Both the position numbers and the translations under genes were made by a program. This document shows, one piece after another, positions 1-32,000 of a DNA stretch of 32,000 nucleotides. The DNA comes from Candidatus Saccharimonadota bacterium (lineage in GTDB: Bacteria; Patescibacteriota; Gracilibacteria; BD1-5; UBA2023), in contig JAXLZO010000001.1 of the NCBI GenBank assembly GCA_046350815.1, positions 960,001 through 992,000 on the forward strand, given 5' to 3'. Positions within the stretch are counted from its first letter, which is position 1. Each line of letters opens with the position of its first letter. The notes below the pieces were generated by a model. That model did no database searches. It saw only the letters and a list, made by a program, of their open reading frames with translations, and was not told the origin of the DNA.

Positions 1-1
1 T

Positions 2-859
2 GATTCTGTTGAAGATAGCATGGAATTCGATGTAGATCAAAACGGGAAAAAAATGTTTGTGAATGCTTTTGAAATCAAGACATCCAAAATGCTTGAAAAA
101 AGAAGCTACAGGCATGGTCATGCAAGTAGACATAGAAAAAGAGTAGTGACGAATCATGCATATCTAATAAAAGCCGTGTTTCCAAATGCCCGTATTCCCA
201 TGAAAAGTGATTTGGTAATAACCAATGATCAAACTCTAAATAGAGCTATCATGATTCCTTTTGCATCAGGTATGACTTGATTTATGATTTGAGCACTTTC
301 TTTCCATTATCTCTCATGACTTAATCTCCCAGGAAATACCGAAATTCTATTTGCATTAACTATTGGGTGTAGCCTCTGATTATTGATGTACAAAAAAATG
401 AAAATGATAAATGAAATGAACAAGGTTGAAATGGAGAATATTGAATTTGAAAAACTCTTTGATGTAAAATGTGAAGACCAAGTTACGAGCCGTATGATCC
501 TCACTCCAGCATTTATGGATCGTATCGTTTCATTTGTACATAAAACTGGGAATCAATACGAATTTCTCTTTCAAGGGAATACACTCTATATCAAGAGAAA
601 AATTCCAGGGAAATACCTCGAAGTTGGTACCGAAAAAAACATCCTCACCAATCTATCATGATTTGTTCAATTTTATTGTGATATGAGAGAAGTAATGCTC
701 TTCATCAATGATATGAACCTCATGTATCTCTCTAAAACTGATAGTTCTCTTGTAAATATAAGTCAAGAGTATCATCGATCGGAAGCTCTGAGATTTGAGA
801 AAGTAAGTCCACTCTGATTTTTTGCGAAATTCCAACCATTACTTCGTTTTATCAGATAA
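2..859 (+). CDS. hypothetical protein, 5' end outside window (possibly DUF3137-like)
   Basis: The frame is open from the window edge. ORF-track pieces 20..280 and 383..661 share this frame and are joined by in-frame TGA codons. Stop is TAA at 857-859. The segment FEKLFDVKCEDQVTSRMILTPAFMDRIV resembles DUF3137 proteins from memory only. Confidence 0.55.
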
Positions 860-911
860 ATAAAGAAAATATATATTCATATAAAGGTCTAAACGACTAT
901 TCTACATAAGC

Positions 912-935
912 AAAAAGAACCTCACGGTTCTTTTT
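912..935. terminator. bidirectional intrinsic terminator-like hairpin
   Basis: AAAAAGAACC-TCAC-GGTTCTTTTT is a perfect stem flanked by an A-run and a T-run. It lies between convergent genes. Confidence 0.5.
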
Positions 936-1135
936 GCTTTCATTGAGCCACAATGAATACATTTATCATATCAACGTAAGGAATTAGACTTACCAATCCA
1001 GCGAGTTACGATTGTTGAGGCGAGTTAGAGATCTACTTCTACTGTAATACTTGAACGTACCATCCATTCCCAAGATTTCCAGCTACACGGGAATAACATT
1101 TATATTATTCTGTCATTCTGAAATTGATTTAAGAC

Positions 1136-2107
1136 CTACTCTTTCTCCCCTACATGATATTCCTTGTAGAGATCATAGATATCTGATTTAATCTTTGGAT
1201 CTTCACATTCAATATAATCCTTCTGAATATCGGTCTCATGAGATTGCAAATAATTCCGAATATTTTCTTGAAACTTTGGATCATCGGGCATAAACTTATT
1301 GGCTTCGATAATTCTCCTTAAATAGGAATTTTGAATCACATGAACCTTATCCCATTTTCCAGAAAATACATCATACATATGCGTTACCGTCTCTTCGGGA
1401 GCTTGAATCGTTCACATTTCTACCACTCCATGTGTCACCCCATCTCCTCACTCCAAAAGAATTGCCAAATCTCAAAATCAAAAGAATGAAGCAATAAAAT
1501 TTGGATAAGTAGATCGAATGGTTTTAATTTTATTTCTGTCAAGTGACTGTGCATCAGTATACATGGCTTTTTGTTCCACATAGTAGACAATATTCTTGGT
1601 AACGAGAATATAATCCATATCAAGATTAATCATCTGAATATTATAGAGACGATTGAAGTAGATCTGAACTAAGAGACATCAAATCTCAAGAAATATGTAA
1701 TAACTCCGATCATGCAAAAAAATGGATCCAACTGTAAACATTTGGTAAACAATGTAGATAATATCAAGAAGAACAATGATGATAAAGAAAAAATAAAGTG
1801 TTTGAAGCTGATTAAAGAAGGCAGTGAACAACTCATCACCTTCTTCAAGTTCCTGATATATCTGATTGAGATTCCGAATCTCAAAAGACTGATGATGGTT
1901 TTTATGAAAGCTACGAAGATATCGAAACGATGCAAATACAAGATAAAAAGCAAAGAAAGAGAATATCACCCCTAGAATAATTCCAAAAATATTTCAGTGA
2001 AATCGAGAATAAACAAAATATATATTTGCGAGTGAAAGAACGATGATGGGAAGAAGTACCGTGATCATCGTAAAAAGACCAAAAAACCATGTATGTTTAA
2101 TCATCAT
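1136..2107 (-). CDS. hypothetical multi-pass membrane protein
   Basis: Pieces 1136..1378 and 1679..1969 plus the sequence between and upstream form one frame once TGA is read as sense. Start is ATGATG at 2102-2107 and stop is TAG at 1136-1138. The N-terminal half is hydrophobic. No family recognised. Confidence 0.55.
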
Positions 2108-2220
2108 GGCATATCATTCGCCTTCCTTCCGCAACCTATCAACAAGCTGTGTATCTCGTTCTACTCGAAATGAGGTCCAAAGATACTCATAAATAACTCG
2201 AAAATTTAACATAGTAATCA

Positions 2221-2252
2221 GAAAAGAGGAAAAGAGGAATTAAAATTCCTCT
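2221..2252 (-). terminator. intrinsic terminator-like hairpin overlapping the secF stop
   Basis: AGAGGAA-TTAAAA-TTCCTCT palindrome, followed on the minus strand by TTTCCTCTTTTC. Confidence 0.4.
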
Positions 2253-3253
2253 GATTTTTTAGGGTCTCGATATGTGAGAATATCTGATTCTCGCGAACGC
2301 ACCATATCATAGAGCATGGGAGCTGCAATAGCAATACTAGAGTACGTCCCTATCACAGCACCGAATATCATAGCGAGCATAAATCAACGAAGTGTTTCTG
2401 GACCGAAGAAGAAGAGAACAACCAAGACAATCACAACCGTAGTGGAAGTATAGATACTACGAGTAAGCGTCTCATGTACTGATCGATTGATAAGCGTATG
2501 GAGATCTTCTCATTTCTTCATCTTCACACGTTCTCGAAGGATAGAGCGAATTCGATCCATCACAACAATTGTATCATTAATAGAGTAACCAAGTACCGTT
2601 AGTATGGCTGTTATGAAGAACGTATCAATGGTAAATTCCGGAAAGAACGAAGATACAAGTAAATAGAGACCTGCTGTAATGATAACATCATGAAAGAGTG
2701 AGGCAGCAGTAACAACTCAAAATGAAAAACTGCTAATACCAGCAAGTGTACCACGAAATGCGTATGCAATATAACAAGAAATACTGAGCACTACAAGAAT
2801 CAATGTTTGTATTCCTCGTTCCTTGACGTGCTTTCCAAATGATTCTCCAATATTAACATAGCGAGAAGGTTCTCCAATATTTTCATTTGGAAATGATTTT
2901 TTGAGTGCATCTGTGACAAGAATTTTACTTTCTTGTTTGATTTTTTCGAGTTCTCCATCGTTGAGTCATTTGTTATAACCTACTTCTACCACAAATTGGC
3001 TCGCACCAGCAATACGATATGCATTGATGGTATTGATATGAAATTCTGTTTTTGAATTCAGAGCATCTTTGACGGTGGTGTTTACTGTCTCGATATTGAT
3101 TTGACCACTGTATGAGTACTCAGAAAGGGTACCACCAGTGAGATCTATACCAAAACGAGGAGAGAAGAGAAATGGTGCGGCGAGAGAAAACAAGGTAAGT
3201 CCGATGGATATACCGTAGAGCCAAGAGCGGCGAGCTATAAAATCAAAATGCAT
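2240..3253 (-). CDS. secF: protein translocase subunit SecF
   Basis: N-terminus MHFDFIARRSWLYGISIGL...GIDLTGGT is typical of SecF. The C-terminal half has multiple TM segments (GYSINDTIVVMDRIR). Piece 2966..3253 continues through TGA 2966-2968 to TAA 2240-2242. Confidence 0.85.
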
Positions 3254-3276
3254 AAAAAATTTTTCTTACAATATCG

Positions 3277-4221
3277 CTACAAGGTTGCTTGTCAAATCGA
3301 ATCACTCTTTTGCTCAAGAATTTTCTCAAGACGATAGAGACCAAATGAAATGCCAAAAAAGAGAATGATTCAAAGAAGAAGAAAAAAGAAACTATTTTCC
3401 GATTCCAAGAAAATATTCGATAGTGTGTGAAAAACAATTGCGCAAAGGAATCAAAGAACGAGACGTGGATGAAAAAAGTAGAGTTTTTTCGGTATATCAA
3501 AGAAGAACCCCAGAGCAAGAAACATACTCACCATATGAATACCAAGAGAGAAAAATGTTCGAACAAACAAAAGATTGCCTACCTGAACAAGGGAAGAATT
3601 TTGACTATAAGTAATGAGTGCATAAAAGATATTCTCACAAAAAGCAAAACCAAGTGCGATAATAATACCCCCAAGAACTATTCAAACAACACTATCTCAG
3701 CCAATAATCCTTGCAAAGATTACCTTATTTGATTCTTCTGAGAGGGCATTGAGAAAAGTTACAATGATAGATCAAAGTGCGATACTACTGATAAATATAT
3801 GGGTATTGTGTAGTATGGGAAGAAGTAGCACTACCAATACCAAGAAGAAAATACTTGTAGCTATATACGTCATCAGAGCAGAGCATCACTCACGTGATGA
3901 TCTAAAAATAGATATTGCACCAATCAGCCATCATGGAATCAAAGCAAGGATAAGAAATATAACTATATTGACAATATGATGCGATGAAATCAAAATAGTA
4001 TCAGTATTGAGGATGTTAAGGCTATTGTATATATCAGGAAGGAGCTTATGAAGAGTAATCATAAGTACAAGATACGCCATTGGAAGAAAGACACCGAACC
4101 AGAAACTTTTACGAAAAAAACCTACCCCCAATAACTTTCGAGATCGAACGATAATATACCCAGCAAAGATGAGTGGAAAAGAAATACCAAAAAAGAGGAG
4201 AAAGAGGGAAAATAACATCAT
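3277..4221 (-). CDS. PrsW-family intramembrane metalloprotease-like protein
   Basis: Polytopic membrane protein assembled through about 6 in-frame TGA codons. It carries the ordered motifs EESNK (EExxK), GFAFCEN (FxxxE) and HTLSN (HxxxN). Starts 8 nt after the murA stop; stop is TAG 3277-3279. Confidence 0.6.
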
Positions 4222-4228
4222 AGACTAT

Positions 4229-5497
4229 TTATTCTTCATCGATGCGTTCAATATCCGCACCGATAGAACGCAATTTTCCAATAATATCTTCATATCAGCG
4301 ATCAATGTACTGTATGTTTGTAACATGCGTCGTACCGCGTGCAATAAGACCTGCTATAATCATAGCAACACCCGCTCGTAGATCCCATGAAGCAACACTT
4401 CCTCATACAAGCTGTGTAGGACCATGAATAATTGCTTGATGGGGGTTGAGAACCGTTGCCCTTCATTTCAGGAGTTCAAGTTCAGCAAGCCAACCAAGGC
4501 GAGATTCAAACAAAACCTCATGAATTCTCGAATCACCTTGCGCCTGAGTAAGGAGTATCGAAAAAGGAGATTGGAGATCCGTCGGAAAACCGGGAAAAAT
4601 ATTCGTCTGAAATTTTACCGGTGCAAGCTCTCGTGATCGATAGACACGCATAGTTGTCTCATCAATCATATCATAACGAGCTCATGTGGAACGAAAGGTA
4701 TTGAGAAACATACCAAGATGACTCACCTGAACTCAACCTATATCAATGTATTCCTCACTCATGAGAGCTGCAATGATCATATAAGTACCTGCCTCAATAG
4801 GATCATTTTGCACCGTCGCATGGAGATCTCAGTGAAACAAATCAGGATTTCCAACCACTCTGATGGTATGATCAAAAAGGATGTCTATATCAAATCCTGC
4901 GCTCTGAAGTGTCTCTACAAGATTGATCACATGTGGCTCAATTGCAGCAAAACGAATATTGGTTACTCCTGGGCGCAGAGCACTCATCATGAGGATATTT
5001 TCCGTCGGAGTAACTCAAAATCATGCAGATAGATTCCGCTCTCCAACAAAAAATTCCCCGGAAACACTCACATGAGATGCATCATTATCAAGCGCCACAT
5101 CCAATCCAAGATCTTGAAATCCATGAATATGATCATTGATATGGCGTGATCATAGCGCACATCAACCCGGTGTTGGCAACATCAGTGAACCAAGAGACTG
5201 ATAAAGCGCAGGAATCAGAAGAAGACCTACTCGAATCTTCTTAATGTTAGCAACATCAAGATTGTGAAGCGTAAACGTATTGCGTTCAATAATAACTGTA
5301 TGGTCTCGAAATTCTGTCTTTGCACCGAGACTCTCAATAATAGAAAGAAGTGAGAAAACATCAGCAATACGAGGCACATTCTCTATAACTGCTCGCTCAA
5401 ACATACATCCAAGAGCGATGATTGGTAATGCCGCATTCTTTGATCCAGAAAGGTTGAGGGTTCCAGAGAGAGGCTTTTGACCATTAATTTTCAACAT
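4229..5497 (-). CDS. murA: UDP-N-acetylglucosamine 1-carboxyvinyltransferase
   Basis: 422 codons. N-terminus [27 protein letters not shown]; active-site loop LPTPG-G(TGA 5162-5164)-CALWSR matches the PGGC motif; C-terminal [27 protein letters not shown], reading the in-frame TGA in that stretch as G. Stop TAA 4229-4231. Confidence 0.9.
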
Positions 5498-5505
5498 AGA
5501 AGTTT

Positions 5506-6183
5506 TTAAAATTGAGGAAAGACTTGATTGCGCAGAAGTGCAAACATGTAGGAATAATCAAGAATAGTTGAGCCTATAAGCGTCAATTGTTTTTCTCAAA
5601 GAGCATCCATTCAACGTCGAATTACTACAAGATTATCAAACTCTTCTATAAGATGCTCGGTGGGAAAATGAACTGATATTTTTTTCGATAAAGGAAGAGT
5701 TTGGAGCTCTCTAAGAAGGAGTCGCTGATTTTCAAAAATTTTGATAATACGTACAAGTTTTTCTTGACCAAGATGAAAGTTTTTATTCATAAATTCAGCC
5801 ATTCCATAACCCATAAGAATCTTAGGTCATTCCGAAATGCAAGCAAATACACCAAGCTCTTCACAAATATATTGCAAAACATTATCGTATTCAACATCTT
5901 TTGGGAAAGAATCAGAAAGGAGGTTCGTGGAAAGATGATTAATAAGATAATCAACAAAAACTCTCATACCAGCAGAAGTAGGCAACCTGCCAGCACTATT
6001 ATATGGCTGATAGATCAGCCCCATTTTTTCCAAAAGTGCCATATCATTACGGACCGTAGCAGAAGACACCCCTATATCATATTTTTTGAGGAGTGACTTT
6101 GATCAAGTAATTCCGCCAAATTCAATATATTCCTCAACAATGATTTTGAGAATAGTAATTTTTCGCGCATCTATTTTTTTCAT
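5506..6183 (-). CDS. hrcA: HrcA-like heat-inducible repressor (short, about 225 aa)
   Basis: N-terminal wHTH: [17 protein letters not shown](TGA 6103-6105)[47 protein letters not shown]. Continues through TGA 5611-5613 to TAA 5506-5508. It is shorter than canonical HrcA proteins of about 340 aa. Confidence 0.7.
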
Positions 6184-6201
6184 AGGTTCGTTCATCAGAA
6201 A

Positions 6202-8394
6202 TTAGATGAGTATTTGTCGTGGTTTTGATCCATCAGCGGGTCATACAATACCCATTTCTTCCAAAATATCCATAATGCGACCCGCACGAGCAAATCCAAG
6301 ACCGAGCTTACGTTGGAGCATAGAAGTAGACGCTTTTTGTTCTTTACGAATGAGCTCTATAGCAGATTCGATAATTTTTGGATCCTCATCAAAATTACCG
6401 CCAGATACCGCTCACTCAAAGTTCCCCCGATCTCACAGAACAATTGAGGAATCTTGAAGACTCTCGAGCATCTCTGGATCAATAGTAAGACGAATTTCAC
6501 GAACAACATCATGTACTTCATCGGTCGTAACAAGTACTCATTGCACACGATCTGACTCCGCCGCTCCGCTTGGATAGTAGAGCATATCCCCATAACCAAG
6601 CAAATCTTCAGCTCCGCCACGATCAAGAATCGTGCGGGAATCCGTCTGAGATGCTACAGTAAAAGCAATACGTGATGGAATATTTGCCTTGATCAGACCA
6701 GTGATAACATCTACAGATGGCCTCTGTGTCGCAACGATCAAATGCATTCATACCGCTCGTGCCATCTGCGCAATACGAGTAATATTCGATTCAACTTCTT
6801 TCTTATTACCACTCATCATGAGATCAGCAAGCTCATCAATAACAATAACGATGTATTCCATCTTATGCTTTGATGAAACTTTTTCGTTGTATTCTCCAAG
6901 ATTTCTGGCACCAGCTCACTTGAGTATATCATAACGTCTGAGCATCTCTGCTACCGACCATTTGAGAGCATTAAGAGCCTTTTCACTATCATTGATGACT
7001 GGGCAAAGTAAATGCGGTATACCATTGTATGCATCGAGTTCAACACGCTTTGGATCAATCATGATCATTCTTAAATCCCTTGGAGAATTCTTGTAGAGGA
7101 GAGATATGAGAAACCCATTCATTCCAACAGATTTTCCAGATCCTGTTTGACCAGCTATCAAAAGATGTGGCATACGTGCTAGATCCGTAATCACATATTC
7201 ACCATTGATATTTTTTCCAAGTGCCATCGCGAGCTTGGATGGATGTTTTTGAAAAGCTGAATTCTCAATAACTTCTTTGAGAGATACAACCGATCGTTTT
7301 TCATTAGGAAGCTCGATACCAACGAGACCCATTCACGGTATCGGAGCTTGTATACGAAGAGTCTTTGCCTTAAGTGCAAGAGCGAGATCTTTTTTCAGAT
7401 TCTCAATTCTCGAGAGCTTCACTCACTCTGCAGGAGCAAGACGATATTGAATCACTGTTGGTCAAACCAGTGATCATTTCATATCAACATCAATCTTGAA
7501 TTTCAAAAGTGTCTCCTCAATTTCCAAGGATCTTGCCTCGATTTCAAGAGGACTCGTTTCTGCTTGTTTCGGTGCATTTTTGAGGTGAGTAATACTCGGA
7601 AGTTTCCACCCACTAAAATCAATTTCTCTTCATGGAAGACTTACCTCATCAGCATGATTTGGTGTATGTTTTATGTTTCTTTCATCCTTTTTAATAATAG
7701 GAACTTCTATAAATTCTGATTCTCTAGAGTGAGAAATAGGCTTTGATTCAGGTATACGCGCTGTCTCTTCTTGTTTGATTTTTGTACGCACTTCTTCCAA
7801 TTTTTGTTCAATCGCCTGTTTCTTCTGAGTTTTTGCTTTTGTTTCAATTTTCTCTGATATATCATCTTCATCTCTTTGCCCCCGAAGAACACCTAGTACT
7901 TCTCTATAATCTGGCGAGTTGGCGAATATCTGAGATCGTACATGAGAAATCACTCGACGATAGGATATACGTAAAGAAAGATAGAGAGATACAAGAATAC
8001 CACCAAATACCAAAAATCCACCCGGTACAGAACCAAGCATTCGAACTACTTGAGAGGAGTAATCCAGGGCAGCTCAAGACGAGCCAAGAAGAATCCCAGA
8101 AAAGGTAACAACTCAAAATAAATAAATTATTATACCCACAAGACGCTCGATATTCCAACGAAGCTTACCAACAATAAGGAGTAACGCTACGGGCAACAGA
8201 ATACTCAGCATCATGAAAAAAGCATGCTTTCCAAATAAGATATGAGCATATCGAGTAATAGCAGCACCAAGAGTGGAAGACGGATCAATAAAGAGAAGAA
8301 GAACCACCAAGAAACCTATCCCCCATCACCAAATAAGAGATCCGAATTCCTGCGTGACGAGTGGCTTTTGAGAAGCCGATTTTCTACGTGCCAT
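6202..8394 (-). CDS. ftsK: DNA translocase FtsK
   Basis: N-terminal TM region, then Walker [45 protein letters not shown] and a C-terminal gamma wHTH ([24 protein letters not shown]). One frame contains at least a dozen in-frame TGA codons. Stop TAA 6202-6204. Confidence 0.9.
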
Positions 8395-8440
8395 CTTGAA
8401 AAGGAGTATAATGAAAACAAGAAAAAAGACAAAAGAGAGC

Positions 8441-8467
8441 AAGAAGAAACCCGCCTAAGATGGCGGG
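8441..8467 (-). terminator. intrinsic terminator
   Basis: CCCGCC-TAAGAT-GGCGGG stem-loop overlapping stop 8455-8457, followed on the minus strand by TTTCTTCTT. Confidence 0.5.
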
Positions 8468-8853
8468 AGTTTTCCATTATTCCAAATAAGAATGATTTTC
8501 ATTTGAGGCTTAGCCCAAAGAATATCATCTTGCATTTGGAGAATCTTAGCGCGAGCAACTTCAGCTGAACTTTCTGGATCAATATGAACTCGGTAAACAA
8601 TACTGCTCATAAAGTATATTTCCATCTTGATCCAAAACTGTTCATCAGCCTCATGAACGTAAATATTTACAGATCCAGCAAGATCATCCCTCTTCCAAAA
8701 ACCTGCCTCCGGAATGCTAGGAATGTCTATAACAAATTGATTTTTTGGAAGAAACATCTTCCTGAAAAATGTGATCACAATACACCTCCTCAAGTTTCGT
8801 GATGAATAGATTTTACAGAAATATGTAGAATGAGCAACTCTCATACTTACCAT
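8455..8853 (-). CDS. hypothetical protein
   Basis: Uninterrupted 132-codon ORF ending TAG, followed by a terminator. No family recognised, and the start may be an internal ATG. Confidence 0.4.
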   Translation of the reverse strand: MVSMRVAHSTYFCKIYSSRNLRRCIVITFFRKMFLPKNQFVIDIPSIPEAGFWKRDDLAGSVNIYVHEADEQFWIKMEIYFMSSIVYRVHIDPESSAEVARAKILQMQDDILWAKPQMKIILIWNNGKLPPS

Positions 8854-9088
8854 CCTTCAATAAAAAGAGCCACGAATAGAAAAAAGCCGACAAAAATTAG
8901 ATAGAAAAATACACTATTTTATCAAATAAAATATGTAATGTATCCGCTGTGATTTACTTTCCATAAATCTATACCAAATGATAAATCATAGATTTATCTA
9001 CTAAAATTTCGAACGAAATGATAGATAATTTTGTATTTTTTGAGAAAGTATGTTGAAATAGTAACAATGTGAATTTAATTTTCATACC

Positions 9089-11032
9089 ATGTTTTCATTC
9101 AGTTGATCAATTGCAAGCAAAAAAGCCTTTACTCTCGTTGAGCTGATTGTTGTTATCACTATTCTTGCTATCCTTGCAGCAGTAGGATTCGTAATAATGA
9201 GTCACCATACATCGGTCGCACGAGATGGAAAGAGAATTTCGGAGATACAGAGTTTATCGAGTGCATCTCGTATTACAACAGCACAACTTCGGGAGCTTCC
9301 TCGTCCTATTACAGATAGTCTCGAATTAACAGTGAGTGGATCATTTATTGGGTACCAAGGATTTATGAGTACTACTTTGGTGAATCCTATTGGGTATGGA
9401 TCAGATAAAATCTATGATCCTCTTGATGGAATTCCCTATACCTATCGGGTCAACAAAAATTATGATCAAGCACAGTTCATGGCATACCTTGAGAACCCAA
9501 GATTTGAGAGGAGTATTGAAATTGCCCTGCAATCTCTTCCATCTCTAGTATCTGAAGTTTCTGCTCTTGATACAAGTAGTATTGATTTTTCCAAGAAATA
9601 CCCATACGCTATTGGTGATAGGCTTTGAATATTCATAGATAAAAATACTCGTACCCCTCTTCAGTCAGGAATAACAGGTACGGAAAGTAGAGATATCTCT
9701 TTAAGTGATAGTGGAAGTATTAATATAATCGTTGGAACAAATGGAGATGATAGTTATATATCTACCAATATATCAAATTCTGTTCTTACTTCACTCGTAG
9801 ATGGAAGCTTTGAGAATGATGCATTGATGGCTATGAATACAAATACCGGAAGTAATTCTGGCAGTAGCTCATCAATAAGTCATATACTTACTATGGGAGA
9901 GTATAGTATTATGGGGAATACCTACTATGGATACATAGGACCTCTGACTATAAGTGCATATGCAACTTTATGAGTGAATATTGTCACTGTTACTCCTGGA
10001 TCACTCATAGATGATACTGTTGATGGGTATGTGATTGATACGATTATTTTGGATAGTAATTATAGTTCACCCATTACTATTCTTGCTGGTAGTACGAATA
10101 TGCCATCGAGTGTAACATTTGAGACTCCGTATGCAAATATCTCATGCACTCCGCAGTCAAGCTTTTCAGATATCACTCCGTATAGTTGTAATGGATCAAC
10201 CACTTCAACTGATTTTTATGTGGGATCGCAGCATGATTTAGAGATAACACTTCCTACACCCCCTCCACCAGAGATTACTTGTACAAATCCTGGAAATGTT
10301 ACAGATGCAAGTTATTTCACCTTTAATTCCTCTACACAAACTATTACAGGGTATGATTGAGCGAATGGCCCAAAAAGTATAGTAATTCCGTGTAATATCT
10401 GATGATTAAATGTCAAACATATTGGTAATAGTGCATTCCGAGAATACGCCCTCACATCAATAGAAATTCCAAGTACAGCTATAACTATAGGACATTACGC
10501 ATTTTACGGCAATCAAATTACTTCTGTTACTATTCCTAATTGAGTAACTACCATTAATCCAAATTCATTTCAAACGAATGCAATTGCCTCAGTTACTATT
10601 CCAGAGAGTGTCACTTATATTGGAAGTGCTGCATTTGCACAAAATCAACTCACTTCTGTAACTATCCCAGATAGCGTAACTGATCTTGCAGATTTTGCTT
10701 TCAACAATAATCAAATCACCTCTGTTACAATCCCAGCAGGTATAACGCAACTAAGTGGGTGGGTCTTTTCACAAAATCAAATAGCTTCCATAACTATACC
10801 AAATAACATAATCCATATTTCTAACGGAGCATTTGCTTACAATCAACTCACATCTATTACTCTCCCAAATAGCATCGAATCCATTGGACCATTAGCATTT
10901 ATTTGACAAACATCATCCTTATGAAATGGTACTGTTTATGGACCGGCATCTGGGCCCGTAAAAATTGCATATGGAGTAAATAATTATTATTTTGACAATG
11001 ATAAACTTCCAAACTACGTTGATCTTCCTTAA
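9089..11032 (+). CDS. type IV pilin-like protein with C-terminal BspA-type leucine-rich repeat domain
   Basis: N-terminus [34 protein letters not shown] is a class III prepilin signal with Glu at +5. Pieces 9197..9628 and 9974..10360 and the sequence out to 11032 are one frame joined by TGA codons. The C-terminus has about 8 repeats of 22 aa (IPxSVTxIGxxAFxxNQLTSVT). Stop TAA 11030-11032. Confidence 0.8.
10466..10927 (+). repeat. 66-bp periodic coding repeats (LRR units)
   Basis: Successive ATTCCA/CTCCCA (IP/LP) repeat starts are spaced exactly 66 nt apart from 10466 to 10862. Confidence 0.7.
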
Positions 11033-11046
11033 TCATATTATGTATC

Positions 11047-11086
11047 AAAAAATAGACCTTCTGCGAAGAAGGTCTATTTTTATTTT
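11047..11086. terminator. bidirectional intrinsic terminator
   Basis: AAAAAATAGACCTTCT-GCGA-AGAAGGTCTATTTTTATTTT lies between the convergent pilin-LRR gene and lysS. Confidence 0.7.
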
Positions 11087-13107
11087 ATCAATGGAAACTG
11101 TGAGGTTAAGCTTTCCACCTGTTCCTTGTCACCAAAAACCAGTATTCCAAGATGCTCGATCTGATCGTAGGATTTTAGAAGAGTTTGGGACTCTACTTTT
11201 TTGTCATTCGATGTTTCTAACATCTCACGAGTAAATTCAGATATATCAAGATTGAGAGATTTTGCCTCTTGTATAAGGGACTTGAGATGAGCATCACCAC
11301 CTGCTGATCGAACCATGATCGCATGTTGAATGTTGAGATGGATTTTCTCTCCATCTTCGGTTTGGATATGATTTTTATAAAAGAGCTCACTTCCCTTTCG
11401 AGCACCAAATGCAGATGAGAGATGTCCTACTGCATTGAGCTTTTGCCAAGATTCAAGATTAGCTCATTCATTCAAGATGATCGTTGCAACGAGGAGTTTT
11501 TGTTTCTTGTCACTCTTCTGAGTCTCACCAAGTTCTCTTGGGCGCATCATTGGGAAGAGAGTAACATCTCGAAGATTATTTTGTTGCGTAAGGAAAGCAA
11601 TAAATCTGTCCACACCCATTCCCCAACCACTAATTGGCGGCATGCCGTATTCCATAGCACGTACGAATTCTGCATCACCGGTCATTGCTTCTTCATCCCC
11701 TTCTGCATTTGCCTGCTCTTGCTCGATAAAACGCTCTGCTTGATCAATAGGATCTACTAGCTCACTGTAAGAATTGATAAGCTCCCAACCATTGATAACC
11801 ACCTGAAACGCATCAGCATGATGAGATCGCTCATCATTACGTCGAGCAAATGGTTTGAGTTGGATGGGATAATTGTAGAGAAAGGTTGGATGAATAATCT
11901 TCGGTCGAGATTGTTTTTTGTAGAGATAGTCAATAAGAGTAGTAAGTCACATCTCATCCATACCATCAATTTCAATACCCTTGGCCTTGATATCACTACG
12001 AAGCTTCTCTACATCTGTGTATTCTCCCACATCAATTCATGTATCTTTTTTCACCATTTCAATGTAGTCAATTCTTGCCCATGGAGTCGTAAAATCTACA
12101 TCAACGAGTTCTCCTTGCTTGTTGAGAATCTGACGTTTTCGGTCAAGTCAAAGAGTATCAAAAATATAATCAAACAACTCTTCAGTAAATCGGATATTAT
12201 CCTCGAATGTCCAATAAGAGACATTGTGCTCAAGATGAGTATGTTCAGGAAGATGAGATGGATCTTGACCTTCATTACGAAATGCCTTTCCAAGCTCAAA
12301 AATCCTCTCCATTCCTGCAATATTCATCAACTTAAGAGGGATCTCATGTGATATGCGAAGAAATACATCGAGATCCATGGAATGGTTATGAGTAACATAT
12401 GGTCGTGATGCTGCACCGGTAGCAGCATTGGTGAGCACTTGTCCCTCGATCTCACGAAAGTTATTTTTCCAATAAAACTCACGAATTGCTTTGATTACAT
12501 CCGATCGAAGATGAAATCGCTTCATGGCATCTGCATCAGTAATCAGATCAAGATGTCTCTCTCGGTACTTTGATTCTTCATCAGCGAGTCCATGAAATTT
12601 CTCCGGCAATGGGCGAAGTGCTTTTCAGAGAAATTGGAACTCTGAAACGTAGAGAGTCAGCTCTCATTTATGAGTTCGAAACATCTCACCTCGTACTCAG
12701 ACAAAATCACCAAGATCAAGACATTTTTCAAAGATCTTAAACGCAGTAATTTCCTCTCAATTTTCCATGAGAGATTCTTGCGTTCCATTATCCGTTATGA
12801 TTCTACATCCATTCTTGGATATCATGCATTGAAGATGACTACTTTCATCTTGGAGATGAAAGAAGAGGATCTTGCCAAAACTTCGAGAGAGAACAATACG
12901 ACCAGCCGTACTGACGAGTTCTTTTGGAGATACTATAACCTCTTCAATATCTCGAAATATTGATTCATCATACGAAATATGAGCAAGTTGTTCTGTTTTA
13001 GGGAAAGTACCTGGATACGTGGAGATTCAGAGATTTTTGAGACGTTCTAATTTCGCATAACGATCTCGGAGAATCTGACTAGAAGGAAGATCATGGATGA
13101 AAGACAT
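11080..13107 (-). CDS. lysS: lysine--tRNA ligase (class II) with fused C-terminal DUF2000-like domain
   Basis: OB-fold N-terminus, then class II core (FRNEGQDPSHLPEHTHLE, GWELINSYSELVDP, GWGMGVDR). The frame continues through TGA 11464-11466 into about 127 more codons ending TAA 11080-11082. Confidence 0.85.
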
Positions 13108-13115
13108 AAGTGTAT

Positions 13116-14570
13116 TTATTCGTGAATATGAGATGAAACATGATTCTTTTTGAGAAAAAGATATCAGTTAACTATAGTATAAAAAAGAAGTCCAGAGAGA
13201 AGAATCCAATCAAGAAATACAAAGAAATAAACTATACTATAATATGCAAATGGAAACTGATCCAGTTTCGTTTTTGGATGCAGAGTTCCAACACGTTGAT
13301 GATCGATAATCGGACTTATTTGCATAAACAATTCTTTATTGACACTTTCTTTTTGTGGTTCATACTTCTGAAAAAGCTCAAGAACTTTTGGGTGTAATTC
13401 TCGATCAAAGGAAGTACCACTAAAGGCATCAGCTATAAGGTATGATCCAAGAATATCTTGATCCGTTATTTGATCTTGGGATCCAGATTGAGTATCGTTA
13501 ACAGATCATTGGTGGGAGTCTCGTAGCTCCTGACTTATGATACTATAAGAATGATAGGATATGGAATTATTTGACAGAAAATCCAAACATGAAGTAAGAA
13601 GTACTAATCCAATCCAAAAAGGAATGATAATGAGAAATACTTTTTTTCTCTGACCGAGAGAGAGATCATAGCTTCTTTGAAATACACCGAACCAAGTGGA
13701 TAGTGGTTTCTCGATATTACGAGCAAACAAAACCATCGCCCATATATAACTCAGAAAGAGAGAAAGGAGAAGATATGATAGTCATAATATTATCACAGTA
13801 GAAGGAATCTCACCAAGATTGATAAGAAATAATTGATTATTGATGACAATATTAACGAGTGCAATATCCGAAAAACCAAGAGCAGCAATCAGAAATGATA
13901 GTAAAAGGAGTGAAACATAGCTGAAGTATACCATCCACAGAGTACGTTTTGAATACCTCATGATATGAAAAGCAAAGCTATACCATATACCCATAAGCAT
14001 CATAGCGCCCACGATAGCCAATAGAGCTGACAAAAAATCAAGAGACTCTCCGGAAATACCAAGAACAACAAGAGATGTTGAGAATATAGCAAGAACCGTA
14101 TATGCTGCTATTCCTAGGATACTCACCACGATAAATCGTCACAATGCCTTATGGAGCGTCCAATCAGTCAAATACTTGCGACAAACAAATATATGTCTCT
14201 GCTTTTGTGCATAAGAGAGGCATGCTCGAACGAGTAAAAAACTCGAAAAAATAAAGAGATAAAGCGAGACGATTCAAAGAAATACGATAAAGAGCGCATA
14301 GAATGAAGCAGCAATTGGATGACGAGATACAAACTCAATAATTCATCCGATAGAACCACCAGTAGAGCCCGTCAACCAAATGATAAGAAGAATGTTAATA
14401 GTGAAAACGAATACTAAAGGTACCATCCAAATAGCTAAAATACGCAATCTTGTAATCGTCCAAGAAAGAAAAAACCGACGAAATAAATGGAAGAAGGATT
14501 GTAGCACCACTCCATGTTCGCTGAAAGTATGCTGTACAAATTGGAAGAATCGAGAGTTCATATGATTCAT
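13116..14570 (-). CDS. hypothetical polytopic membrane protein
   Basis: Pieces 14343..14588, 13782..14129 and 13506..13736 and a tail to 13116 share one frame joined by TGA. There are many TM segments. The first ATG is at 14570 (TTG at 14588 is possible). Stop TAA 13116-13118, 8 nt before the lysS start. Confidence 0.55.
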
Positions 14571-14597
14571 GGAAAAGGAGGAAAACAAGGAGAAAAT

Positions 14598-15164
14598 TTA
14601 TTCAATGGGTAATCAATGGTTCAAATCAAACCATCATACTATTTTTACATAATATTCTGATAATCATGAGGAAAAAGGGAGATTTCCCTTCGCGGACGAG
14701 CAACGATTATAATCTCATCGGTAGACATCAGCTAAATGATCAATATTTCCAGAAGAATCTACTATTTGGCGTGATATTTCTATATATCTTTCGTTGGATC
14801 CAGATGCGCTTGTGGCAAGAGTACTATTAATCTTCATAAGACCATGATGTTCTCAAAGAAGATCATTGAGTGTTACAATCGTTGAGTGATGCGTTCATTT
14901 GAGAAAGTTATCCAATTGTTGTGCTCATACTATGTTTGCGATATTGGTATATGAAATATTTTCAATCGTATTCATCAAGAGTGCTGCTCACTCGAGCTCA
15001 TCATGATATCATTTTATGAGGGCATTATATGATGCAACTTGGGATGAACAAGCAACATAGACCGACTGGCCATACCAACCAACTATGAGAATAAGAACGA
15101 CCAGGAGAGATGATATCCAGAGGAGAGCTTTGCTTATGCCGAGAGAATATCCATCAATATACAT
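14598..15164 (-). CDS. LemA-like protein (weak)
   Basis: 188 codons with 7 in-frame TGA. One N-terminal TM (LLWISSLLVVLILIVGW), then a helical region with YNALIKGYHDELEGA and C-terminal DYNRCSSAKGNLPFSSG, which is reminiscent of LemA. Confidence 0.4.
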
Positions 15165-15181
15165 ATATTTTCGTGAGAAAG

Positions 15182-17830
15182 TTATTTTGTTTTTTTCAGC
15201 AATTCTTCGAGTTTTTGTAGCTGCTCAAGTGCTTCACGTTTTTTATTTTGCTCTGATCGTACAAGATTTTCTGGAGCATTTTTTACAAAACTTTCGTTAA
15301 GAAGCTTAGTATCAATACGACGAAGATAATCCTTTTTATCTTCGATTTCTTTTTGAATACGCTCAACTTCACCAGCGACCGTTATAGCAGTATGACCTTC
15401 AACATTGACGAATATATCAATCTCCTTAACAACGCCGTAGATCCAATACTGATCAGCCTCCATATCACTACGATATTCCAGTGATGCACTTTTTGAAAGA
15501 CCCAAAACGATAGCCTTATTGCGATCGAGAATATCTCTGTATTTTTTTGGTGCACAAATAATCAAAGGGAGAGTGGACGATGGTTTAATTTGTTTATCTG
15601 ATCGTATAGAGCGGATCGCCTTGATCACACTATGAACAACTACTAGATCACTCTCATCAATTTTAAGACGTTCTATGATCACCTCAGGGAATTCCGAAAG
15701 CATGAGATATCACTCACTCGAGATATGAGACCAGAGCTCTTCGGTCACCATCGGAACATATGGATGCAGAAGTTTGAGAAGTGTCTTGATCGCATAGGAG
15801 AGTACTCTCTCACCACTATGATTTCCATCTTTCGTGAGTTTGTATTCTTCGAGATAGATATCAGCAAATTCATCTCGAACAAATGTTATGAGACTTCCGA
15901 TCGTATCAGATACCATCATATCTTCGAATGATTTTCGACTCTCACCGATGAGCGTATTGAGCTTTGAGAGGAGTGCTCGCTCATTCGTTGCTAATTCATC
16001 CTTATGTTCTTGGACATATACCACATCATCAGAGTACGATGTGGCACTCATACCGATCTGCCCATGAACAAATCGCACAATATTCCAGAGTTTATTGAGA
16101 AAAAGCGAATGATTCTCTACGAGCTTGATCGAGAAGTTCATATTATTCCCTGGTGTATTCCCCGAGAGGAGTGCTAAACGTAGAGCATCAGCAGAATACT
16201 CTTGGATTATTGTAATTGGATCAATACCATTTCACTTTGATTTACTCATCTTTTGCCCGTGTTCATCGAGTACGAGTCCATGAAAATAAATTTGTTTGAA
16301 CGGAGTCTGTCCAGTGAGTTCATAACCCATCAGCAACATTCGAATCACCCAAAAGAAGATAATATCATATCCTGTCTCGAGGACTTGAGCTGGATAGAAC
16401 TTCTTAAAAAGCTCACCTTCATTCTCGAGCGTCCAATCCAGCACTCACATAGGCCAAAGACCCGATGAGAACCATGTATCGAGAACATCTTCATCACGAA
16501 CAATTTTTCGATCTGGGTATTTGTCCTGAATCGTCTTGACATCTTGCGTGACACCGAGGAGCTCCCCAGTCTCACTGTCATAGTAGGCAGGAATCTGATG
16601 TCACCACCAGAGTTGACGAGAAATACACCAATCATGGAGATTATAGATCCAATCTTCAAATGTTTTATTAAATCGTTTTGGCACGATCTCAAACTCCTTC
16701 TTCTTATACCCGTGGATAACTTTCTTTGCCATCACACTCGCTTTCACAAACCACTGTGTCGTGACAACTGTCTCAATACGAGCGCCAGTCCTCTCAGAAT
16801 ACGCAACACGTTGTTTGTGAGGTTCAATCTTGATCAGATTTCCTTTTGCCTTCAGGAGTTCTACAATATTCTCACGAGCTGTGAGAACATCCTGACCTGC
16901 AAATATTCCAGAACCCTTGGTCATCACACCTTTCTTATCGATCACGGACATATCCAGTCTGAGTCCATGACGTTTACCACATTCAAAATCAGCGGGATCA
17001 TGCGCAGGAGTAATCTTGACAACACCTGTCCCAAATTCACGATCGACCATCTCATCACCAATAATCGGGATCTCTTTGTTAAGAATTGGGAGAATCACCT
17101 TCTTGCCGATGAGTTTCTTGAATCGTCTATCCTTTGGATGTACCGCGACTGCTTGGTCAGCAAGGAGTGTCTCTGGGCGAGTCGTCGCGACGATAAATTC
17201 ATTGTCCGAGCCAGCAACAAAATACGCAATATAGTACATATTTCCCATCTCTTCTCGGTATTCTACTTCTTCATCTGATACAACGGATTCAAGAGTTGGG
17301 TCATAATTCACCATATATTCACCACGATAGATGAGTCCTCGGTTGTAGAGTTCCACGAAAACTGATTCGACTAATTCATTCATCTGAGGCTCAAGAGTAA
17401 ATTTCTCATGATCCCACGAGAGAGATGCTCCCATCTGACGAATTTGCTTCTGTATCGTTCCAGCAGATTGTTCCTTCCACTTGTATGCCTCTTCGAGAAA
17501 TGCAGCCCGCCCCATCTGTTGGCGGTTCTTTCCTTCTTTGGCAAGCTTCTTCTCGACTACTACTTGTGTTGAGATACCAGCGTGATCAGTACCAGGGATC
17601 CAAAGCGTCTCATCGCCAATCATTCGATGGTATCGTGCAAATACATCCTCAATCGCACACATAAAAGAATGTCCAAGGTGTAGAACTCAGGTTACATTCG
17701 GTGGTGGAAGAGGTATAGAGTAGGTTTTCCCGGTTTTCCCAGGCTTCGGAGTAAAACATCCGTTCGCTTCCCAATCAGCATAAATACGAGATTCAAAATC
17801 TTTTGGAGAGTACTGTTTCGGAAAATCCAT
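15182..17830 (-). CDS. valS: valine--tRNA ligase
   Basis: Five ORF-track pieces share one frame. Motifs: PPPNVT-G(TGA 17687-17689)-VLHLGH (HIGH), SRQLWW-G(TGA 16601-16603)-HQIP, KMSKSK-G(TGA 16232-16234)-NGIDP, and a C-terminal coiled coil. 882 codons; stop TAA 15182-15184. Confidence 0.93.
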
Positions 17831-17920
17831 ACAAGAAAGAAAGATATGATGAAACGATTGTATGAAAAAAGAAGAATTTGAGAAGAGGAAAGCAAGTTGA
17901 ATAACAAATATTTGATTATT
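17831..17920 (+). repeat. 90-bp direct repeat, copy 1 (shared upstream module)
   Basis: Colinear with 18361..18450, 81/90 identical with no indels. It begins immediately after the valS start codon on the opposite strand. Confidence 0.85.
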
Positions 17921-17970
17921 CAATAAAGATATGCTAACTTATGAGCTAATTCAATGATTTATATATTTCT

Positions 17971-18339
17971 ATGATTTTACATAAAGCCAATGAGATCATA
18001 ACATTAACAATGGTTATACTATCCTACATCGCTGGAAATTATTACTTATCTGATGACTTTTCAAAGGAATATAACTTTATTATATGGGCTATATTTGCTA
18101 TAACCTATCCTTTTGTTCTTGTTAAGATGATATATACATCATGAGGTGAAAGATTTATTTATCTACAGATTTTTCTTGCTATGTGATGGCCAACCCTAAT
18201 GCTAATTTGAGGTCGTAACGATAATTATCTACTACTAGCGTATCTCATGTTTATTCCACTTATTGAAATATTTGCACTGATTATACTTTCATTAAACTAC
18301 TTCTTCTCCAGCAAAAGAAGAGCTACTGGTTCAAAATAG
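17971..18339 (+). CDS. small hypothetical membrane protein (122 aa)
   Basis: ATG 17971 to TAG 18337-18339 with 3 in-frame TGA. Hydrophobic throughout. Preceded by repeat copy 1. Confidence 0.45.
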
Positions 18340-18360
18340 AAACATTCTTGCCTTTTCTTA

Positions 18361-18450
18361 ACAAGAAAGAAAAATATGATGAAGCGATTGTGTGAAAAAA
18401 GAGAAATTTGAGAAGAGGAAAGCAAGTTGAATGATAAATATTTGATAATT
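18361..18450 (+). repeat. 90-bp direct repeat, copy 2
   Basis: See copy 1; it lies in the same position relative to the downstream gene. Confidence 0.85.
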
Positions 18451-18496
18451 TCTAAAAAATAGAGTAGACTAGTAAAGAATTACTCATTTTCTTTTT

Positions 18497-19042
18497 ATGA
18501 CACTTGCAATCATTAGTCAATTTTATGATAAGTTTCTATCGCTTAAAAATGAACCGAGAATAAATCAAACAACTTTTTTTCTCAGAATTCTGACTGTATT
18601 TTTTCCATTATATATTGCCTCATTTTTGTTCTGGGGTTTTATGCTTTATGATCTTTCTCCTGTTATATACTTCTGATTAACTGTAGTAACAACTCAACCA
18701 TTAGCCTTCATTCAAATAATAAAAAGATCACACGATTCAATACTCAATTTTATTTTAATATATTTTTGTTTTTTGCATCAAGTAAGCATCTCTTTTATAG
18801 GAATATGGATGATTTATACTACCTCTGGTGATTCATTTGCTGATGCACTGTTTCTCTGAATAATATATCCAATTAGTCAGCTAATGATCTATAGTATAGT
18901 TACTATCATACCAAGTGAAAAGAAAAGTAACAAATATGGACCTTATAAAAAATCAAACAAATGGGTAATATTATGAATAGTTACTTCTTTCATATCTATA
19001 GGTATAGGTATGTGAATTTATTTATATTTAACAAATTTATAG
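18497..19042 (+). CDS. hypothetical membrane protein (181 aa)
   Basis: ATG 18497 to TAG 19040-19042 with 4 in-frame TGA. Multiple TM segments. Preceded by repeat copy 2. Confidence 0.45.
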
Positions 19043-19087
19043 ACACATACTAAAACTTGTCTTTTCCTATTTTTCACTATAATCACA

Positions 19088-19127
19088 CGGACTTTTTTGA
19101 CGGAATATGTCGATGAGTCCGTTTTTT
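19088..19127 (+). terminator. terminator-like hairpin upstream of rpsB
   Basis: CGGACT...AGTCCG stem (19088-19093 / 19116-19121) followed by TTTTTT. The loop is large, so this is tentative. Confidence 0.35.
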
Positions 19128-19250
19128 GTGTGAATACTTCTCTTTCCTGCTGACCCTCGTAGTGCGTAGATACAACATACAAACCATCGAGAAAGAATAC
19201 AGAGATGAACACAGGAGACGAAAAAGGATTATTTTTTTATTATCATTGTT

Positions 19251-20093
19251 ATGGCGAGCCAACTCGTTCAAAGCATGCTCGATAATGCCGTACATATCGG
19301 TAGCCGAGCAAAATACTGGTCTCCTAAGATGCGCGATAGCCTCTATGGAGTCCAAAATGGAGTTCATGTATTTGATCTCTCTATCACTGCAAAACATCTC
19401 GAGTCAGTCAAGGCTGCACTTCAAGATCTTTCATCAAAAGGTAAATCAATCCTCATTGTCGGTACAAAGATGCAGGCTCGAGAGATTGTTCGTGAAATTG
19501 GCGAATCAACTGGTGCTTTCTATGTAAATAGCAAGTGGGTTCCAGGACTTCTTACCAACTTCCCAACTCTCAAGAAGCGTATTGCTACCTACAACGAATA
19601 CGAAAAAGCAATCCTCTCAGGTGGATTCGAAGGACTCACCAAGAAAGAAAATGCAATGCGAATGAAGGAGCTTGAGAAGCTTCACAAGGCATATGCAGGT
19701 ATCAAAGAAATGAAGAGAACTCCAGATGCAATACTCGTTGTTGACGGTCATTTTGAATCACTCGCTCTCAGCGAAGCACGCAAGCTTGGTATCCCAACTT
19801 TTGCACTTCTCGGGTCAACTGGTGATATCGATATGACAACAGACTACGTTCCTATGAATGTAAACTCACTCAAACCACTCAAGTTCGTACTTGAATTTCT
19901 CGCACCAGCTCTCAAGAGAGTTGCTCGAGAAACAACATCAGCTCCATCAGATCGTATGGGCCAAGTAACTCAACGTCGAGGAGATCGTAACAACGATCGT
20001 CGTTCAACTGGTCGTCTTCCTCGTCGTGAAACAACAGAAGCAACTGCTGTAGCTGCAGAGGTAGCTCCAACAGAAGCTCCAGCAGCAGAATAG
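19251..20093 (+). CDS. rpsB: 30S ribosomal protein S2
   Basis: Uninterrupted 280-aa ORF (LLDNAVHIGSRAKYWSPKM..., VDGHFESLALSEARKLGIP). Has a basic/Ala-rich C-terminal tail. Stop is TAG followed by TAA. Confidence 0.95.
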   Translation: MASQLVQSMLDNAVHIGSRAKYWSPKMRDSLYGVQNGVHVFDLSITAKHLESVKAALQDLSSKGKSILIVGTKMQAREIVREIGESTGAFYVNSKWVPGLLTNFPTLKKRIATYNEYEKAILSGGFEGLTKKENAMRMKELEKLHKAYAGIKEMKRTPDAILVVDGHFESLALSEARKLGIPTFALLGSTGDIDMTTDYVPMNVNSLKPLKFVLEFLAPALKRVARETTSAPSDRMGQVTQRRGDRNNDRRSTGRLPRRETTEATAVAAEVAPTEAPAAE

Positions 20094-20106
20094 TAAATTC
20101 ACTCCT

Positions 20107-20505
20107 ATGAATCCAGAGAATCAAAACGATGAGAAAGCAAAAGACCCCCTCGCAAATATAGCTCACACTTCAGCAACCGCTGAGGGAGTAACCCAAGAGG
20201 AAAAACTCGTAGCAGCTCTCTGCTACGTGCCTTTTGGGGCATTCTCTAAGGCAATGCTTGCTGTCGAGAATAAAGATTCAAAATTCGTCGATTTTCATTT
20301 TCGACGTTGAACTTTTACTATCATAGCTTTTCTTGTACTTGCTATGATTATAGGTGCGATTGGGATCAAATTGTTATCGATGCCTTTCCATCTTGGTGGA
20401 ATAGGTTTTCTGGGGTACTGTGGATGGCAAGCATACAATGGAAATTATTTTGAATTCACATTTGTACGCAATGCTATGAATACTCTTGTTAATTTTCTCA
20501 AATAA
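20107..20505 (+). CDS. DUF4870-like small membrane protein
   Basis: EEKLVAALCYVPFG...SKFVDFHFRR-G(TGA)-TFTIIAFLVL, followed by two TM segments. Stop TAA 20503-20505. Confidence 0.55.
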
Positions 20506-20510
20506 AAACT

Positions 20511-21296
20511 ATGGTTACCGCACAACAAGTCAAAGAACTCCGTGAGCGAACTTGAGTTGGTATGTCCGACTGTAAGAATGCTCTCGTTGAGGCAAACGGA
20601 GATATGGATCAAGCGATCGATATCCTCAGAAAAAAGGGTCTCGCAAAGGCAGCAAAGCGTGCTGGAAACGAGACAACAGAAGGGAAAATCAAGATTGTTA
20701 TCGATGGATCATCAGCATATGTTGCTGTTGTATCTTGTGAGACTGACTTCGTATCTCGTAGTGAGGCATACGAAGAGATGCTCAGTAAATTTATCGAGAT
20801 TCGTAAGTCTGCTGCGTCAGACGAGGCAGCGATCGTCGTTGCTGAGGAACTCAAGGCATCAGAATATACACTCAAGGTTGGTGAGAATCTTGTTATCAAG
20901 ACTCTTACAAAAATCGATGGCGCAATCCTCGCTTCATATGTTCATTCCAACTTCAAACAGGCAGCTCTTGTAATTGGAAATGACGCTGCAAATGCAGATA
21001 TTCTCAAGCAAGTAGCTATGCATATTGTTGCAGCATCTCCAGAATTCCTCTCTCCATCTGATGTGAGTAGCGAAGTTCTTGCAAAGGAAAAAGAGATCGC
21101 TCTCGCTCAGATGCAAGAAGACCCGAAGAATGCTGGAAAACCTCAAGATATTCTTGAAAAGATTATTGACGGAAAGATGAAGAAGTTTGCTGAAGAGAAT
21201 GCTCTCCTCACACAACCATTCGTTATCAATCCAGATCAAAAAGTTCAAGATATCGCAGGAAATACTATTACTGCATTCTACAAGTTTGCGATTTAG
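20511..21296 (+). CDS. tsf: translation elongation factor Ts
   Basis: MVTAQQVKELRERT-G(TGA 20553-20555)-VGMSDCKNALVEANGDMDQAIDILRKKG is the UBA-like EF-Ts N-terminus. Canonical rpsB-tsf neighbourhood. Stop TAG. Confidence 0.92.
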
Positions 21297-21312
21297 TTCG
21301 ATATCTCAATAT

Positions 21313-21340
21313 AAAACCCTCACAGTTCTGTGAGGGTTTT
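21313..21340. terminator. bidirectional intrinsic terminator
   Basis: AAAACCCTCACA-GTTC-TGTGAGGGTTTT lies between convergent tsf and the TfoX-like gene. Confidence 0.75.
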
Positions 21341-21344
21341 ATAT

Positions 21345-21647
21345 TTATCTTGCCAAACTCTCGAGAGTAAGAGTAACTATCTCTGCGAGTTTTTCTCGAT
21401 CTTCAAGCCAATCTACATTCACAGGAGCAGTATTTTTACTTCATGGATATGCTTTTGTAACCTGATCTTCAAAGAGATGGATCGTGTCTGAAGTTGTCTT
21501 GAGGAAGAGTGTATTGTCACAGACGAGTCAAAATATCTTTCATTGACTGTACACACAATATTCCCCCATCATACGTCGGAAAGTGATGTCAGGCACCATC
21601 GATAGACAATCTTCGAGAACACGGAGGGTATCGGGAGAGGTAGACAT
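21345..21647 (-). CDS. TfoX N-terminal domain-like protein
   Basis: 100 aa: ...FRRMMGEYCVYSQGKIFGLVCDNTLFLKTT... matches the TfoX_N pattern (MFGxxxxYxxGKxFxxxxDxxLYLK). 3 in-frame TGA; stop TAA. Confidence 0.6.
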
Positions 21648-21663
21648 TGTATATCGTATAAAT

Positions 21664-23430
21664 TTAGACAAGAATAATTTCATCTGCTTCCTCCTCATCC
21701 TGGAGATAACCATCTTTCTGCATATCTACCATTTCTCTATAAACTTCGGATATTTTATAAAGCTCTTCATGTGATCAATAGGCAATCACCTTGCCATGAT
21801 CCATGAGGATGATCTGATCAGCATGCATAATCGTTGAGAGGCGATGGGCAATAACAATACTAGTTCGTCATTTCATCAGATGATCAAATGCATCTTGTAC
21901 TTGCCTCTCTGTCTTAGTATCGAGAGCGCTCGTTGCTTCATCGAGGATGAGTATCTGAGGATTCGCGAGAATCGTTCGAGCGATAGCTAGACGCTGCCTC
22001 TCGCCACCAGAGAGCTTGAGTCCACGCTCCCCTACTACCGTATCAAGTCAATCTGGAAGTCCCGAGAGAAATTCATCAAGATGTGCCTCTTTGCATGCGC
22101 GTATAATATCTTTTTCCGTAATATCATCACGAACATAGGAGAGATTATGTCGAATGCTATCATTAAAAAGGGTAGTGTCCTGAAAGACAACTCCAAAGAG
22201 CGATCGATAGTTCTCAAGAGAATAATCCGTGATCTCATGATCGTCGAGCTTGATCGATCCATCTGAGTAATCATAGAGCCTCAGGAGAAGCTGGGTAATG
22301 GTTGATTTGCCACTTCCTGTATGCCCAATAATAGCCGTATGAGATCAACGAGGAAAGGAAATCGATACATTATCAAGGACCTTTCGATGATTTGATGGAT
22401 AGGAGAACGAGAGATTGGTGATTTCGACTCACTTTTTCACTTTTTGAATCAGTCGTACCCCCATATCTCGCTCGCTATCAAGAGCAAATACCTCGAGCAT
22501 TTTCTCATAATGAGCACTGTCTTGGTGAAGTTGACCAAGCTTATCCAATATCATCATCAATGGTCCAAATATCTTATCTGCAAGTGAGATGAAAAAGAAG
22601 AATGTTGCAAGATCGATATGATCATTTTGCAGAAAAAGAACACCGACGATGATTGCAATTGCTCGAATAAAAAGTGTGAAAAATTTACCAAATGAGTTAA
22701 ATACTACCCAGAATTTTCGAATTTTTTTCTGAGCTTCTCATGCTCATGAGGCTCGGGATCGTAGTTCTTGATCTTCTCTGCACATACGAGCGAATACTCG
22801 TATTATCAGAAGGTTCGTGAAACCATCTGATAGTCGATCAAAGAGTCGATCCCAGAGTTTATTTGCTATTTTTTGTTTTGAATGAGCATTGGATCCAGCA
22901 TAATAAACTCACCAAGCCATCAATGGCATGAACAGAAGTAATATTCCCATAAAAGCAGGTGCAATGATAAAACCACTCACAAGAAGAATAAGAATCATTA
23001 AAACTTGCGGGAGAATGTCCAAAACCACCGTGTCAAGAACTCACCAAATAAAATCATTTGCTCGAGTAATCGAATTTTGTTTTTCACCATTCTGTATATT
23101 TCGATGATATTCAATAGGAAGTGATTGAAATTTTCTCATTCATTTAAGAAGAAACTGAAAAAAATCCTCATTTGCGCTATCGAGCAGGATGACACCATAT
23201 AGATAGCGAATTCCTATGGTTGCTATAGAGGTCACAATCCAGAGAATAATAATCCCAGAAAGCACCAAAATAGACCAAGAATCCTGAAATGCCTGAATGA
23301 TGTATTTGTAGAAGAATGGCTCACTTGAGAGAAGGAGAACGAAGATGATCAAGAGGAACATAAGCTTCTTCCAAATCTTTTTTGTATTGGGATATTCACC
23401 CAGGAGAGCACAGAGAGTCGAGAGTTGCAT
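21664..23430 (-). CDS. ABC exporter, fused permease/ATP-binding protein
   Basis: N-terminal TMD, Walker [10 protein letters not shown], signature [16 protein letters not shown], Walker [13 protein letters not shown], and LMK-G(TGA 21868-21870)[13 protein letters not shown]. 588 codons; stop TAA. Confidence 0.88.
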
Positions 23431-23614
23431 AAAAATAATGATCGTACGAATAGAAAAAGTTCATCCGAGATGGAAGGATAACAGATAGTTGCTTAGAAAA
23501 AGATGATATGGTACACGATGCGAGAGAAAGATATTTTGATGCTATCATATTCGTGGCAAACAGCATTTCAAATAAAAATATGATTACCTCTCATAATCCT
23601 TACTTTTAAATTTT

Positions 23615-23647
23615 TTGACAAATTGTTATATTAATTTAATATAACAA
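23615..23647 (+). promoter_or_regulatory. TTGACA -35 box with overlapping perfect 12-1-12 palindrome (putative promoter/operator)
   Basis: TTGACA at 23615-23620. TTGTTATATTAA-T-TTAATATAACAA at 23623-23647 covers a TAATAT -10-like hexamer. It sits 17 nt upstream of the ATG at 23664. Confidence 0.4.
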
Positions 23648-23663
23648 AATAATCTATTGAAAA

Positions 23664-24290
23664 ATGAATATTGAATCATGAATATACATAGACAATCCGC
23701 TCCCCTCCATTCAAGAAACAACACATGAACATAGTATTATGAGACATGGGAAGATTTGTTGTGATATCTTAGACCGAGTTGTCATAACACTCCACCCTAT
23801 TGAAAAAAGGATATTTCAATTTTTTCATCAGCAATCACAGTGTGTACAAAAATACTACGAAAATACATGAGTATTGCTCAAATCATTCGATGAAATGTGT
23901 ATACCAGAATATGGCCATATGAATACTATCCTCGAGAAAATACGAGATAAGATAGGATGAATCGAGGTGATAGAATGATGAAAACTACGTGCATATGGAT
24001 GAGTTCATTATCATGTGCCAACACATCGAGACAATGAGCTCATAGACAGACATATTCATATGCCTGAAAGGATGAGGAATCTTATCGTCGTTCTCCATGG
24101 GCAAATTGAGCTCGCGCTCCACGAAGAAGATACTATACGAGTCATGCAACTTACGAAAGGTGATATTGCCTCAATTGATGTCATGGAAGAACACAGTGTT
24201 TTACTCCCCATAAATCACCAACAGAACCCACTCAGTATCATTGGGATTATGCTCCTCGATGATACTCGACGACATGAGCATATTTGATAA
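23664..24290 (+). CDS. hypothetical protein, possible winged-helix (Trans_reg_C-like) regulator
   Basis: ATG 23664. Joins ORF-track piece 24015..24287 through several TGA codons and ends TGA-TAA (stop 24288-24290). The segment ITLHPIEKRIFQFF...NTILEKIRDKIG loosely resembles an OmpR/PhoB-type DNA-binding domain. Confidence 0.4.
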
Positions 24291-25059
24291 GGCTCTAGAC
24301 AAGAAGAATCATCTTCTTACACTAGTTCCATATGATCAAATACAGTAAAATCAGCTCTGAGAAAATACGAGAAATTTTGAAGCTATTTTTAGGAGACTTT
24401 ACTGCCACTCAAACATCAGAACTTCTCGAAATATCTCGTAACACTATTAACAGGTACTATGCTATATTTCGAGAAGAAATTGTGAGAATATCTATTGAAG
24501 AGTCATCAAAGTTTTGAAAAGAATTCTGAGAATTTGAAATTGATGAGAGTTATTTCGGTGTAAGACGAGTCAGAGGAAAACAATGAAGATGAGCGGCTGG
24601 AAAAACACCACAGTGTTTGGACTTCAGAAAAGAAACTGAAATGTCTCTGTAAGTATTGTTCCAGATTGTAGTAGAGACTCATTAATACCTATAATATACG
24701 AGGAAAAGTTCTGGAATGATCCACGGTCAACTCTGATGGTTGGACAAGTTATGATGGGCTTATACTCAATGGATACGAACATTATAAAGTATTTCATTCA
24801 CACAATGCACCACACAGGCATACACTTCGTTAAGTTTGCGAGATGAAAAAGTCATGTAAACGGTATAGAGGCATTTTGGAGTTTTGCAAAACGAAGAATG
24901 ATCAAATTAAACTGAATCCGAGCAGATAAATTTCATCTTCATTTGAAAGAATGCGAGTTTCGGTATAATTATCGCAATAAGAAAGAAGAAGCCTTACGGC
25001 TCCTTCTTACGAAGATTAGCGAAACGCTAAATTATTCAAATGTTTGCTTGTCTAGAGTC
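24291..25059 (+). mobile_element. IS1595-family insertion sequence (decayed)
   Basis: Terminal inverted repeats GGCTCTAGACAAG (24291-24303) and CTTGTCTAGAGTC (25047-25059) match at 12/13 positions. They enclose an ISXO2-like transposase reading frame. Confidence 0.65.
24332..25035 (+). pseudogene. IS1595/ISXO2-like DDE transposase, at least 3 frameshifts
   Basis: N-terminal HTH, then EIDESYFGVRRVRGKQ-G-R-G-AAGKTP. The frame slips near 24611 (VFGLQKRNGNVSVSIVPD), near 24693 (IRGKVLEGSTVNSDGWTSYDGLILNGYEHYKVFHS) and near 24810-24830 (HVNGIEAFWSFAKRR...LHLKECEFRYN). Confidence 0.7.
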
Positions 25060-25086
25060 TCGAAAATTATCTTTTGTCATATTTCT

Positions 25087-26088
25087 GTGACTCATGCATC
25101 CCACTATGATGATCGTCGATCTCACCAGCGTAAGCGAGGAGAGTCGAGATTGTCCTCTCAAAAACATAGTATCACTTTTCTCTCAAGGGACTCACAGCAA
25201 GCATTTTGGATAGTCGCCCGGGTCATCCAGCGTCCAGATCGTGAGGTACTTGTTTTGCTTTCTCAAGGCTCAACTAACACACTCAAAATCGAATCAATTA
25301 TACGTTGACATGTGATCTGAGATCATATCTGTGTTCGTGATGGAACATATATAGGGGTATATGAGCAATCGCATACACTCTGTAGGATGAAAGGAGATAG
25401 CGACCGATATTCACTCGGTGTGAGGCGAGAGCAAACGATCGCTACCAATATCGATACGATCGTTATTGTTGCTTCTGTCTCGCAGCCACACTTTCAGCCA
25501 TGATTTCTCGATAGATATTTGCTCCTCTCTGAGTACTGTCAGATCCCAGCAGTCATTGTCCTGACCAAATCTGATCTTGCGCTGATACCACATGATCTCC
25601 TTGCTCCCTATCGGGATATACTCAAACTCCCAATCTTCATCACGAGCAGTGATGATCCAGATTCACTCTCGTCACTTCGTTCGTATTTGTCTGATAAGGT
25701 TTCGGTATTTGTCGGAAAAAGTGGAGTCGGAAAATCCACTCTGACCAATTGTCTCCTTGGTCGTGAGGTTGCTACTGAGGGTGAGGTATCTCGGATCGAT
25801 CAGCAATGACGACATACAACGACTGGCTCAAGTCTGTATTCACTACCAGATGGTGGATATATCATAGATACTCCCGGTATCCGCTCGCTCGATTTTCTTG
25901 AGCTAAAGCATTCAGAGATACGATTGTATATGTCTGATATTGCCAAGATTGGACTATCATGTCACTATCGTAGCTGTCTCCATCAAGGTGAAGATGGATG
26001 CGCTATACAAGATGCTATAAAAACTTGATTACTCTCAAAAGCTCGATATGAGAGCTATATTCGCCTCTTGAACGAAGCAAAAAAATAA
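25087..26088 (+). CDS. rsgA: ribosome small-subunit biogenesis GTPase RsgA
   Basis: OB-fold region, NIDTIVIVAS, LTKSDL, P-loop GKSGVGKSTL, QQ-G(TGA 25807-25809)-RHTTT, DTPGIR and zinc knuckle CHYRSCLHQGEDGCA. Stop TAA 26086-26088. The start is uncertain: GTG 25087 is the first start-like codon after the IS right end. Confidence 0.8.
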
Positions 26089-26118
26089 CCCTCTATGGTA
26101 TTGGGGGTTAGGCTTCTT

Positions 26119-26138
26119 CTTAGAAGATTTTATAAATA
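26119..26138 (+). repeat. 20-bp direct repeat, copy 1 (IS-end-like, TAGAAGATTTTA core)
   Basis: CTTAGAAGATTTTATAAATA versus TCTAGAAGATTTTAGAAATA at 26756-26775, 17/20 identical. The two copies bracket a very AT-rich segment with no convincing ORF. Confidence 0.4.
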
Positions 26139-26755
26139 ATATTAAATCTTCTTATTGTATTAATGTGGCATAAGCCTCTTTTTATGATTGATTTTAAGTA
26201 CTTTTCTGAGTTTTTTTGAGCGAATAAATTATAGTTAAAATTAAAAAATAAATCAAAATAACAGGAAAGAACAAAAATCCATATATAAATAACGGTGGAA
26301 CCATCCCTTCTCATAGGTATACATTATTTCCTGAAACAATGTATAGAAATATATATAAAATGGTTCACAATAAAAACGGAAGGAGTCCTAGATATGTATT
26401 ACTCATTTCAATTTTTCCATAAATGTCTCGTCTTCGTAAGATAATGTATTTATTATATCTTCTTCAAAAGATATATAAGAATAAAAATAGACTTATTATA
26501 TACGATATGACTTGCTGTGAATTAAAAAATATATGTAAAAAGTTTTTTATAATAATTCATATTATATATGTTATTGTAACACTTATAATCAAAGTTTCAA
26601 TTGATCTCCAGAAAAATTCTTTTCAGTTAACTTTTTCATCTGATGGGATATCTCCAAAAATCCATTTTGAAAATTTACTATTCATATAAGTGAAGTTAAT
26701 TGTAAGTACGGATTACTAGTATTCTTTCTTAGAAATGGTTTCCCTGACTCTTGTG

Positions 26756-26775
26756 TCTAGAAGATTTTAGAAATA
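26756..26775 (+). repeat. 20-bp direct repeat, copy 2
   Basis: See copy 1. It contains the same TCTAGA core as the IS1595 inverted repeats. Confidence 0.4.
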
Positions 26776-26831
26776 CCTAAGATTTTCTAGGCTTTTTTAT
26801 AAAAAGCTTTAATCATTTTAAGAAGTTCTTG

Positions 26832-26984
26832 TTACAGTTCAATATTTGTTTTCGTATAGCGCCATTCACACTCTTTAAGATGCAAATGAAAGTTTACTCT
26901 CACTCAGTTAAACTTACTCAACCTTCTCTGTGTATAGGTCATCAACATGGACTTCATTACATTTGTCAATCCGCTATACCCATA
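26832..26984 (-). pseudogene. IS1595-like transposase C-terminal relic
   Basis: The minus strand reads ...TYTQRRLSKFN-G(TGA)-VRVNFHLHLKECEWRYTKTNIEL*. This is homologous to SFAKRRMIKLN-G-IRADKFHLHLKECEFRYN of the 24.3-kb IS. The N-terminal two-thirds are absent. Confidence 0.55.
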
Positions 26985-27106
26985 TAGCAATGTATTTTGA
27001 TATGATTATCTCGTGTTTTGTTGGCTCATTATTCTGATTTGTCTTTGATTGTATGTGTGCAATGGATCAGATGGGTGGGGTGTAGCTCATGCGGTTGCGG
27101 TAAATG

Positions 27107-27856
27107 CTAGATGTGTATCATTTTCTGGAGTGCTTCAAATTGTTTTATCTGGCCATCAAGACGAATGCATAACTCTTGCTGTAAGTGCACATGATGCAAT
27201 CATCTTGCCTGATCCTTGGCTCTTTCGAGTACTGACACTTGCTCTTGTATAGTAGTGGTAAGGGTGTGCTTTAATGCTGATAGGTAGTCAATAATATGCT
27301 TGTTACTTTCTCAAAATAGTAACCACATTTGTTCGTATTGCTTTTGATTGAGTTTGCTTCGTAAAATTTTTGCTACATAAGTAAGTCGTTTTTGGAGTGT
27401 GTAAATTTTCTGCATTTCTTTACTTACTGTTTTGATTTTTTCAAAGCTTTGCGCACTATCCAGGCTGACCCTATTGCCCTCTGTTTGGTGAAATTGTATA
27501 ATAGCATCCAGACTCCGTACGACGTACCGGTTATATATATTTATTAAAGGGTTGCTAACACATATATAGATTACTACCCAACTAACTGGTATTAAACTGA
27601 ACATCCCTCATATAAAAACCAAAGATTGCACTAGTGGATGCAGCTCGGGGTGATTGTCTACATATGTGGCACATGCTCAAAAAATCAGACCAACTAGAAG
27701 CATTATTATGACAGTCAAGATTTTGCTTTTTGCTTTATTATTTTCCATATTAATCCTGTGTAGATTGGATTGAAGAAGTCTGTATCCTTCTAAGATATTT
27801 TCTGGAGTATCACTTTCTCATGTATGTGTGACTTCTGATGGGATTACTTGTGTCAT
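27107..27856 (-). CDS. 2TM + coiled-coil protein, paralogue A
   Basis: ATG 27856. ORF-track piece 27311..27604 is extended on both sides through TGA. Two TM helices (ILTVIIMLLVGLIFGACATY, FIGGMFSLIPVSWVVIYICV), then a long helical region. C-terminal tail is LQQELCIRLDGQIKQFEALQKMIHI; stop TAG 27107-27109. Confidence 0.55.
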
Positions 27857-27890
27857 ATAAAATTTTGATATTACTTATCTTTTGCACTCA

Positions 27891-28544
27891 TTAGTATGCT
27901 TGTATTTTTTCTTGCAGCTGCTCAAATTGTATTATCTGCTCGTGGAGCCTGAGCTGCTGCATATGAAGCACGCCGACAGCGTCCTCTCTCTCACCTAGCT
28001 CTGCGATATTTTGGGAGAGGGCAGAAGCGAGTATATCTTTTTGTCAGTCTATATTTTTTGAGAGTTGTGATTTGAGCTCATGACCGAATTCGATCAAAAA
28101 ATTGAGTTCTATTATGAGCTTTTTGATTGTTTTTTGATAGCTTTCTTCGGTGAGAGTAAAAAACAAGACATTTTTTACTCTACTAAAATACCATATATTT
28201 TTCTGTATTTGGTAGAGGCAATCAAGGATTTCATCGGTATTCCGAGTATCTTTTGACTGCTCAAATAGAGAGAGGCTTGTATCCATGCTCTTAAATAAAA
28301 GAGTCATTCATTGGGTTGTTACCACGACAACAATAGTAAAAATAATTGCCATTCATCCTGTAAAGATCATATAATTTTCTATATCTTTTGAGGTATCAAT
28401 CCCAAACAATAGCAAAATGAAGCACATGATAGCAAAAAATGGAAGCAATAAAGCTAGGGTTGGCACTATACCCATGATACCTGACCACTGCATATCTTCC
28501 ATGAAGCTTATTATTTTTCGCTGTTGAGTTATATCTTCCTCCAT
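27891..28544 (-). CDS. 2TM + coiled-coil protein, paralogue B
   Basis: Pieces 28353..28544 and 28044..28307 and a tail are joined by TGA. Two TM helices, then a helical region. Tail is LHMQQLRLHEQIIQFEQLQEKIQAY; stop TAA 27891-27893. Confidence 0.55.
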
Positions 28545-28547
28545 AGA

Positions 28548-28646
28548 CTATATAGTTATCTGCTCTATCCAGCGAGTGTAGATACTCATATCGACCATTT
28601 TGAGAGATGAGGAAGTTTCTTGTATAGTTTTTCTGAGGTTATCCAT
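28548..28646 (-). pseudogene. orphan duplicate of the last 32 codons of the AAA+ ATPase gene
   Basis: MDNLRKTIQETSSSLKMVDMSIYTRWIEQITI* compared with the ATPase C-terminus ...MDNLRKTIQETSSSLKMVDMSIYTRWIEQIKL*. It begins exactly at an ATG, and its TAG stop is 3 nt before the paralogue B start. Confidence 0.7.
28564..28646 (-). repeat. 83-bp perfect direct repeat, copy 1
   Basis: Identical base-for-base to 29372..29454. Flanking sequence is diverged. Confidence 0.95.
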
Positions 28647-28657
28647 TTATCTGGGGG

Positions 28658-29350
28658 TTATTTTGTAGGTGTATTGTTTTGTAGTTTTTTCTGCAGGAGT
28701 CAAAACTGCTCTATCTGTCGATCAAGGCGAGCTTGGATATCAGCGGTCAGTGAGGGTCTCTGGAGTCAGTTGACTTGCTCTCTAGCACTCTCGAGATCAT
28801 CGATCTGTATCGTGAGTTGAGAGTGGAGCTCTGACCTGAGACGAGAGATCTCTTGTATCATATAGAGTGAGCTCTCACCTAGGAGTGTGCGTAGCCGCCC
28901 AGAGACAGATTGGAGCAATCTTGACTGGGATTGCTGGTAGAGCGTTTCATGAAGCTGATAAACAAGATATATCTTGTTAGTAATTTCCATAATAACACTG
29001 TTGTTTTTATATTGCCATTCTTGATTGTTTTGTATAGCATGAAATGTTGCCATTGCGTTACATATTTGTTGTATTGGCCTGAGAGTAACATATATACAGC
29101 TTCTCCGTATAATAGCCTCAAATCAAAGCCCAGTGTAGAGTAGCATTATAGCTATTAGTATGAAGCCATTCTTGGGTACTATTTGGCTAAAAAAGTTAGC
29201 TGCATGCAAATAGTACATTGCAGGTAGTCATATACAGAGGTAGAAATATAATAAAATCCTTTTTGTACGATGCTCCGTTGCTGATCCGTATATCCGTATT
29301 GAATTACTGAGCTCTGTATATGTTTTTATTATTTCTTCATGAGTGCGCAT
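28658..29350 (-). CDS. 2TM + coiled-coil protein, paralogue C
   Basis: ATG 29350 lies 5 nt after the ATPase stop. Two TM helices (ILLYFYLCIGLPAMYYL, FILIAIMLLYTGLGFEAII). Piece 28766..29053 continues through TGA to the tail IQARLDRQIEQFGLLQKKLQNNTPTK; stop TAA 28658-28660. Confidence 0.55.
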
Positions 29351-29355
29351 AATTT

Positions 29356-30621
29356 TTATAATTTTATTTGTTCTATCCAGCGAGTGTAGATACTCATATC
29401 GACCATTTTGAGAGATGAGGAAGTTTCTTGTATAGTTTTTCTGAGGTTATCCATCGTGATCTCGTGTCCGAGGAGATTGTCTTCTGTGAGAGTCCCGGCT
29501 TGTGCCTCATCTATGAGCTCGAGGAGGTTATAGCTCGCATCCCTCGCGACCTCATCACAGATTGCTTCGATATCTGCGGATACGTACCCATCACTGAGCT
29601 GAGCTAGCTCATCATAGTCGAGAGTCTCATGTGGACGACCAGCTCGCTCGATATACATCAAAAACAGTGCCTTTCGAGCATTGGTATCTGGTGGTCCGAG
29701 GTAGATTTTTTTGTCGAGACGCCCAGATCTCAGGATCGCCGAGTCGAGATGGTCAGGACGATTGGTAGCGGCTATGACAATCAGATTTTGCACCTCTGAG
29801 AGAGCGTTGAACTCTTGGAGAAATTGAGAGAGTTCCTCAGCTTTATGGGCGTCAGATCATGTAGTACGTGATGATACGAGCGAGTCTATCTCATCGAGAA
29901 AAAGTACGATCGGCTCATCCTTTGCTGCAAGCTTTGCACCGTCAAAAAATTCCTTGATATTCTTCGTCGTTTGATGTTGATACGACGAACCAAATTCCCC
30001 CATATTTTTGGAAATAAACCCTGCTCAGAGTTCTTCCGTAAGCTTCTTGGTTATATAAGTCTTTCCTGTTCCTGGAGGACCATAGAAGAGAAGTCCTGTC
30101 GGGATCGATACCTTGAATTTCTCATAGAGCGAGAAGAGATCTTGGTAGAGCTTCGTATTTTTTTCATCCATTTTCAATGAGTCCTCCTTTTCTTCATCTG
30201 ACTTCTCCGAGCCTTGCTTCTCGATCGCACGCATACGAAAAGCAAATTGAAGTGGACGCACAAAACTCTCGGTGAGCTCCTTTTTGAGGTCATCCATGCC
30301 AGCAATTCATGCAAATCACCATGTCTGTGGATTGTCTTTCTTAAAGTGTTTCACCTCAATAGGCAAAGACGGCGTATCATCCTTTTTTTGTGATGATGAT
30401 TGTGTCGTAGTGTCGATAGGATTTTTAGGGATTTGAAGCTCTGAAAAAGTATCATGGAGATGTTTGTTCGTTTCTTTGAGAGCCTTTTCAGCGGTTGTCA
30501 TAGCTTCTTCGAGCGATTCAAGAGATGATTGTTTCAAATCTCCATTCGCTATTTTTGCAAATTCTGGAGAGCTCGTCACTGCATTGAAGAATGCATCAAA
30601 TCATGGTTGTGGAGTGGACAT
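29356..30621 (-). CDS. AAA+ ATPase (classic clade, single AAA module) with low-complexity N-terminal region
   Basis: Pieces 30316..30579, 30025..30297 and 29356..29793 share one frame joined by TGA. Motifs: QTW-G-FA-G-IAGMDDLKKEL, Walker A GPPGTGKT, Walker B VLFLDEID, and second region of homology IAATNRPDHLDSAILRSGRLD. ATG 30621; stop TAA 29356-29358. Confidence 0.85.
29372..29454 (-). repeat. 83-bp perfect direct repeat, copy 2 (3' end of the ATPase gene)
   Basis: See copy 1; the two copies are spaced 808 bp apart. Confidence 0.95.
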
Positions 30622-30630
30622 AGTTGGTAT

Positions 30631-30951
30631 TTAGATGCTATTCTCTACTTTTTGTGCTGATTGCAAGTGGAGATTAAAGTTTTTTTCGAGAAGATCTATG
30701 ACTTCAGCGTTTTCACTACTCTTTTGCGAGAGAGATTGATGAATCTGATGGATTTCTTGCTGATAATTTTGAAGGTCTTTTGTATGAGATTGAATCCAAT
30801 CTGTAAGAATAGATTGGAAATGCGATAAATTCGATTTCATGTCACGATCTTCATTTTGAAGCATATCCTGAAGAGGATAATTTTGATTATTCTGAAGACA
30901 AAAGAAGAAGGATTTTTTATGGAGAAGATTGATGATGTGAGAAAAACTCAT
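30631..30951 (-). CDS. small Q/H-rich coiled-coil protein
   Basis: First ATG at 30951 (the ORF track starts at TTG 30972). Ends TAA 30631-30633, 9 nt before the ATPase ATG. Sequence has a heptad-like character (LQNYQQEIHQIHQSLSQ). Confidence 0.4.
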   Translation of the reverse strand: MSFSHIINLLHKKSFFFCLQNNQNYPLQDMLQNEDRDMKSNLSHFQSILTDWIQSHTKDLQNYQQEIHQIHQSLSQKSSENAEVIDLLEKNFNLHLQSAQKVENSI

Positions 30952-31084
30952 ATATGCATCTTTCCATAGCAATGTTATGCTTTGTATCTGATAAGCTATT
31001 TCTGCGATATTACGTAATTAAAATCTTGTGTGATATTGTACAGGATTTTCTCAAAAAAAGCAAAATACACATACATTTGCACAC

Positions 31085-31104
31085 AAAAAAGAGCCCGAGG
31101 GCTC
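31085..31104 (-). terminator. GC-rich intrinsic terminator
   Basis: The minus strand reads GAGCCCTCGGGCTC followed by TTTTTTGTGTG, 13 nt after TGA 31118-31120. Confidence 0.75.
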
Positions 31105-31117
31105 AGTTAGGATATAA

Positions 31118-31615
31118 TCATTTGAATCGCATGTAAGTACCATGCCACTCAAGATGATCACGAATCTTTTGCATCTTTTGCAACGAAACGGATTCACCGT
31201 TAATTGCAAAAAATACAGGAAGTAACGGGTTATATTTTATGACAGCCGTGTACTGTTCAAGCATGTCATCCAAAGCTTGAACAGCAGCATGACAGAAGTT
31301 ATCAGAGCGGTGCAAGATCTGATGCCAGCGCGCCCACGACGTATCATGCAGACGTTCATCAATCACAATCACCGTATCAGCCATAATCAGCTTGATGCGA
31401 AAATAGCTGTGACTCATAAGAGACGTGTAGAGTTTAAACTCAGCATATTCCGCAAAGCGTAATGTAGTTGCATTTGGCAGATGTTCTGTCGTAAAACGTT
31501 CACGACCGCCATCAAGAAACCGACGATAGAATGCATTTTTCACCCTTTCCTGCAAGGAAATCTTTGCAGGTTTTTTGCCAATGTGTGGCAAATATTGGTT
31601 AATACTCGAAGTCAT
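31118..31615 (-). CDS. hypothetical protein with standard-code gene signals (foreign-looking)
   Basis: 165-codon ORF with no in-frame TGA and glycines encoded only by GGC/GGT. AGGAGG lies 8 nt before the ATG. It ends in TGA directly followed by a terminator and uses more NNG/NNC codons than its neighbours. No family recognised. Confidence 0.7.
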   Translation of the reverse strand: MTSSINQYLPHIGKKPAKISLQERVKNAFYRRFLDGGRERFTTEHLPNATTLRFAEYAEFKLYTSLMSHSYFRIKLIMADTVIVIDERLHDTSWARWHQILHRSDNFCHAAVQALDDMLEQYTAVIKYNPLLPVFFAINGESVSLQKMQKIRDHLEWHGTYMRFK

Positions 31616-31623
31616 AAAGACTT

Positions 31624-31629
31624 CCTCCT
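31624..31629 (-). promoter_or_regulatory. Shine-Dalgarno AGGAGG
   Basis: The minus strand reads CAGGAGGAAGTCTTT-ATG. No comparable SD was seen in front of about 15 other start codons inspected in this window. Confidence 0.6.
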
Positions 31630-31659
31630 GAAATAGATATTTGTTTTTGTGGAACCGTT

Positions 31660-31686
31660 ATTCTATGGAAAAATGAATTTTGTCAA
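31660..31686 (-). promoter_or_regulatory. sigma70-like promoter TTGACA-N15-TAGAAT
   Basis: On the minus strand, TTGACA lies at 31686-31681 and TAGAAT at 31665-31660, upstream of the 31615 start. Confidence 0.4.
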
Positions 31687-31697
31687 ACAAAGCATAC

Positions 31698-32000
31698 TTA
31701 GAATATTTGCTTCTCTAGATCTTTACTTATTTTTCAGATATTCACCCCGCATCTCATAAAACAGATACCTAGAAAAGAAAGTATCAATGCAAATATAAGT
31801 TTAATAAATAAATCATTTCTATTTTCTTGCATTTTTTCTTTTAGGATATCTCAAGGGGAGAACGCATACTCACTTATGTAATCAAATTTAAAATCATGCA
31901 AATCTGTATAGGGAACAATTGTATTATTAATTTGCTTTCACAAAAGATACACCATTTTTCATCAACTGGTAATATAAAATTTTGCTCTTACATCTCATTC
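31698..32000 (-). CDS. possible hypothetical protein, 5' end outside window
   Basis: The frame is open from the window edge to TAA 31698-31700 if 5 TGA codons are read as sense. One hydrophobic segment (LFIKLIFALILSFLGICF). Support is weak. Confidence 0.2.

Follow-up and report, generated by a model that had tools for sequence, protein, structure and literature searches.

Modular pilins, as defined by Raynaud et al. 2021, offer the closest described parallel to the protein analysed here. In PilB and PilC of Streptococcus sanguinis, which serve as a precedent for pilus-displayed adhesins, a prepilin motif and a small pilin module are joined through a linker to a bulky module that is not pilus-specific (vWA in PilB, a lectin in PilC), and the same general plan is found here (PMC8179133). 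The particular combination of N_methyl with a BspA-type LRR region (IPR012902-IPR026906, the second entry being the BspA-type LRR region) is held by 18 proteins in Dataset S1 of that survey, plus 6 with two LRR_5 hits, and is its seventh most frequent modular-pilin architecture (PMC8179133). That work defines a modular pilin by an N-terminal IPR012902 motif plus one or more domains foreign to type IV filament biology, and the present protein, with N_methyl and LRR_5 on one polypeptide, answers to this; the novelty seen in it by a first-pass annotation made from the DNA letters was therefore overrated. There are nevertheless differences from these described modular pilins: two extra uncharacterised domains (~250 residues) separate the pilin head from the effector, nine glycines are encoded by TGA, the carrier is common to a large paralogous family with swapped effectors, and the member described here is known from sequence and models.

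A second point of comparison is provided by the Gracilibacteria, which share lineage and genetic code with this locus. The excerpted text of Sieber et al. 2019 (PMC6851277) reports many large 'GspG/PulG' copies per genome (15 'GspG' proteins averaging 528 residues in one closed Gracilibacterium genome) together with PilB, PilC, PilT and PilD and with no secretin (no PilQ), which matches the family of 400-1,078 residues found here; C-terminal modules or LRR fusions of 'GspG' are not described in that excerpt. Given the catalogued architecture and these large multicopy proteins, the protein belongs to a known kind. Its C-terminal 250 residues have the same repeat type and fold as the BspA/TpLRR surface proteins (Tannerella BspA, Treponema TpLRR 6mlx, and 4fs7 and 4gt6 from gut Bacteroides/Firmicutes), but the matched proteins show no pilin N-terminus in the aligned regions. 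For proteins of the BspA/TpLRR type, the known means of export and anchoring are Sec signals, lipoprotein signals, T9SS or cell-wall domains. PilY1/PilC tip adhesins and CofB of ETEC follow the same logic, in the sense that an effector that varies is displayed by a carrier at the tip of the pilus (PMC8179133), although PilY1 is not a pilin and docks via a beta-propeller, and CofB has beta-repeat and beta-sandwich domains and no LRR. On balance, the gene product is probably a modular type IV (minor) pilin of a code-25 CPR bacterium, displaying a candidate adhesin.

Reading frame and genetic code

The window (the whole 32-kb stretch of DNA that was analysed) contains the following features at and next to the locus:

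9089..11032, + strand: entire coding sequence of 647 codons, closed by TAA; 9 in-frame TGA are read as Gly
9089..9127, + strand: class III (prepilin-type) leader MFSFSGSIASKKA, residues 1-13
9128..9508, + strand: pilin module, residues 14-140 (Phe+1, Glu+5, alpha-1N, helix, predicted beta-sheet head)
9509..9874, + strand: domain 2, residues 141-262, beta-rich, of no known family, delimited by alignment with paralogues
9875..10252, + strand: domain 3, residues 263-388, of no known family, in a subset of paralogues
10253..10273, + strand: proline linker PTPPPPE, residues 389-395, read from the sequence
10274..10384, + strand: N-terminal LRR cap, residues 396-432 (motif SYFTF..T.TITGY; Cys398)
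10385..10912, + strand: eight BspA-type (LRR_5) units of 22 residues each, residues 433-608
10913..11029, + strand: C-terminal cap, residues 609-647, ending in KLPNYVDLP and kept in LRR_5-bearing paralogues
11048..11081, no strand assigned: hairpin resembling a terminator (15-bp stem, bordered by A- and T-runs), between the pilin-LRR gene and the next gene
11080-13167, - strand: lysyl-tRNA synthetase gene, convergent

The first-pass annotation had joined 647 codons across 8 in-frame TGA codons; the frame stands as described, and the TGA codons number nine (window positions 9104, 9626, 9971, 10358, 10400, 10403, 10541, 10904 and 10922). No TAA or TAG lies inside this frame, as opposed to 31-34 in each of the other two, and base composition gives a probability of about 5e-15 that 655 codons would run on without either. 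Is TGA, then, translated or does it terminate? Termination would leave only small separate ORFs or a pseudogene, and the standard bacterial code does split the region into ORFs of at most 143 residues; several database entries are fragments of that type, such as P0132 (143 residues, 99% identical). Against this, TGA sits at conserved glycines of MurA (PGGCALG) and ValRS (PPPNVTG) in the window, every long housekeeping gene of the window has several in-frame TGA, and, at the syntenic orthologous locus L001, the non-TGA partners of TGA are GGN in 41 of 62 positions and TGG in 1 of 62. The L001 orthologue of the pilin-LRR gene keeps all nine TGA (9/9), and two further TGA of L001 pair with GGA here. 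Over its full length the gene evolves under purifying selection with respect to that orthologue (dN 0.053, dS 0.326, dN/dS 0.16), domain order is conserved across the TGA positions, and the LRR_5 match spans the TGA at residue 485. The reading of TGA as a terminator is refuted by these Gly-site, orthologue, selection and LRR_5 results, and its likelihood is negligible.

The region 9089-11032 (+) is thus confirmed as one real, uninterrupted, selectively constrained gene. As judged from the sequence comparisons, TGA is glycine throughout the 32-kb window, and its presence at conserved Gly sites together with the TGA-GGN interchange is what characterises genetic code 25 (Gracilibacteria / Absconditabacteria). 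The assignment of the DNA to a CPR bacterium agrees with the nearest named homologues, which come from Candidatus Gracilibacteria, a CPR lineage. Contigs in synteny with the window are found in Logan SRR22388166 and ENA ERZ724508.

Domain organisation of the pilin-LRR protein

The N-terminus reads as a type IV prepilin, with a short basic leader, a small residue at -1, Phe+1, Glu+5 and a hydrophobic stretch, just as the first-pass annotation had it. Both Pfam N_methyl (26.9 bits, cut-off 21.2) and TIGR02532 (26.6 bits, cut-off 16.3) match above their thresholds, and cleavage is predicted after Ala13, between KKA and FTLVE. The -1 residue is Ala and not the canonical Gly, Ala being the norm in the family (77/106, with Gly in 17/106 and a TGA codon in 12/106). 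Ala is also found at -1 in streptococcal ComGC. The more specific models are not reached: the T2SS major pseudopilin GspG (TIGR01710) gives 17.6 bits over residues 13-61, below its equivalog cut-off of 88.85, and the competence pilin ComGC (NF040999) gives 15.4 bits with a cut-off of 75.

The pilin module is predicted to contain a hydrophobic alpha-1N, a long alpha-1 up to about residue 65 and a beta-sheet head of 4-5 strands with the motif DPxDGxPYTY inside it. An AlphaFold model of residues 7-179, for which positions 9107-9625 of the window (a part free of TGA) and 133 sequences were used, has pLDDT 78 and pTM 0.68 and shows a 50-residue helix (16-65) and 4-5 strands. Solved pilins (MshA, PilE1, geopilin) align to the N-terminal module in a PDB profile search over the helix only, and the Foldseek search of the model against the PDB returned noise, with no pilin match at E below 1; beyond the helix, it is therefore only the secondary-structure pattern that argues for a pilin fold.

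Between the pilin head and the LRR lie the two beta-rich domains of no known family, domain 2 giving no Pfam match and ending in a low-complexity Ser/Gly/Asn tail. Domain 3 has two conserved cysteines (C353, C367), which, as a pair, count toward an extracellular location. Both domains are modelled at pLDDT below 50 by AlphaFold in the orthologue P0001, whose source translation has Trp at TGA and which is also the model used for the LRR. The Ser/Thr/Asn-rich region that had been noticed is there (residues 141-392 are 43% Ser+Thr+Asn+Gly), although it is about 250 residues long rather than 400 unless the pilin head is included, and the PTPPPPE linker is present at residues 389-395.

The C-terminal part is a BspA-like LRR domain, as originally proposed. 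Pfam LRR_5 (PF13306) matches with 171.4 bits (cut-off 27.7); AlphaFold gives a confident solenoid over residues ~395-643, with pLDDT above 90 from about residue 400; Foldseek finds 4gt6, 4fs7 and TpLRR 6mlx at probability 1.0; and the PDB sequence search returns, for the LRR domain, the cell-surface LRR proteins 4gt6, 4fs7 and TpLRR. The repeats alone match HupY/LrrG (NF047961, 88.9 bits, cut-off 1250) and internalin A (NF033189, 31.1 bits, cut-off 1600), and neither model is reached. The units had been described as about 8 exact 22-aa (66-bp) repeats: the number eight and the register hold, but the sequences are not exact. Mean identity between units is 37% at the amino-acid and 50% at the nucleotide level, no DNA repeat is called there by Tandem Repeats Finder, and the period alone is exact, with strand residues (ITSVTIP) that are nearly uniform.

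Paralogues and strain divergence

The N-terminal module is matched by 860 proteins, of 400-1,078 residues, with strict conservation of Glu+5 and of the complete alpha-1 assembly helix among them. Domain 2 is kept together with the pilin module across paralogues, domain 3 is found in some of them only, and the C-terminal modules include LRR_5, LRR_8/LRR_14 (classical LRR), Fibrinogen_C, Laminin_G_3 (LamG) and others. These alignments show the first ~250 residues (pilin + domain 2) as a conserved 'carrier' joined to varying, predicted binding modules at the C-terminus in paralogues and strains. A single 1.28-Mb contig from a Gracilibacteria MAG at NCBI carries at least four paralogues, and loci L003, L005 and L006 hold a tandem pair of pilin-LRR_8 and pilin-LRR_5 genes. 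An alignment of the N-terminal module against species-representative genome contigs confirmed no relative; either the clade is apparently absent from them or the tblastn confirmation failed on recoded genes.

The first-pass annotation had suggested comparing the LRR repeats between strains, and variation is indeed found there. At the same chromosomal locus in L004, identity is 89-95% for the flanking proteins and 89% for the pilin module, as opposed to 47% for the LRR and 39% for its N-cap, with an insertion of ~80 residues in addition. With respect to L001, dS runs from 0.08 to 0.57 along the pilin-LRR gene and is ~1.1 in the flanking genes. Over the 5' 600-750 nt, identity with paralogues at another locus is 81-85%, and the 3' half of the gene has a nucleotide match in L001 only. 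From these hints of mosaic divergence (dS with respect to L001, the LRR with respect to L004, and 5' versus 3' identity to paralogues), one could speculate that the carrier and its interchangeable, fast-diverging modules form a repertoire of pilus-displayed receptors that would set the host or prey range in code-25 CPR bacteria, with recombination at the conserved 5' part moving modules from one paralogue or strain to another. This would be functionally analogous to phage receptor-binding proteins or to pilin cassette variation, and it is a rather unlikely proposal as it stands.

The annotation of the family is itself affected by the genetic code. Standard-code gene calling fragments the family, and in several paralogues (L003, L004, L006) the Gly at -1, directly at the cleavage site, is encoded by TGA; many database entries are consequently split or lack their N-terminus. 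Two homologues, P0004 and P0017, begin with 'MSHQSS...'. Such homologues were considered as silent 5'-truncated cassettes, an idea set aside for the simpler one that the -1 Gly codon is TGA and standard-code gene callers restart at the next ATG, an explanation that may not extend to P0004, which is annotated with code 25.

Pilus machinery and proposed function

For the product to work as a modular pilin, a prepilin peptidase would cut after Ala13, and the protein would dock through its alpha-1 helix into a type IV filament that PilB, PilC and PilT assemble. Given its bulky C-terminal load of ~500 residues, it would occupy the filament tip or enter the filament sparsely, as a minor pilin. The LRR surface may then bind a structure on the envelope of a host or prey cell, pilus retraction would draw the cells together, and fast LRR divergence could tune partner specificity.

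The immediate surroundings count against this reading. The gene stands alone between housekeeping genes, and no pilus machinery gene and no second pilin were found in the 32-kb window. The hairpin downstream is weak evidence for a terminator on its own (1 hairpin found, with 0.8 expected in shuffles), and the promoter scan did not rise above the shuffle expectation. In related contigs, family members have PilB-, PilT- and PilC-like genes no more than 10 kb away: a PilB-like ATPase adjoins one in L036, L006 and L016 have PilT-like ATPases, and L016 and L027 have PilC/GspF-like proteins. On the negative side, a prepilin peptidase homologue was not found in 835 kb of related loci by motif search and phmmer (query E. 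coli GspO). Absence of pilus machinery from the genome would have told against the first-pass proposal; at the level of the lineage the machinery is there, given these PilB/PilT/PilC-like genes and the PilD and other components in the excerpted text of PMC6851277.

That isolation within the window would also suit a surface protein whose class III signal serves export and membrane anchoring only, or which sits in a short T2SS-like pseudopilus, with the LRR at the cell surface and not on an extended, retractile pilus. Consistent with this are the annotation of large multicopy relatives as GspG pseudopilins in the excerpt of Sieber et al. (PMC6851277), the ~500-residue load, which may be bulky for filament packing, and the failure of Foldseek to confirm the fold of the pilin head. 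However, a mere anchor would not need the Glu+5 and the alpha-1 helix that are strictly kept in the 860 relatives, PilB/PilT/PilC-like genes do lie near family members, and S. sanguinis pili do incorporate bulky modular pilins (PMC8179133). We consider this alternative less likely than the modular pilin.

A different question is what the LRR would bind if the protein is a pilus subunit. Its role could have nothing to do with adhesion to a host or prey: it might mediate self-aggregation, attach to abiotic or polymeric substrates, or catch DNA or nutrients that are then taken up. DNA uptake has also been proposed for CPR type IV pili (PMC8080830; PMC11452946), the modular-pilin survey saw 'no clear function' for LRR_5 (PMC8179133), and the near uniformity of the repeat strand residues between units could fit a role of this sort. 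Nevertheless, the closest solved or named LRR relatives are cell-surface or adhesin proteins (4gt6, TpLRR, PcpA, internalins, HupY/LrrG), and the strong divergence of the LRR between flanks that are 89-95% identical is better explained by recognition of a biological partner that varies than by a generic substrate, which makes such a role quite improbable. For the modular pilin displaying a candidate adhesin, the pilin-LRR fusion is a plausible host-recognition protein.

Gracilibacteria and their relatives depend on other cells and have been cultivated barely or not at all, and we know of no host-recognition molecules described for them. A filament-assembly head, a protein-binding solenoid and very fast strain-level divergence of the latter, taken together, make a concrete candidate for host recognition. 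The architecture being already catalogued, the value of this protein is that of a well-characterised example and a testable lead rather than a new kind of system: its LRR domain, once expressed, could serve as bait in finding the hosts.

Reading frame and genetic code

The pilin-LRR gene occupies 9089-11032 (+) as a single frame of 647 sense codons closed by TAA. The first-pass annotation had described one frame joined by in-frame TGA codons, and this description stands, although nine of them are present (9104, 9626, 9971, 10358, 10400, 10403, 10541, 10904 and 10922) instead of the eight it had counted. Neither TAA nor TAG occurs inside this frame, each other frame of 9089-11032 has 31-34 of them and, from base composition, the probability of a 655-codon frame free of both is ~5e-15. 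Read with the standard code, the region yields ORFs of no more than 143 residues. The protein is 91% identical to its copy in L001, a related locus from another assembly (Logan SRR22388166), with dN 0.053, dS 0.326 and dN/dS 0.16, as would be expected of a constrained gene. Promoter-like matches at the gene show no excess over chance, and a hairpin follows its stop codon:

11048-11081: terminator-like hairpin, 15-bp stem, facing the convergent LysRS gene

The reassignment of TGA to glycine (code 25) is near certain, since it follows from conserved positions, codon pairing and conservation in L001. Each long gene of the window carries several in-frame TGA, which sit at universally conserved glycines in MurA (PGGCALG) and ValRS (PPPNVTG). 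L001 is syntenic with the window (SecF, PrsW-like, MurA, HrcA-like, FtsK, pilin-LRR, LysRS, ValRS) at 81-84% DNA identity and, when the codons of eleven shared genes are aligned, TGA is paired with TGA (49), GGN (Gly; 41), TGG (1) or other codons (20). In the pilin-LRR gene, 9/9 TGA are kept in L001, and two extra L001 TGA lie opposite GGA of the window. Given this meaning and the constrained full-length frame, TGA as a stop is excluded. The nearest named homologues of the protein belong to Candidatus Gracilibacteria; no tRNA genes were found within the 32-kb window.

Architecture of the pilin-LRR protein

The domain architecture, a prepilin-type N-terminus joined to an LRR domain, is near certain, and the protein can be divided as follows:

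Residues 1-13: basic leader ending in KKA, followed by Phe+1 and Glu+5
Residues 14 to ~140: pilin module
Residues 141-262: domain 2, beta-rich
Residues 263-388: domain 3, beta-rich
Residues 389-395: linker PTPPPPE
Residues 396-647: LRR domain (N-cap, eight 22-residue units, C-cap)
Residues 433-608: the eight LRR units, in exact register

At the N-terminus, both Pfam N_methyl and TIGR02532 exceed their curated cut-offs. Residue -1 is Ala in 77 of the 106 family sequences, Gly in 17 and TGA-encoded in 12, so that alanine is the family norm. TGA is the -1 glycine codon in paralogues and an orthologue of the gene (L003 2392; L004 9998; L006 5701 and 8128), where standard-code calling loses the signal and the helix and restarts at 'MSHQ...'; this miscalling probably explains N-terminally shortened database entries (P0017) and fragments (P0132).

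An AlphaFold run on the TGA-free segment (residues 7-179, alignment of 133 sequences; pLDDT 78, pTM 0.68) gives a 50-residue helix and then four to five strands, a predicted order that is typical of pilins at the level of secondary structure. Among solved structures, Foldseek returned no pilin for the modelled head, and by sequence profile the match to solved pilins is confined to the helix, so the fold is consistent with a pilin yet unproven. Domains 2 and 3 have no Pfam match and low model confidence, and Ser, Thr, Asn and Gly make up 43% of the stretch spanning them. C353 and C367 are kept in those homologues that possess domain 3, which hints at a disulfide and at a position outside the cytoplasm.

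The LRR domain scores 171 bits with Pfam LRR_5 (BspA type), and its top PDB matches by sequence are LRR proteins of the cell surface (4gt6, 4h09, 4fs7 and TpLRR). The full-length model of the orthologue P0001 has pLDDT >90 across this part and retrieves the same structures by Foldseek with probability 1.0. The units (consensus [IL][TA]S[IV]T[IL]P..[VI]..[IL]...[AV]F..NQ) share a mean identity of 37% (amino-acid) and 50% (nucleotide), and Tandem Repeats Finder detects no DNA repeat over them; on these grounds the repeats are old and do not stem from recent duplication.

A conserved carrier with varied modules

A full-length search returned P0001 and many Gracilibacteria proteins sharing the N-terminus, at least four of them within a single 1.28-Mb MAG contig from NCBI, and a profile restricted to the N-terminal 245 residues returned 860 proteins. 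Numerous short entries are standard-code pieces of family genes, such as P0132, whose 143 residues show 99% identity with the standard-code fragment of the window. Strong conservation covers the first ~250 residues (pilin module and domain 2), while the C-terminal part may be LRR_5, classical LRR (LRR_8/LRR_14), Fibrinogen_C, Laminin_G_3 or other domains; by eye, a fibronectin-III-like stretch sometimes precedes the classical LRR.

In L004, a further positional orthologue fills the slot between FtsK and LysRS. Its flanking proteins are 89-95% identical to those of the window, with the exception of an unannotated membrane ORF (67%); inside the gene, the pilin module is 89% identical, domain 2 57%, domain 3 84%, the N-cap (which carries an insertion of ~80 residues) 39%, the LRR 47% and the C-cap 64%. 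The comparison with L001 is the reverse, as the in-gene dS (0.08-0.57 by domain) is lower than that of the flanking genes MurA and FtsK (~1.1). Over the 5' 600-750 nt, nucleotide identity to other-locus paralogues is 81-85%, and the 3' half has no such match beyond L001. At a different locus, L003, L005 and L006 carry a tandem pair, pilin with classical LRRs and then pilin with LRR_5. These mosaic patterns, drawn from two or three sequences, are an indication, not a demonstration, of recombination and fast turnover of the binding module.

Other envelope proteins also diverge fast from L001, to which the remaining syntenic genes are 88-93% identical in protein:

3277-4224 (-): PrsW-like membrane protein, 50% identity
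13116-14597 (-) and 14598-15242 (-): unannotated membrane ORFs, 64-65%

Elsewhere in the window, the following were observed:

24451-26088 (+): TAA/TAG-free frame in which an N-terminal ISXO2-like transposase piece (DDE_Tnp_IS1595, 27.4 bits, residues 7-129) precedes an entire RsgA GTPase (160 bits); this is probably no genuine fusion but what is left of a transposase immediately upstream of rsgA
27107-27874, 27891-28547 and 28658-29446 (-): three tandem genes with predicted membrane segments, no Pfam family and a common C-terminal motif (RLDGQIKQFEALQKMI, RLHEQIIQFEQLQEKI, RLDRQIEQFGLLQKKL)
29356-30630 (-): AAA ATPase gene, the three tandem genes being described as upstream; these three resemble a small array of paralogues beside an AAA+ ATPase
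18001-19000 and 26001-27000: GC troughs (28% vs ~38% elsewhere), coinciding with small, very hydrophobic ORFs (17950-18339, 18476-19042, 26194-26712)

Pilus context and likely role

The pilin-LRR gene is not a new type of system. Raynaud et al. (2021; PMC8179133) defined 'modular pilins' and showed S. sanguinis PilB to be a pilus-displayed adhesin, and in their InterPro survey IPR012902-IPR026906 is the seventh most frequent architecture (18 proteins), a two-copy version being found in 6 proteins; its function was called unclear. IPR026906 being the BspA-type LRR region (PMC11266394), this is the pairing of the window gene. Close relatives are already named by NCBI 'leucine-rich repeat protein' or 'prepilin-type N-terminal cleavage/methylation domain-containing protein'. 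A literature search for pilin-LRR fusions specifically in Gracilibacteria found no description. The present analysis contributes the finding of a conserved carrier whose effectors are swapped, and of divergence between strains at one fixed locus.

Is there a pilus to carry it? No pilus genes or second pilin were found in the 32-kb window, nor a prepilin peptidase homologue in 835 kb of related loci. A full-length PilB/GspE-like ATPase (T2SSE, 404 bits) adjoins a family member in L036, and PilT-like ATPases (L006, L016) and PilC/GspF-like proteins (L016, L027) lie within 10 kb of others. In L006, from a close relative, the stretch 855-5492 immediately upstream of the tandem pair encodes a PilT-like ATPase, a cyclic-nucleotide-binding protein and a coupling protein resembling VirD4/TraD (TrwB_AAD_bind). 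For a closed Gracilibacterium genome, Sieber et al. (PMC6851277) report PilB, PilC, PilT and PilD, with PilQ absent, and 15 'GspG' proteins whose mean length is 528 residues, a set that agrees with the carrier family.

The protein would most likely act as a modular minor pilin, and its display on a pilus in an adhesive role is the reading that we favour with moderate confidence. The main rival, a surface LRR protein anchored in the membrane or in a pseudopilus, off any extended pilus, is rather unlikely; throughout the family, Glu+5 and the assembly helix are strictly conserved, which speaks against a mere anchor. A non-host ligand is improbable. The feature is real and was correctly read at first pass, and the pilin-LRR protein makes a good candidate, open to testing, for the recognition of hosts by CPR bacteria that use code 25.

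What the first reader, a model, noticed from the sequence alone, without database searches (positions are those of the whole stretch)
27107..30951. Uncharacterised operon: coiled-coil protein + AAA+ ATPase + three tandem 2TM/coiled-coil paralogues
Five co-directional genes are tightly spaced, with gaps of 5-110 nt. They are a Q/H-rich helical protein (30631-30951), a single-module classic AAA+ ATPase (29356-30621) and three proteins of 217-249 aa (29350-28658, 28544-27891, 27856-27107). The ATPase has a disordered N-terminal region and an acidic insert just before Walker A. The three smaller proteins share one architecture: a short N-terminus, a TM hairpin and a long coiled coil. I recognise no described system with this composition. 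The cluster sits in an accessory context, with IS relics on one side and a foreign-looking gene on the other. Plausible roles are speculative: ATPase-driven remodelling or disassembly of membrane-anchored coiled-coil polymers (Vps4/ESCRT-III- or PspA-like logic), a membrane-targeting defence or abortive-infection module, or a surface apparatus for an episymbiotic lifestyle.
Basis: partly seen in the sequence, partly recalled or inferred. Interest (0 to 1): 0.85.

Follow-up and report, generated by a model that had tools for sequence, protein, structure and literature searches.

The report
Gracilibacteria AAA ATPase with variable membrane-partner cassettes
The five genes are real (read with UGA as glycine) and form the end of an undescribed gene cluster found across Gracilibacteria: a highly conserved AAA+ ATPase followed by a strain-variable array of membrane-anchored helical proteins that share one near-invariant C-terminal module; its function is still unknown.

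Summary
Observation confirmed. Under code 25 (TGA=Gly), five co-directional minus-strand genes sit at the stated coordinates. They are a small helical protein (G1), a single-module classic AAA ATPase, and three paralogous N-in/C-in 2TM helical proteins (CC2TM).

The "accessory island" reading is only half right. The ATPase is conserved across Gracilibacteria (52-62% identity in more than 120 clusters). It sits in the order F375 (soluble, 72-83% identical) - F400 (4TM) - AAA - CC2TM x0-5, and that order runs past the window end.

CC2TM is a small lineage-restricted family: 303 representatives among 1.84 billion proteins. Residues 1-170 are hypervariable; the last ~55 are near-invariant. All seven loci found by searching with CC2TM have the AAA immediately upstream.

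Related strains carry different arrays between the AAA and rsgA: g3 alone, g4-g3', or g3-relic-g4-g5. The 98-nt relic of the AAA 3' end marks a recombination junction.

No Pfam, NCBIfam, PADLOC, PHROG, PDB or Foldseek match exists for any partner. ESCRT-III/PspA, IetAS and Vps4 membership tests fail.

Best model (inferred, not shown): a hexameric AAA remodeller acting on membrane proteins through their shared C-terminal hairpin. The system is undescribed and moderately to highly interesting.

The parts
30631..30951 (-). g1 (G1): small soluble helical protein of 106 aa at most, with an uncertain start. It looks like a TM-less version of the C-terminal module shared by the membrane partners.
   Evidence: There are no TGA codons. 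It is 98% identical in L003 and 69% over 84 aa in L004, and in both it lies directly upstream of the AAA. hhalign against the G1b family, which sits upstream of F375 in other Gracilibacteria, gives 87% probability, E 4e-6. No Pfam, NCBIfam or PADLOC family matches.
29356..30621 (-). Single-module classic-clade AAA+ ATPase, 421 aa. It is the conserved motor of the locus.
   Evidence: PF00004 E 5.7e-35. More than 120 database clusters are 52-95% identical over the full length, all from Gracilibacteria. The AlphaFold2 model of the 95%-identical P0001 has pLDDT 79. Foldseek matches p97/Cdc48, PAN and Vps4 AAA modules about equally well.
30559..30603 (-). Conserved N-terminal motif of the AAA, GFDAFFNAVTSSPEF (aa 7-21). 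It is a candidate partner- or membrane-docking element.
   Evidence: F8, D9, F11, F12 and E20 are invariant in 72 orthologues. Per-position conservation is shown.
30112..30240 (-). Acidic insert of variable length (aa 128-170) before beta-1 and Walker A. It is predicted as the second half of a helical hairpin.
   Evidence: AlphaFold2 predicts helices 110-139 and 149-168 with a low-confidence loop between them. The segment varies in length among orthologues.
30058..30081 (-). Walker A motif, GPPGTGKT (aa 181-188).
   Evidence: Invariant in the family.
29962..29991 (-). Non-canonical pore loop 1, GSSYQHQTTK (aa 211-220). The family consensus is SSY[L/Q]HQTTK, with His where the canonical Ar-Phi-Gly motif has Gly.
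   Evidence: S212, S213, Y214, H216, Q217, T218, T219 and K220 are invariant in 72 orthologues. The segment aligns to the pore-loop segment of VAT and Cdc48.
29884..29907 (-). Walker B motif, VLFLDEID (aa 239-246).
   Evidence: F241, L242, D243, E244 and D246 are invariant.
29713..29772 (-). Sensor-1 Asn (ATN, N287) and the second region of homology with arginine fingers (LRSGRLD; R298, R301).
   Evidence: These residues are invariant. They indicate an oligomeric, catalytically competent AAA ring.
28658..29350 (-). g3: CC2TM paralogue 1, 230 aa. TM segments lie at about aa 32-54 and 63-81. The conserved C-terminal hairpin spans aa 171-223 (nt 28682-28840).
   Evidence: Family HMM 1e-31. It is 98% identical to P0121. 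The AlphaFold2 model of P0121 has pLDDT 83.6 and pTM 0.68, with five helices. In strain L037 this is the only array gene.
28549..28646 (-). Non-coding relic of the last ~32 codons of the AAA gene. It marks a recombination junction.
   Evidence: It is a 98-nt direct repeat, 95% identical to 29357-29454. In strain L036 the homologous sequence is the true AAA 3' end, directly preceding the g4 orthologue.
27891..28544 (-). g4: CC2TM paralogue 2, 217 aa. TM segments lie at about aa 23-48 and 59-77. The C-terminal module spans aa 157-214 (nt 27903-28076).
   Evidence: Family HMM 2e-32. The orthologue in L036 is 93% identical and lies immediately after the AAA. No other relative exceeds 29% identity.
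27107..27856 (-). g5: CC2TM paralogue 3, 249 aa. TM segments lie at about aa 46-66 and 75-100. The C-terminal module spans aa 195-247 (nt 27116-27274).
   Evidence: Family HMM 1e-33. The best database relatives are 25-29% identical. It is absent from related strains L036 and L037.
31010..31615 (-). c29: 201-aa ORF of unknown function upstream of g1. It is a sub-lineage-specific insertion between F400 and G1/AAA.
   Evidence: It is 100% identical in L003, where the order is F375-F400-TMEM43-like-c29-G1-AAA. No family matches. Whether it belongs to the system is uncertain.
31698..32000 (-). 3' part of a TMEM43-like (PF07787) membrane protein, cut by the window end. The conserved F400 and F375 genes lie further upstream, outside the window.
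   Evidence: PF07787 E 2.6e-7. The full 298-aa gene and the upstream F400 and F375 genes are seen in L003, which is 97.6% identical in nucleotides to window 29190-32000.

Best explanation
The window holds the distal part of a Gracilibacteria-specific, membrane-associated AAA+ machine.

**Composition (shown).** The conserved soluble core is a very strongly conserved helical protein (F375, just outside the window) and a classic hexamer-type AAA ATPase. Around them lie paralogous membrane proteins: F400/F404 with four TM segments, and CC2TM (g3, g4, g5) with a TM hairpin. There is also a TM-less relative, G1 (g1).

**CC2TM layout.** The CC2TM proteins are N-in/C-in. They have a hypervariable TM-plus-middle region and a near-invariant cytoplasmic C-terminal helix-Gly-helix module. 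In most members this module ends at a fixed distance from the C-terminus.

**Array variability (shown).** The AAA gene is constant. The CC2TM genes behind it form a cassette array that differs between closely related strains. The array is reshuffled by recombination in the conserved AAA 3' end and in the conserved C-terminal module.

**Mechanism (inferred).** The ATPase ring, directly or through F375, recognises the shared C-terminal hairpin. It uses ATP hydrolysis to disassemble, extract or remodel assemblies of these membrane-anchored helical bundles. The variable parts of the bundles would provide different specificities.
For: **Shown**
- The genes are intact under code 25.
- The AAA has invariant Walker A and B motifs, sensor-1 and arginine fingers, so it is an active oligomeric ATPase.
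- AAA orthologues are 52-62% identical across more than 120 clusters. F375 is 72-100% identical across its best 120 clusters.
- The order F375-F400-AAA-CC2TM(x0-5) is seen in about 30 loci.
- CC2TM lies directly downstream of the AAA in 18 of 31 AAA-seeded loci. The AAA lies directly upstream in 7 of 7 CC2TM-seeded loci.
- CC2TM is a tight family restricted to this lineage: 303 representatives with E<=1e-3 among 1.84e9 proteins.
- Within CC2TM, the top-residue frequency is 0.05-0.46 for residues 1-170 and 0.71-0.96 for residues 171-220. In 181 of 196 members the protein ends exactly 10 residues after QIxQF.
- The conserved turn Gly is TGA-encoded in g3 and g5.
- AlphaFold2 predicts a confident five-helix membrane-anchored bundle.
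- Strain variability: L037 has AAA-g3-rsgA, L036 has AAA-g4-g3'-rsgA, and the window has AAA-g3-relic-g4-g5-c23-rsgA.
- AAA 3' relics occur in the window and in L007. L002 carries a duplicated CC2TM C-terminal fragment.
- g3' of L036 is mosaic: 49% aa identity overall, but its C-terminal 316 nt are 85% identical.

**Suggestive**
- hhalign links the C-terminal modules: F400~F404 98% probability, G1~G1b 87%, CC2TM~F400 69%, CC2TM~G1b 63%. All share an ELQxxRL(D/E)xQ helix near the C-terminus.
- In L041 a CC2TM gene occupies the G1b position.

**Inferred only**
- The AAA (or F375) binds the C-terminal module and remodels these proteins.
Against: - No physical or co-folding evidence for any interaction could be obtained.
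- Thirteen of 31 AAA-seeded loci have no CC2TM next to the AAA, including the GN02-873 genome and the 80%-identical relative L004. CC2TM therefore cannot be the obligatory substrate. F400 fits that role better.
- Pore loop 1 lacks the canonical Gly (SSY[L/Q]HQ), so classical threading is not assured.
- The hhalign links between CC2TM and F400 or G1b are weak (63-69% probability) and involve helical, biased sequence.
- The AAA N-domain model has low confidence (pLDDT 50-70).
- The promoter and terminator scan is no better than shuffled sequence, so operon structure rests on spacing alone.
Confidence: 0.45

Rival explanations
1. Anchor or adaptor model. The CC2TM, F400 and G1 proteins are not substrates. 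They are interchangeable membrane anchors or adaptors that recruit the soluble AAA (and F375) to the membrane and present other clients to it, as adaptors do for Cdc48/p97, Clp or FtsH-type machines. The variable region selects the client.
For: - The AAA has no TM segment.
- One conserved docking module combined with a hypervariable remainder is the typical adaptor layout.
- Several paralogues occur per genome, and copy number varies from 0 to 5.
- The AAA module is closest to Cdc48/p97-type segregases, which rely on exchangeable adaptors.
Against: - No client is identifiable.
- The variable part is mostly TM helices and a cytoplasmic helical bundle with no recognisable binding domain.
- The available data cannot separate this model from the substrate model.
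Confidence: 0.2
2. Conflict module (anti-phage, abortive infection, or toxin/immunity-like). The 2TM proteins are membrane-disrupting effectors or immunity-like factors that diversify under an arms race. The AAA controls their activation or removal.
For: - The cassette arrays vary between strains and carry displaced 3'-end relics, as in orphan-module arrays of polymorphic systems.
- g4 has 15 non-synonymous against 11 synonymous codon changes between strains.
- g4 and g5 lack close orthologues.
- 2TM effectors are common in defence systems (background knowledge).
- The AAA hits the PADLOC IetA model at E 1.9e-35.
Against: - The IetA similarity is generic. The NCBIfam IteA score is 120 bits against a cutoff of 510 and ranks below CDC48, PAN and FtsH, and no IetS protease is present.
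- No PADLOC hit exists for g1, g3, g4 or g5.
- The AAA, F375 and F400 are lineage-wide, highly conserved, and syntenic with housekeeping genes.
- No relatives were found on viral contigs.
- SLATT-like Foldseek hits are noise (E 4-5, probability <=0.13).
Confidence: 0.15
3. Envelope or secretion apparatus for the episymbiotic or predatory lifestyle. The membrane proteins form a trans-membrane assembly, and the AAA powers its assembly or export.
For: - The locus is restricted to the lineage and universal within it.
- It contains many membrane proteins.
- In several genomes it lies next to a PilT/T2SSE ATPase.
Against: - CC2TM external loops are only about 6-11 residues long, and the bulk of the protein is cytoplasmic (sequence).
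- There are no signal peptides, secretins, or known secretion components.
- The pilT adjacency is lost in the window's lineage.
Confidence: 0.08
4. True ESCRT-III/PspA-Vps4-type system. The helical partners are divergent ESCRT-III-superfamily polymers, and the AAA is a Vps4 orthologue.
For: - The domain order resembles Vps4: a short N-terminal helical region, a linker, one AAA module and a C-terminal helix.
- The partners have a conserved extreme C-terminal helix, reminiscent of MIM motifs.
- CdvC is among the NCBIfam hits.
Against: - The CdvC score is 129.8 bits against a cutoff of 650 and lies below CDC48, PAN and FtsH.
- No MIT, Snf7 or PspA Pfam hit occurs in any protein of the locus.
- Foldseek of the confident CC2TM model finds no ESCRT-III or PspA structure (best E 0.99).
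- The partners are integral membrane proteins.
- Pore loop 1 is not of the KW/YxG type.
Confidence: 0.04

Closest known systems
Cdc48/p97/VAT-type and PAN-type classic AAA unfoldases or segregases (best sequence and structure matches of the ATPase)
   Same: - It has a classic-clade AAA module with Walker A and B, sensor-1 and two arginine fingers.
- The best NCBIfam, PDB and Foldseek matches are Cdc48/VAT D2 and D1 and PAN.
- The likely logic is a soluble ring ATPase working with exchangeable partner proteins.
   Different: - It has a single AAA module with no double-psi-barrel or OB N-domain.
- Its N-terminal motif is unique.
- A helical-hairpin insert precedes beta-1.
- Pore loop 1 is non-canonical (SSY[L/Q]HQ).
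- Scores fall far below every curated family cutoff (159 vs 803 bits for CDC48).
Vps4/CdvC with ESCRT-III (and PspA/Vipp1) membrane-remodelling systems
   Same: - The ATPase has a single AAA module with a short N-terminal helical region, a flexible linker and a conserved C-terminal helix.
- The helical partners carry a conserved extreme C-terminal helix.
- The gene for the ATPase lies next to the genes for its presumed helical partners.
   Different: - No MIT domain was detected.
- The partners have no Snf7 or PspA homology and no fold match.
- The partners are integral 2TM or 4TM proteins.
- They are arranged as strain-variable cassette arrays.
IetAS (IetA AAA ATPase + IetS protease) anti-phage system
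   Same: The AAA module hits IetA/IteA models (PADLOC E 1.9e-35; NCBIfam 120 bits).
   Different: - The score is far below the curated cutoff of 510.
- There is no IetS-like protease.
- The gene neighbourhood differs.
- The ATPase is a conserved lineage-wide gene rather than an island gene.
Orphan-cassette arrays downstream of a conserved gene (for example CdiA-CT/CdiI and Rhs-CT orphan modules, and pilS pilin cassettes). This comparison comes from background knowledge and was not tested here.
   Same: - Variable genes accumulate behind a conserved gene.
- A short copy of the conserved gene's 3' end is retained in front of a displaced cassette.
- Array content differs between closely related strains.
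   Different: - The repeated element is the conserved 3' end of an ATPase gene.
- The cassettes are whole genes for 2TM helical proteins.
- No toxin or immunity domain is detectable.

Membership tests
Classic AAA clade (PF00004) | Walker A GxxGxGKT, Walker B hhhhDE, sensor-1 Asn, and a second region of homology with two Arg fingers | tested here: met
   PF00004 E 5.7e-35 over 177-309. GPPGTGKT, LFLDEID, N287, R298 and R301 are invariant in 72 orthologues.
Classic AAA clade (PF00004) | Canonical pore loop 1, aromatic-hydrophobic-Gly | tested here: not met
   The aligned segment is SSY(Q/L)HQTTK. Tyr is kept, but His replaces Gly, and this is invariant in the family.
Vps4/CdvC | N-terminal MIT three-helix bundle | tested here: not met
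   No MIT Pfam hit at E<=1. AlphaFold2 gives short helices 6-16, 19-25 and 32-61 at pLDDT 50-70. Foldseek matches cover only the AAA module.
Vps4/CdvC | Score above the curated family cutoff (NF041006 CdvC) | tested here: not met
   129.8 bits against a cutoff of 650, ranked below CDC48, PAN and FtsH.
Vps4/CdvC | ESCRT-III/Snf7-family partner encoded nearby | tested here: not met
   No Snf7 or PspA hit in g1, g3, g4, g5, F375, F400, F404 or G1b. The CC2TM model has no ESCRT-III or PspA fold match.
IetAS defence system | IetA equivalog score, plus an adjacent IetS serine protease | tested here: not met
   NF042959 scores 120 bits against a cutoff of 510. No protease is present in the window or in about 35 related loci.
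FtsH | N-terminal TM anchor and C-terminal M41 protease domain | tested here: not met
   No hydrophobic segment. No Peptidase_M41 hit. TIGR01241 scores 139.6 against a cutoff of 600.
PspA/IM30/Vipp1 | PF04012 homology or the ESCRT-III-like helical hairpin fold in a partner protein | tested here: not met
   No Pfam hit. No Foldseek or PDB-profile match.
SLATT 2TM effector domains (conflict systems) | Match to SLATT Pfam families, or a significant fold match | tested here: not met
   No Pfam hit at E<=1. BFVD SLATT proteins appear only at E 4-4.7, probability 0.07-0.13.
TelA (toxic anion resistance, PF05816). This was a lead from memory for F375. | Pfam or NCBIfam match | tested here: not met
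   No hit at E<=0.1 (Pfam) or E<=1 (NCBIfam). The PDB profile search was empty. A profile-profile (HHpred) test was not available.
CC2TM family (defined here) | About 220 aa, an N-in/C-in TM hairpin, a C-terminal LRSDL...AKSEV...G...ELQxxRLDxQIxQFExLQ module, and a gene directly downstream of the Gracilibacteria AAA | tested here: met
   g3, g4 and g5 hit the family HMM at 1e-31 to 1e-33 and lie behind the AAA.

The most novel reading that the evidence does not exclude
The locus is a previously unrecognised kind of AAA-driven membrane system that defines the Gracilibacteria. It has an almost invariant soluble core (F375 + AAA). It services a family of membrane-anchored helical bundles through a common C-terminal 'handle'. 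One sub-family of these bundles (CC2TM) is maintained as a recombining cassette array that differs from strain to strain. This would be a programmable or diversifying membrane-partner repertoire, used in host-cell interaction or in phage and competitor conflict.
Probability: 0.25. Interest if true: 0.85.

Novelty: new variant of a known kind. Interest (0 to 1): 0.62.

Why it matters
**Why the locus stands out.** Gracilibacteria are uncultivated, recoded, reduced-genome bacteria whose cell biology is essentially unknown. This locus contains one of their most conserved lineage-specific proteins (F375, 72-83% identity across the group). It also contains a dedicated AAA ATPase with an unusual pore loop, and several families of membrane proteins with no detectable relatives elsewhere.

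**What it would offer if the model holds.**
- A clade-defining membrane machine.
- A natural example of a conserved motor coupled to a rapidly recombining repertoire of membrane partners.
- A handle on symbiont-host or phage-host interaction in the Candidate Phyla Radiation.

**Practical value.** The result shows that standard annotation leaves the whole cluster as 'hypothetical'. The CC2TM array could also serve as a strain-typing marker.

Tried and rejected
- **Table-11 ORF calling.** It fragments every gene, so code 25 was used instead.
- **Family libraries.** Pfam, NCBIfam, PADLOC and PHROGs scans of g1, g3, g4, g5, c29, F375, F400, F404 and G1b gave only sub-threshold coiled-coil noise.
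- **PDB searches.** Profile searches with the CC2TM and F375 alignments gave nothing meaningful.
- **Foldseek on the CC2TM model.** The best PDB match has E 0.99, and the hits are generic helical bundles such as Smac, BAR domains and chemoreceptors. The best BFVD match has E 0.34. SLATT hits are noise.
- **Foldseek on the AAA model.** It cannot tell p97, PAN and Vps4 apart.
- **TelA idea for F375.** This came from memory and was not supported.
- **Viral-contig scans.** No relatives of CC2TM or F375 were found.
- **Metagenome scans.** The first scan failed confirmation because the first query row was atypical and the conserved Gly is a TGA. A repeat with a typical member gave only 5 loci.
- **Structure prediction of window proteins.** The 95-98% identical database proteins were used instead; they were translated with TGA=Trp, so a few Gly positions are Trp in the models.
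- **Promoter and terminator scan.** Not above the shuffled expectation.
- **Rfam.** No hits in the window.
- **Literature.** No paper describes this cluster. The 'hypervariable gene' of Sieber et al. 2019 (PMC6851277) is an unrelated PTD-repeat surface protein.

Full report
**1.

The ORF listing with table 11 shows only fragments across 27.1-31.0 kb. When TGA is read as sense, window-wide stop-to-stop ORFs of at least 100 aa rise from 47 (6,697 aa) to 128 (26,188 aa).

In orthologue alignments built from related loci, columns that contain TGA are otherwise filled mainly by Gly. The share is 31% in the AAA family, with Ser next at 9%, and 79% in F375. Trp is not among the top six residues. TGA therefore encodes Gly (code 25).

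| Gene | Coordinates | Length |
|---|---|---|
| g1 | 30631-30951 | 106 aa |
| AAA | 29356-30621 | 421 aa |
| g3 | 28658-29350 | 230 aa |
| g4 | 27891-28544 | 217 aa |
| g5 | 27107-27856 | 249 aa |

The gaps between them are 9, 5, 113 and 34 nt. Differences between strains fall mostly on third codon positions, so the genes are coding. The counts by codon position are 64/44/166 for the AAA, 5/8/16 for g4 and 15/11/23 for g1. No Rfam family is present in the window.

**2. The ATPase**

The protein is a single-module classic AAA (PF00004, E 5.7e-35). It falls far below every curated family cutoff:

| Family | Score (bits) | Cutoff (bits) |
|---|---|---|
| CDC48 | 159 | 803 |
| PAN | 145 | 500 |
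| FtsH | 140 | 600 |
| CdvC | 130 | 650 |
| IteA | 120 | 510 |

- PDB sequence hits and Foldseek hits of the AlphaFold2 model cover only the AAA module. The model was built from the 95%-identical P0001 and has pLDDT 79. The hits do not separate p97/Cdc48, PAN and Vps4.
- Across 72 orthologues, Walker A, Walker B, sensor-1 N287 and R298/R301 are invariant. This fits an active ring ATPase.
- Pore loop 1 is an invariant, non-canonical SSY(L/Q)HQTTK.
- The N-terminus carries a near-invariant GFDAFFxAxxxSPEF motif and predicted helices up to residue 61.
- A disordered linker follows (residues 62-100).

**3. The three paralogues**

- Each of g3, g4 and g5 has two hydrophobic segments.
- Basic residues lie before TM1 and after TM2, and the connecting loop is short (6-11 residues) and acidic or neutral (sequence). 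The topology is therefore N-in/C-in, with a cytoplasmic C-terminal domain.
- The three align with homologues from other loci. All invariant columns fall in the last ~55 residues, with the pattern L(R/K)SxL...Q...L..A...G...RLxxQIxQFxxLQ.
- In a 90-member alignment the top-residue frequency is 0.05-0.46 for residues 1-170 and 0.71-0.96 for residues 171-220.
- In 181 of 196 family members the protein ends exactly 10 residues after QIxQF.
- The conserved turn glycine is TGA-encoded in g3 (G195) and g5 (G219).
- AlphaFold2 of P0121 (98% identical to g3) gives a confident all-helical model (pLDDT 83.6, pTM 0.68) with helices 4-54, 62-108, 119-141, 144-195 and 199-225.
- Nothing similar was found in the PDB (best E 0.99) or BFVD (best E 0.34).
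- A PDB profile search, Pfam, NCBIfam, PADLOC and PHROGs were also empty.
- An exhaustive profile search of 1.84 billion representatives found only 303 proteins at E<=1e-3. This is a small, tight family.

**4. Genomic context: conserved, not accessory**

AAA orthologues at 52-62% identity over the full length fill the top 120 clusters. All named ones are Gracilibacteria. The NCBI phylum is now called Ca. Altimarinota.

I mapped family HMMs onto about 40 fetched loci. The recurring order is (G1b)-F375-F400-AAA-CC2TM x0-5. It often continues into pilT, tatD, holB and tmk.

- **F375** is a soluble helical protein of about 375 aa. It is 72-100% identical across its best 120 clusters and has no family or PDB match.
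- **F400** and its relative F404 have about four TM segments plus a C-terminal helical domain. hhalign links the two at 98% probability.
- F400 lies within 6 kb upstream of the AAA in nearly all loci that have upstream DNA.
- In the window's sub-lineage, locus L003 is 97.6% identical in nucleotides. Its order is F375-F400-TMEM43-like-c29-G1-AAA. The window therefore ends inside the operon-like block.
- CC2TM lies directly downstream of the AAA in 18 of 31 AAA-seeded loci. All 7 loci found by searching with CC2TM have the AAA immediately upstream.
- CC2TM is nevertheless dispensable. Thirteen loci lack it, including GN02-873 and the 80%-identical relative L004.

**5. The array is a strain-variable cassette array**

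The 113-nt g3-g4 spacer contains a 98-nt copy, 95% identical, of the AAA gene's last ~32 codons.

Contigs from related strains show three different arrays between the AAA and the convergent rsgA:

| Strain | Similarity to window | Array |
|---|---|---|
| L037 | 99% nt | AAA-g3-rsgA |
| L036 | 83-94% nt | AAA-g4 (93% aa)-g3' (49% aa; C-terminal 316 nt 85% identical)-rsgA |
| Window | - | AAA-g3-relic-g4-g5-c23-rsgA |

- In L036 the sequence homologous to the relic is the real AAA 3' end abutting g4. The relic therefore marks a recombination that placed g3 in front of an older AAA-g4 junction.
- Apart from the g4 orthologue in L036, g4 and g5 have no relative above 29% identity in 5.8 billion proteins.
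- Similar debris occurs elsewhere: an AAA-like fragment inside the L007 array and a duplicated CC2TM C-terminal fragment in L002.
- The conserved AAA 3' end and the conserved C-terminal module thus act as recombination substrates, while the N-terminal two-thirds of the protein diversify.

**6. A shared C-terminal module**

hhalign aligns the C-terminal ends of several families:

| Pair | Probability | E-value |
|---|---|---|
| CC2TM vs F400 | 69% | 4e-5 |
| CC2TM vs G1b | 63% | - |
| window G1 vs G1b | 87% | 4e-6 |

All of these share an ELQxxRL(D/E)xQ helix close to the C-terminus. In L041 a CC2TM gene sits in the G1b position. I regard this link as probable, not proven. The sequences are helical and compositionally biased.

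**7. Mechanism**

What is shown:
- a conserved, catalytically competent, soluble ring-type AAA;
- cytoplasm-facing C-terminal modules, conserved to the last residue, on a set of membrane proteins encoded around it;
- genetic linkage between them;
- cassette variability.

What is inferred is that the AAA, directly or through F375, docks on this C-terminal handle and remodels, disassembles or extracts these membrane-anchored bundles (confidence about 0.45).

The main rival is that the membrane proteins are adaptors or anchors rather than substrates (0.2). A conflict or defence role (0.15) fits the variability. It is weakened by the lineage-wide conserved core, the housekeeping synteny, the lack of PADLOC support beyond generic AAA similarity, and the absence from viral contigs. 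An envelope or secretion apparatus (0.08) and true ESCRT-III/Vps4 homology (0.04) are less likely. Membership tests for Vps4/CdvC, IetAS, FtsH, PspA, SLATT and TelA all fail.

**8. Novelty and verdict**

No paper in the searchable library describes the cluster. Every source annotates the partner proteins as hypothetical.

The ATPase is a new family within a known clade. The partner families and the cassette-array organisation are undescribed. Because the function is not established, I classify the finding as a new variant of a known kind: an AAA+ remodeller with dedicated partners. It is not categorically new.

Interest is 0.62.

Noticed in passing
window 28549-28646 (copy of 29357-29454): A 98-nt direct repeat, 95% identical, lies in the g3-g4 spacer. 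It is a relic of the AAA gene's 3' end. In strain L036 the homologous sequence is the real AAA end abutting g4.
   Followed up: yes
window 24326-26088 (+): An IS1595-family transposase remnant (PF12762) runs into rsgA (PF03193) in one stop-to-stop ORF under code 25. The true rsgA corresponds to about aa 178-501. The IS relic is about 2 kb from g5 and is not adjacent to the cluster.
   Followed up: partly
window 26194-26685 (-): A 163-aa four-TM ORF (c23) lies in a 27.5% GC stretch between g5 and rsgA. It matches no family and is absent from related strains L036 and L037. It is probably a recent insertion.
   Followed up: partly
window 31085-31120 (-), inside c29 (31010-31615): A TGA codon at 31118 is followed at once by a terminator-like GC hairpin (31091-31104) and a T-run. 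Under code 25 the ORF reads through into a hydrophobic tail, so the true 3' end of c29 is ambiguous.
   Followed up: no
L003 195-1340 (upstream of the window end); family F375: F375 is a soluble helical protein of about 375 aa. It is 72-100% identical across its best 120 clusters of Gracilibacteria, yet it has no Pfam, NCBIfam or PDB match. It is the most conserved component of the locus and a prime target for structure and function work.
   Followed up: partly
window 9089-11032 (+): A 647-aa protein has a type IV pilin-like N-terminus ([19 protein letters not shown]). It resembles the unusually large GspG-like pseudopilins reported for a Gracilibacterium (PMC6851277).
   Followed up: no
window 17971-19042 (+): A second low-GC stretch (28.3% at 18-19 kb) carries two multi-TM ORFs (17971-18339 and 18497-19042) that were not scanned against any family library.
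   Followed up: no
window 21345-21713 (-) and 21664-23430 (-): A TfoX_N-domain protein (competence regulator family) and an ABC exporter (ABC_membrane + ABC_tran) lie upstream in the window. Both are ordinary context genes.
   Followed up: no
L007 13208-15153; L019 11363-13302: In two distant relatives a LemA (PF04011) + DUF3137 pair follows the AAA or the CC2TM array. In L007 one more CC2TM gene lies beyond that pair (15178-15873).
   Followed up: no
L030 3435-5663; L031 12449-14593: In two divergent loci the AAA orthologue is longer (about 575 aa). It is followed by a ~190-220-aa ORF and then a ~715-745-aa ORF with TM segments and weak AAA-family similarity, which looks FtsH-like.
   Followed up: no

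Follow-up and report, generated by a model that had tools for sequence, protein, structure and literature searches.

For the T6SS effector-immunity arrays of Vibrio cholerae, C-terminal displacement through homology-facilitated illegitimate recombination was proposed (Kirchberger et al. 2017, PMC5361080), and a displacement model has also been put forward for rhs loci (Jackson et al. 2009, as cited in PMC5361080). In such arrays a conserved upstream gene anchors the recombination, and the new module comes to stand first while the old one is found downstream with a 3' stub; the locus described here resembles them in this respect, and also in that the orphan is near-identical to full loci elsewhere and that one junction is homologous and the other illegitimate. 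However, the conserved gene here encodes a cytoplasmic AAA ATPase with a conserved C-terminus and no variable toxin domain, the displaced genes encode membrane/coiled-coil paralogues that match no immunity family, a reading of the ORF translations brings no secretion system to light, and the anchor apparently lies on the downstream (rsgA) side. Displaced 3' ends also arise where an integrative element enters a protein-coding gene at its 3' end and brings a replacement for that end, for instance e14 and phage 21 in E. coli icd. As in icd, the gene is intact and a slightly different copy of its 3' end lies beyond the insert, but the 725 nt between the two copies encode paralogue C only, and an integrase and an att-type core are absent. 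A third comparison is intrachromosomal gene conversion between short direct repeats, with which the locus shares a sharply bounded stretch of full identity within a longer, diverged homology, a mosaic in which two alleles meet at one breakpoint, and a possible reciprocal patch at position 29386; the presumed conversion tract, however, is only 63-83 nt long and one of its sides is the physical end of the homology. The 83-bp repeat is, judging from the sequences compared below, most likely a scar of recombination and not a device. Scars of this kind are known from other bacterial gene arrays.

The window, a stretch of 32,000 nucleotides from a Gracilibacteria genome, carries all the relevant genes on the minus strand (Table 1), and these can be read sensibly only when TGA codes for an amino acid (code 25, Candidatus Gracilibacteria). 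Reading through TGA raises the ORF coverage from 20 kb to 79 kb, and the TGA positions align with Gly in relatives. Other long ORFs of the window look like housekeeping genes when their translations are read (EF-Ts, lysyl-tRNA synthetase, FtsK and SecD/F). The perfect 83-bp duplication to which the earlier note had drawn attention was verified: the two copies are identical at 83/83 positions and the exact match extends on neither side; a repeat-pair search puts the starts of the two copies 808 nt apart and stretches their alignment to 98 nt (95% identity). The strong divergence claimed beside the repeat likewise holds, with mismatches at 5/15 of the adjoining nucleotides compared with 0/83 in the repeat (Fisher p = 4e-5) and a protein identity of 21% between paralogues B and C. 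Copy 1 lies within the last 33 codons of the ATPase gene, the end of which reads EQIKL*, and copy 2 belongs to an orphan ATPase 3' end that is placed between paralogues C and B, its stop codon 3 nt ahead of an ATG of B. Only 98/808 nt of the two units can be aligned; the full-length similarity of a recent tandem segmental duplication is thus absent. In a database look-up, the orphan peptide was not on record as a called gene.

Table 1. Features of the locus in window coordinates.
Feature	Position	Strand	Remarks
AAA ATPase, 421 aa (code 25)	29356..30621	-	'Y' allele; five in-frame TGA = Gly
Repeat copy 1	29372..29454	-	Codes for MDNLRKTIQETSSSLKMVDMSIYTRWIE in the C-terminal tail of the ATPase (83 nt)
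Paralogue C, 230 aa	28658..29350	-	N-terminal hydrophobic segments and helical C-terminal half ending RLDRQIEQF..LQ; jackhmmer family member
Left junction	28645..28660	-	C stop, then the 5' half of the terminator-like hairpin of C (TAACCCCCAGATAAAT), interrupted within its loop
Orphan, 5'-truncated ATPase 3' end, 32 codons and stop (EQITI*)	28548..28646	-	Includes repeat copy 2, 28564-28646
Allele switch within orphan	28578..28584	-	From the table of informative sites
Paralogue B, 217 aa (ATG 28544) or 200 aa (ATG 28493)	27891..28544	-	
Paralogue A, 249 aa	27107..27856	-	B-A order common to L088 and L089
Pseudogene fragment, remnant of a fourth paralogue (C'-like, 5' end)	26983..27078	-	
IS1595-type transposase C-terminus remnant within array	26844..26939	-	
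Small hydrophobic ORF, 163 aa, GC 23%	26194..26685	-	Final gene of the block missing from L085
Complete terminator-like hairpin and T-run, array end	26080..26109	-	AACCCCCAATACCATAGAGGGTT TTTTTTT; loop unlike that broken after C
Right-hand zone of exchanged tract	25944..26101	.	rsgA 3' end and spacer; RsgA domain PF03193

The ATPase matches Pfam PF00004 (E 6e-35), and its nearest PDB relatives are VAT/CDC48/p97. More than 100 homologues share 55-62% identity with it and come from Gracilibacteria wherever they are named, and the gene is conserved across Candidatus Gracilibacteria; two close relatives, L085 and L001, are 99% and 97.6% identical to it, respectively. In an alignment of 20 Gracilibacteria sequences the C-terminal tail is among the best-conserved parts of the protein, with M390, S402-L404, V407-M409, Y412 and W415 invariant, and it forms the ordinary end of a classic AAA module. 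A reading of the locus as a defence system is not supported, as the IetA/TRIP13-type AAA models of PADLOC match the ATPase via the generic AAA module only and match none of the paralogues. Many Gracilibacteria carry a fast-changing array of 1-3 membrane/coiled-coil paralogues behind this conserved ATPase: 1-3 tandem copies are present in ~25/80 of the species loci retrieved, where a spacer of 3-15 nt separates the ATPase from the first of them. Members of the family are ~220 aa long, with a variable membrane half and an invariant C-terminal end, ...RLDRQIEQFEELQRVLVKV. Paralogues A, B and C have no match in Pfam, NCBIfam or PADLOC, and when an alignment of 20 members of the family was used for a profile search of the PDB, the matches were all insignificant, to coiled-coil or designed-bundle structures. 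The AF2 model of P0126, which is 98% identical to a window paralogue, was computed from a 6-sequence alignment and predicts an all-helical protein at a pLDDT of 59, a level at which fold matches would carry no meaning. The true start of B is ambiguous between the two ATGs, and gene callers on related contigs picked 28493. Further downstream, the C'-like remnant was recognized by tblastn with residues 14-45 of the L084 C' protein (94% identity) and by blastn (90% over 108 nt), and the transposase remnant when the IS1595-like ORF of the window itself served as tblastn query (E 2e-6, 54.5% over 33 aa). Pfam and NCBIfam searches gave no family match for the small hydrophobic ORF, and searches of positions 26100-30650 against phage and plasmid DNA gave no match.

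How the orphan came to lie ahead of B is best seen from related strains. All strain-level evidence is from Logan contigs, because neither a 38-mer nor a one-site-degenerate 20-mer had an exact match (0 hits) in JGI metagenome contigs or IMG/VR. Of these contigs, L084 belongs to run SRR26425193, L086 to SRR14234038, L089 to SRR12900999, and L085 and L001 to SRR30545106/7. In L085, the ATPase, C and the terminator of C are followed by rsgA, and the 2.55-kb orphan-B-A block is absent; this haplotype is 99% identical to the window over ATPase-C until the match ends at TAACCCCCAGATAAAT, where the window switches to the ATPase tail. Paralogue C is the gene that natively accompanies the Y-type ATPase; L085 and L001 have the same ATPase-C junction. 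In L089 and L084, a diverged ATPase* (X type) leads straight into B with EQITI*-TCT-ATG, the same end as that of the orphan, and their relatives of B, directly 3' of a full ATPase, are 92-99% identical to the B of the window. The last 36 nt of ATPase*, the 3-nt spacer and ~225 nt of the B start are 98-100% identical to the orphan-B segment of the window, but the 63 nt before this shared end are only 72-84% identical. The population contains at least two locus types, namely Y (ATPase-C-terminator-rsgA) and X (ATPase* ending EQITI*, then B-A). The earlier note had predicted that recombination between the two repeat copies would place an ATPase directly before B. This arrangement does exist in L089 and L084, with the last 15 nt of the orphan, the spacer and B, but the two contigs are not products of an 808-bp deletion in the window haplotype, their ATPase 3' ends being 82-84% identical to that of the window. 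L090, a chimeric low-quality contig of 659 nt from ENA, was set aside.

The step from perfect identity to divergence had been taken as a signature of recombination, and the haplotypes bear this out: within the orphan, two ATPase alleles meet cleanly at a single breakpoint to form a mosaic. At the 21 allele-separating sites it reads YYYYYYYYYYYYYY|XXXXXXX, that is, the 14 informative sites upstream of the switch are all of the Y type of the resident ATPase and the 7 sites from 28578 on are all of the X type of L089/L084. At the switch, the identity to L089/L084 jumps from 72-84% to 98-100%, and it stays at this level from tail position 64 into B. A contiguous run of donor type hence abuts a run of original type, as is seen in gene conversion. 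When the last ~330 nt of the ATPase gene (about 29690-29356) are compared with L085, the sliding identity falls below 100% only near 29386, a site inside the repeat that carries the base of the orphan and the X allele. This base hints at an exchange in the other direction too, but could instead be an ordinary polymorphism.

The two ends of the orphan-B-A block differ in character. At the left junction L085 reads TAACCCCCAGATAAAT|AGAGGGTTATTTTTT and the window TAACCCCCAGATAAAT|GGATAACC; the native sequences at the join are TAACCCCCAGATAAAT|AGAGGG in L085 and CACGAT|GGATAACC in the ATPase gene, and the bases that they share, AT, form a 2-nt microhomology that is also the beginning of the ATG of the orphan. 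The terminator hairpin of C has a folding energy of -9.2 kcal/mol in L085 and is lost in the window (-2.7). That the orphan begins exactly at an ATG, a point stressed by the earlier note, is therefore a product of the junction, since the break fell in the loop of the C terminator at this AT. On the right, mismatches between the window and L085 are dense from 26101 to 26019 and drop to ~0 by ~25950 inside rsgA, and this fading divergence probably marks the side of a homologous crossover. One homologous end with fading divergence and one non-homologous microhomology join are marks of homology-facilitated illegitimate recombination. Simple deletion of orphan-B-A was also considered as the origin of L085 and rejected as the only event, since over ~100 nt the flank towards rsgA differs by ~20%; a mismatch gradient of this kind should arise where donor DNA stops at a homologous crossover, and a simple deletion would not be expected to leave one.

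Hence, we hypothesize, and consider it probable, that the orphan is a displaced ATPase 3' end left by the recombination of two strain haplotypes, through C-terminal displacement combined with a tail exchange. A tract reaching from the last ~100 nt of ATPase* through B, A and the remainder of the array into the 3' end of rsgA would have been joined behind ATPase-C, so that the truncated ATPase-B-A became stacked after ATPase-C. Its right end would have been formed by homologous recombination in rsgA and its left end by an illegitimate join in the C terminator loop at the AT microhomology. The outcome would be a 5'-truncated ATPase* tail ahead of B and the destruction of the C terminator, and for this reason B and A probably now belong to the ATPase-C transcription unit by read-through. 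Later, or in a crossover within the conserved tail core, a homologous exchange between the two tails would have put the resident allele in place of the opening 63-83 nt of the orphan, which would account for the perfect identity over 83 nt that ends at the allele-specific last 15 nt. The repeat, the haplotypes, the mosaic and the sequences at the junctions are observed, and from them we infer the direction and order of the events, gene conversion as the homogenising step and the transcriptional read-through. Logan contigs are of limited length and none carries the donor haplotype in full, so that the choice of polarity, with insertion into Y preferred to another route, is based on parsimony. 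The same orphan would also result, with no conversion, from a donor ATPase that already combined a Y-like tail with an X-like end, and the breakpoint at tail positions 63-69 could alternatively have arisen in the L089/L084 lineage. The L088 contig passes through the orphan unbroken in what we take to be a k = 31 assembly, which suggests that the ATPase tail and the orphan of L088 may differ and that the homogenisation may be specific to the window strain.

Shorter orphan ATPase tails are also found ahead of paralogues in four other Gracilibacteria species (L057, L012, L037 and L026). Each orphan consists of the extreme 3' end with the stop codon at the native spacing from the ATG of the paralogue. 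The orphan of L057 is 42 nt long and its differences are all synonymous, pointing to an origin from a once-functional allele, and that of L012 (29 nt) adjoins a deleted paralogue; these two are 90-93% identical to their ATPase tails, i.e. not homogenised. L037 and L026 contain decayed tail copies between paralogues.

The same observations allow other origins of the repeat to be weighed. It may be that a segment of ATPase tail and paralogue was duplicated in situ long ago, that C and B then diverged to 21% identity and that repeated conversion from the functional ATPase gene kept the orphan tail identical, as in concerted evolution. The tandem copies in many species loci indicate a family that expands by duplication, decayed tails lie between paralogues in L026 and L037, and the identity step fits a conversion tract. 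Yet the last 15 nt of the orphan, the spacer and B form the native ATPase*-B junction in other genomes, the join of C to the orphan falls within a terminator loop which L085 preserves intact, and the right flank has a donor-like divergence gradient; together these points argue for the joining of two pre-existing haplotypes and not for a local duplication. The orphans of L057 and L012 are not homogenised, and closer relatives of B in L089/L084 and of C in L085 are present there as first-position genes, and we regard an in-situ duplication as unlikely. A chimeric join of two strain variants during assembly might be suspected in a strain-heterogeneous population, the more so as several related contigs end in or near the region and that of L086 starts inside the repeat. 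L088 (SRR12908346), assembled independently and with another assembler from another sample, nevertheless spans the C end, orphan, B and A in the same order and with the same junction, its chimeric orphan at the same place with one mismatch in the 83-mer. In addition, the junction of C end and tail requires reads that contain it, and 83 nt is less than a typical read length. An assembly artefact, which the earlier note had named as a refuting outcome, is thus very unlikely.

Selection and programmed recombination have also been suggested for the repeat. According to the latter suggestion, the tail would be a dedicated homology arm or expressed element of a programmed cassette-shuffling system, comparable to toxin/immunity orphan modules, in which recombination between tails switches the paralogue that follows the ATPase. 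The likeness to orphan cassettes holds in so far as a 3' stub and its downstream gene have been displaced and are near-identical to a full-length locus elsewhere. Units of orphan tail and paralogue occur in five lineages, breakpoints cluster in the ATPase 3' end at 29538 (L002/L003), 29454 and ~29390, and the block of tail 3' end and B 5' part is 98-100% identical between genomes in which rsgA is 27% different, which indicates that the cassette moves between lineages. A likeness to toxin/immunity loci finds no support, however: the ATPase C-terminus is conserved and not polymorphic, and the paralogues match no toxin, immunity or defence family, nor any family in Pfam, NCBIfam, PADLOC or the PDB. 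Moreover, a recombinase is encoded neither between the repeats nor beside them, the sole mobile-element gene nearby being an IS1595-type transposase 3.5 kb away, and once tail-tail recombination had deleted C, the loss could not be undone. With spacers of only 3-15 nt, rearrangements that keep a paralogue intact tend to take along a piece of the ATPase gene, and so the recurrence of orphans needs no special mechanism; we consider a programmed system improbable. We give slightly less credence to selection on the 83 nt as a nucleotide sequence, which might work as an RNA element, drive transcription as an internal promoter or, as a mini-ORF, couple the translation of the paralogue downstream. 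Every orphan keeps its 3' end and stop at the native spacing to the paralogue ATG, and both copies contain a promoter-like TTGAGA-17-TATAGT, but on the antisense strand; a promoter inside the repeat finds no support, as this is the sole match and the region has 19 promoter-like matches where shuffled sequences predict 19.1. An RNA element was rejected: fold energies are no better than those of shuffles (z = +0.84 for the 83-mer alone and -0.23 with its flanks), and an Rfam scan of positions 25500-31500 gave no match. Finally, the X allele differs at 14/63 of the first positions and serves the same B gene, and that stretch is accordingly not required in cis for B.

If the orphan is the result of displacement and tail exchange, as we prefer, the locus provides a concrete, datable case of illegitimate-plus-homologous recombination with short-tract exchange in a genome of the candidate phyla radiation. 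Although the repeat itself would be an ordinary scar, it points to a useful locus in an uncultured lineage. The array behind this Gracilibacteria-wide ATPase varies between close strains in copy number, order and allele, and such variability, together with shared blocks, is the signature of diversifying or frequency-dependent selection with active gene flow. The ~220-aa family with its invariant end is a candidate partner or substrate of the ATPase. More speculatively, and in our view doubtful, the ATPase tail DNA (VDMSIY..W) could act in Gracilibacteria as a standing homology arm for capturing paralogue cassettes from other lineages and for stacking or swapping them behind the ATPase, and the 32-codon orphan could be expressed. 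It might then couple the translation of B as a mini-ORF or, as free C-terminal helices, modulate the assembly of the ATPase, and the array would in effect be a cassette system working without a recombinase, by which a host-dependent bacterium with a reduced genome diversifies the membrane partners of its AAA machine. The locus also offers well-defined targets for measuring, by PCR or long reads, how much its structure varies in natural populations.

Reading TGA as a sense codon raises the ORF coverage of the whole window from 20 to 79 kb, and the TGA codons of the AAA ATPase gene fall at Gly positions of relatives (NCBI proteins) labelled Candidatus Gracilibacteria, which identifies the window (GC 37.7%) as part of a code-25 genome. 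Its table-11 ORFs are badly fragmented.

Features of the ATPase-linked gene array under the code-25 reading
Feature	Position	Strand	Basis
AAA ATPase	30621..29356	-	code-25 ORF
Paralogue C	29350..28658	-	code-25 ORF
Orphan ORF, 32 codons	28646..28548	-	code-25 ORF
Paralogue B	28544..27891	-	code-25 ORF
Paralogue A	27856..27107	-	code-25 ORF
Pseudogene fragment and transposase remnant	between A and the hydrophobic ORF	-	gene order
Small AT-rich hydrophobic ORF	26685..26194	-	code-25 ORF
Terminator-like hairpin	after the hydrophobic ORF, end of array	-	gene order
rsgA	beyond the array hairpin	opposite, convergent	gene order

The ATPase consists of a single classic AAA module (PF00004, E 6e-35) with VAT/CDC48/p97 as closest solved relatives, falls under every NCBIfam equivalog cut-off and has more than 100 homologues in Gracilibacteria at 55–62% identity. 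The repeated tail, ITMDxLRKTIxETPSSLKMVDMSIYxxWLEKIK, is among its most conserved parts. A, B and C form one family of ~220 residues, with a variable hydrophobic N-terminal half and a strongly conserved stretch of ~70 residues at the C-terminus, ending in RLDRQIEQFEELQRVLVKV in most species; the three window copies are mutually 16–21% identical, and no match to the family was found in Pfam, NCBIfam, PADLOC or PDB. Of 80 species-level loci recovered by way of the ATPase, ~25 contain tandem members, one to three per locus, the first beginning 3–15 nt past the ATPase stop. At the 3' ends of A, B and C, a 38-nt stretch (27114-27151, 27901-27938 and 28680-28717; spacing 787 and 779 nt) encoding the conserved ...Q(I/F)..LQ.K C-terminus retains 68–74% DNA identity and is a potential second site for unequal recombination in the array. 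The start of B is ambiguous (28493-28544): the ATG 3 nt past the orphan stop yields 217 aa, and gene callers on four related contigs begin at the next ATG (MQWSG..., 200 aa), 54 nt past that stop, a choice that matters to any translational-coupling argument.

The 83-bp perfect duplication of the ATPase 3' end described in the earlier note is correct. Positions 28564-28646 and 29372-29454 are identical at all 83 nt and the exact match stops at both edges; widened without gaps, the pair is 95% identical over 98 nt and its copies lie 808 nt apart, and mismatches number 0/83 within the repeat and 5/15 in the adjoining nucleotides (Fisher p = 4e-5). A recent tandem duplication is ruled out, as only 98 of 808 nt are alignable, and an assembly artefact is ruled out by a contig from an independent sample (L088), in which the end of C, the orphan, B and A are arranged as in the window and the 83-mer differs at one position. 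No mobile element is bounded by the repeats: C alone lies between the copies, and no phage or plasmid similarity was found. Selection on the nucleotide sequence through an RNA element, the alternative that had been raised, is excluded by folding of the repeat and an Rfam scan. The region as a whole shows no excess of promoter-like sites. Both copies contain a 10/12 sigma-70-like match (TTGAGA-17-TATAGT; 28600-28628 and 29408-29436, plus strand), antisense to the ATPase.

Searching by homology with the ATPase, B and C turned up a small number of close relatives, on short Logan contigs. L085 is 99% identical to the window over 29788..28642 and has the order ATPase-C, an intact hairpin (TAACCCCCAGATAAATAGAGGGTT plus T-run) and then directly the rsgA flank, without the 2.55-kb block that starts with the orphan, B and A. 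ATPase-C is also present in L001 (97.6% identity). L089 and L084 encode a full diverged ATPase (ATPase*), the 3' end of which is 82–84% identical to that of the window, and their ...EQITI* TCT ATG-B is the exact sequence that follows the orphan in the window. ATPase* is followed by B-A in L089 and by B-C'-hairpin-rsgA in L084, where C' is a C-like paralogue and rsgA is just 73% identical to that of the window. A block at 28320-28583 (minus strand), comprising the final ~36 nt of the tail and the first ~225 nt of B, is 98–100% identical in four contigs, including L084, L088 and L089, which differ by 4–27% elsewhere; by these comparisons, the short tail-B block has apparently spread recently over diverged backgrounds.

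The orphan itself is a mosaic of the two ATPase alleles. Within the 99-nt tail, 21 positions distinguish the resident type Y (L001/L085) from the diverged type X (L089/L084), and in the orphan the first 14 of them (tail positions 6-63) are of type Y, the last 7 (69-99) of type X. Likewise, L089/L084 and the window are 72–84% identical across the orphan's first ~50 nt, 98–100% from ~28596 to ~28320 and 90–96% beyond. The resident ATPase tail is all Y except for position 69 (29386), which has the X/orphan base, and within the final ~330 nt of the ATPase the sliding identity to L085 drops below 100% only near this site. The longest near-identical X/Y stretch is the DNA for VDMSIYTRW (tail positions ~49-83); crossovers between diverged alleles are therefore expected there, and this is where the Y-to-X switch is located. 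The ATPase gene is mosaic in itself, as judged from the allele of L002/L003, which is 82.6% identical to the window over 1350 nt, up to 29538, and unalignable over the last ~180 nt (window 29356-29538), with unrelated convergent genes and no paralogue downstream. The encoded protein (P0002, 78% aa identity) is near-identical over its N-terminal ~130 residues to the protein P0001, not to the window.

From the stop of C, the window follows L085 up to and including TAACCCCCAGATAAAT, which forms the hairpin's 5' stem and loop, and from there continues with the ATPase tail, GGATAACC...; at this left edge of the orphan the ATPase itself reads ...CACGAT/GGATAACC. These sequences mark the join as illegitimate with a 2-nt microhomology, the "AT" of the orphan ATG, which accounts for the previously noted start of the orphan precisely at an ATG. 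The hairpin after C is thereby lost (-2.7 kcal/mol vs -9.2 in L085). A complete hairpin of its own, with a loop different from that of the hairpin after C, closes the array at its far end, where divergence from L085 stays dense over ~100 nt before fading to zero within rsgA. One illegitimate and one homologous end make up the pattern of homology-facilitated illegitimate recombination, a mechanism put forward both for "sequential displacement" in V. cholerae T6SS arrays and for C-terminal displacement in rhs (PMC5361080).

In the simplest history, of two steps, a Y-type locus (ATPase-C-terminator) would first have gained a tract beginning in the last ~100 nt of ATPase*, which brought B, A and the remainder of the donor array and left the truncated tail as a scar ahead of B. 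The second step concerns the first 63–83 nt of the scar, which now agree with the resident allele, owing either to tail-tail exchange (gene conversion, perhaps with a reciprocal patch at 29386) or to a donor tail that was chimeric beforehand. That the orphan is a displacement scar is likely; granted this, gene conversion is a somewhat favoured cause of the perfect identity. The recombination reading of the earlier note was largely right, as the orphan mosaic attests, and the form predicted from an 808-bp excision, with B directly behind the ATPase, exists in L089/L084, but as an older diverged haplotype and not as a fresh deletion product. The proposed likeness to toxin/immunity loci extends only to the architecture, whereas the variable C-terminal toxin end that defines such loci is absent and the ATPase tail is conserved instead. 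The feature is a further example of an already known kind of recombination scar, set in what is evidently a fast-evolving, uncharacterised ATPase-linked gene array of Gracilibacteria.

When every species locus was scanned for extra occurrences of the 3' end of the ATPase that it carries, four further orphan tails came to light. In L057, ATPase-P1-P2 and three unrelated genes precede a 42-nt orphan tail encoding DMSIYTSWLEKIK*, followed by P3; its nucleotide differences are all synonymous, so they arose while the fragment belonged to a working ATPase allele. In L012 (1830-1960), the final 57 nt of a paralogue (RLDRQIEQFEELQRVLVRV*) are joined directly to the stop codon of the ATPase gene, and next come a 29-nt orphan tail of the ATPase and an intact paralogue, an order derived from a window-like one by deletion. 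L037 has a decayed paralogue and ...WLEKLK* ahead of the first intact paralogue, and in L026 a degenerate FDMNVYEDSLEIIK* separates P1 from P2. With a spacer of only a few nucleotides between ATPase and paralogue, rearrangements that keep a paralogue intact tend to drag along a piece of the ATPase, and so the recurrence can be explained without a dedicated mechanism, which may nonetheless exist.

Several neighbouring features were also observed. At 31010-31615 (minus strand), a 165-codon ORF (GC 42%, no family match) runs up to a TGA at 31118-31120, and 13 nt past it lies a strong GC hairpin with a T-run (31091-31104; GAGCCCTCGGGCTC TTTTTT); the code-25 reading crosses this terminator to 31010, as does the gene call in L001 (201 aa), so that either the TGA ends the gene or the terminator lies within a coding tail. 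Just upstream of rsgA, an IS1595/ISXO2-type transposase (24332-25060, plus strand; PF12762, barely over the gathering score) is split into two frames, an HTH ORF at 24332-24517 and the DDE part from 24514, and could be a frameshifted or decaying IS. The hydrophobic ORF before the array terminator has 163 codons and a GC content of 23%. Between A and this terminator, a 33-codon IS1595-type transposase remnant is found at 26844-26939, alongside 96 nt left over from the 5' end of a C'-like paralogue (94% aa identity to L084), and the region 26194-27078 (minus strand) gives the impression of a fourth paralogue wrecked by an insertion.
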